A stretch of 32,000 bases of DNA from an uncultured Chloroflexia bacterium. Its GTDB lineage: Bacteria > Chloroflexota > Anaerolineae > Anaerolineales > Anaerolineaceae. The position numbers were made by a program, and so were the translations under genes. Each line of letters starts with the position of its first letter. The first letter of the stretch is position 1. Of this stretch, positions 1 through 32,000 are shown piece after piece. The DNA lies in contig OY969938.1 of assembly GCA_963704755.1 (NCBI GenBank), positions 390,001-422,000 of the forward strand, written 5' to 3'. The notes under the pieces are model-generated. The model was not told the DNA's origin. It worked only from the letters and a program-made list of their open reading frames with translations, and searched no databases.

Positions 1-84
1 CAGTATAGCACGCGCTTAAAGCAAAGTCAATCACGAATTTGGGTAATTTTGCCCTTATTTAATTTGTTTACCGAAATCAATTGG

Positions 85-966
85 CTATACGAAGAACAGC
101 GGGCTGATCGTTTCCAACGCCCGGGCGATGCGGGTGCCATGCCAGGTCAACAGGCTGCCATCCACCCGGTAAATTTGGCCTTTCTGCCCCGCGGTTGTTT
201 CCCCCAGCCATTCCTTGATCCGCTCGATCTCGATTTGGTTAAAATCGAACGGCTCGTCCGGCAGAAAGATGAAATCCGGATCGGCCGCCAGAATTTCACC
301 GGTCCGCATGCACGGGTAGCGCGTATCGCGTTCGCCGGGGTCTTCCCCCTCGGTGTTCTCCAGGTCAGACTCGAGCGGGTAGCGTCGCGAACGGCCGGCA
401 AACACGTTTTTCCCGCCTAACAAACGGATCAAATCACCGCAATAAGTCTGGTCGTTGAAAGTCATCCACCAGGCCGGGCTGCCATCCTGGCCGGGCTCGA
501 ACCAGATCGGCACAAACAACGCAGGGGCTGCCCACTCCGCAGCAGCCTCACCCGCCAGGTCCACCAGGTTCTGCAGCGAACGCATGCGCATCAGCGCCGG
601 TTCGCGATGAAAAAGGTAGACCAGGTCCCACAGGTCGCTCATCGCTTCCGCGACCGAATGCGGAAAAGCCAGCCAGACGGCGCAGCTCTCGCCCAGGCTC
701 TCGATGCAGCTCCGTTCATTTTCTTCCTGGTTGGCCAAAACCAGGTCCGGCCGGGTGGCCAGAACATCGTGCGGGTTGGCGGTTTTTGTCCCGCCAACCC
801 GCGGTAAATTTCTGGTGGCCTGCTCCGGCAAAACGCATTGATCGCTGATGCCCACCAGACAGTCACCCAGACCCAGGTCGAACAGGCTTTCCGTGATCGA
901 GGGAACCAGCGAGACCACTCGCTGCGGGACACGCCCGAAAGTACTCAACTGCCGGAAAATGGGCAT
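85..966 (-). CDS. Periplasmic-binding-protein type 2 fold protein (BtuF/TroA-like cobalamin or Fe-siderophore binding family); no obvious signal peptide
   Basis: 293-aa ORF. ATG at 966-964 is preceded by AGGAG. The N-terminal RVVSLVPSITESLFDLGLGDCLVGISDQC and the later DPDFIFLPDEP resemble helical-backbone ABC substrate-binding proteins. A 5-nt gap to the upstream gene suggests co-transcription. Confidence 0.6.
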   Translation of the reverse strand: MPIFRQLSTFGRVPQRVVSLVPSITESLFDLGLGDCLVGISDQCVLPEQATRNLPRVGGTKTANPHDVLATRPDLVLANQEENERSCIESLGESCAVWLAFPHSVAEAMSDLWDLVYLFHREPALMRMRSLQNLVDLAGEAAAEWAAPALFVPIWFEPGQDGSPAWWMTFNDQTYCGDLIRLLGGKNVFAGRSRRYPLESDLENTEGEDPGERDTRYPCMRTGEILAADPDFIFLPDEPFDFNQIEIERIKEWLGETTAGQKGQIYRVDGSLLTWHGTRIARALETISPLFFV

Positions 967-971
967 GGCTC

Positions 972-2165
972 CTATTCGAGTGCTGGCTGAAGCAGTCGAT
1001 AAGCAGAAGCAGCCATAACGGCTACCGCATTGGGCAGCACCCGCTCGTCGAAATTGAAACGCGGATGGTGATGTCCAAAGTTCAAACCTGCCTCGGCGTT
1101 AGCGCTGCCCACCATGAAGAAGCAGCCGTGCACCTGCTCCATGATGTAAGCCATATCTTCCGAACCCATCACGCGGTAATTGGTGTCCAACTCCAGGTCA
1201 GGAAACTCACTTTTGACCACATTTTGAACCGTTACCGTCGTTTCGTTGTCATTGACCACCGCCGGAGTTAGCCGCTCGACACTTACCTCGGCTTTGCAGC
1301 CCATCCCGCTGGCCACAGATTTGACGATCTCGCTGAACCGTTTCAGCACCAGTTCTCTCACCGCCGGGTCAAAAGTTCTAATTGTACCGGCCAGTTCGGC
1401 GGTACCCGGGATGACGTTGAAGGCCGTCCCGGTATTGAACTGGGTCACACTCACGACGGCCGTTGCCAGCGGAGCCACGTTACGCGCAACGATACTTTGC
1501 AAAGCCGTCACCACCTGGGCCGCCGCCAGCACCGGGTCCTGGGTGGTTTCCGGCATGGCGCCATGGCCGCCTTTTCCGCTGATCTTGATATTAAAGACGT
1601 CCCCTCCGGCCATGATCGGACCGGTGGAAACGCCGATCCAGCCGACCGGTTTTTCGTTCCAGACGTGCAACCCCAGGGTGGTGTCCACCTCCGGCGCGTG
1701 CAGGATCCCTTCTGCGAGCATGCGCTCCGCCCCGCCACGCCCTTCTTCGGCCGGCTGAAAGATCAGCTTGACCGTTCCGTGCAGGTCGTCGCGGCATTCA
1801 TTGAGCAGCCGGGCCACGGTCAGCCCGATAGCCGTATGGCCGTCATGGCCGCAGGCGTGCATCACTCCGGTTTTTTCCGAGGCGTAATCGACTTTGTTTT
1901 CTTCGACGATCGGTAGGGCATCCATGTCAAAACGCAGCAAGACCACCGGTCCGGGATGTGCGCCTTCGATCATTGCCACCACGCCTGTCCCAGCCACGCC
2001 TGAGGCGACTTCGATGCCCAGCGAATTCAATTCCCTGGCCACGATACCAGACGTGCGGACTTCCTCGAATCCCAGTTCAGGATGGCGGTGAAAATCCCGC
2101 CTTAATCCACGGGTATACTCAAACAAGAGGTTGGCCTGCTCGAAAAAATTTGGGGTGTTGTTCAT
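972..2165 (-). CDS. M20D-family amidohydrolase (aminoacylase/hippuricase type)
   Basis: 397-aa ORF. Its ATG overlaps the upstream stop (ATGA at 2162-2165). Motifs MHACGHDGH, QPAEEGRGGAERM and GHHHPRFNFDE are typical of peptidase M20D. Confidence 0.85.
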   Translation of the reverse strand: MNNTPNFFEQANLLFEYTRGLRRDFHRHPELGFEEVRTSGIVARELNSLGIEVASGVAGTGVVAMIEGAHPGPVVLLRFDMDALPIVEENKVDYASEKTGVMHACGHDGHTAIGLTVARLLNECRDDLHGTVKLIFQPAEEGRGGAERMLAEGILHAPEVDTTLGLHVWNEKPVGWIGVSTGPIMAGGDVFNIKISGKGGHGAMPETTQDPVLAAAQVVTALQSIVARNVAPLATAVVSVTQFNTGTAFNVIPGTAELAGTIRTFDPAVRELVLKRFSEIVKSVASGMGCKAEVSVERLTPAVVNDNETTVTVQNVVKSEFPDLELDTNYRVMGSEDMAYIMEQVHGCFFMVGSANAEAGLNFGHHHPRFNFDERVLPNAVAVMAASAYRLLQPALE

Positions 2166-2905
2166 GCTAAGATTATTCTCCGGAAATTGTCCACGTAACG
2201 TGGGTTTTCTTCAGTACTGTCCGCCGTCCGGCGGGCTTTCTGGTTCTTCAAAAACGCCGGGATATCCGGGATCTGGCTGGCGTGCTTCTTGAGCGCCTCG
2301 ATGCGCTGGTCCCAGGTGTCGGTCACGTCGATGGCGGTATTGCCCTGGCTGGTCAGCGAGAACCAGATTTCGGACACACTGTGCGGTGCCAGGCCCTCGT
2401 TTAACAGCTCGGGGAAAAACATCGGATTGCCGCTGGCCGGGAACACGGCGTCCATCACGATTTGCCCGGCCGTACGGTGGTCGGGGTGATTCAACCGGCT
2501 CTCGCGAATAAAATAATTCTGCGGATCGCAGGTAACGACAATATCCGGCTTTTCCTGGCGGACGACCCGCACAATCGCTTTACGCTCTTCCAACCCGGCT
2601 TGCAGATAGCCATCCTCGTAGTCGAGGAAACGGACCTCGTTCACCCCCAGAACACGCGCAGCTTCTTTCTGCTCGATTTCACGCCTGGCCATCAATGCGG
2701 TTGCATCGACTGGCTGATCCCCCTGGATACCTTTGTCACCGCGGGTGAATAAACAATAGTGGACCCGGTGGCCATTCCGGGTCCAGCGAGCGATCGTTGC
2801 CCCACAAAAAAATTCCGGATCATCTGGATGGGCCAGGATGACCAGAATGTCTTTCGGCTCTTTCCAACTTTCAGGTTCGACGGGTTCCACGTCTTTTCCT
2901 CCCAT
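2162..2905 (-). CDS. PIG-L/LmbE-family N-acetylglucosaminyl deacetylase
   Basis: Signature ILVILAHPDDPEFFCGATIA plus NHPDHRTAG. The longest ORF reaches 2974 but would overlap the upstream gene by 104 nt, so the ATG at 2905 (MGGKDVEP) is preferred. The start is uncertain. Confidence 0.75.
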   Translation of the reverse strand: MGGKDVEPVEPESWKEPKDILVILAHPDDPEFFCGATIARWTRNGHRVHYCLFTRGDKGIQGDQPVDATALMARREIEQKEAARVLGVNEVRFLDYEDGYLQAGLEERKAIVRVVRQEKPDIVVTCDPQNYFIRESRLNHPDHRTAGQIVMDAVFPASGNPMFFPELLNEGLAPHSVSEIWFSLTSQGNTAIDVTDTWDQRIEALKKHASQIPDIPAFLKNQKARRTADSTEENPRYVDNFRRIILA

Positions 2906-3908
2906 AACGATTATTGTATTGTTGTTGGCCGCTTTTTGAGGCGCTGTCAGGATCGTTGTTGGGAGAGGTCTCATTGGTCGTTTCAGGTGTATCTTGCCCG
3001 TTCGCTTCTACTGCCGGGCTAACGTCTTCTTCCGTTTCGGATTTATTTGCCCGCGGATCAGGAACACCTTCGGGGCGCTGGTAGAAAGTCCGGATTTCTT
3101 CCCGCGTGAATTCTCGTACACCTATTTCCGGGATATCCACCTTCACGATTCCCTGAATCGGTTGGACATCGATAACTTTCCCTTCCCCAGCCGGGGTAGC
3201 CAACCGCTTGCCTCGTTTCGGCAAGCCCTTTCGGGCTTCGGCATAATTCTCGTATTCATAAATCAGGCAACAGCGCAGCCGGCCGCACATCCCGGTGATT
3301 TCTGTCGGCGTCAGCGAGATACCTTGCTCTTTGGCCATACGGATCGATATCGAACTGAAATCGGTCAAGAACTTCGAACAGCAGCGGCTTTCCAAACCAC
3401 AGGCACCCATACCGCCGATGATCTTGGCCACATCACGCGGACCAATCTGGCGTAAATCTACCTGGGCGGGTGTAAAAGTGCGCTGCATGTCCTGGCGCAA
3501 AGACTTGAGATCGACCTTTTCTTCCCCTTCCGAGGAATACAGGATGGTCAGGCGCGCGCCATCGAAGCTATATTCAGCCGAGACCACTTTGATATTTTGA
3601 ACCCGGATCTCCGCCGCGCGCTTTTTGCAAGTCTCGACGACATCATATTCCCGCAACTGCCAGACCTGCCTTAAAAGCAAATCCCGCGGTGAAGCCAGCC
3701 GGGAGACCAGCTTCCAGCCCCCTTCCGGGGGCTGGCCTGGATTTTGAACAACTTGTGCGACCTCGCCGATCTGCCATCCGCGCGATGTTTCGACGACAAC
3801 CGAATCCCCCTGGCGGACCTGGGATAGATTGGCAGCATCAAAATGGTATACTTTGCCTACCTTTGAAAAACGCAAACCAATCACCAGTGGGTCTTGAGCG
3901 CTATCCAT
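2871..3908 (-). CDS. PSP1 C-terminal domain protein (YaaT/RicT-like)
   Basis: 345-aa ORF starting with ATG at 3908. It has the Cys-rich PSP1 region CGLESRCCSKFL...GMCGRLRCCLIYEYENY and a low-complexity basic tail. Confidence 0.8.
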   Translation of the reverse strand: MDSAQDPLVIGLRFSKVGKVYHFDAANLSQVRQGDSVVVETSRGWQIGEVAQVVQNPGQPPEGGWKLVSRLASPRDLLLRQVWQLREYDVVETCKKRAAEIRVQNIKVVSAEYSFDGARLTILYSSEGEEKVDLKSLRQDMQRTFTPAQVDLRQIGPRDVAKIIGGMGACGLESRCCSKFLTDFSSISIRMAKEQGISLTPTEITGMCGRLRCCLIYEYENYAEARKGLPKRGKRLATPAGEGKVIDVQPIQGIVKVDIPEIGVREFTREEIRTFYQRPEGVPDPRANKSETEEDVSPAVEANGQDTPETTNETSPNNDPDSASKSGQQQYNNRYGRKRRGTRRT

Positions 3909-3910
3909 AA

Positions 3911-4993
3911 TTACCCGATCATTTCGATCTTTACACTGCTCTGATTTTTGAGGGCTTCGACACTCAACCGGGCAGCAAGTTGTTCCGCAACCGAATTCAG
4001 CGCTTTACCCGCTGCAGAATCCGGCTGGGAGATTACGATCGGGGCGCCTTCGTCACCCCCAATCCGTACAGATGGGTCCATCGGGATAGCACCCAGGAAC
4101 GGGTAATTACCGGCTTCGGCCATCTTTTTCCCGCCGCCTTGCCCAAATACATCCACCTGGGATCCATCGGGAAGTTCAAGGTAGCTCATATTTTCCACAA
4201 CACCCAGGATCGGGATGTTCAACTGTTCGAACATCTGGATTCCGCGGGTAGCATCTTCAACCGACACGGCCTGAGGCAGGGTGACGATCACGCCGCCACT
4301 CAACGGCAGAGATTGGGCCAGGCTCAATTGAGCATCGCCGGTTCCTGGCGGTAAATCGATGATCAGGTAGTCTAGCTCACCCCAATCGACATCGCCTAAA
4401 AATTGGCGAATCGCCGAGTGCAGCATCGGGCCACGCCAGATCAAAGCCCGGCCCGGCGGAACCAAAAACCCGATCGACATGATCTTGACGCCGTAATTTT
4501 CGGCCGGGGTGATGCGTTCGCCTTTCGAAAGGGGTAATTTTTCCACCCCCATCATGGTCGGCACATTCGGCCCGTAGATATCGGCGTCCAACAGGCCAAC
4601 TTTCGCCCCGGTCCTCGCCAGTGCAACCGCAATGTTGACCGAAACGGTGGTCTTTCCGACCCCGCCTTTGCCGGATGCGACCGCAACGGCGTTCTTGACC
4701 GGCAATTGCATTACACCTCGCGAACGACCGTCCGATGGGACGCTCGAATCCATCTTGATTTCGACTGTCTTCACCCCATCTACCGATAATACAGCTTGTT
4801 TTGTGTTTCTTTCCAGCACACCCTTCAGCGGGCAAGCGGGAGTTGTCAGGACCAGGTCGAACTTGACGTTGCCCTCGTTGATCTCCAGGTTACGGATCAT
4901 ATTGAGAGTGACCAGATCCTTATGAAGCTCGGGCTCCTGAACGGTGCTCAAAGCTGCCATAATCGCCTCTTTTGTAGGGGCTTGATTGTTCAT
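3911..4993 (-). CDS. Mrp/NBP35-family P-loop ATPase with N-terminal DUF59/MIP18-like domain
   Basis: 360 aa. It has a DUF59-type TTPACPLKG, the deviant Walker A VASGKGGVGKTT and a LIIDLPPGTGD switch. The CxxC normally found after ENMS is absent (VENMSYLELPDGSQVDVFGQGGG). Confidence 0.85.
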   Translation of the reverse strand: MNNQAPTKEAIMAALSTVQEPELHKDLVTLNMIRNLEINEGNVKFDLVLTTPACPLKGVLERNTKQAVLSVDGVKTVEIKMDSSVPSDGRSRGVMQLPVKNAVAVASGKGGVGKTTVSVNIAVALARTGAKVGLLDADIYGPNVPTMMGVEKLPLSKGERITPAENYGVKIMSIGFLVPPGRALIWRGPMLHSAIRQFLGDVDWGELDYLIIDLPPGTGDAQLSLAQSLPLSGGVIVTLPQAVSVEDATRGIQMFEQLNIPILGVVENMSYLELPDGSQVDVFGQGGGKKMAEAGNYPFLGAIPMDPSVRIGGDEGAPIVISQPDSAAGKALNSVAEQLAARLSVEALKNQSSVKIEMIG

Positions 4994-5023
4994 TGTAGAT
5001 GCCTTTCTTGAAAGAGCATAACT

Positions 5024-5341
5024 TTATTTACTCCGCATCTTGATGTATTTTTCAACCTCGGCACAGGATTGTTCGAATTGTTTGACCAATTCTTCATCGC
5101 TCCCTCGAAAACGGCGGATCGTCTGTTTTGCGCAAACTGTGCAGCCGTGCATACCCCTGAACGAATCGATACTACAACCCTGACAACCTCCCAGGCGGAC
5201 CATCATCAAAGTAAAACCCGCCTGCTTGACCAGGTCAGCATCGCTCGACCCTGCTTCGTCAACCAGCCTTTGCCAGACAACTCCACGTAACCCACGTAAT
5301 TGCGGAATAACGCGTGGAGGGAACATTAAACTCTGTGTCAT
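5024..5341 (-). CDS. Hypothetical small protein with two CxxC pairs (zinc-ribbon-like)
   Basis: 105-aa ORF with ATG at 5341. It contains CQGC-x10-CTVC. It sits in the same-strand block between nuoI and the Mrp-like gene. No family was recognised. Confidence 0.5.
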   Translation of the reverse strand: MTQSLMFPPRVIPQLRGLRGVVWQRLVDEAGSSDADLVKQAGFTLMMVRLGGCQGCSIDSFRGMHGCTVCAKQTIRRFRGSDEELVKQFEQSCAEVEKYIKMRSK

Positions 5342-5391
5342 TATTATACATGTCTGTCAAGTCAGATGCAAAGTGGATATTTCATGCCGAA

Positions 5392-6000
5392 TTATGCAGC
5401 TTTTTTGGCGGCTGCCTTCATAGCTTCCTTCTCGGCTCTGGCTTTTTCCTCAGCAACGTAATTCGTTGGGCGGATCGCTGCATAGTACGAAACCGGCTTG
5501 GACAGCTTTTCCATGTTGTAAATATGCTCGCTCATGCGGTCATACGATGCGATTTCGTAGTCATGGTCCATCTTGATCGCATCGAAGGGGCAGTATTCGG
5601 CACAGAAACCGCAATTCATGCAAATATCCACATCGATATAGAACTCCGCCGGCTCCGGGATCGGCTTACCTGTTTCAGGATCCGAGGTACGTACGATCCA
5701 GATGCATTGCGGCGGGCATACTTTCGCACAAATTCCGCACGAAGTACAGCGGGAGTGTTTCTCGCCATTTTCGTCTTCTTCATAAAGCAAGAAGGGGATA
5801 TAGCGAAACTCTTCGGGTACCGGCATTTTCTCTTCCGGGTACTGGATGGAAAAAATACCGGTTACATCGGTATTCTGGCGCAACTCGATCCCCTCTTTTG
5901 TATAGTAGCGCTTCTTACCGCGGCGGATATCCTCGATGTAAGTCAGCGAAAAGTGTCTAAAAGTCGTCCATAGACCCCGTAAAATTCCAGATCCATTCAT
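5392..6000 (-). CDS. nuoI: NADH-quinone oxidoreductase subunit I (2x[4Fe-4S] ferredoxin)
   Basis: 202 aa, with GGAGG upstream of the ATG at 6000. It carries two ferredoxin motifs, CTSCGICAKVCP and CMNCGFCAEYCP. It follows nuoCD directly. Confidence 0.85.
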   Translation of the reverse strand: MNGSGILRGLWTTFRHFSLTYIEDIRRGKKRYYTKEGIELRQNTDVTGIFSIQYPEEKMPVPEEFRYIPFLLYEEDENGEKHSRCTSCGICAKVCPPQCIWIVRTSDPETGKPIPEPAEFYIDVDICMNCGFCAEYCPFDAIKMDHDYEIASYDRMSEHIYNMEKLSKPVSYYAAIRPTNYVAEEKARAEKEAMKAAAKKAA

Positions 6001-6024
6001 TATTGCCTCCTCTGCTCCGCACCT

Positions 6025-7758
6025 TTAGCGGTCAACTTCACCTAACACAATATCGATCGAGCCGAGGATGGCAATCACATCGGCGACCTTCTCACCCCGG
6101 CACATATCCGCCAGGCTGGTCAAGTTGATGAAGGTTGGAGCGCGGACGTGATACCGCCATGGGTTGGGTTTCCCATTCGAAATCACGTAAAAGCCCAATT
6201 CACCTTTGGGGCTTTCCGTGCGCCCATAGGATTCACCAGCCGGGACGCGCACCTGGTACTGGGGCTTGGTCGACTGAATCGGCCCTTCGGGAATATCGCG
6301 GACGGCTTGCTGTAGAATCCGCAGACTCTGGCGCATTTCATCGATACGGACCAGGTAACGATCATAGATATCGCCGTGATAGCGGACGCACACGTCGAAA
6401 TCGAAGCGGTCGTAGATGCTGTAAGGAGCCGCGCGGCGGAGATCATAGGGAACACCGGAAGCGCGCAGTACCGGGCCGGTCGCCGAATTGGCGATAGCCT
6501 GCTCAGGCGTGAGAACCCCAACGCCTTCCGACCGCTCACGGATGATCTCGTTTGAGGTCAAGAAATTGTCCAGTTCATCGATCTTGCGCGGCAGGCGGTC
6601 GTAGGTCATGCGCTTGATTTTTTCGAGCACACCTTCCGGGAAATCACGGGCAACGCCGCCAAAACGGTAGTAGTTGCACATCATGCGCGAACCGGCCGTG
6701 GCCTCGAAGATATCCAGAATCAGTTCTCGTTCTTCGAGCGCGTACAGCACCGGGGTAAAGAACGCACCCAGGTCATTCAACAGGAAGCCAACCGCCACCA
6801 AATGGTTGAGGATACGGGTCAGTTCGGCCATGATCACGCGGATATATTCCGCCCGCTCGGTCGGCTGGACGCCCATCAACTTTTCGACCGTTACGGCATA
6901 GCCAAAATTGTTGGTCATCGAGCAAATGTAATCCAGGCGGTCGGTGAAAGGCATGTTCTGCAAGAACGTGTTCCGTTCCCCGATTTTTTCGTGGTTGCGG
7001 TGCAGATAGCCCATCACCGGCTTGAGATCGACTACTGTCTCGCCATCCATCACCGCAACCATGCGGAACACTCCGTGGGTCGAGGGATGCTGCGGGCCCA
7101 GGTTGATCACGATCTGTTCGGTCGCCAGGTCATCCGTCTTGTCGAGCTTTTTCATCCCCGCGTAAAGCAATGTTTCTTCATCGGGGATCCATTTTTCGGG
7201 ATCGAAATCTTTTGGATATTGGACATTACCGTTGAAAGGATTTTCGTCCTCGCTGCGGCGTACATGCCCATCTGGCCAGCGGCTCTTGAACGGTTTGGTC
7301 TCTTCCTCGAAATAGGGTTCATGCCAATCCTTTTGCAAAGGATGGCCGTAAAACCCTTCCCAGGTGAGGATCCGGCGCAGGTCAGGATGCCCTTCGAATT
7401 TGATTCCGATCAAATCCCAGGCTTCACGCTCCTGGAAGTCGGCGCCGGGATAGAGCGAGACCAGGGACGGGATGACCGGTTTTTCACGCGGCGTCTGCAC
7501 CTTGAGAGATATCCCCGGCCCGCCGATGGTGCGGTAGAAATGATAAACCGCCTCCAGAACGCCATCCGGCATGTAATCCACCCCGGTAACTGAGGAGAGC
7601 ATATCGAAACCGTACTCGTCGCGCAATTTTGCGGCCACATCCGGCAGGTGTTCGGCCGAGACCTTGTATCCGGAGTAGTTTGCCCGCGTATCGGCAGTCA
7701 CCCAATCCGGGTATATGGCTGCCAGGTCTAATTCGGTTGCAATCGTTAAATCACTCAT
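6025..7758 (-). CDS. nuoCD: Fused NADH-quinone oxidoreductase subunit C/D
   Basis: 577 aa. The N-terminal 30-kDa (NuoC) part contains [24 protein letters not shown]. The C-terminal 49-kDa (NuoD) part contains [15 protein letters not shown] and ends [12 protein letters not shown]. No NiFe-ligand cysteines are present. Confidence 0.9.
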
Positions 7759-7763
7759 TGCGA

Positions 7764-8423
7764 TCAGGCCTCCTCGCCGTTGACTGTTTCAGCCGGATCG
7801 GCCGGTTCTTCCTGGTGGGAAAGCGCATAGATCCGGGCGAATTTGGCCGGGTCCATCAAATCCGGTCCGAGGATGGGAATCGGCAGGGGTTGGCTGGGGC
7901 CTTTTTTGTACCAGGACACCTCTTTGAGCGATTGTTTTTCGATTTTCTTCATCAGGGCCATCAGACCGTTCATCAAAGCCTGGGGAGTTGGCGGGCAACC
8001 AGGGATGTAAACGTCCACCGGTACGAACTTATCCACCCCAGAGACGACCGTATACCCTTCTTTGAAGGGTCCACCACCCGAGGCACAGGCGCCCATGGCG
8101 ATCACATAGCGCGGCTCGGCCATCTGGTTGTACAGGCGCACGATCTGCGGGATCATTTTCTTGGTCACCGTGCCAGAAACGATCATCACATCACTCTGGC
8201 GCGGGCTGGGGCGCATGACCTCCATGCCAAACCGCGAAAAATCGTAGCGGCTGGCTGCCACCGCGATCATTTCGATCGCGCAACAGGCCAAACCAAACAT
8301 CATCGGCCAGATGGAGTTTTTACGGCTCCAGTTGTAGATCTTGTCAATCGTGGTAATGGCCACCTGGCCCTGCATTTCTGCCGGGATCGAGTAACCCTTA
8401 CTGTTAAGGTCTTCTGTTCCCAT
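7764..8423 (-). CDS. nuoB: NADH-quinone oxidoreductase subunit B (N2 cluster subunit)
   Basis: 219 aa with the NuoB cysteine motifs [19 protein letters not shown] and IPGCPP. There is a 5-nt gap to nuoCD. Confidence 0.9.
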
Positions 8424-8542
8424 TCCTTAACCTTTCATTTTTTCAATATCGGGGAAATAATTTCTAAACATACCAACGTTCATAATTTTACCTTAATCCC
8501 CTTGACTGTCAACGTGTCATTAAGCTAAAATATTTTTGCTTA

Positions 8543-9214
8543 ATGACCATTAGAATCCCAAATTTTCCCGATAGCAAACAAACGATGCCTGACGAAACCA
8601 CACGCGACCGGTTATTCCAATATCTTCAAATTCACCGCTCTGCGGATGTGCCCGAATTGAGCACAGCGCTGCAGGTCACCCGCCAGGATGTGCGCTACAA
8701 CCTCAATTTGTTAATAAGCTCCGGCCTGGTCCGGCGCGTTACAGATAAGGCGATTCACAATCCGCACAAGCCCGGCCGCCCCTCGGTATATTACTGCCTG
8801 GACCCGCAAACCCGGCCGGATAATTTGAATAATTTGGTCCGGGCTCTGCTAAAAACAACCTTCAGCGACGTCGATTTGCAAACCGGCTCAAACGAACCTC
8901 TCCAGAGGGTGGCCCAAATTCTGGCGGGACTGCCAGCGCCGGCAAGCGTTCCACGCAACCTACACGCCCGCTTGAACCTGGCCCTACAGGAGCTCAACCG
9001 CAACCAATACCGCGCTCACTGGGAAGCACGCCCGGACGGACCCTGCGTTCTTTTCGCCAATTGCCCCTACGCGGCCCTCCTGGCCGAATTTCCAATCCTA
9101 TGTGCCCTGGATGGCGAACTGCTCCATACCTTGACCGGCCGCCAGGTTCAGCAACTGGCTAAAATCGACCCGGCTGGCGGGTCGCCGCACCATTGCCTGT
9201 TCAAATTTATTTAG
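8543..9214 (+). CDS. Winged-helix (ArsR-like, COG2345-type) transcriptional regulator
   Basis: 223 aa. The N-terminal HTH-like region is RDRLFQYLQIHRSADVPELSTALQVTRQDVRYNLNLLISSGLVRRV. The C-terminal region is FANCPYAALLAEFPILCALDGELL. It is divergent from nuoB. The start is uncertain (alternative Met 14 codons in). Confidence 0.6.
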   Translation: MTIRIPNFPDSKQTMPDETTRDRLFQYLQIHRSADVPELSTALQVTRQDVRYNLNLLISSGLVRRVTDKAIHNPHKPGRPSVYYCLDPQTRPDNLNNLVRALLKTTFSDVDLQTGSNEPLQRVAQILAGLPAPASVPRNLHARLNLALQELNRNQYRAHWEARPDGPCVLFANCPYAALLAEFPILCALDGELLHTLTGRQVQQLAKIDPAGGSPHHCLFKFI

Positions 9215-9242
9215 AGTAAAGCCCGGGCTTTCAACCCAAGGG

Positions 9243-10510
9243 AACGCCTGCCTGGCGTATCCCCGGCTTTGAAAGCCGGACTACGCTACCAAAACACCGG
9301 TCCGGCCAGGCGCATGGAAAGGGCAATTTGATATTTCGACGTTCGGGCCGGTCTCCAGACCGAGCCCGCTCTTCAACACGAGCGTATCATTAAACCAACA
9401 TCCATCAGGTCGATTCCGACCCGGCTAAGCGCTTACCGAGCAGGATTTTAGCTAGGGGTGTAACCCTTGCCAAAAGAGAGACCCGCGCAGGTGGGTCTTT
9501 GTGTATTCGTAGGTGCAGCTTTAGCTGCAACCGGTTAGGTCAACGCATTAGGTTCAACCGCAATGCCTGATTGGCCAAACGCATTCCCGGCTTTGAAAGC
9601 CGGGCTACGCTACCAAAACACCGATCCGGCCAGGCGCATGGAAAGGGCAATTTGATATTTCGACGTTCGGGCCGGTCTCCAGACCGAGCCCGCTCTTCAA
9701 CACGAGTATATCGTCAAACCAACATCCATCGGGTCGATTCCAACCCGGCTAAGCGCCGGCCGGGCAGGATTTCTGGCTAGGGGTGTAACCCTTGCCAAAA
9801 GAGAGACCCACGCAGGTGGGTCTTTGTGTATTTGTAGGTGCAGCTTGAGCTGCAACCGGTTCGGTCAACGCATTGGGTTCATCAACCGCAATGCCTGATT
9901 GGCCAAACGCATTCCCGGCTTTGAAAGCCGGGCTACGCTACCAAAACACCGGTCCGGCCAGGCGCTTGGAAAGGGCAATTTGATAATTCGACGTTCGGGC
10001 CGGTCTCCAGACCGAGCCCGCTCTTCAACCTGAACATATCTCAAACCAACATCCATCAGGTCGATTCCAATCCGGCTAAGCGCTGGCCGGGCAGGATTCT
10101 GGCTAGGGGTGTAACCCTTGCCAAAAGAGAGACCCACGCAGGTGGGTCTTTGTGTATTTGTAGGTGTAGCTTGAGCTGCAACCGGTTCGGTCAACGCATT
10201 GGGTTCGTCAACCGCAATGCCTGATTGGCCAAACGCAATCCCGGCTTTAAAAGCCGGGCTACGCTACCGAAACGCCCAATCTGAGCCTACGCTTGGAAAG
10301 GGCAATTTGATAATTCGACGTTCGGGCCGGTCTCCAGACCGAGCCCGCTCTTCAACATGAAGATATCGTCAAACCAACATCCATCAGGTCGATTCCAACC
10401 CGGCTAAGCGCCGGCCGGGCAGGATTCTGGCGATGGGTGTAACCCTTGCCAAAAGAGAGACCCACGCAGGTGGGCCTTTGTGTTTTCGTAGGTGCAGCTT
10501 TAGCTGCCAA
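9243..10510 (+). repeat. Tandem array of four ~325-nt hairpin-rich non-coding units (possible tandem structured RNA genes)
   Basis: The landmark hairpin CCCGGCTTTGAAAGCCGGG recurs at 9262, 9586, 9914 and 10240, giving periods of 324, 328 and 326 nt. Copies are roughly 90-95% identical by eye. The last copy is truncated near 10510. The strand assignment is tentative and rests on G-U-compatible stem substitutions. Confidence 0.9.
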
Positions 10511-10542
10511 CAATCAACTCGAATCAGGCGAGGGGTGGGGTC

Positions 10543-11727
10543 TTACTCCCCCGCCCCCGAGCGGATCCACAACATGACCAGTTGCAGCTCGGCATCCAGC
10601 AGCTTGCCGGGATGGTTACCGCCCTGCACCATGGTAACCAGGGGGCTGCTCTGCGGATCACCGGGTACAATGACCGGCCCATTCAACCCACCTTTCATAA
10701 TATCCGCATAAGTCAGCACCGACAATTCGCCCATGGCCGTCTCGCCGTGACAGGTGCCGCAGCGCGCCTGCAAGATTGCGCTGATGCCCGTGTTCCAGGT
10801 CATCGGTACCAGGGTCGGGCTGCCGGGCAAAGTCGGCGCCGGTGTGGTGGTCGGCAGATGGGTAGCCAACGGAGTGGGGGTTTGCCGGGAGTAGGGTGTA
10901 CTGACCAACCCCTGCACCGGCGGGATGGTGGTCAGCGCAGTTTGCTCCAGCGAAACGAACCGGTATACCCCAAATACCAGCAGCACTGTCACGATACCGG
11001 CGATAGGGAAATAGATCGCCTGGCGTTTTTTTATTTCAGGCGCCGGCGGCAATGGCTTTTCGCCCCCGGAGTCCATTTCTTCCATCTCGAGCTCGTGCTC
11101 TTCTTCCATCTGGTCACGCGACATCTTACCGGTGAACATGCTCGCGTTCCAGTGCTTGATATGAACGTTGTAAAAATGCCAGATGATGATCGCCAGCACG
11201 GCCAGGATGGCCTCAGCCCCATGCGCAGCCTTGGCGGCCGGGACGAATTGTCCCGGCAAAATATCGGTCACACGGATCGGGTTCCACATCATGAAACCGG
11301 TAATGGCCATGATGGCCAATCCCCAGACCAGTGCCCAATACTCCATCTTCTCACCGAAGTTATAACGCCCCATCTTAGGCCGTTCTTTGGCCAGGCCCAG
11401 GTTGTAGAGCAGGTTCTGGATGAAATCGCGCAGGTCCTGATAACCCGGCAGCATGGTCGGCTCTTTGCGCTGCACGTACAGCTTATAGCCAATTTCGATC
11501 AGGTGGTAGATCGATTGCAGCATGAAGATAACCGCGGCGGTGCGGTGGATAATGCGGGTAATCTGAATCCCGCCCAGGAAGGTGATTATCGATATCGCCA
11601 CCGAGGTCTGCGAAAACTTCTGCGCTAGCCCGGTCACGGCCAGAGTGGTGAAGGTCAGGATCAGGACGATGTGCTCGATACGCTGGAGGATATTAAAGCG
11701 AGGATAGGCTTTTTTCGACTGTGCCAT
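10543..11727 (-). CDS. Cytochrome b (FdnI/HydC-like, 4 TM) fused to a C-terminal monoheme cytochrome c domain
   Basis: 394 aa, with AGGAGG upstream of the ATG at 11727. The N-terminus reads YPRFNILQRIEHIVLILTFTTLAVTGL, and conserved His residues lie in the TM helices. A fifth TM helix follows. The C-terminus reads CGTCHG...GGLNGPVIVPGDPQSSPL (PSCyt1-like c-type domain). Confidence 0.8.
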   Translation of the reverse strand: MAQSKKAYPRFNILQRIEHIVLILTFTTLAVTGLAQKFSQTSVAISIITFLGGIQITRIIHRTAAVIFMLQSIYHLIEIGYKLYVQRKEPTMLPGYQDLRDFIQNLLYNLGLAKERPKMGRYNFGEKMEYWALVWGLAIMAITGFMMWNPIRVTDILPGQFVPAAKAAHGAEAILAVLAIIIWHFYNVHIKHWNASMFTGKMSRDQMEEEHELEMEEMDSGGEKPLPPAPEIKKRQAIYFPIAGIVTVLLVFGVYRFVSLEQTALTTIPPVQGLVSTPYSRQTPTPLATHLPTTTPAPTLPGSPTLVPMTWNTGISAILQARCGTCHGETAMGELSVLTYADIMKGGLNGPVIVPGDPQSSPLVTMVQGGNHPGKLLDAELQLVMLWIRSGAGE

Positions 11728-11729
11728 GG

Positions 11730-12989
11730 CTAATCCTCCTTCCCCTCTTCCAATCCGCTGGCGGAATCAGGCGGCGCGTTCTCTGGCTGCGAATTTCCCG
11801 TATCTGCCTCATTCTTGGGTGACTCGGGCAGCGGCCCTTCAGGCGCCGGCGGGGCCAGCTTCTTGCGCCGGTTCACCACCGTCTTGCGGTAGATATCGCT
11901 AACCACAAAGACACCCATCACCCCCAGCACGCCCGGGATGAAGAATTTATAGAACAGGTTGACGTAATACACCACCGGGTATTTGGTTGGGCTGGGGATG
12001 TAGTGGCTCAACCAGGCATCCGGAAAATTGGTCGTGGCATCCGGATGGCAGCGCTGGCAGGCCGCCAAAATATTTTGCTTGATCTCCAGGCCTTTGTTGG
12101 GGTCATCGACTTTGGCGATGTTATGCACCCCGTGGCAGTCGTAGCAGACTGGTACGTTGACCGCCTGGTCCGGGTCGATTTTATCGAAGAGCGCATAAGT
12201 CGTCCCGTGGAAATCGGACAGGTAAGTGGACAGGACTTGCGTCGAAATACCATACTTATCCATAATGGCTTTGTTGGTATGGCAGCTTGCGCAAATTTGC
12301 GGCGAGGACAGCCGGAAAGTATTGTTCCCCTCCGGCCCGGCGATGGTATGCACCCCGTGGCAGTCGATACAGGAGGGCACATCCGGGTTTTTATCCACCA
12401 TCACGCCTTGCCCGTGCACACTGTTGAGGTATTCTTCATAAATTGTATTATGGCATTGGGCGCAGACCAGGGCCGTGGCCGCATGTTCGGCCGGGGTTAA
12501 TTTGCCATCAGCCGTTTTTTGAATAATCGTTTGGGTGTGGGGGTTGTGGCAGTCGGCGCAGATCGGCGCGTTCGTGTTGCCGGCCTGCATGATCTTCGTA
12601 TGGGCGCTGTCCATCAATTCATTTTTCTGGGTAGGATGGCACTGGTTGCAGGTACTGGTATATTGCAGGGTATATTCGCGGTGGCTCTGAGCGCTGTTTT
12701 GCGGATGGGGATAATCGCTGATATTCGTGTGGCAGACCTGGCAGTCCAGGGTCGCATGGGCCGAATTGCCATAGTGATTGGGGTCTACGGTTACCGAGAT
12801 CACATCCCCGTTGGGAAACGCCATAGTGATGTCCGGCTGCAAGTGGCAGCTCAGGCATTTGGCGTTATTGGGCAGTTGAGCAGCCGGCGCGTTGACCGCA
12901 TCGGCGGCCACCGGCCGGCCGTTCTTGCCCAGCACAAAGACCACCCCAATCACCAGGATAACTGCCAGCAGGCTGATTACCGGGATCAA
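11730..12989 (-). CDS. Nonaheme c-type cytochrome with N- and C-terminal TM anchors
   Basis: 419 aa with nine CxxCH motifs: CLSCH, CQVCH, CNQCH, CADCH, CAQCH, CIDCH, CASCH, CYDCH and CQRCH. The only in-frame start after the upstream stop is TTG at 12989, with no nearby SD, so the start has moderate confidence. Confidence 0.8.
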   Translation of the reverse strand: MIPVISLLAVILVIGVVFVLGKNGRPVAADAVNAPAAQLPNNAKCLSCHLQPDITMAFPNGDVISVTVDPNHYGNSAHATLDCQVCHTNISDYPHPQNSAQSHREYTLQYTSTCNQCHPTQKNELMDSAHTKIMQAGNTNAPICADCHNPHTQTIIQKTADGKLTPAEHAATALVCAQCHNTIYEEYLNSVHGQGVMVDKNPDVPSCIDCHGVHTIAGPEGNNTFRLSSPQICASCHTNKAIMDKYGISTQVLSTYLSDFHGTTYALFDKIDPDQAVNVPVCYDCHGVHNIAKVDDPNKGLEIKQNILAACQRCHPDATTNFPDAWLSHYIPSPTKYPVVYYVNLFYKFFIPGVLGVMGVFVVSDIYRKTVVNRRKKLAPPAPEGPLPESPKNEADTGNSQPENAPPDSASGLEEGKED

Positions 12990-13092
12990 AAGGTGAGATC
13001 GATTAAATCGTTAAACCCCATCCAGAATGGTTCTCCTTTGCGAAAGAGGCCCTCCATCCACAACAGGTGGAGGGCCTCTTTTCAATCATGTA

Positions 13093-15297
13093 CTATTGGC
13101 CGGTAGTAGCCGGCCGGACCATCTTGGACATATCTACAGGAACCTCTTTGCCCAGGTCCTGAATGGAATCGTACAAGACTTGCAGCAGATATTTACCGTT
13201 ATGCGCGAATCCGCCCGGATCCTTCATCGAGTATTGGTAATTGTAGGCGGCCTCCATCAAACGAGGCGACCAGGCCGTATAGCCGGTCTCGCCTGCATCC
13301 ACCACACCATTATTATTGGCATCGACGAAGAAGTAGGGGTATGCCTCCGGTGAGTAAGCGATTGGCGTCTGAAGTACCTGGCTGGCATACGCCTGGATGG
13401 TGGTCAGCAGGGTCGCGGTCATGGTATCGACCTCACCCTTCAGGCCTTCCTGGGTATTGCCGTCGCCATCGTAATCGATGCGGGGATCTTCGTAACGGAT
13501 ATCGGCGATATTTTCAACCTGGTGACAGGCCTTGCAAGCGCCTTCGTTGACTTGTTGCGTGTGGGCGTCATGGCAGTCTGCGCAGGTCGAATAATCCGGA
13601 ATGTGCATGAACTGGCCCAGGTATTCTTTACCCGGGTATTCATACACGCCTTTGGCCTCGGTGCCGAACAGGGTTGCCCCGGCGGCGAAGTAGTGCACAT
13701 TCTTGAACCCTAACGAATCGGAAGGCTTATCCGGATCGAGCCCGCTGACTGCCTTGGATACACTCACGGTCGATTCGCGTCCCTGGTGGCAGTTCAGGCA
13801 CAGGTTCGAGGCGTTGTCGCCTTCGAAGCCCAGCTTGGCGCCGCTCGGGAAGGTCACCAGATCGACCTGGTAAACCGCAAAGGTATTCAGATCGGTGTGG
13901 CAGGTTTCGCACATCAAGCCATCCGATACCGGCTGAGAGGTGTTGACCCCTTCGGTGAGGTACTGCGGCAGCCCCTGGGCCGAATGGCACTTCGCACAGG
14001 TGGAAGGCACGCTCCCATCCGCATCCCAATGGCGGAAGGGCTCGGAAGCGCCATCGAAGTGGCCGGCGCTCTCGCGATGCAGCGCCGAGATATCCATCGG
14101 CGAAGGCAGCGCCGAATTCAGGTCTGCGATCGAATCGTACATCAATTCGATGACATATTTGGCCCCATGGGCATAACTGCCCGGGTCCTTGACCACCGTC
14201 TGGTAGTTATAGGCCGCCTTCAACAAACGTGGGGTGAACGACACATACTTGTTTTTGGCAACGGCCTCACCATCATCCACCTGGCCGTTGGCATTGGTAT
14301 CGATAAAGAAATAAGGATAAGCGTCTTCCGAGTATATGATCGGCGAACCGGCCACATCCCGGGCATAGGCCTGGATTTGCTGGTAGAGAATACTCTCGAC
14401 GCCAGCTACCTCGTAGTAGGTCCCTTCGGTGACGTTGCCATCGCCGTCGTAATCGACCAGAGAAGCATTGGTACGGATGTTCTTCAAATCATCCACCGTT
14501 TTAACATCCCTGTGAGTGACAGGGTTCTCGTGACAGTTGCTGCATTCATTAACTTTCACCTGCAGCGAGTGCGGATCATGACAGTCCTGGCAGTTCTGGT
14601 AACCGGTCACGTGGTCAAAACGCACATCATAGGTCTTGCCATCGTACTGGTATCCGCCGGCTACCAGTGAGCCATAGCGGGCTACTGAAGCGGCATAGTA
14701 ATGAATATTGATAAAGCCCAGCGATGGGACGACCGTGTCGTCATTGGCTGCCCCGGAACTGGCAATGGCATCATTCACCTGAACCATCGAAGCGCTGCCC
14801 TGGTGACAGGTCATGCAGACCGCTTCCCGGCCCAACCCGGTCAATTCGGCCCCCGACGGGAACTTGACGGAGGTCAAGGCTTCGGTAGCCGGGCTGTGGC
14901 AGGTCTTGCAATCGATAACCGTCCCGATCGGCGCCGCATTTTCTACACTAAAAACCGCGCTCCCATCCGCACCCACGTAATCCTCAAAGCCGGTCGAACT
15001 GTGGCACTTTGCACATTCTACCGGTACTACTGCCGGGTCGGCCGTATTCCAATGGTTGAACGCCTCTGCCGTCGAATCGGCATGACTGGAACCGGCCCAC
15101 AACGAATAGAAGGGGATCATGTCGCTCATATCGGTTGGCGCCGGGCAGGCGGCGGCTGTGGGACAGGCAGCGACCGTCGGTTGTGGTTCAGGTGTCTGCG
15201 TGGCCGTGGGTGTAACGGTTGAACAAGATGCCAGAACCAGTCCAAGGACTGCTGCAAGACCGGCTAACAGCAGGGCCTTCAGGAGTCTTTTTGTCAT
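13093..15297 (-). CDS. Decaheme c-type cytochrome lipoprotein with internal pentaheme duplication
   Basis: Ten CxxCH motifs. The ATG at 15297 is preceded by GGAG and gives MTKRLLKALLLAGLAAVLGLVLASC (signal peptide plus lipobox LASC). The track start at 15342 is a TTG extension. Confidence 0.85.
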   Translation of the reverse strand: MTKRLLKALLLAGLAAVLGLVLASCSTVTPTATQTPEPQPTVAACPTAAACPAPTDMSDMIPFYSLWAGSSHADSTAEAFNHWNTADPAVVPVECAKCHSSTGFEDYVGADGSAVFSVENAAPIGTVIDCKTCHSPATEALTSVKFPSGAELTGLGREAVCMTCHQGSASMVQVNDAIASSGAANDDTVVPSLGFINIHYYAASVARYGSLVAGGYQYDGKTYDVRFDHVTGYQNCQDCHDPHSLQVKVNECSNCHENPVTHRDVKTVDDLKNIRTNASLVDYDGDGNVTEGTYYEVAGVESILYQQIQAYARDVAGSPIIYSEDAYPYFFIDTNANGQVDDGEAVAKNKYVSFTPRLLKAAYNYQTVVKDPGSYAHGAKYVIELMYDSIADLNSALPSPMDISALHRESAGHFDGASEPFRHWDADGSVPSTCAKCHSAQGLPQYLTEGVNTSQPVSDGLMCETCHTDLNTFAVYQVDLVTFPSGAKLGFEGDNASNLCLNCHQGRESTVSVSKAVSGLDPDKPSDSLGFKNVHYFAAGATLFGTEAKGVYEYPGKEYLGQFMHIPDYSTCADCHDAHTQQVNEGACKACHQVENIADIRYEDPRIDYDGDGNTQEGLKGEVDTMTATLLTTIQAYASQVLQTPIAYSPEAYPYFFVDANNNGVVDAGETGYTAWSPRLMEAAYNYQYSMKDPGGFAHNGKYLLQVLYDSIQDLGKEVPVDMSKMVRPATTGQ

Positions 15298-15400
15298 TTC
15301 GACTTCTCCATTTACGTTTTTGGGAGTTGGGGTATTTTTCAAAGAGAAAAAGCGATTTGGTGCTTTAATGGACTATTTTTCCTCCTTTTAGTTGATTAAA

Positions 15401-15511
15401 GGTAACTACTCAGGCTAGGTCGGAAATTAAGGGTGTTTTATGTTTTTTCGCGTGCGAAGCACGCGAAAAAACATAAAACACCCCTCTCTTTTGCGATAGC
15501 TGAACAGTGAC
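15401..15511. repeat. Nested-palindrome (MITE-like) element, copy A
   Basis: The outer imperfect inverted repeats are GGTAACTACTCAG and CTGAACAGTGAC. They enclose a perfect 25-bp stem with a 3-nt loop (15431-15483). The element is flanked by the direct repeat GATTAAA (15394-15400 and 15512-15518). Confidence 0.7.
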
Positions 15512-15826
15512 GATTAAAATATCATTAGAAAAATTATACCCATCCACAAAATTAATTCAAGATTAATGCAGCATGAATAAGGTATTAAATGTAATTTTAG
15601 GAAGAAAGTCACATTTCAATTTTGTAAGGTTAACTTTTAGCCGGTTAGTCGGGTCATTTAATGGCTGATTTTTGGAATTCCGGGTTCCATTTTATGATCG
15701 CCCTGGAAGATTAATCCAGAATAGGCTATAACTAATAAATCCGCAGCTTTCAGGGCTTTGAAGCGCTCTGTTCATTAGAAAGAATGCGGGAATCCTATAT
15801 GAGAAATAAGAAAACCAATCATTAAC

Positions 15827-16447
15827 ATGAATCCCAACATTCATCTAACCGAAAATACAAAATTCCCTTCGATTTGTGTCTATGCCGGATCCGCAGACGG
15901 GCTGGCCGACGATTATTTGCAAGGCGCCTACACGCTGGGACAGACCCTGGCTCAAAACGGGATCGCGCTGGTATACGGCGCCGGCAAAACCGGTATGATG
16001 GGCGCCCTGGCAGATGGAGTGTTGCAGACCGGCGGCAAGGTCATCGGCGTCGTCCCGAAAAACCTGAACCAACCCCAATTGATCCACTCGGGGCTGACCG
16101 AATTGGAAGTGCTGCCGGATATTCAGAAGCGTAAGGCCCGTATGAGCGAACTGGCTTCCGGCTTTATCGCCTTGCCGGGCGGCTACGGCACCTTCGACGA
16201 GCTGTTCGAAACCCTTACCTGGGCCCAGCTCCGGATTCATCACAAGCCGGTGGGGTTATTGAACCTGCGCGGTTATTTCGACCTGCTCCTGGGCATGATC
16301 CAGCACGCCAGCGCCGAGGGTTTCATTTATGCCGAGCACCTGGACCTGATGGTTTCGAGCGCTTCTCCCAGCGAACTCCTCGAACAGATGAGCGCCTACC
16401 AGACCCCCGCCGGCCTGGAGCGTTGGGTCAGCCGCAGCGACGTTTAA
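15827..16447 (+). CDS. LOG-family (TIGR00730) nucleotide 5'-monophosphate nucleosidase / cytokinin riboside 5'-monophosphate phosphoribohydrolase-like
   Basis: 206 aa with motifs YGAGKTGMMGA and PGGYGTFDELFE. Confidence 0.85.
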   Translation: MNPNIHLTENTKFPSICVYAGSADGLADDYLQGAYTLGQTLAQNGIALVYGAGKTGMMGALADGVLQTGGKVIGVVPKNLNQPQLIHSGLTELEVLPDIQKRKARMSELASGFIALPGGYGTFDELFETLTWAQLRIHHKPVGLLNLRGYFDLLLGMIQHASAEGFIYAEHLDLMVSSASPSELLEQMSAYQTPAGLERWVSRSDV

Positions 16448-16576
16448 TAAAACAAATTCATGCGAAGAACATAACCCTGGGGTGCTTGTCTGGTGTGGTA
16501 AGCCATCTCAAACAACCGCCCTAAAGAAGACACTTCGGTGAAAGGTTCCTTTTTCGAACCGGCCTGATAAGGAAAT

Positions 16577-17323
16577 ATGACCATGCAAATCTTCCCTGGA
16601 ATTGTCATGCTGGAAGTCCAGTCCGAAGTTCGCGGCCAGCAGCGCATGGTTCGCCCCACTTTGCTGTGGGACGATACCACCGCGATCCTGGTGGATACCG
16701 GCTTTCCCGGCACGTATGCTCAGCTACGCGAAACCATCGATCAATCCGGCTTGCCTTTCAAGCGGATTAACATCATTTACCTCACCCACCAGGACATCGA
16801 TCACGTCGGCAACGTGACGGTCATTCAAAAAGAGCTGCCCGGACAGGTCAAAGTGCTGACCCATCAAGTCGAGGCAGATTATGTCAACGGCACCAAAACA
16901 CCAGAAAAACTGGCCAAACTGGAAGCCAACCTGGAAAAGTCCCCACCGGAAGTGCAAGCCGTATTTCAAGGAATGAAAAGCTTTTACCAGAACAACCCCA
17001 TCCAGGTGAACCAAACCCTGACAGATGGCCAGGTATTGCCATATTGCGGCGGTATCATGGTGATCTACACCCCCGGGCACACCCAGGGGCATTCCTGCCT
17101 GTACCTGCCGGCTGCGCACACACTGGTCGCCGGGGACGCCATGACGGTTGTGGATGGAGAACTGGCCCGCTCACCGGCTTCGAATAATTACGATCAGCAG
17201 ATTTATAGCGAATCCTTGAAAAAGCTGGCCCGTTACGACATCGGCACGGTGATCACTTATCACGGCGGGCTCTACCAGGGTGAGGTCGCCCCGCGCCTGC
17301 TTGAGATCGCCAGAGAAGGCTGA
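16577..17323 (+). CDS. MBL-fold metallo-hydrolase
   Basis: 248 aa, with AAGGA upstream of the ATG. It carries LTHQDIDHVGN (a variant of the HxHxDH motif), TPGHTQGH and a late YHGG. Confidence 0.75.
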   Translation: MTMQIFPGIVMLEVQSEVRGQQRMVRPTLLWDDTTAILVDTGFPGTYAQLRETIDQSGLPFKRINIIYLTHQDIDHVGNVTVIQKELPGQVKVLTHQVEADYVNGTKTPEKLAKLEANLEKSPPEVQAVFQGMKSFYQNNPIQVNQTLTDGQVLPYCGGIMVIYTPGHTQGHSCLYLPAAHTLVAGDAMTVVDGELARSPASNNYDQQIYSESLKKLARYDIGTVITYHGGLYQGEVAPRLLEIAREG

Positions 17324-17329
17324 CGGCTT

Positions 17330-19369
17330 TTATACCGCCAGCTTCTCCCATTCACCCATCAACTCATCCAGCCGGGCCTGCGCCTGGGCAATCTGCCAGC
17401 TCAACTGGTTGATTTGCTCGAAGGCCCGCCGGTCGCCGCGCGCATTTCGCACGCCGGCTTCTTCCAGTTCACGCGACAGGCGCTGGATGCGTTTCTCCTG
17501 CTCGTGGATGCGCGTTTCGACCTGGCCCATTGCCAGCGCCTGGCGTTGAGTCTCGCGGCTGTTATCGTGCGCCAGCGGTTTTGGCGCCAGCAAGATTTTG
17601 CGACCTTCGATCGCTGAAGTCCCGCTGGCTTTGCGCAGGACAAACTGGCGGTAGCTGCCCTGGAAGATTTCCAGCCGCCCACCCCGGATTTCCCATACCT
17701 GGGTTGCCAGCCGGTCGATCAGGTAGCGGTCGTGTGAGACCAGCAGAATGGTGCCCGTGTAATTTTCCAGAACGGCCTGCAAGGCCTCGCGGGCAGGAAT
17801 ATCCAGGTGGTTGGTCGGCTCGTCCAGCAGCAGGACGGTGGCTCCTTCGGTCGCCAGGATGGCCAGCGCCAGGCGGGCGCGTTCGCCGCCGCTGAGTGCT
17901 TTGACCGGCTTGAACACGTCCTCGCCGCGGAACAGGTATTGGGCCAGCAGGTTGCGGGCCCGCTCCTCTTCCATCGGTTTATGCCGGGTCAGTTCATCCA
18001 ACACACTCAGTTGCGGGTCCAGCCCGTCATGGGCCTGGGCAAAATACCCAACCGGCAGCTTCGACCCCGCGCCAATCTGGACCTGGCCGCTGAGCGGTTT
18101 CAACTGGCCTAGCAGCGTCTTGAGGAAAGTCGTCTTTCCGCTGCCGTTGGGGCCGATCAATGCTGCACATTCACCCCGGCGCAGTTCCAGCGTATCGATC
18201 TTGAACAAGCTGTTGCCCGGATAACCCACGACGGCCTTGCGGGCCTGTAAAACAATCGTCCCCGAACTGTGTACTTCGGCCAGGTGCGGTTTGATCGCCG
18301 GTGGGCGTGGGTTGGCCAGGCTGACCGCGTTCACCTTGCGGATCGCGTCGATCACGTCCAGGGGCCGGTCGGCTTTGCGATGAGTCTCCTCGTCATATTC
18401 CGACCATTTGCGCCCGCTGCGCAGCGCCATCACCCCGTGGTTTTCCACGATGGCCAGGTCACGGCTGAGCCGGCGCAGCAGCCCCAACGCGCGGGCATGC
18501 GTGCTGGCCCGCACCCAGTTCTTCTGGATGAAGTCCACCTCTTTGAGCAGGCGCTCTTTCTCTTCCGAGAACACCCGTTCGGCGTATTTCCAGCGTTCCT
18601 GGCGCTGTACCAGGTAGGCGCTGTAATTGCCTGGGTAGGTTTCGATGCCGTTCGGCTGCATCTCCCAGATCGTATTGACGGTATTATCCAGGAAATAGCG
18701 GTCGTGCGAGACGATCAGCACCGCGCCTTCCCAGTTCTGTAAAATGCGCTCCAGCCATTCCACCGCTTCGATATCCAGGTGGTTGGTTGGCTCGTCCAGC
18801 ATGAGCAGGTCGGGCTTTTCCAGCAGCAGGCGCGCCAGCAGCGCACGGGTCTTTTGCCCGCCGCTAAGGTGATTCAAAGGCATCTGCCAGTAATCCTTGC
18901 CCAGCCCCAGACCGTCCAGGGTCTGCTGGATGCGCAGCTCGTAATCGTAACCACCGGCGCTCTCAAAGGCCTGCTGTAATTCGCCGTATCCGGTCAAAAG
19001 GGCTTCCAGGTCTTGCTCGGATTGGCCCGGCGCGGCCATTTGCGCTTCCATTTCGTGCAGTTTGGCCTGGCGTGCGGACAGGCCCTCGAACACCGTCAAC
19101 ATCTCGGCATAGACTGTGTTGGTCCGGCTGGCAAAAGCGTCCACGGCTTCCTGGCGCAGGTAGCCTAGGCGCCGGCCGCGGGCCATGTGGATTTCACCCA
19201 CCGTCGGTTGGTGGATGCCGGCCAGCATCAACAGCAAAGAAGTTTTCCCAATCCCGTTAGGCCCGATCAGCCCAATTTTAGCGTCGTTGGCAACGGCCAG
19301 CCGGATTCCTTTAAATAGGTCGAAAGCGCCAAAAGATAAACCCAGGTTGTCGGCAGTCAGTACAGGCAT
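17330..19369 (-). CDS. ABC-F family ATPase (Uup/EttA-like, two ABC domains plus C-terminal coiled coil)
   Basis: 679 aa. It has two Walker A motifs (GPNGIGKTS, GPNGSGKTT), two signature motifs (LSGGQKTR, LSGGERAR) and no TM domain. The tail is charged and helical. Confidence 0.9.
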   Translation of the reverse strand: MPVLTADNLGLSFGAFDLFKGIRLAVANDAKIGLIGPNGIGKTSLLLMLAGIHQPTVGEIHMARGRRLGYLRQEAVDAFASRTNTVYAEMLTVFEGLSARQAKLHEMEAQMAAPGQSEQDLEALLTGYGELQQAFESAGGYDYELRIQQTLDGLGLGKDYWQMPLNHLSGGQKTRALLARLLLEKPDLLMLDEPTNHLDIEAVEWLERILQNWEGAVLIVSHDRYFLDNTVNTIWEMQPNGIETYPGNYSAYLVQRQERWKYAERVFSEEKERLLKEVDFIQKNWVRASTHARALGLLRRLSRDLAIVENHGVMALRSGRKWSEYDEETHRKADRPLDVIDAIRKVNAVSLANPRPPAIKPHLAEVHSSGTIVLQARKAVVGYPGNSLFKIDTLELRRGECAALIGPNGSGKTTFLKTLLGQLKPLSGQVQIGAGSKLPVGYFAQAHDGLDPQLSVLDELTRHKPMEEERARNLLAQYLFRGEDVFKPVKALSGGERARLALAILATEGATVLLLDEPTNHLDIPAREALQAVLENYTGTILLVSHDRYLIDRLATQVWEIRGGRLEIFQGSYRQFVLRKASGTSAIEGRKILLAPKPLAHDNSRETQRQALAMGQVETRIHEQEKRIQRLSRELEEAGVRNARGDRRAFEQINQLSWQIAQAQARLDELMGEWEKLAV

Positions 19370-19416
19370 GATTTATTTCTCCGTCCACTCGTAAAATTCG
19401 TCTAGCTCTTGAAAAA

Positions 19417-19480
19417 TGGTAACTACTCAGCCGTCGCAGGTGAACTGGGTGTTTTTATTCTGAACCTGCCTGAGCAGTTA
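19417..19480. repeat. Short (64-bp) member of the nested-palindrome family, copy D
   Basis: It shares GGTAACTACTCAG and GGGTGTTTTTAT with copy A. The right end CTGAGCAGTTA is the inverted partner. It is flanked by the exact direct repeat TGAAAAA (19410-19416 and 19481-19487). It lacks the central TTTTTCGCG core hairpin. Confidence 0.55.
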
Positions 19481-19540
19481 TGAAAAAAGTTCCTATTTTG
19501 GCTCGCGTGAGTAGTCCCCGCGACCGGCTCGAGTTGGATG

Positions 19541-19583
19541 GATGAAAATAAAAAACGGCCGCGGGAGGAATACACCCGCGGCC
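19541..19583 (-). terminator. Intrinsic terminator (minus strand)
   Basis: The stem is GGCCGCGGG/CCCGCGGCC (19557-19565 and 19575-19583). On the minus strand it is followed by GTTTTTTATTTTC. Confidence 0.7.
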
Positions 19584-19610
19584 ATCTTTAATGGACATCA
19601 CTCTAAAAAG

Positions 19611-19700
19611 TCAACAGGCGCACTCCGAGAAGGTAAATACCACACCACCACCCACGGAGGCGCAGAAGACAAAAAAGACGTTGTTCTCTAAGTTCACCAT
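19611..19700 (-). CDS. Candidate 29-aa hydrophobic Cys-containing micro-protein
   Basis: The reading frame runs from the ATG at 19700 to the TGA at 19613-19611. It encodes MVNLENNVFFVFCASVGGGVVFTFSECAC. A minus-strand terminator lies 28 nt downstream. There is no convincing SD. A TTG 12 codons upstream is an alternative start. Confidence 0.3.
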   Translation of the reverse strand: MVNLENNVFFVFCASVGGGVVFTFSECAC

Positions 19701-19761
19701 AATGCCTAGTTTACCCGAGCAGCCGAAAGATGTCAACTGTACTTAAGGATAGTGTCGGGGG

Positions 19762-19897
19762 GTGATTCGGTGTTTCGGTGATTCGGTGGTTCAGTGGCTC
19801 AGTGATTCCGTGATTCGGTGGCTCAGTAGTTTGGTGGTTCGGTGGGGCGGTGGTTCGGCGGGTCAGTGTTTCAGTGATTCGATCGTTCGGTGACCGA
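19762..19897. repeat. Degenerate octanucleotide tandem repeat, 17 units (consensus GTGRTTCG)
   Basis: Reading in steps of 8 from 19762 gives gtgattcg, gtgtttcg, gtgattcg, gtggttca, gtggctca, gtgattcc, gtgattcg and onward to gtgaccga. The repeat is intergenic. Confidence 0.9.
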
Positions 19898-19981
19898 TGT
19901 GTCTCTCGTAGTTCATTTAGTTCAATGCTTCAGTGAGTCAATGTTTTCCTGATCCAATTGTGAAGAATATTGGGGAGGCTA

Positions 19982-20010
19982 TTGACAAACGTATTGGTAA
20001 ACGCTACGAT
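19982..20010 (+). promoter_or_regulatory. Candidate sigma-70-type promoter
   Basis: TTGACA (19982-19987), a 17-nt spacer, then TACGAT (20005-20010). It lies 187 nt upstream of the ATG at 20197. Confidence 0.35.
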
Positions 20011-20196
20011 TTTTTTGTAATTTCCCCTTTATCGACAATCAAATAATTTTCGGAATGGATCAAGCTCGGATGAAGTAGGCCCTGCAACCACTTGATTTTC
20101 GGGTGTCAAACTCATCGGGTCGGACAGTTACGAAACCTCCACGATTATCGGTGGATCGGCCGTCGGCTATTCGATGCTATCAAAAGGAGCCACGCA

Positions 20197-21423
20197 ATGA
20201 TTGCCCCACGACAATTCATGACCCGGGTCTTTCCATCTCTTGTGATTCTCTTTTCCATGCTGGGTTGCGTAGTATTCACCTTGCCAAAAGGGCCTGCTCC
20301 TTCCACACCGGTCCCGCCGGCTGGCGAACCCTTGCAGGCCGTTCCCTCGGCAACTTTTCCGCCGATAATTAAACAAAAGACACGCATAACCAACCCAACC
20401 TTTGCGCCGGCCGCCACAGCGACGATTTCCAATTCGTTATCGACCGATCAAATCTACATCGATTACACCTACACCGATAGCCTGATCACCGTCATCTATC
20501 CGCTGTATGGCAGTGTGTTGAACGATTACGTGGTCGTCGATGTCACCAATAACAACGCTGAAGCCGTGCGCATTGTGGTCACCAGCCAGATTACCGGCTT
20601 CACCGATCAGGCGGTCGATACGATCGACGTGGACGCCGGCGACGAGGTTGAAGTTCGGCAAAACCCGCGCCTGATCTCCGGGCAGATCGATAATCTGAAC
20701 GTGGCTAAACCGGCCAGCTTCCACCTGCAAATGACCATGCTCTCTAACGGCGATCAAAAAATCCTCCTGGACGAAACCCAGGATGTGCAGGTTTACGGGC
20801 GGCGCGATTTCCCCTGGGCAATCGAAGGATTCTCCCAGCACGAGGATTTTGAACTCCTGGCCTCGATGGTTACCCCCAATGATCCGGCCGTCGAGGGCCT
20901 GATCCGCTCTGCCGCCAATCATATTTCCTCAGGAATTATGACAGACGGTTACAGCGGCGACATCGACGACGAAAACGGCCGGGTCTGGGACCGGCTGCAG
21001 GCTATTTGGGACGCTGAGGATGAAGACTACAACCTGACTTACATCAGTACCCTGGTGACCTACGCCCCCGGAGATATCCAACGGATCCGCCTGCCGGCCG
21101 ATGTGCTCGACCAGCAAAGCGGCAATTGTGTCGAGCTGGCGATTTTATATGCCTCTGCGGCCGAAGCGCTCAACCTGGAAACCGCGCTGATCCGCATCCC
21201 CGGGCATGCCTACATGGCCGTCCGTACGGACGACGTCAACGCCAACTATTATGTGATCGAAACAACCATGATCGGCCGCTACAGCTTCTCCGATGCCATC
21301 GCAAGGGGCAGCGAAGAATTCAACGACGCGCTCCCGCACATTCAGAATGGCGACCAATACTACGATTGGATCACCATTTCGGAAGCCCGTCAGGATGGCA
21401 TTTTACCTTTGCCCTGGCATTAA
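20197..21423 (+). CDS. Lipoprotein with C-terminal transglutaminase-like (Cys-His) core
   Basis: AAAGGAG lies 8 nt upstream of the ATG at 20197. The product begins MIAPRQFMTRVFPSLVILFSMLGC (lipobox). The C-terminal QQSGNCVELAILYASAAEALNLETALIRIPGHAYMAV resembles the transglutaminase-like cysteine protease fold. The track start at 20092 is a TTG extension. Confidence 0.7.
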   Translation: MIAPRQFMTRVFPSLVILFSMLGCVVFTLPKGPAPSTPVPPAGEPLQAVPSATFPPIIKQKTRITNPTFAPAATATISNSLSTDQIYIDYTYTDSLITVIYPLYGSVLNDYVVVDVTNNNAEAVRIVVTSQITGFTDQAVDTIDVDAGDEVEVRQNPRLISGQIDNLNVAKPASFHLQMTMLSNGDQKILLDETQDVQVYGRRDFPWAIEGFSQHEDFELLASMVTPNDPAVEGLIRSAANHISSGIMTDGYSGDIDDENGRVWDRLQAIWDAEDEDYNLTYISTLVTYAPGDIQRIRLPADVLDQQSGNCVELAILYASAAEALNLETALIRIPGHAYMAVRTDDVNANYYVIETTMIGRYSFSDAIARGSEEFNDALPHIQNGDQYYDWITISEARQDGILPLPWH

Positions 21424-21424
21424 T

Positions 21425-21460
21425 ATGTTCGCGGGGGCTTTGCCCCCGCGAACATTTTTT
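21425..21460 (+). terminator. Intrinsic terminator
   Basis: A 14-bp stem ATGTTCGCGGGGGC/GCCCCCGCGAACAT with a TTT loop, followed by TTTTT. It starts 2 nt after the stop codon. Confidence 0.8.
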
Positions 21461-21565
21461 GCCGGGTTGCAAGCCGTACTTTAATTGGCTGCGCGAAATT
21501 TTTTTCGATCGGCTTGTCCCCCTTGATTTAAACTTCTATAATTGAAGTGCTTACTTTAGTTTTTT

Positions 21566-21676
21566 GTAAATGCTCAGCAACCGCAAAAGAGAGGGGGGGT
21601 TATTGTTTTTCGCGGGCTTCGCCCGCGAAAAACAATAACCCCCCCCCTAATTTCCGAACTGGCCCGAGCAGCCACA
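21566..21676. repeat. Nested-palindrome (MITE-like) element, copy C (inverted orientation)
   Basis: 111 bp. It has a central 25-bp stem with a 3-nt loop (21593-21645). Its reverse complement shares TCGGAAATTA and CCCTCTCTTTTGCG with copy A. Confidence 0.65.
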
Positions 21677-21705
21677 CTTCTTTCGGCAATTGGGAGGGAA
21701 AGTTG

Positions 21706-22176
21706 ATGAAAGCACTCGTTCTTTACAATTCGGTGTTTGGCAACACCGAACAGATTGCCAAAGCAATTGCCAGCGCCCTGGGGGAAGGCACTGAAATCCG
21801 CAAAGTAAACCAGGCCGACCTTTCCGGGTTGACCGGAATTGATCTGCTGGTTGTTGGCTCGCCCACCCGCGGGTTCAACCCCACCGACGCGACCAAAAAC
21901 TTCATCAAAAGTATCCCCTCGGGTGCATTGAAAGGAATACAGGTAACTGCCTTCGATACCCGTATTGATATCGAAGAAGTGAAATCCGGGTTTCTGACCT
22001 TTATGGTGAATATATTCGGTTACGCCGCCAAACCCATTGCGAACACGCTCAAGGGTAAAGGCGGCCAACCGGTCGGGACACCCGCAGGCTTTTTCGTCCT
22101 GGATAGAGAAGGCCCTCTGCGAGAAGGCGAACTTGAACGCGCCGCCGCCTGGGCCAAAGGGATCGCCGGGGATTAA
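21706..22176 (+). CDS. Flavodoxin-family protein
   Basis: GGGAGGG lies upstream of the ATG at 21706. The 156-aa product begins MKALVLYNSVFGNTEQIAKAIA (FMN phosphate loop) and contains LLVVGSPT. The track ORF start at 21547 runs through palindrome C and was rejected. Confidence 0.8.
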   Translation: MKALVLYNSVFGNTEQIAKAIASALGEGTEIRKVNQADLSGLTGIDLLVVGSPTRGFNPTDATKNFIKSIPSGALKGIQVTAFDTRIDIEEVKSGFLTFMVNIFGYAAKPIANTLKGKGGQPVGTPAGFFVLDREGPLREGELERAAAWAKGIAGD

Positions 22177-22473
22177 CTACCCGCCGGCCATCGCACCGAC
22201 CACCAGCAGCGGCTCGTCGCCCGAGACGACCTTCTCCGGCAGTAAAACCTCCAGCGGTTCGAGGGACAAATCCTGCCCGCAGGCGAAAAAGCGGATGAAG
22301 GGCCGGCGCTGGCGGGTGGCGTAATCGCGGATTGTCCCGCGAAGCATGGGATATTGTGCTTCGAGGGCATCGACTACACCCGCCAGCGTCGCTGGATTTT
22401 CTACCGGTAAGCTGATTTCTCGGCCAACACTCGCTAAAATCCGCAAATGAGGCGGCAATACAATCCGAATCAT
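22177..22473 (-). CDS. MoaD/ThiS-family beta-grasp protein ending in Gly-Gly
   Basis: 98 aa, [10 protein letters not shown]...[10 protein letters not shown]. Its ATG overlaps the stop of the upstream BNR gene (ATGA at 22470-22473). Only the last 98 codons of track ORF 22177..22683 are used. Confidence 0.7.
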
Positions 22474-23585
22474 TGCAGCGTTTGTACCTCCACCGAATAC
22501 ACCGCCGGCAGGTCGTGGACGATGGTTTGCCAGTGATCGCCCGAATCGGGCGACACGTACACCTGCCCACCGGTGGTGCCAAAATAGATCCCGCACGAAT
22601 CGAGTGAATCGACCGCCATGGCGCTGCGCAGCACGTTGACGTAGCAATCCTTCTGCGGCAGGCCATCGGTCAGCGCTTCCCATTCGTCGCCGGCCGTGCG
22701 GCTGCGGTAGACCCGCAGCTTGCCTTCCGGCGGGTAATGCTCCGAGTCGCTCTTGATCGGCACCACATAGACCGTCTCCGGCTCGTGGGCGTGCACCTTG
22801 ATCGGGAAGCCGAAGTCGCTGGGTAAGTTGCCACTGACCTCGTGCCAGGAGTCGCCGGCGTCGTCGCTGCGCAGCACATCCCAGTGCTTTTGCATGAACA
22901 GCACACCCGGCCGCGAGGGGTGCATGGCGATGTTGTGCACGCAGTGCCCCACCTCAGCAGTAGGATCCGGCAGCTCGAAGGGCGAGACAATCCCTTTGGT
23001 GATCGGTTTCCAGGTGGTGCCACCGTCGTCGGTACGGAAAGCGCCCCCCGCCGAGATGGCCGTGTAGATGCGCTTGGGATCGCCCGGGTCCTGCAGGATG
23101 GTGTGCAGGCACAACCCGCCGGCGCCCGGCTGCCACAGGTCGCCCTTGGCGCTGCGCAGCCCGGCGAACTCCTGCCAGGTCTGGCCGCCGTCGGTCGAGC
23201 GGAACAGGGCTGCATCCTCCACCCCGGCATAGACCGTGTCCGGGTCTTTCAGCGAGGGCTCCAGATACCAGACCCGTTTGAACTCCCATGGGCGCGGCGA
23301 GCCGTCGTAAAATTTATGCGAACCGAGTTCACCTTCATAGGCGAACTCATTGCCCACCGTCTCCCAGGTTTCGCCGCCGTCGTTCGAGCGGTGGATCACC
23401 TGGCCAAACCATCCGCTCGATTGGGATGCGTACAGCCGTTGCGGATCGGCCGGTGAGCCTTTGAGGTGATAAATCTCCCAGCCCGCAAACAGCGGCCCGC
23501 TGACCTTCCAATCCTTGCGCCTGCCGTCCGAAGTCAAAATAAAGGCACCCTTGTGAGTGCCGACCAGCACGCGTACACCGCTCAT
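22470..23585 (-). CDS. BNR/Asp-box repeat beta-propeller protein (sialidase-like / Ycf48-like fold)
   Basis: Five Asp-box motifs: [32 protein letters not shown] and SPDSGDHW. The ATG at 23585 ([10 protein letters not shown]) has AAGGAG 7 nt upstream and is preferred over the ATG at 23609. Confidence 0.8.
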
Positions 23586-23761
23586 GTTAGCGCTCCTTTT
23601 TGCACACATGTTCTAGGGTTTTAATATACGATTTTTGGTCTATTTAGTCAAGGATGAAAATCAATGAACATTTGTATTTAAACAGAAAAGGAAAATGCTA
23701 AAAATTTTCACCAGGCGACTAAGTAAAAATCAAGGATAGCAAATAATAATCAGATCTGAAA

Positions 23762-24688
23762 TTAATTAATTTTTTTCAAAGTAAGGTTTTTAAATTGCGT
23801 GGTCCAAGTAAAAACATAATTACATGATTCCCCCGGCCAACTAGCCATTGATTCAGTCGTTATTGACAAGGACAGATCGTCACCCCAATCTGAATGGGAA
23901 ACCCTGGCTAATTCAAAGGCGGACAAATCAATATACTTTCCATCGATTGTTGCAGAAATATATTTTTGCGTCCGTAAATCAATAATTAGATCGAACGAAT
24001 GCCAGTTCGTATCAGGCTTAATATTGATTCCAGTGTCGATAAGGAACAAACTCTTTGTGTATATTTTAATTTTGCCATAATCCGATGTCACCCAAGGATT
24101 TAAATCCCAGTAAAGTACTCCTTCTTGTGTATAACGGTCCGCTTGAAAAAGGCTGTTTCTGCCATCCCATAATTGGACCATGAAGTGGATAGCTTGGGGA
24201 TTATTAATCTGCATAACGTTCGGCTTAGGAATTGTCGGCAACCGAATAAATCCGCTGTACTCAAGTGTATCAAGCTGAATAGGTTGGCCGTTTGGATATG
24301 TTTCTGTAAATTTCTTATAACCAATTGCATTTATATAGGTATTAATCAGATCTGGATTCGAAGTTATTTCTCCATGATCTGGGAAAGTTCGAATTGATGC
24401 TTCTTTTTCTGAACACGGGCAATCGCTTGTACCCCCAGGATTGCATTCGGCAAAGATAGAATGGCCAAAAAGATTCGTTGAAGAGTACAACTCCTCCGGT
24501 GGTTGATAATTTGACAGTACTAGGGGAAGGAAGACATCCCCGGTTGAAGAACTGCTCACGTTTCTCTGATTCAAAATTGCAAAAACAAGAACCAAGCTTA
24601 TTATAGCTAAAACAAAGCTCGTTTCAGGTAAATGTGGTTGATTTTTTAAAATGAACCGAATTTTTTTCACTTTATGCAACCCTTTCAT
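23762..24688 (-). CDS. Hypothetical membrane-anchored or secreted protein (orphan, AT-rich)
   Basis: 308-aa ORF with ATG at 24688. It has an N-terminal TM segment FVLAIISLVLVFAIL. No motif was recognised. Its composition differs clearly from the flanks. Confidence 0.6.
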   Translation of the reverse strand: MKGLHKVKKIRFILKNQPHLPETSFVLAIISLVLVFAILNQRNVSSSSTGDVFLPLVLSNYQPPEELYSSTNLFGHSIFAECNPGGTSDCPCSEKEASIRTFPDHGEITSNPDLINTYINAIGYKKFTETYPNGQPIQLDTLEYSGFIRLPTIPKPNVMQINNPQAIHFMVQLWDGRNSLFQADRYTQEGVLYWDLNPWVTSDYGKIKIYTKSLFLIDTGINIKPDTNWHSFDLIIDLRTQKYISATIDGKYIDLSAFELARVSHSDWGDDLSLSITTESMASWPGESCNYVFTWTTQFKNLTLKKIN

Positions 24689-24800
24689 GTGCCTAGTCTA
24701 CTTACTTTCTTGTTTGACGCGATAAAACATCTTCCCTTCAATTCATTCTACAAATTTTGTTCAATTGTTATTTTTTTTTGTCCGAATTTATAATTGAACA

Positions 24801-24914
24801 ATTATCACAAAACGGGCTGGTTCAGAAGTTAGGAGTGTTTTTATGGTTTTTCGCGTGCGAAGCACGCGAAAAACCATAAAAACACTCCTCTTTTTTGTGG
24901 CAGCAATGTAGTTA
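24801..24914. repeat. Nested-palindrome (MITE-like) element, copy B
   Basis: A perfect 28-bp stem with a 3-nt loop lies at 24831-24889. Its core TTTTTCGCGTGCGAAGCACGCGAAAAA is identical to copy A. The flanks align with copy A. The bordering hexamers are TGAACA (24795-24800) and TGAATA (24915-24920). Confidence 0.6.
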
Positions 24915-25103
24915 TGAATATTTTTAAAACGCTTTCTCAAAAGGTTGTTTATAGCTTCCACAATTATAGACTTGAAGAAAGGTAAAACAAGCGCCAAACA
25001 AAATGAAAAAGAAAGAAATTTCTTATTCCATTTCACAATTCATCAAAAAGTAACCTCTTTCAGGTAAAATAGCCTTAATCCCTGAATCTGGTGGCGCAGC
25101 CCT

Positions 25104-26409
25104 ATGTACTTCGATATTGCAGCATTTATCCGCTATAATTTTCGCGCTTTTTTCAAAACCAAAGGGAAACATTACCGCCTGACGTCGAAACGTATGCTGG
25201 TCCTGTTCATCTGGCTGATCCTTTACATTCCGGCCCAGGTGATTAACCGCATCAGTTTCCTCCTGGACGACCTGTTTTTCCCCCGTTACCGCCAACAAGA
25301 AGTCAAACAGCCCATCTTTATCATCGGTAACCCGCGCAGCGGCACCACCTTTTTACACCGGCTGATGTACAAGGATACAGATTCCTTCACCGCCTTCGCG
25401 GTTTGGGAATTGATGTTTGCCCCTTCCATCACCCAGCGCAAGCTGATTTGGGCCATCCAAAAGGCCTGGCGCTGGTTCGGCAACCCGGCCGGCGAGGTGA
25501 CCGGCACGATCAACGAGCGCCTCAAGCACCGCCAGGGCAACTCGGCCCACTCGGTCAAGATCAACGACGCCGAAGAAGACGAGCACATTCTCATCCATAG
25601 CTGGACCAGCGAGTCACTCTGGTCGATTTACCCCTTCCGGGATGAGATGCTGCCTTATTTCTTCTTCGACCGCGATATCCCCCCGGCCAAACAGCGCAAG
25701 ATCATGGCCTTCTATAAAAGCATGATCCAGCGCCACATCTACGCCCACGGGGGAAACAAAATTCTGCTCTCCAAGAACCCCTCCCACTCGGCCAAGCTGG
25801 CCGCCTTGAGCGCAACTTTTCCGGATGCGCACTTTATCAACCTGGTGCGCACCCCCTTCGAGGCCATGCCTTCCATGCTGGACTACATGTCCACCGGCTG
25901 GAAATTATTTTGCGACCCGCTCGAGCCGTATCCCTTCAAAGAAAATTTCTTCGAGGTGATGCGGTTTTATTACACCTACCCGGCCGAATACTTCAAAGAT
26001 AAGGAAGACTGCTGCAGCTTCATTAAAATATGAAGAGCTGGTGCAGCACCCGGATGAGATCGTCGAGGATTTGTACGACTGGCTGGGCCTGGATTACACC
26101 GACAGCTTCAAAGCCGTGGTGGAAGCCGAGACCCGGTCCGCGCACCACTACCACAGCGGGCACAAATATTCGATCGACAAAATGGGCCTGACCGAGGAAA
26201 AAATCTTCACCGAATTCGAGGAAGTGTTCAGCTACTACGAGTTCGACGCCCAGCAGTTCGAGCTGCCCGATCACAACATGTTCTGGCAGATCAACAACTG
26301 GCCCAAAGCCTGGAAGCTCCAGCGCCAGCAGCGCCAGCATCACCGCATGCTGCGCCGGGCAGCCAAACGGGAACAGCGCCAGGAAAAACGCGGCCAGTCG
26401 GTGGCGTGA
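25104..26409 (+). pseudogene. Sulfotransferase-family gene interrupted by a 1-nt frameshift
   Basis: The PAPS loop IIGNPRSGTTFLHRLM lies in ORF 25104..26033. The expected continuation YEELVQHPDEIVEDLYDWLGLDY is in the +1 frame (26029 onward). The shift maps to the A4 run at 26025-26028. Confidence 0.7.
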
Positions 26410-26412
26410 GGA

Positions 26413-26807
26413 TCAGCCCAGATATTGCTGCAAAAACGCGGCCATTTTGGCCTGGGCGTCGCTTGCGTCCTCGGAGGATTGCAAGGTGAACCCGTGGACC
26501 GCGTCGGGATATTCGGGATATTCGGTCATGACCCCGGCCGATACCAGCATGCGGCAGTACTTCAAACCCTCGTCGTGCAGCGAATCCCGCCCCCCAGGAT
26601 GAACCCATCCCCGCGCAGGTCGAAGAACAGCGCGGCTTTCTCCGGACGCTCGAACCCATACCACAAAGTCCGCACCCGGCCAAATTCCGTATCGACGAAC
26701 CCCGCCTTGCCCCGCCGTTTGTGGGTGATGCTCACCAGCCCGGAGACCAACCGCTGAAATTGTTTACCCCTGCGGATGGATTGTTCGCGGGTGCGTGGCT
26801 CTGGCAT
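26413..26807 (-). pseudogene. Remnant of an alpha/beta-hydrolase fold-3 (HSL-type esterase/lipase) gene with a large internal deletion
   Basis: The N-terminal piece ends at a degenerate HGGG box, LRGDGFILGGG (26586-26807). It joins out of frame to the C-terminal piece RDSLHDEGLKY...YPDAVHGF (26413-26595). The GxSxG nucleophile region is missing. Confidence 0.65.
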
Positions 26808-27183
26808 GATGATACTTGCCTCAGGAAGGTGTTGCTTGGTTTTCGGATAGTATACCCGGAAATTATTTGTTGCCAGAAAATATACATATCTCGGAATAGT
26901 GTTGCCTGTTCACTTAATTTTGATCCAACAATAGCACTAATACGTCTACAAACATATTTTTAATCACAACCAAGTCAAGCTTTAATTTTCACTTCGTAAT
27001 TTAGCTGGTACTTGTTATTCTGATATTATTAAGTAAAGACAAATTCGATAATTCGTAAAACACCAAAAAATCCTCAAAAACGGCTAAATTTTTTCGTCTG
27101 GGGTGTAAAATTCTTTAGGAACCATTCTATAACTATAACTAAACACAATTATAGAAGGCCTGGATTCTACCAAGGGTTTTCGA

Positions 27184-28005
27184 ATGTACTCGTCCTCAGA
27201 TCATCTACAATGGCTTACTAAAACTAACGAAGACTTGCATACATCCGATGGGAAGGCCATTGAGGTTTTTGAGTTCCGTTGTAATCATGATGAAACAATT
27301 ATGTCGGCTTGGGCCAAACATTTTCGAAATCACTATTGTTCTGATAACGAAATTGATGTTTTGAGGTCAGGAACACCTTTTTCAAGATCAGATTATTTGA
27401 TTCATTTGAAATTCCCCGATCCTTCAGTCGCACCAGGACCGAGCACTCGCGCAGGTGATTTTGGAGAAATTCTTGTTGCGGATTATCTTGAATACCTGCT
27501 CGGATATTGGGTACCCCGAATTCGTTATAGAAACAAACCCACTCGCAATGAATCTACAAAAGGTTCGGATGTTTTAGGAATTCATTTTTTTCGCGATGGG
27601 GAATCCTCTCCACAGGATATCCTAACTATCTTTGAAGCTAAAGCACAGTTGAGCAAAAAAGAAGCTGAATCTCTTCTCCAAAAAGCGGTCAATGATTCCA
27701 AAAAAGATTTCCAAATTAGAAAAGCTGAAACTTTAAATTATTATAAAGAAATATATCTGGCTCAAAAGAACACTGCCGCTGTTGAGAGAATTGATCAATT
27801 CCAAAGCCCCTTAGATAATCCATATAGGGAAATTTCTGGAGGCGCTGCATTAATTTCAACCAGGTATTTCGATGTTAATCAATTAGCCTCAACAGATGCG
27901 CATCTTCATCCAAATTATTCAGAACTTCAGTTAATTGTCATCCGTGGCGAAAATTTGATGGATCTGGTCCACGAGCTTTATCAGAGGGCCGCTGATGAAG
28001 CCTGA
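27184..28005 (+). CDS. PD-(D/E)xK-type nuclease-like protein, HamA (DUF1837)-like
   Basis: 273 aa. The candidate catalytic residues are E95 in GDFGEILVAD, D129 in KGSDVLGIHFF and E151-x-K153 in LTIFEAKAQ. It overlaps the helicase gene by 11 nt. It is AT-rich. Confidence 0.65.
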   Translation: MYSSSDHLQWLTKTNEDLHTSDGKAIEVFEFRCNHDETIMSAWAKHFRNHYCSDNEIDVLRSGTPFSRSDYLIHLKFPDPSVAPGPSTRAGDFGEILVADYLEYLLGYWVPRIRYRNKPTRNESTKGSDVLGIHFFRDGESSPQDILTIFEAKAQLSKKEAESLLQKAVNDSKKDFQIRKAETLNYYKEIYLAQKNTAAVERIDQFQSPLDNPYREISGGAALISTRYFDVNQLASTDAHLHPNYSELQLIVIRGENLMDLVHELYQRAADEA

Positions 28006-31000
28006 ACGCAATTCTTTACGCTTGCTTAGTATTACCCAAGCTAAAGCGAAAATGTATGAATATGATGTGCCATTAGAAAATCATATCGTTATTCCACAAG
28101 ACCCGGCCAGATTGTTCACATTAACCATTGGGCTTTTAGGTGATCTTGCAGCACAAGTAAATTCAAAAGAAAGTAACCCCCATTCGATCGAAGAATTGGA
28201 AAAAGTCCTATTTTTTTCTTCCAAATTCTTTGACTCATATTTCAATACGAGATTGGACTCTGATAATGATCCTTATCTCCTGCTACTAGGCTCAGCCTCT
28301 TATTATTTATCCCAGTTGCCTGGTAGTTCATTACTGTTGGCAAGAACCCTTCATGCTAAAGGAGATCTGGATATCGGGGGAATGGGCCTGGAAAAATTAT
28401 TGCTCTGGATTTTACGTGGGGAATTTACAACGGCCATAAATATTACGGAAGGTGAATATGCCGAAGATATTAATCGGTTGTTTGATTTGTATCAAGGGTT
28501 TTATTCTTCCGGGGAAAACGCAACCGAGTTATTTGATACCGCAGATCATTTACGAACATTAGCCTATGCAGAAGGAACCCCCCGCCAGTTACTTCTCGCT
28601 GACATCATTGGAGCGATAACCAGAAAACGTTATGATAACTCAACCTGGGTTTCTCTGCCTGCCTATACTGGATTACCTTTGGATACATGGCGTGCAACAT
28701 TTATGAACCCAGATTTTAAATTGAAGGAGCTGTGGCCTGCTCAAAAATTGTTGGGTGAACGAGGAGTTTTTAGTGGAAGATCGGCTGTTATTCAAATGCC
28801 CACCAGTGCCGGAAAAACCAGAGGGGCGGAGATCGTCATTCGAAGCGCTTTTCTTTCAGGCCGTGCATCTTTGGCGGTGGTTGTAGCGCCGTTTCGAGCA
28901 TTATGCCATGAAATACGGGATAGCCTTTCGAATTCACTCCGCTCAGAAGGAATCAGGGTAAATGAGCTTTCGGATGTCTTGCAAATCGATTTTGATTTAC
29001 ATGCCTTTCTGGATCAAAGACAAGTGCTCGTCGTTACGCCCGAAAAATTGAATTATGTCCTAAGGCATTCTCCCGAGCTAGGAGAAAGAATCCAGTTGAT
29101 TATTTATGACGAAGGGCACCAATTCGACAATGGAACCCGCGGAATAACTTACGAACTCCTTTTAACCTCTTTGAAAGAAAAGCTGCCGGAAAATGTTCAA
29201 TCTGTGTTGATTTCCGCTGTAATTAGCAATGGTGAAGCTGTAGGCCGTTGGCTAAATGGTGAAAACTCCGAATCTATCGTCGGAACAAATTTGTTGCCCA
29301 CTTATCGTAGTCTGGCGTTTGTGAGTTGGTTATTACCATTAGGGCAATTAGCTTATGTGAATCCAGATAATCCTAACGAAAGAGAATTTTTTGTACCAAG
29401 GATCATTCGAGAAGTCACACTCCAAAAAAGAAAAAAAGAAAGGCTTGAACGCATCTTTCCTGAAAGAGGGAGTGTCAGCGATATTGCACTCTATTTAGGG
29501 CTAACCGTGGTTAATAAAGGCAGTGTGGCCATTTTCTGCGGCACAAAAATTACCATTGCATCCATTCTAAATCGGCTTATTGACATATATTCAAGAGGTT
29601 TATCTTATCCTTTACCAATTGAAATCTCAGATTTTGTTGAAGTTGAAAAATTATTTCATCTAATCAGTTTTAACATGGGCTCAGATTCTCCGATTGCAGT
29701 ATGCTGTAGGATGGGCATATTTACGCATCACAATAGCGTCTCACAAGGAATCCGACAATCTGTTGAATATGCAATGAAGATAGGTTCGATTAAGTTTGTA
29801 ATCTGTACATCAACTTTAGCTCAAGGAGTGAATTTGCCTATCCGATATTTAATTATAAATAACACTTATCAAGGGAAAGAAAAAATTAAAGTTCGGGATT
29901 TTCAAAATTTGCTTGGGCGATCCGGTCGTTCGGACATGCATACTGAAGGCAGCATCATATTTGCTGATCCCAGAATTTTTGACGATACATTAGTACAGAA
30001 GGATAGTCGGCGCTGGGATGAGACAATCCATTTGCTTGATCCTTCAAATTCGGAAGAATGTAACAGCACGTTAAAATCTCTTTTTGATTCGATAGACGTG
30101 CAAATCGAATATCAAGGGGATTTAATATCCGTTAGCTTAAGCTTTGATGAAATTTCTCGATTTTATCCACAAGGTTACGAAGCTGTTTTGCATTACGCTA
30201 GTCAAAAAGTTCCTGATTTTGATAGACGGCAGGAATTGGTAAGTACTCTTTTTGATAGGGTCTACTGGAAATTTGAAATTTTAGCTGGTATTGAAAGTTT
30301 TCTATTAGCTCATTTTGAAGATGCTAACATAGAGATAGATGATGTACACATGGTAGAGCTTGCAAGAGGTACATTCGCTTATTTCCTGGCAGACCAAAAC
30401 CAACGCACCGAAATCGAATCACTATTTTTAATGCTGGCTCATAATATTGAACAGAAAATTCCAGAACCCAGATTGAAAGTTTTATTTGGAAGGACATTAT
30501 TAGGTGTTCATGATGCTCTTATCATTCAAAGCTGGCTTTTTGATAAAACAAATAATCTTCTGTCTGCTGATGGGGACCTTGAATTATTAAATACCTTGTG
30601 GCCAATTTTATTGAATAATATTAAAACTGGTTCATTTCAAAAATGCAGCCAACGAGAATCTCTCTTGCTTATTGCAACTGAATGGATAAATGGAGATCCA
30701 TTTGTTGAATTATTGAACACACTCCATTCTAATAACATCCAAATGGCATGGGGAAGGTTTTTTCGCAATTACGATATTGACCACGTGGTGGATATTTGCG
30801 AGAATGGCCTTTCTTATGAGGGGGGGTTGATCGTTAGTGCCATAATAGATTTCTTATCGGACAATCAAGATGACCTCGGGATTGCAGTCCTCATAAATAA
30901 CCTCCAAAACTTATTGAAACGATTGAAATATGGTTTGGAATCCCCACAAGCGATTGTGTTATATGAAATGGGCTTTTCTGATAGAGTTGTTTCCGGCCAA

Positions 31001-31138
31001 CTTGCCGGCATCCTTGAGGACCTCCCTGCTGATAAAGAAACAATTAGACTTGCCCTTCGTAGCCGACGAGAACAGGTTTTTCGAGTTTTGGATACATTCC
31101 CGCAATATTTTTCCGAAGTATATAGAGGAATTATTTAG
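27995..31138 (+). CDS. SF2 DExH helicase (Ski2/Hel308-like core), HamB-like, with long N- and C-terminal extensions
   Basis: 1047 aa. The helicase motifs are MPTSAGKT (28796-28819), VVVAPFRAL, VLVVTPEKL, DEGH (29108-29119), LISAV, CTSTLAQGVNLP and LLGRSGR. Confidence 0.85.
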   Translation: MKPERNSLRLLSITQAKAKMYEYDVPLENHIVIPQDPARLFTLTIGLLGDLAAQVNSKESNPHSIEELEKVLFFSSKFFDSYFNTRLDSDNDPYLLLLGSASYYLSQLPGSSLLLARTLHAKGDLDIGGMGLEKLLLWILRGEFTTAINITEGEYAEDINRLFDLYQGFYSSGENATELFDTADHLRTLAYAEGTPRQLLLADIIGAITRKRYDNSTWVSLPAYTGLPLDTWRATFMNPDFKLKELWPAQKLLGERGVFSGRSAVIQMPTSAGKTRGAEIVIRSAFLSGRASLAVVVAPFRALCHEIRDSLSNSLRSEGIRVNELSDVLQIDFDLHAFLDQRQVLVVTPEKLNYVLRHSPELGERIQLIIYDEGHQFDNGTRGITYELLLTSLKEKLPENVQSVLISAVISNGEAVGRWLNGENSESIVGTNLLPTYRSLAFVSWLLPLGQLAYVNPDNPNEREFFVPRIIREVTLQKRKKERLERIFPERGSVSDIALYLGLTVVNKGSVAIFCGTKITIASILNRLIDIYSRGLSYPLPIEISDFVEVEKLFHLISFNMGSDSPIAVCCRMGIFTHHNSVSQGIRQSVEYAMKIGSIKFVICTSTLAQGVNLPIRYLIINNTYQGKEKIKVRDFQNLLGRSGRSDMHTEGSIIFADPRIFDDTLVQKDSRRWDETIHLLDPSNSEECNSTLKSLFDSIDVQIEYQGDLISVSLSFDEISRFYPQGYEAVLHYASQKVPDFDRRQELVSTLFDRVYWKFEILAGIESFLLAHFEDANIEIDDVHMVELARGTFAYFLADQNQRTEIESLFLMLAHNIEQKIPEPRLKVLFGRTLLGVHDALIIQSWLFDKTNNLLSADGDLELLNTLWPILLNNIKTGSFQKCSQRESLLLIATEWINGDPFVELLNTLHSNNIQMAWGRFFRNYDIDHVVDICENGLSYEGGLIVSAIIDFLSDNQDDLGIAVLINNLQNLLKRLKYGLESPQAIVLYEMGFSDRVVSGQLAGILEDLPADKETIRLALRSRREQVFRVLDTFPQYFSEVYRGII

Positions 31139-31421
31139 AAATTCATGTCAAGACGATCAATCAATTAATTTTTTATAGCAAGAATGCTGTGATCCATTTT
31201 TGATTGCAAAATTCTTTTCTTATTATCCAATGTCTGAAATTCCCAATAATCTAATCGCCAAATTACAGAAATAAAATTTTTAATAATCATTGTCTCTGAT
31301 TGGAAAACTTATTCACACAATAAACCTTCAACAAGCTTGCGAATGCAAATTTAGGTGAGTTTTCCCCTCTTCCTGCGTTATTAATATAAACATCTCAACA
31401 CATCGGAGAACCGCATGGACA

Positions 31422-31613
31422 ATGGCCGACCATGGGACCTGGCCAATGCTGAAACCTTCAGCCTGGTCTTTCAATGCCCCACCTACAGGTGTTCCGCTAC
31501 CTCTACGGGCTGGTAGCCTGTTTATCGATATCACCGTGGCCCAATTCCCCGGCGAAAACAAACCATACTTCACTCAAGCCGATCTGCTCGAGTTCGCCCA
31601 ATCTTTCCGGTAA
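31422..31613 (+). CDS. Short GC-rich ORF, possibly the 3' remnant of a gene truncated at the island border
   Basis: 63-aa ORF that begins where GC content rises again. A 24-bp hairpin follows it directly. No family was recognised. Confidence 0.3.
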   Translation: MADHGTWPMLKPSAWSFNAPPTGVPLPLRAGSLFIDITVAQFPGENKPYFTQADLLEFAQSFR

Positions 31614-31665
31614 GTAAACAAGAACACGATGCCCGGCTTTTGCCGGGCATCGTGTTCTTGTTTAC
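31614..31665. terminator. Perfect 24-bp hairpin between convergent genes (putative bidirectional terminator)
   Basis: The arms are GTAAACAAGAACACGATGCCCGGC and GCCGGGCATCGTGTTCTTGTTTAC, with a TTTT loop. There is no external T-run. Confidence 0.5.
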
Positions 31666-31690
31666 GCAACTTCATCGCCAATGATAACCT

Positions 31691-32000
31691 TTATTTCCCC
31701 GTACCAATCCATTGAGCCGAATGGGTCACCTGGTCGATCAGGTCGGGCAGGTCGCACAGCGCCTGGGGCGCTGGATCCGGCGAACCGCTCAGGCAGCCGC
31801 CGTAGTTGCTGACGGTCTTGGTCTGCCCGTCCTGGGTGAAGGATGTGATCTGGGTGGGCAGGTCGGTCACCGGGGCTTTGTATTCGTCTTTCAGGTTGAA
31901 ATAATCCGCGGCCGTGAAGGCATCCACGAGCTGCTGCACCTGGGCGGTCGTGATGCTCCCGGTTTGCTCGCCGGTCACTTGCACGTTGGCGCTGCCGTTA
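31691..32000 (-). CDS. Hypothetical protein, 5' end outside the window
   Basis: The open frame runs from the window edge to the stop at 31691. The C-terminal sequence is ...NYGGCLSGSPDPAPQALCDLPDLIDQVTHSAQWIGTGK. Composition is GC-rich like the host. Confidence 0.55.
   Translation of the reverse strand, partial: NGSANVQVTGEQTGSITTAQVQQLVDAFTAADYFNLKDEYKAPVTDLPTQITSFTQDGQTKTVSNYGGCLSGSPDPAPQALCDLPDLIDQVTHSAQWIGTGK

What the first reader, a model, noticed from the sequence alone, without database searches (positions are those of the whole stretch)
9243..10510. Four tandem ~325-nt hairpin-rich units filling a convergent intergenic gap: candidate array of structured RNAs
Seen in sequence:
- The whole 1.3-kb gap between two gene 3' ends (stops at 9214 and 10543) is four head-to-tail copies of one unit. 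Landmark starts are 9262, 9586, 9914 and 10240.
- The periods are 324, 328 and 326 nt, so not multiples of 3. The track ORFs inside are not conserved between copies, so the array is non-coding.
- Each unit repeats the same ordered set of GC-rich hairpins:
  - CCCGGCTTTGAAAGCCGGG
  - CGGGCCGGTC-TCCA-GACCGAGCCCG
  - CCCGGC-N9-GCCGGG
  - AGAGACCCAC-GCAG-GTGGGTCTTT, followed by GTGTATTTGT (terminator-like on the + strand)
  - TGCAGC-TTGA-GCTGCA
  - GCATTGGGTT-CATC-AACCGCAATGC
- Three copy-specific stem substitutions (G at 9485, T at 10167, T at 10071 or 10084) all give G-U pairs if the + strand is the RNA. On the - strand they would be A-C mismatches.
- Sequence variation clusters in a ~20-nt stretch after CTCTTCAAC.

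Established: tandem arrays of individually terminated sRNA genes exist, for example NsiR1 in Nostoc.

Inference: this is either a multi-copy structured ncRNA locus or a satellite-like structural DNA element. I do not recognise it as any named RNA family.
Basis: partly seen in the sequence, partly recalled or inferred. Interest (0 to 1): 0.8.

Follow-up and report, generated by a model that had tools for sequence, protein, structure and literature searches.

The report
Tandem repeat built around mobile hairpin
The 1.3-kb gap between two converging genes of an Anaerolineae bacterium is a lineage-specific, non-coding tandem repeat whose only conserved piece is a small hairpin from a mobile repeat family found across the phylum Chloroflexota, so it looks like repeat-derived satellite DNA and not an array of RNA genes.

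Summary
The array is real: 3.8 head-to-tail copies of a ~326-nt hairpin-rich unit at 9262-10507, 93% alike, non-coding, with no Rfam match.

The organism is an Anaerolineae (Chloroflexota). Its relatives keep the same gene order, but their convergent gap is only 40-54 nt, so the array is a lineage-specific insertion.

No whole-unit homologue turned up in the DNA k-mer scans of genomes and metagenomes, in blastn of plasmids and phages, or in two searches for spurious ORFs among public proteins.

Only one 25-nt hairpin (CGGGCCGGTC-TCCA-GACCG-N-GCCCG) is shared with other genomes. It belongs to a Chloroflexota-wide dispersed palindromic repeat family. The family occurs as inverted pairs, as a 142-bp MITE with 12-bp terminal repeats and 8-bp target duplications, and in tandem arrays of 38-254 nt period.

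Among the four copies there are no compensatory changes. Wobble-kept and broken pairs are equal on both strands, so the + strand G-U argument fails.

Best reading: repeat-derived (BIME/satellite-like) intergenic DNA whose hairpins may act passively as stacked bidirectional terminators. An sRNA gene array is not excluded but has no positive support.

The parts
8543..9214 (+). Left flanking gene: HTH (MarR/ArsR-like) regulator. Its 3' end faces the array and its C-terminus is intact compared with relatives.
9218..9231 (.). Palindrome AAAGCCCGGGCTTT directly after the stop codon. It is the equivalent of the single A-tract/stem/T-tract hairpin that fills the whole gap in relatives, so probably the native bidirectional terminator.
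   Evidence: (terminator-like site 9240-9222 on the - strand)
9232..9261 (.). Degenerate partial unit that resembles the 3' end of the unit and its first hairpin.
   Evidence: I8, I24
9262..9585 (.). Unit 1 (324 nt). Edge copy, 93% identical to unit 2 and 87% to unit 4. Its CCCGGC-N9-GCCGGG hairpin is disrupted.
9586..9913 (.). Unit 2 (328 nt).
9914..10239 (.). Unit 3 (326 nt), 95% identical to unit 2.
10240..10507 (.). Unit 4, truncated after ~268 nt (it lacks the last hairpin). It has a copy-specific diverged patch at ~10268-10292.
9344..9368 (+). Family hairpin CGGGCCGGTC-TCCA-GACCG-A-GCCCG, copy 1. The other copies are at 9668-9692, 9996-10020 and 10323-10347. All four are singlets without the inverted partner.
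   Evidence: 48.6 bits, E 2e-7 each
9668..9692 (+). Family hairpin, copy 2.
9996..10020 (+). Family hairpin, copy 3.
10323..10347 (+). Family hairpin, copy 4.
9378..9391 (.). Hypervariable 13-14-nt patch after CTCTTCAAC. The other copies are at 9702-9715, 10030-10042 and 10357-10370.
9477..9500 (.). Bidirectional terminator-like hairpin AGAGACCC(A/G)C-GCAG-GTGGGTCTTT, with an A-rich stretch before it and a T-rich stretch after it. The other copies are at 9802-9825, 10128-10151 and 10456-10479.
   Evidence: scored on both strands
9445..9473 (-). Promoter-like site TTGGCA-17-TAAAAT on the - strand, directly after the terminator-like hairpin. Weaker copies (TTGGCA-17-CAGAAT) are at 10096-10124 and 10424-10452. 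These are consensus matches only.
   Evidence: 4 sites found in 9000-10800, 0.8 expected
10508..10542 (.). Unique right flank between the array and the stop codon of the cytochrome b gene.
10543..11727 (-). Right flanking gene: cytochrome b561 fused to a PSCyt1 domain, last gene of a multihaem cytochrome operon. Its 3' end faces the array.

Best explanation
The array is lineage-specific, non-coding repeat DNA. A ~326-bp intergenic segment contained one copy of a Chloroflexota-wide mobile palindromic hairpin and a bidirectional terminator-like hairpin. That segment was duplicated and then amplified head-to-tail to about four copies, probably by unequal exchange or replication slippage (inferred), between the native terminator of the HTH gene and the stop codon of the cytochrome b gene. 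It is a long-period relative of the mosaic and tandem clusters that this hairpin family forms in other Chloroflexota, and so resembles BIME-type or satellite-type DNA. Any RNA from it is most likely read-through 3' UTR of the two converging genes. On that RNA the repeated A-tract/GC-stem/T-tract hairpins would act as stacked bidirectional terminators or 3'-end stabilisers (inferred, not shown). Shown here: the array, its non-coding nature, its absence from relatives, the family membership of the hairpin, and the mobility of one subfamily. Inferred: how the array was amplified, and any terminator or insulator effect.
For: (1) In eight syntenic loci from the nearest relatives (~60% protein identity) the gene order is identical, but the gap between the cytochrome b and HTH genes is 40-54 nt and holds one terminator-like hairpin. 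A unit profile finds nothing in those loci and the hairpin model finds none there. (2) Only unit positions ~61-115 match anything elsewhere (nhmmer). (3) The 18-mer hairpin core hit 113 genome loci. In 69 Chloroflexota loci, 81 of 88 hits have the closing helix and 13 loci are multi-copy. In 44 loci of other phyla the figures are 2 of 44 and 0. (4) 68 of 113 hairpins have an inverted partner within 160 nt. One MAG carries the hairpin on at least 17 contigs. Its 142-bp subfamily has 12-bp TIRs and perfect 8-bp target-site duplications in 9 of 12 complete copies. (5) 15 of 79 Chloroflexota loci have tandem arrays that contain the hairpin. (6) Genes flanking the hairpin are unrelated: 149 Pfam families among 103 neighbours. 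(7) In the window, interior units are most alike (95%) and edge units most diverged (87%), as expected for an array homogenised by unequal exchange. (8) There are no compensatory changes and no strand bias among the copies. (9) The terminator-like hairpin scores on both strands.
Against: The window's unit is much longer than the arrays seen elsewhere (326 nt against 38-254 nt). It carries one singlet hairpin per unit, not dense inverted pairs, so the hairpin may be a passenger and not the cause of the amplification. The other five hairpins of the unit have no known relatives. The copies differ by 5-13%, yet a 43-nt block around the hairpin is invariant and variation is clustered. That could mean selection on something unidentified. 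The - strand promoter-like sites exceed chance (4 against 0.8). No transposase was linked to the family. The source genome beyond the 32-kb window could not be read.
Confidence: 0.6

Rival explanations
1. The array is a set of independently transcribed, individually terminated structured sRNA genes (NsiR1-like arrangement). The hypervariable patch would be a target-recognition or otherwise diversifying segment.
For: Each unit has a terminator-like hairpin. On the - strand that hairpin is followed directly by TTGGCA-17-(TAAAAT/CAGAAT), which would give ~290-nt transcripts. Folding z-scores are -5.5 and -6.4. Variation is concentrated in a 14-nt patch next to a 43-nt invariant block. Two pairs that link the patch to the segment upstream of the hairpin stay paired through one-sided changes on the + strand (pairs 75-122 and 78-119).
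Against: There is no Rfam match, even at E<=10. The array is absent from syntenic relatives. No whole-unit homologue was found. None of 105 (+) or 108 (-) predicted pairs is compensatory, and wobble versus broken counts are equal on both strands. Palindromic DNA gives equally strong z-scores on both strands without any RNA function.
Confidence: 0.17
2. Each ~326-bp unit is itself a non-autonomous mobile element, and the array arose by repeated insertion next to itself or by rolling-circle or one-ended transposition, not by recombination.
For: The hairpin family includes a proven MITE. Arrays are common in the family. The array is an insertion relative to related genomes.
Against: There are no terminal inverted repeats or target-site duplication at the unit or array borders (GGCGTATC against CAACAATC). 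There is no other copy of the unit in the window. No transposase lies in the window. The gradient with interior copies most alike fits unequal exchange better.
Confidence: 0.1
3. The array is a DNA-level protein-binding platform, for example repeated operators for the adjacent HTH regulator or a nucleoid or segregation protein.
For: It sits next to an HTH gene. There are four identical 43-nt blocks with a palindrome. The hairpin is conserved as sequence more than as structure across the family.
Against: Relatives have the same HTH gene without the array. The location between two 3' ends is an unusual place for operators. The same palindrome lies next to unrelated genes in other genomes.
Confidence: 0.05

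Closest known systems
REP / REPIN elements and their BIME clusters (Enterobacteria, Pseudomonas; survey in PMC3733652)
   Same: A short (~25 nt) imperfect palindrome with a bulge, many extragenic copies per genome, frequent inverted doublets, and a tendency to form clusters and tandem arrays. The window's array lies downstream of converging genes, which PMC3733652 names as a preferred REP location (across this family, gap types showed no such bias). Proposed roles are termination and mRNA 3'-end stabilisation.
   Different: The tag next to the partner is mostly GTGG, not GTAG. No RAYT gene was found. The core sequence is identical over 18 nt across several classes of a phylum, whereas REPs are usually species- or genus-specific. 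The window's unit is ~326 nt with one singlet hairpin, far longer than BIME units.
MITEs (miniature inverted-repeat transposable elements)
   Same: One subfamily that carries the hairpin pair is a textbook MITE: 142 bp, 12-bp TIRs, 8-bp target-site duplications, no coding capacity, at least 12 copies in one MAG.
   Different: The window's unit and array have no TIRs or target-site duplication. The same hairpin also occurs outside TIR-bounded elements, so it behaves as a module shared by several repeat types.
   Same: Head-to-tail non-coding repeats, each with a terminator-like hairpin.
   Different: In NsiR1-type arrays each repeat is a small gene with its own mapped promoter, and the RNA is conserved among related strains (general knowledge, not checked here). 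Here transcription is unknown, there is no conservation outside this genome, and there is no covariation.
Chloroflexi-1 and other Rfam motifs
   Same: Multi-copy hairpin motifs in Chloroflexota.
   Different: No match at gathering score or at E<=10 in the window. No match at gathering score in 19 loci that carry the hairpin family.

Membership tests
REP/REPIN | Short (20-40 nt) imperfect palindrome able to form a stem-loop | tested here: met
   25-nt hairpin: two 5-bp helices, a 1-nt variable bulge and a TCCA loop. 97% of cells are paired across 102 distinct copies.
REP/REPIN | Many extragenic copies dispersed in one genome | tested here: inconclusive
   Met in MAG H23_299 (at least 17 contigs) and other Chloroflexota, next to unrelated genes. 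In the source genome only the 32-kb window could be read, and there the copies lie only in the array.
REP/REPIN | Conserved GTAG (or CGTC) tetranucleotide at one end | tested here: not met
   The tag before the inverted partner is mostly GTGG; GTAG was seen once in 66. No such tag lies next to the window's hairpins.
REP/REPIN | Inverted doublets (REPINs) | tested here: inconclusive
   68 of 113 family hairpins have the partner within 160 nt. The window's four are singlets.
REP/REPIN | Cognate RAYT (Y1 transposase) gene flanked by the repeats | not tested
   No transposase appears among the 25 listed (most recurrent) Pfam families of the 103 flanking ORFs; the rest of the 149 families were not shown. 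One apparent candidate turned out to be unrelated housekeeping genes. Whole genomes could not be scanned.
MITE | Terminal inverted repeats plus target-site duplication around a short non-coding element | tested here: not met
   Met for the 142-bp subfamily elsewhere. Not met for the window's unit or array borders.
Tandem sRNA gene array (NsiR1-like) | Own promoter and terminator in every repeat | tested here: inconclusive
   Consensus-like promoter and terminator sites occur on the - strand only, and no promoter-like site on the + strand. Consensus matches are not evidence of function.
Tandem sRNA gene array (NsiR1-like) | Conservation of the RNA in related genomes, with covariation that supports the fold | tested here: not met
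   Absent from relatives, no homologues found, 0 compensatory pairs.
Tandem sRNA gene array (NsiR1-like) | Discrete unit-length transcripts | not testable with these tools
   No expression data are available.
Any Rfam 15 family | Covariance-model score at or above the gathering threshold | tested here: not met
   0 hits in the whole window. Only E>1 noise in the array. ARAGORN finds no tRNA or tmRNA.

The most novel reading that the evidence does not exclude
The 25-nt hairpin is a functional module used across Chloroflexota and not just a selfish palindrome. It could be a recognition site for a conserved but unidentified protein, or a structured RNA element. In that reading the window's array is a transcribed battery of ~300-nt structured RNAs, each pairing the invariant hairpin block with a rapidly diverging 14-nt patch. 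That would be a new class of repeat-borne regulatory RNA, or a REPIN-like system with its own partner enzyme in a phylum where none has been described.
Probability: 0.12. Interest if true: 0.7.

Novelty: new variant of a known kind. Interest (0 to 1): 0.35.

Why it matters
For genome annotation, this shows that a striking "array of structured RNAs" can be repeat-derived DNA. Synteny with relatives and the distribution of each module settle the question faster than folding statistics, which are equally extreme on both strands of palindromic DNA.

The side result may be more useful than the array. A 25-nt hairpin with an 18-nt core identical across Anaerolineae, Caldilineales, Thermoflexia, Ardenticatenaceae and Chloroflexia occurs as MITE cargo, as inverted pairs and as tandem arrays. 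It is not in Rfam, and I found no description of it in the searchable literature. It breaks short-read assemblies (the Logan contig ends inside the array). It could also serve as a marker for Chloroflexota contigs and as a starting point for finding the transposase or host factor that recognises it.

Tried and rejected
1. Geobacter origin, guessed from the multihaem cytochromes. Rejected: the nearest proteins are from Anaerolineae.
2. First genome scan with GACCGAGCCCGCTCTTCAAC: 0 hits.
3. Plasmid and phage blastn with the unit, and plasmid blastn with the MITE consensus: no match.
4. Viral-contig scan with the hairpin core: one hit without the family architecture, treated as chance.
5. Spurious-ORF trick with the 109-aa unit-spanning ORF. 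Nothing in the word-indexed search. In the exhaustive search there were two weak hits. One is a real PKD-repeat protein. The other is an ORF across an unrelated 180-nt x 4.3 tandem repeat in a planctomycete-like contig with no DNA similarity to the unit. Both are chance matches inflated by repetition.
6. The idea that the hairpin marks a transcript 5' end just after a -10 box (GATATT, GATACT or CATATT upstream in some metagenome singles). Not general: most genome copies have GC-rich CCGGCT or CCCGCT upstream.
7. The idea that a ~240-aa ORF next to hairpin subfamily B is a RAYT. Rejected: the ORFs are HrcA, cytidylate kinase and a methyltransferase, unrelated to each other.
8. Search for an autonomous element with the MITE's TIRs in the fetched loci: none has a target-site duplication.
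9. tRNA-like reading (tRNA-Sec hits at E~2). ARAGORN finds nothing.
10. Small-protein reading of the conserved 32-aa - strand ORF. The copies differ only by non-synonymous changes and unit 4 is truncated.
11. Resemblance of the hairpin to the tRNA-Trp anticodon arm: a recollection only, not pursued.
12. The look-up of encoding contigs could not return the 4.87-Mb source contig, so dispersed copies in the source genome remain unknown.

Full report
**Observation**

Tandem Repeats Finder reports a single large array in the window at 9262-10507: period 328, 3.8 copies, 93% matches. A four-way alignment confirms unit starts at 9262, 9586, 9914 and 10240, and shows that unit 4 stops after ~268 nt. 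The array lies between the stop codon of a 223-aa HTH (MarR/ArsR-like) gene (8543-9214, +) and the stop codon of a cytochrome b561/PSCyt1 gene (10543-11727, -). That gene closes a multihaem cytochrome operon.

ORFs inside the array are short and differ between copies. The best-conserved one (32 aa, - strand) differs only by non-synonymous changes and is truncated in unit 4. There is no tRNA or tmRNA. No Rfam family matches, either at gathering score over the whole window or at E<=10 over the array.

**Organism and synteny**

I first guessed Geobacter from the cytochromes. That was wrong. The cytochrome b protein is on record, identical, on a 4.87-Mb contig, and its next relatives (~57-61% identity) are Anaerolineae/Chloroflexota.

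In eight loci from those relatives the gene order is the same over ~20 kb: multihaem cytochromes, cytochrome b, HTH gene, Ech/complex-I-like hydrogenase genes, an Fe-S assembly ATPase, and so on. The convergent gap between cytochrome b and the HTH gene is only 40, 51 or 54 nt. It holds one A-tract/stem/T-tract hairpin.

The window keeps an equivalent palindrome (AAAGCCCGGGCTTT, 9218-9231) right after the HTH stop. The HTH protein's C-terminus aligns to the end with its relatives. So the 1.25-kb array is a lineage-specific insertion between the native terminator and the cytochrome b stop. A short-read (Logan) contig of the same organism ends ~98 nt past the cytochrome b stop, inside the array, as expected for a real repeat.

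**Homologues of the unit**

- A profile of the four units finds nothing in the rest of the window or in the syntenic relatives.
- The unit has no blastn match in the plasmid or phage collections.
- A 20-mer spanning the hairpin's 3' half and CTCTTCAAC has no match in 185,579 species-representative genomes.
- The 109-aa ORF that spans a whole unit has no relative among 5.8 billion clustered proteins.
- In an exhaustive HMMER scan of 1.84 billion representatives it has only two chance hits. One of them is an ORF over an unrelated 180-nt tandem repeat with no DNA similarity to the unit.

As far as these collections show, the 326-nt unit as a whole is unique to this lineage.

**The one shared piece**

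A metagenome scan with the 5' part of the second hairpin (TTCGGGCCGGTCTCCAGACC) returned ten contigs with GC content from 58% to 70% (the window itself is 52%).

The hits split cleanly:
- In 69 Chloroflexota loci (Anaerolineae, Caldilineales, Thermoflexus/Thermoflexia, Ardenticatenaceae, Chloroflexia), 81 of 88 hits have the full architecture gCT-CGGGC-CGGTC-TCCA-GACCG-N-GCCCG, and 13 loci hold several copies.
- In 44 loci from other phyla, 2 of 44 hits have it, none is multi-copy, and most lie in coding-like sequence.

A covariance model of the hairpin scores the window's four copies at 48.6 bits (E~2e-7). It finds 160 copies in 602 kb of mostly Chloroflexota DNA, and none in the five syntenic-relative loci that were searched.

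**What the hairpin family is**

- 68 of 113 hairpins are followed within 160 nt by their inverted partner (CGGTC(T)GGAGACCGGCC plus ACAGC). The preferred distances are ~14, ~28 and ~68 nt. This is a REPIN-like doublet.
- One Anaerolineae MAG (H23_299) carries the hairpin on at least 17 contigs. Sixteen copies define a discrete element with 12-bp terminal inverted repeats (GTAACTACCCAG...CTGGGTAGTTAC). Of 12 complete copies, 10 are 142 bp long and 9 have perfect 8-bp target-site duplications. That subfamily is a genuine MITE.
- Genes next to the hairpins are unrelated: 149 Pfam families among 103 neighbours, none in more than three. The gap types are 24 tandem, 7 divergent and 5 convergent. It is therefore not a leader or riboswitch of any gene family.
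- 15 of 79 Chloroflexota loci have tandem arrays that contain the hairpin, with periods of 38-254 nt and 2-3.9 copies. GC-rich metagenome contigs show mosaics of this and other modules.
- Across 102 distinct copies the stem is 97% paired, but only 2 of 10 pairs show any double change (6 cells). The element is conserved as sequence. That fits spread by copying or sequence-specific recognition.
- The family is not in Rfam.
- I found no description of it in the searchable literature. The 2013 REP survey lists Chloroflexi GTAG-REPs only for Chloroflexus aggregans and Thermomicrobium roseum.
- The tag next to the partner is mostly GTGG and not GTAG. No transposase could be linked. One apparent candidate turned out to be three unrelated housekeeping genes, and no autonomous element lies in the fetched loci.

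**RNA or DNA, and which strand**

Both strands of a unit fold far better than shuffles (z = -5.5 and -6.4). That is what palindromic DNA gives regardless of function.

RNAalifold on the four copies predicts 105 pairs on the + strand and 108 on the - strand, and none has a compensatory change. Cells kept by a one-sided (wobble) change against broken cells number 13 to 10 on + and 12 to 11 on -. They are offset by A-C mismatches on the + strand at 9280, at 10475, in unit 1's disrupted CCCGGC-N9-GCCGGG hairpin and in the last hairpin. The strand argument therefore fails.

The terminator-like hairpin (A-rich stretch, AGAGACCCAC-GCAG-GTGGGTCT, T-rich stretch) is scored on both strands. Promoter-like sites occur only on the - strand, directly after that hairpin (4 found in 9000-10800, three of them inside the array, against 0.8 expected). 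If the units were genes, the - strand would be the more coherent reading, not the + strand.

**Internal evolution of the array**

Units 2 and 3 are 95% identical. The edge units are more diverged (u1-u4 87%). This is the usual signature of homogenisation by unequal exchange in the interior of an array. It also shows that the array is not a very recent duplication.

Variation is clustered (p = 0.005) in the 14-nt patch after CTCTTCAAC and in copy-specific patches of units 1 and 4. The longest invariant run (43 nt, p = 0.018) is the family hairpin with its flanks. No explanation offered here accounts for this patchiness. It is the main reason a functional reading is not excluded.

**Conclusion**

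The most economical account is repeat-derived intergenic DNA. A segment holding a singlet copy of a mobile Chloroflexota palindrome and a bidirectional terminator-like hairpin was amplified about fourfold in one lineage.

It works like BIME/REP clusters and small satellites. It is not a member of REP sensu stricto (no GTAG tag, no RAYT shown). It is not a MITE (no TIR or target-site duplication at its borders), although its hairpin belongs to a family that includes one.

The likely consequence is extra, redundant termination or 3'-end protection for the two converging transcription units. That step is inferred. An array of sRNA genes remains possible (about one chance in six) but lacks every kind of comparative support that could be tested here.

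Noticed in passing
L020, L030, L042, L044, L060, L120, L121, L127, L132 (Anaerolineae MAG H23_299, DAOTYA01 contigs): A 142-bp MITE with 12-bp terminal inverted repeats (GTAACTACCCAG...CTGGGTAGTTAC) and perfect 8-bp target-site duplications. It carries the hairpin and its inverted partner ~68 nt apart. No transposase partner was identified.
   Followed up: yes
window 15402-15413 and 19419-19430: The identical 12-mer GTAACTACTCAG occurs twice, inside a shared ~24-nt motif TTGAWAAAKGGTAACTACTCAGSC. Both sites are intergenic. The 12-mer is one mismatch from the MITE's terminal repeat, so these may be solo ends or remnants of that family in the source genome.
   Followed up: partly
window 15431-15483: A perfect 25-bp inverted repeat with a 3-nt loop (GGGTGTTTTATGTTTTTTCGCGTGC / GCACGCGAAAAAACATAAAACACCC). 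It lies in the divergent gap upstream of the multihaem cytochrome operon and a LOG-family gene.
   Followed up: no
window 19761-19892: A degenerate 8/24-nt tandem repeat (GGTGGTTC, 16.5 copies, 71% matches) in the intergenic region upstream of ORF 20092-21423, which has no Pfam match.
   Followed up: no
L010 9135-10000, L018 200-1190 (also L013, L017, L019): GC-rich (68-70%) metagenome contigs with intergenic mosaics that mix the hairpin with other short modules such as GAAGTCCCGGCCTTTCGGGAAGACACGGCCGCAAC. The hairpin spacings are 174-390 nt.
   Followed up: partly
L016 ~2850-2950 (- strand): Tandem variant hairpins GGACCGGTCTCCAGACCGGTCC. The outer helix is changed on both sides and the bulge is lost, while the inner stem and TCCA loop are kept.
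   Followed up: no
L134 5851-6621: An unrelated 180-nt x 4.3 intergenic tandem repeat (94% matches) in a planctomycete-like contig, annotated there as a 212-aa protein. It has no DNA similarity to the window's unit.
   Followed up: yes
window 1-16500 compared with L002-L009: About 20 kb of gene order is conserved across Anaerolineae despite only ~60% protein identity: multihaem cytochrome operon, HTH regulator, Ech/complex-I-like hydrogenase subunits, Fe-S assembly ATPase, PSP1, PIG-L and M20 peptidase genes.
   Followed up: partly

Follow-up and report, generated by a model that had tools for sequence, protein, structure and literature searches.

The window, a 32,000-nt stretch of DNA from an uncultured Chloroflexia bacterium (GCA_963704755.1 OY969938.1:390001-422000), carries two overlapping genes, hamA and hamB, that form a ~4.6-kb low-GC island inside a housekeeping chromosomal region. 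The genes and the edges of the island are as follows.

26820..27183, + strand: AT-rich upstream intergenic region, left island edge (GC falls from ~0.6 to 0.28-0.33 between 26,780 and 26,960)
27184..28005, + strand: hamA, 273 aa, ATG start (ORF listing)
27995..31138, + strand: hamB, 1047 aa, ATG start (ORF listing)
27995..28005, + strand: hamA/hamB overlap of 11 nt (ATGAAGCCTGA), read from the sequence
31139..31400, + strand: AT-rich downstream flank, right island edge (GC 0.26-0.39 across 31,121-31,420, returning to 0.5-0.56 at ~31,400)

The two + strand ORFs, their lengths and their 11-nt overlap were as given in a preliminary description of this DNA. A Shine-Dalgarno-like GAGGG is located 7 nt 5' of the hamB ATG, and hamA and hamB are probably coupled in translation through the overlap. 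The hamB ORF extends over 3.1 kb within DNA of 39.6% GC; judged by this length and GC content it is evidently no chance ORF, and the products of hamA and hamB each have thousands of homologues.

GC3 of the cassette is 0.31-0.34, as compared with 0.66-0.83 in the adjoining genes. Because its GC3 is foreign to that of its neighbours, the cassette is a horizontally acquired, minimal two-gene island. No integrase, tRNA or flanking repeats were found with it, and no further defence genes or mobility genes lie close by. We infer that the hamAB promoter presumably lies in 26820..27183; no sigma-70-like site was found on the + strand of this interval, region-wide matches being at chance level, and no terminator-like site was found immediately 3' of hamB. 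There are signs of damage in nearby genes: a sulfotransferase gene is frameshifted and an alpha/beta-hydrolase gene truncated. The cassette apparently moved into this locus of damaged genes as a bare 4.6-kb unit.

HamA was compared with profile libraries and with the PDB. The 273-aa protein matched Pfam PF08878 (HamA, DUF1837) with an E value of 2.8e-10 and 40.9 bits, above the cut-off of 25, and the PADLOC HamA1 profile PDLC00161 with an E value of 1e-105 and 351 bits (residues 2-272 aligned to profile positions 2-270 of 271). Among its 1889 homologues most are ~272 aa long, and NCBI names some of them HamA. The best PDB sequence match was HamA of the solved E. coli ECOR31 system, 8vx9_A (E 2e-4 with the single sequence, 2e-6 with a profile), with the sequence searches covering only residues ~87-164. 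Three motifs make up the putative active site.

27457..27468, + strand: HamA D92-F-G-E95 of GDFGE (residues 91-95), first acidic motif of the nuclease active site
27568..27570, + strand: HamA D129, putative catalytic aspartate in G-S-D-V-L-G (GSDVLG from 127), invariant (n=19)
27634..27642, + strand: HamA E151-A-K153, (D/E)xK catalytic motif (FEAKA from 150), E151 and K153 invariant (n=19)

G91, D92, F93 and E95 were likewise invariant in 19 diverse HamA sequences. In the alignment with ECOR31 HamA, GDFGE corresponds to GDLGE (D81, E84), D129 to D119, and E151/K153 to E138/K140, the pair substituted with alanine in PDB 8vxy. K118-x-x-R121 is aligned to K108-x-x-R111 of ECOR31 HamA, which lies within the HamB-contacting loop 102-117. 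The predicted structure of HamA (pLDDT 88) had a single credible Foldseek match, 8zue_A (E. coli type I-B HamA; prob 0.96, TM 0.45, E 8e-3), and 8vx9_A was absent from the matches to this model. By its motifs and by analogy with its homologues, HamA is most readily described as a PD-(D/E)xK-type effector nuclease.

HamB was matched from end to end by the PADLOC profile HamB1 (PDLC00188; 1244.6 bits, residues 1-1044 aligned to profile positions 1-1034 of 1037); the best PADLOC matches for the pair were HamA1 and HamB1, not HamB2. Pfam identified DEAD (259-411) and Helicase_C (575-646), both above cut-offs, and also ResIII, but no domain in residues 1-258 or 647-1047. The best PDB sequence match was ECOR31 HamB, 8vx9_B (E 7e-51), in which residues 245-674 were aligned to 306-728 and the extensions lay outside the match. 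SF2 motifs I, Ia, II, V and VI are present. A script located MPTSAGKT at 268-275 (K274), VVVAPFRAL at 295, DEGH at 372-375, motif V (CTSTLAQGVNLP) from 604 and LLGRSGR (motif VI) at 639-645; these motifs, and the positions of K274 in HamB and of E95, D129 and E151-x-K153 in HamA, were as the preliminary description had given them. That description had set about 265 aa before motif I, where we counted 267, and about 390 aa after motif VI, where we counted 402. By its motifs and its relatives, HamB is a Ski2/Hel308-like SF2 DExH helicase that would serve as the sensor/activator subunit. Its regions are as follows.

27995..28714, + strand: HamB ~1-240, predicted all-alpha N-terminal bundle, NAH/TPR-like equivalent (AF2 model; approximate boundary)
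28727..29989, + strand: HamB ~245-665, RecA1/RecA2 core (motifs, Pfam and 8vx9_B alignment)
28796-28819, + strand: HamB motif Q/I (K274)
29108-29119, + strand: HamB motif II, DEGH
29909-29929, + strand: HamB motif VI
30002..31135, + strand: HamB ~670-1047, C-terminal region, predicted to be mainly alpha-helical with two short beta-hairpins (AF2 model)

HamB had been singled out as a helicase of unusual size. The PADLOC HamB1 model, however, has 1037 positions, the best 120 homologues are 1024-1062 aa long with coverage of 97-100%, and the characterised and solved ECOR31 HamB, with 1174 aa, is longer than HamB of the window. Clearly, its size is normal for a well-populated subfamily, and the cassette is therefore correctly called Hachiman but ordinary.

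The AF2 model of HamB (pLDDT 80, pTM 0.76) was compared with known structures using Foldseek. The best matches were 8vxa_A, 8vx9_B and 8vxy_B, with TM of 0.72-0.73 across 1100-1160 columns. Archaeal Hel308/Hjm and the human Pol theta helicase domain, which share with HamB a Ski2-like DExH core and a TSTLAxGVNLP-type motif V but have neither the N-terminal HamA-binding bundle nor a partner nuclease, matched with TM of ~0.46 (query-normalised) or 0.6-0.7 (target-normalised). Since the whole-chain TM is 0.72-0.73 with ECOR31 HamB and ~0.46 with the bundle-less proteins, the N-terminal bundle appears to share in the superposition. In the model, residues 5-237 form 11 helices and no strands. Family-invariant columns, which are present in the window HamA and HamB by construction of the alignments, number 37 within HamB residues 1-240 and continue to residue 1036.

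The NAH and WH*/CAH domains belong to the published architecture of HamB (PMC12278908), and the N-terminal NAH/TPR-like domain binds HamA (PMC12278908, PMC11914072). At the level of predicted fold, the window HamB has such an N-terminal HamA-binding domain. Because the entire model can be superposed on E. coli HamB, the extensions are most likely the NAH domain of that architecture, a helical bundle to which HamA binds, and its WH*/CAH part, a winged helix followed by C-terminal helices; this equivalence is based on predicted structure, since sequence searches align the RecA core of HamB only. The earlier failure to recognise a domain in either extension came from a tool-less reading and says nothing of the sequence itself.

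Comparison with ECOR31 HamAB (PDB 8VX9, 8VXA, 8VXC, 8VXY; PMC12278908), whose HamA catalytic motifs align with those of the window, places the cassette more precisely. The two HamB proteins are predicted to have the same domain order (N-terminal bundle, RecA1, RecA2, WH*, C-terminal helical region) but are only ~19% identical, and ECOR31 HamB, the longer of the two by 127 aa, has an OB-like barrel at its end. No such barrel was seen in the C-terminal region of the AF2 model of the window HamB. An OB fold has been reported solely for the ECOR31-type subgroup of HamB ('III-A', PMC13064477); with the barrel missing from the model and a protein 127 aa shorter, the cassette therefore probably lies outside this subgroup.

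Several other known systems come close. The type I-A system of E. coli DEC14B (PMC11914072) and the loci of like layout on B. thuringiensis plasmids such as pBMB232 share with the window a DUF1837-only HamA of ~272-273 aa that retains its (D/E)xK motif, and a HamB of ~1040-1050 aa. The residues essential in DEC14B, HamA E150/K152 and HamB G272/K273/T274, differ by one in numbering from E151/K153 and G273/K274/T275 of the window; E150A/K152A ends both defence and nuclease activity, and DEC14B HamAB, which degrades DNA non-specifically, gives protection from seven dsDNA phages (PMC11914072). Judged solely by residue numbers and the length of the locus, DEC14B would belong to the subfamily of the window cassette. 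The essential residues of the S. thermophilus 'type III-B' system, HamA D90/E93/D127/E147/K149 and HamB K275/D375/T606 (PMC13064477), are, by residue number, nearly collinear with HamA D92/E95/D129/E151/K153 and HamB K274/D372/T605-T607 of the window. This system, like the modelled HamB, has no OB domain. In the Streptococcus Hachiman systems a fused PezAT toxin-antitoxin operon acts as repressor (PMC13064477), whereas no PezAT-type genes adjoin the cassette. AbpAB, a type I-B Hachiman of E. coli K-12 (PDB 8ZUE), likewise consists of a DUF1837 protein and a Ski2-like helicase, but AbpA additionally carries a Cap4 nuclease domain at its N terminus and has lost the catalytic residues of DUF1837, neither of which applies to the window HamA, and the 729-aa AbpB matched the window HamB weakly (E 3e-9). 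Assignment to type I-B was rejected, HamA of the window being a 273-aa protein with no extra domain and with intact catalytic residues.

The two genes are linked far beyond this genome. In 71 of the 72 related genomic loci with enough room upstream of hamB, from many phyla, hamA lies directly upstream of hamB on the same strand, and in ~68 of the 72 the tblastn coordinates give the identical 11-nt overlap geometry. The overlap is also 11 nt in the annotated locus of the B. thuringiensis plasmid pBMB232 (NZ_CP010578.1), whose HamB is 46% identical to that of the window across 100% of its length; the relatives compared share only ~46-55% sequence identity with the window, and the window cassette sits in the chromosome of a GC-rich host, unlike the plasmid-borne B. 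thuringiensis loci. On B. thuringiensis and Leptospira plasmids the neighbour of hamB is annotated by RefSeq as HamA, and plasmid homologues already bear the label "Hachiman antiphage defense system protein HamA". The family as a whole is patchily distributed over many phyla, plasmids included. Broken relatives also occur: on E. coli plasmid CP083496.1 the annotation divides hamB into three separate ORFs, and hamA of relative L012 appears split.

Taken together, the locus very probably holds a complete, apparently functional type I Hachiman system, type I-A in the Nat Commun 2025 scheme, acquired horizontally. The preliminary Hachiman HamA/HamB call is supported by the DUF1837 match, the DEAD and Helicase_C domains, the end-to-end PADLOC matches, the PDB sequence matches and the conserved linkage; in fold comparison the support came from HamB (8vxa, 8vx9 and 8vxy best), HamA having retrieved 8zue_A but not 8vx9_A. 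A DUF1837 HamA, a Ski2/Hel308-like HamB with intact motifs, and adjacent co-oriented genes are the marks of type I. Absence of HamC separates type I from type II, and neither Pfam nor PADLOC gave a HamC/DUF3223 match among the ORFs that flank the cassette. Within type I, the cassette is placed in I-A because its HamA is a lone DUF1837 domain (Pfam, PADLOC) with the active site intact. What was observed here is membership of the family, the intact catalytic motifs, the whole-length architecture of HamB, the conserved operon and the foreign base composition.

A mechanism can be drawn from the characterised relatives, and complex formation, trigger, nuclease activity and defence phenotype would be as in these homologues, in which protection against phage depends on the active sites of both the nuclease and the helicase. 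hamA and hamB would be co-transcribed and coupled in translation via the 11-nt overlap, giving a 1:1 HamA-HamB heterodimer in which HamA is docked on the helical bundle at the N terminus of its partner. The complex would be quiescent when dsDNA is intact. Free 3' ends or ssDNA, produced by phage replication or DNA damage, would enter the helicase core (K274, D372-E-G-H375), where ATP would then be bound and hydrolysed more readily; motion of RecA2 would be relayed to the N-terminal bundle and turn HamA on. The HamA site (D92, E95, D129, E151, K153) may then degrade phage and host DNA without sequence specificity, so that infection is aborted. Activation by release of HamA from HamB was proposed in PMC12278908, while HamA was reported to be active solely within the complex, with ATP binding stimulatory, in PMC13064477 and PMC11914072.

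The preliminary description had also raised the alternatives of a divergent subtype and of a distinct system of nuclease and helicase. On this view the pair would only resemble Hachiman, with novel helicase termini conferring a different function. In sequence searches against solved HamAB, alignment is indeed confined to the RecA core in HamB and the catalytic core in HamA, the termini carry no Pfam domain, and the model lacks the OB-like barrel of ECOR31 HamB. A pre-existing HamB1 profile nevertheless covers the protein from end to end (1245 bits, with 351 bits for HamA1), its best 120 homologues are equal in length, family-invariant residues occur inside the extensions, the whole chain superposes on ECOR31 HamB, and OB-less HamB had already been reported as the norm beyond the ECOR31 subgroup (PMC13064477). 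Such a subtype or distinct system is largely refuted by the PADLOC, homologue-length and Foldseek results, and we regard it as extremely improbable. Slightly less so, but still very improbable, is a Hel308-like helicase with a housekeeping role in DNA repair, paired with a nuclease and acting in replication-fork or damage processing and not in phage defence. NCBIfam models of Hel308 (NF040935) and related repair helicases match HamB; after the HamB entries, Hel308, Hjm and Pol theta give the best fold matches; and publications note functional parallels between HamB and Hel308 as well as DNA-damage activation. The best-scoring Hel308 stretch, however, is the RecA1 region only (243-424), and the scores of 99-127 bits are far under the equivalog cut-offs of 887-1216, so that Hel308 itself was rejected; the composition is foreign, the cassette is alone in a small island, its relatives spread patchily over phyla and plasmids as mobile defence genes do, and anti-phage activity has been demonstrated in three of them, those of ECOR31, DEC14B and S. 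thermophilus.

A further alternative is a silent or decaying remnant, no longer expressed or active, in a locus that accumulates pseudogenes; the frameshifted sulfotransferase, the truncated hydrolase, the broken hamB and apparently split hamA of relatives, and the chance-level promoter and terminator signals would suit it. Against this, 273 and 1047 codons are intact in AT-rich DNA where stops arise easily, every catalytic motif and (by construction) every family-invariant residue is present, and the overlap and the Shine-Dalgarno-like element are kept; decay has next to no probability in our estimate.

The PDB copy searched contained no solved structure for the abundant OB-less subfamily with proteins of ~272 and ~1040 aa, and because of this and the ~19% identity to ECOR31 HamB, an activation logic unlike the 'release HamA' model of ECOR31 is conceivable. 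It is unlikely, though far from negligible, that the OB-less subfamily follows such a logic or, separately, that the move of the bare unit hints at an unrecognised route of defence-gene insertion. With such a logic, HamA may, for example, be active only in the complex, or the missing OB domain may entail another DNA-end preference.

The preliminary description had placed a Hachiman HamA/HamB cassette at 27184-31138. We found the two overlapping ORFs as described there, and a script check reproduced all of the motif positions:

27184-28005, + strand: hamA, ORF of 273 aa
27995-31138, + strand: hamB, ORF of 1047 aa
HamA motifs, + strand: GDFGE at residues 91-95; D129 (nt 27568-27570); E151-A-K153 (nt 27634-27642)
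HamB motifs, + strand: MPTSAGKT at residues 268-275 (K274); VVVAPFRAL at 295; DEGH at 372-375; CTSTLAQGVNLP at 604; LLGRSGR at 639-645

According to the ORF listing of the window, hamA and hamB overlap by 11 nt. HamB has 267 residues ahead of motif I and 402 beyond motif VI.

The Hachiman identity was borne out by Pfam, by PADLOC models and by sequence matches in the PDB. HamA matched the HamA/DUF1837 family (PF08878) with 40.9 bits, above the gathering score of 25, and residues 2-272 matched the 271-position HamA1 model of PADLOC-DB (PDLC00161; E 1e-105). HamB residues 1-1044 matched positions 1-1034 of the 1037 in HamB1 (PDLC00188) with 1244.6 bits. The Hel308-type equivalogs of NCBIfam matched HamB only in the RecA1 region, at about one-tenth of their cut-off scores; as judged from its sequence, HamB is Hel308-like but not a Hel308. 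HamC is absent, and HamA consists of DUF1837 only, with the catalytic residues intact. The cassette is therefore of type I, or type I-A in the scheme of PMC11914072, in which this clade comprises 86% of HamA sequences.

The size of the helicase had been called unusual, and a divergent subtype or a distinct nuclease-helicase system had been suggested. The comparison with known proteins largely refuted this. A curated Hachiman helicase model of such a size, HamB1, already exists and was matched end to end. Among the 3119 HamB homologues found at E <= 1e-20, the top 120 were 1024-1062 aa long, with 46-55% identity and 97-100% query coverage. In an alignment of 16 diverse members, invariant columns were scattered through residues 1-240 and 670-1036. 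HamB proteins of roughly 1040 aa that carry helical extensions at both ends are the norm, not an anomaly, and the architecture proposed as unusual is ordinary for a large subfamily that has already been modelled and annotated.

The best PDB sequence match of HamB was the 1174-aa HamB of the solved E. coli ECOR31 HamAB complex (8vx9_B, E 7e-51). Profile searches against the PDB gave no sequence homology in the extensions, the aligned span remaining at 243-671. We further generated an AlphaFold2 model of HamB (mean pLDDT 80.1, pTM 0.76), in which an all-alpha bundle (5-237) is predicted to be followed by a pair of RecA-like domains and then by a C-terminal region that is largely helical and includes two short hairpins. 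Foldseek ranked 8vxa_A, 8vx9_B and 8vxy_B first in the PDB (E 1e-27 to 7e-31), and the model superposed on these three ECOR31 HamB entries with query-normalised TM scores of 0.72-0.73 over 1100-1160 columns. Next came Hel308, Hjm and Pol theta, with TM of about 0.46; Hel308-type helicase chains are about 650-800 residues long and have no N-terminal bundle. The sequence-aligned core, about 430 of the 1047 residues, could explain a TM of about 0.41 at most. Judging from these scores, the predicted extensions must join the superposition. The sole architectural difference seen in the model is that the C-terminal OB-like barrel of ECOR31 HamB is missing; this barrel has been reported to be confined to the ECOR31 subgroup (PMC13064477).

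For HamA, the best PDB sequence match was ECOR31 HamA (8vx9_A, E 2e-4). GDFGE, GSDVLGI and FEAKA align opposite GDLGE, GEDVIGI and TEAKS of ECOR31, and E151 and K153 correspond, counted along the chain, to E138 and K140, which are replaced with alanine in 8vxy and whose mutation abolishes defence. All 19 HamA homologues that were aligned (53-62% identity) keep D92, E95, D129, E151 and K153. HamA aligned to the solved complex only at residues 87-140 in the profile search, or 87-164 with the single sequence. With the HamA model (pLDDT 87.8), the only credible Foldseek match in the PDB was 8zue_A, an E. coli type I-B HamA (prob 0.96, TM 0.45). Matches to 8vx9_A and to PD-(D/E)xK nucleases had been expected; 8vx9_A was not retrieved, and Mus81, Shedu and McrC appeared only at prob <=0.08. 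The nuclease assignment therefore rests on the family models, the motif alignment and conservation instead.

Linkage of the two genes also held across genomes. Scanning one genome per species, we found a HamB relative encoded in 457 genomes and examined the best 80 loci of these, which were from Chloroflexota, Planctomycetota, Desulfobacterota, Bacillota, Verrucomicrobiota, Acidobacteriota, Bacteroidota, Campylobacterota, Spirochaetota and others. Of the 72 loci having at least 850 nt of upstream sequence, 71 showed a full-length hamA immediately before hamB in the same orientation by tblastn with the window HamA, and about 68 had an overlap geometry like that in the window. At the 72nd, from an Oleidesulfovibrio MAG, the HamA homologue is in pieces: the best hamA match (~5194-6000 of locus L012) spans residues 1-120 only, and the gene is apparently split. 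On the IncY E. coli plasmid CP083496.1 (locus L082, 3001-6158), the annotation breaks hamB into three separate ORFs. As these two copies are decayed, Hachiman cassettes of the same subfamily are also lost through pseudogenisation.

Plasmids gave 18 full-length HamB matches by tblastn, and the adjoining gene is named 'Hachiman antiphage defense system protein HamA' in RefSeq; tblastn gave no matches in 50,697 phage records. The HamA of an E. coli plasmid relative (272 aa, with E151-A-K153) is 55% identical to that of the window. Bacillus thuringiensis pBMB232 carries a 273-aa hamA and a 1050-aa hamB with an 11-nt overlap. On that plasmid (locus L081, 1919-2705 and 8225-11126), hamAB adjoins a toxin-antitoxin-like module formed by a nucleotidyltransferase/HEPN pair, along with a P-loop NTPase and a tyrosine recombinase. 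The pBMB232 genes thus lie in a defence and mobility neighbourhood, whereas hamAB of the window is solitary and chromosomal.

The cassette is compositionally foreign: hamAB has a GC content of 0.395-0.396 and GC3 of 0.31-0.34, compared to GC3 of 0.66-0.83 in neighbouring genes, and GC changes sharply at ~26,820 and ~31,400. The remaining window genes are housekeeping genes, encoding a NuoC/D fusion, an Mrp/ApbC-type Fe-S ATPase, an M20 peptidase, multihaem cytochromes, an ABC-F ATPase and a flavodoxin. A defence island was considered and rejected; among ten neighbouring ORFs, the ABC-F protein alone drew PADLOC matches, all of a generic ATPase kind. The window contains no tRNA or Rfam element as an integration signature, no integrase or transposase was found among the hamAB neighbours, and no meaningful direct or inverted repeats flank hamAB. 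A promoter/terminator scan gave matches at the chance level of shuffled sequence. With no other defence gene and no integration signature, hamAB is a solitary minimal insertion outside any defence island.

Several other features of the window were noted:

23762-24688, - strand: ORF of 308 aa with an N-terminal hydrophobic segment, in a second low-GC patch
25104-26409, + strand: Sulfotransfer_3 family gene with an apparent +1 frameshift near 26,005-26,035
26413-26807, - strand: alpha/beta-hydrolase remnant at the left border of the low-GC island holding hamAB
31614-31665: perfect 24-nt inverted repeat with a 4-nt loop (GTAAACAAGAACACGATGCCCGGC / GCCGGGCATCGTGTTCTTGTTTAC)

The second low-GC patch extends over 23,600-25,100 (GC 0.24-0.46, GC3 0.36). 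Its 308-aa ORF had no Pfam or PADLOC match; its 96 homologues (38-59% identity) are all 'hypothetical', with fusions to a T9SS sorting tail (PF18962), PEP-CTERM (PF07589) or a GH16 domain in some of them. This pattern suggests an unannotated family of secreted or cell-surface domains. This ORF was probably also acquired horizontally. In the Sulfotransfer_3 gene, the first ORF (309 aa) stops at 26033, and the conserved C-terminal portion of the protein is read in the next frame (122-aa ORF from 26041); the split points to a pseudogene or to a sequencing error. The hydrolase remnant is probably an internally deleted pseudogene. Its 83-aa ORF aligns with Pfam Abhydrolase_3 over just the final ~40 positions (168-209 of 210); an 81-aa ORF overlapping it in another frame (26562-26807, - strand) had no match in a Pfam search and gives the impression of the degenerate N-terminal HGGG region of the neighbouring esterase. 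The inverted repeat lies between a converging 63-aa ORF (31422-31613, + strand) and a DUF6438 gene (31691-31984, - strand) and probably serves host genes as a terminator in both directions, outside the island. The stretch between 9215 and 10542 (~1.3 kb, normal GC) lacked ORFs of at least 120 aa on both strands and matched nothing in Rfam.

Essential residues have been reported for two related systems. Those of the type I-A system of E. coli DEC14B (HamA E150/K152, HamB G272/K273/T274; PMC11914072) are numbered one position off the window proteins, and those of the S. thermophilus system (HamA D90/E93/D127/E147/K149, HamB K275/D375/T606; PMC13064477) are nearly collinear with them. By residue numbering, both systems would belong to the window subfamily.

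A GAGGG element lies 7 nt before the hamB ATG and, together with the 11-nt overlap, suggests translational coupling of the two genes, which would fit a 1:1 HamA-HamB heterodimer. By analogy, the N-terminal bundle of HamB may be the docking site of HamA. HamA K118-x-x-R121 aligns with K108-x-x-R111 of ECOR31, located within the HamB-contacting loop 102-117 (PMC12278908), and is a candidate for the published (R/K)xx(R/K) interface motif, for which the published text lists no residue numbers. The complex would be quiescent on intact dsDNA. Engagement of the helicase core by 3' ends or ssDNA from phage replication or DNA damage would permit an ATP-driven motion of RecA2, which may be transmitted through the N-terminal bundle to switch HamA on; active HamA would then cut phage and host DNA indiscriminately, leading to abortive infection. 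In one model of activation, HamA is released from HamB (PMC12278908); in the other, it acts inside the complex and is stimulated by ATP binding (PMC13064477, PMC11914072). For the window subfamily, the present data are equally compatible with both.

The cassette at 27184-31138 adds one more case to a widespread, well-characterised anti-phage system, of a sort that tools such as PADLOC would find automatically, and it matters little beyond annotation. The solved HamAB complexes represent distant subgroups, and a structure from the OB-less subfamily would close a small gap. Minimal in content, foreign in composition and set amid housekeeping genes, the defence cassette is a clean example of its kind.
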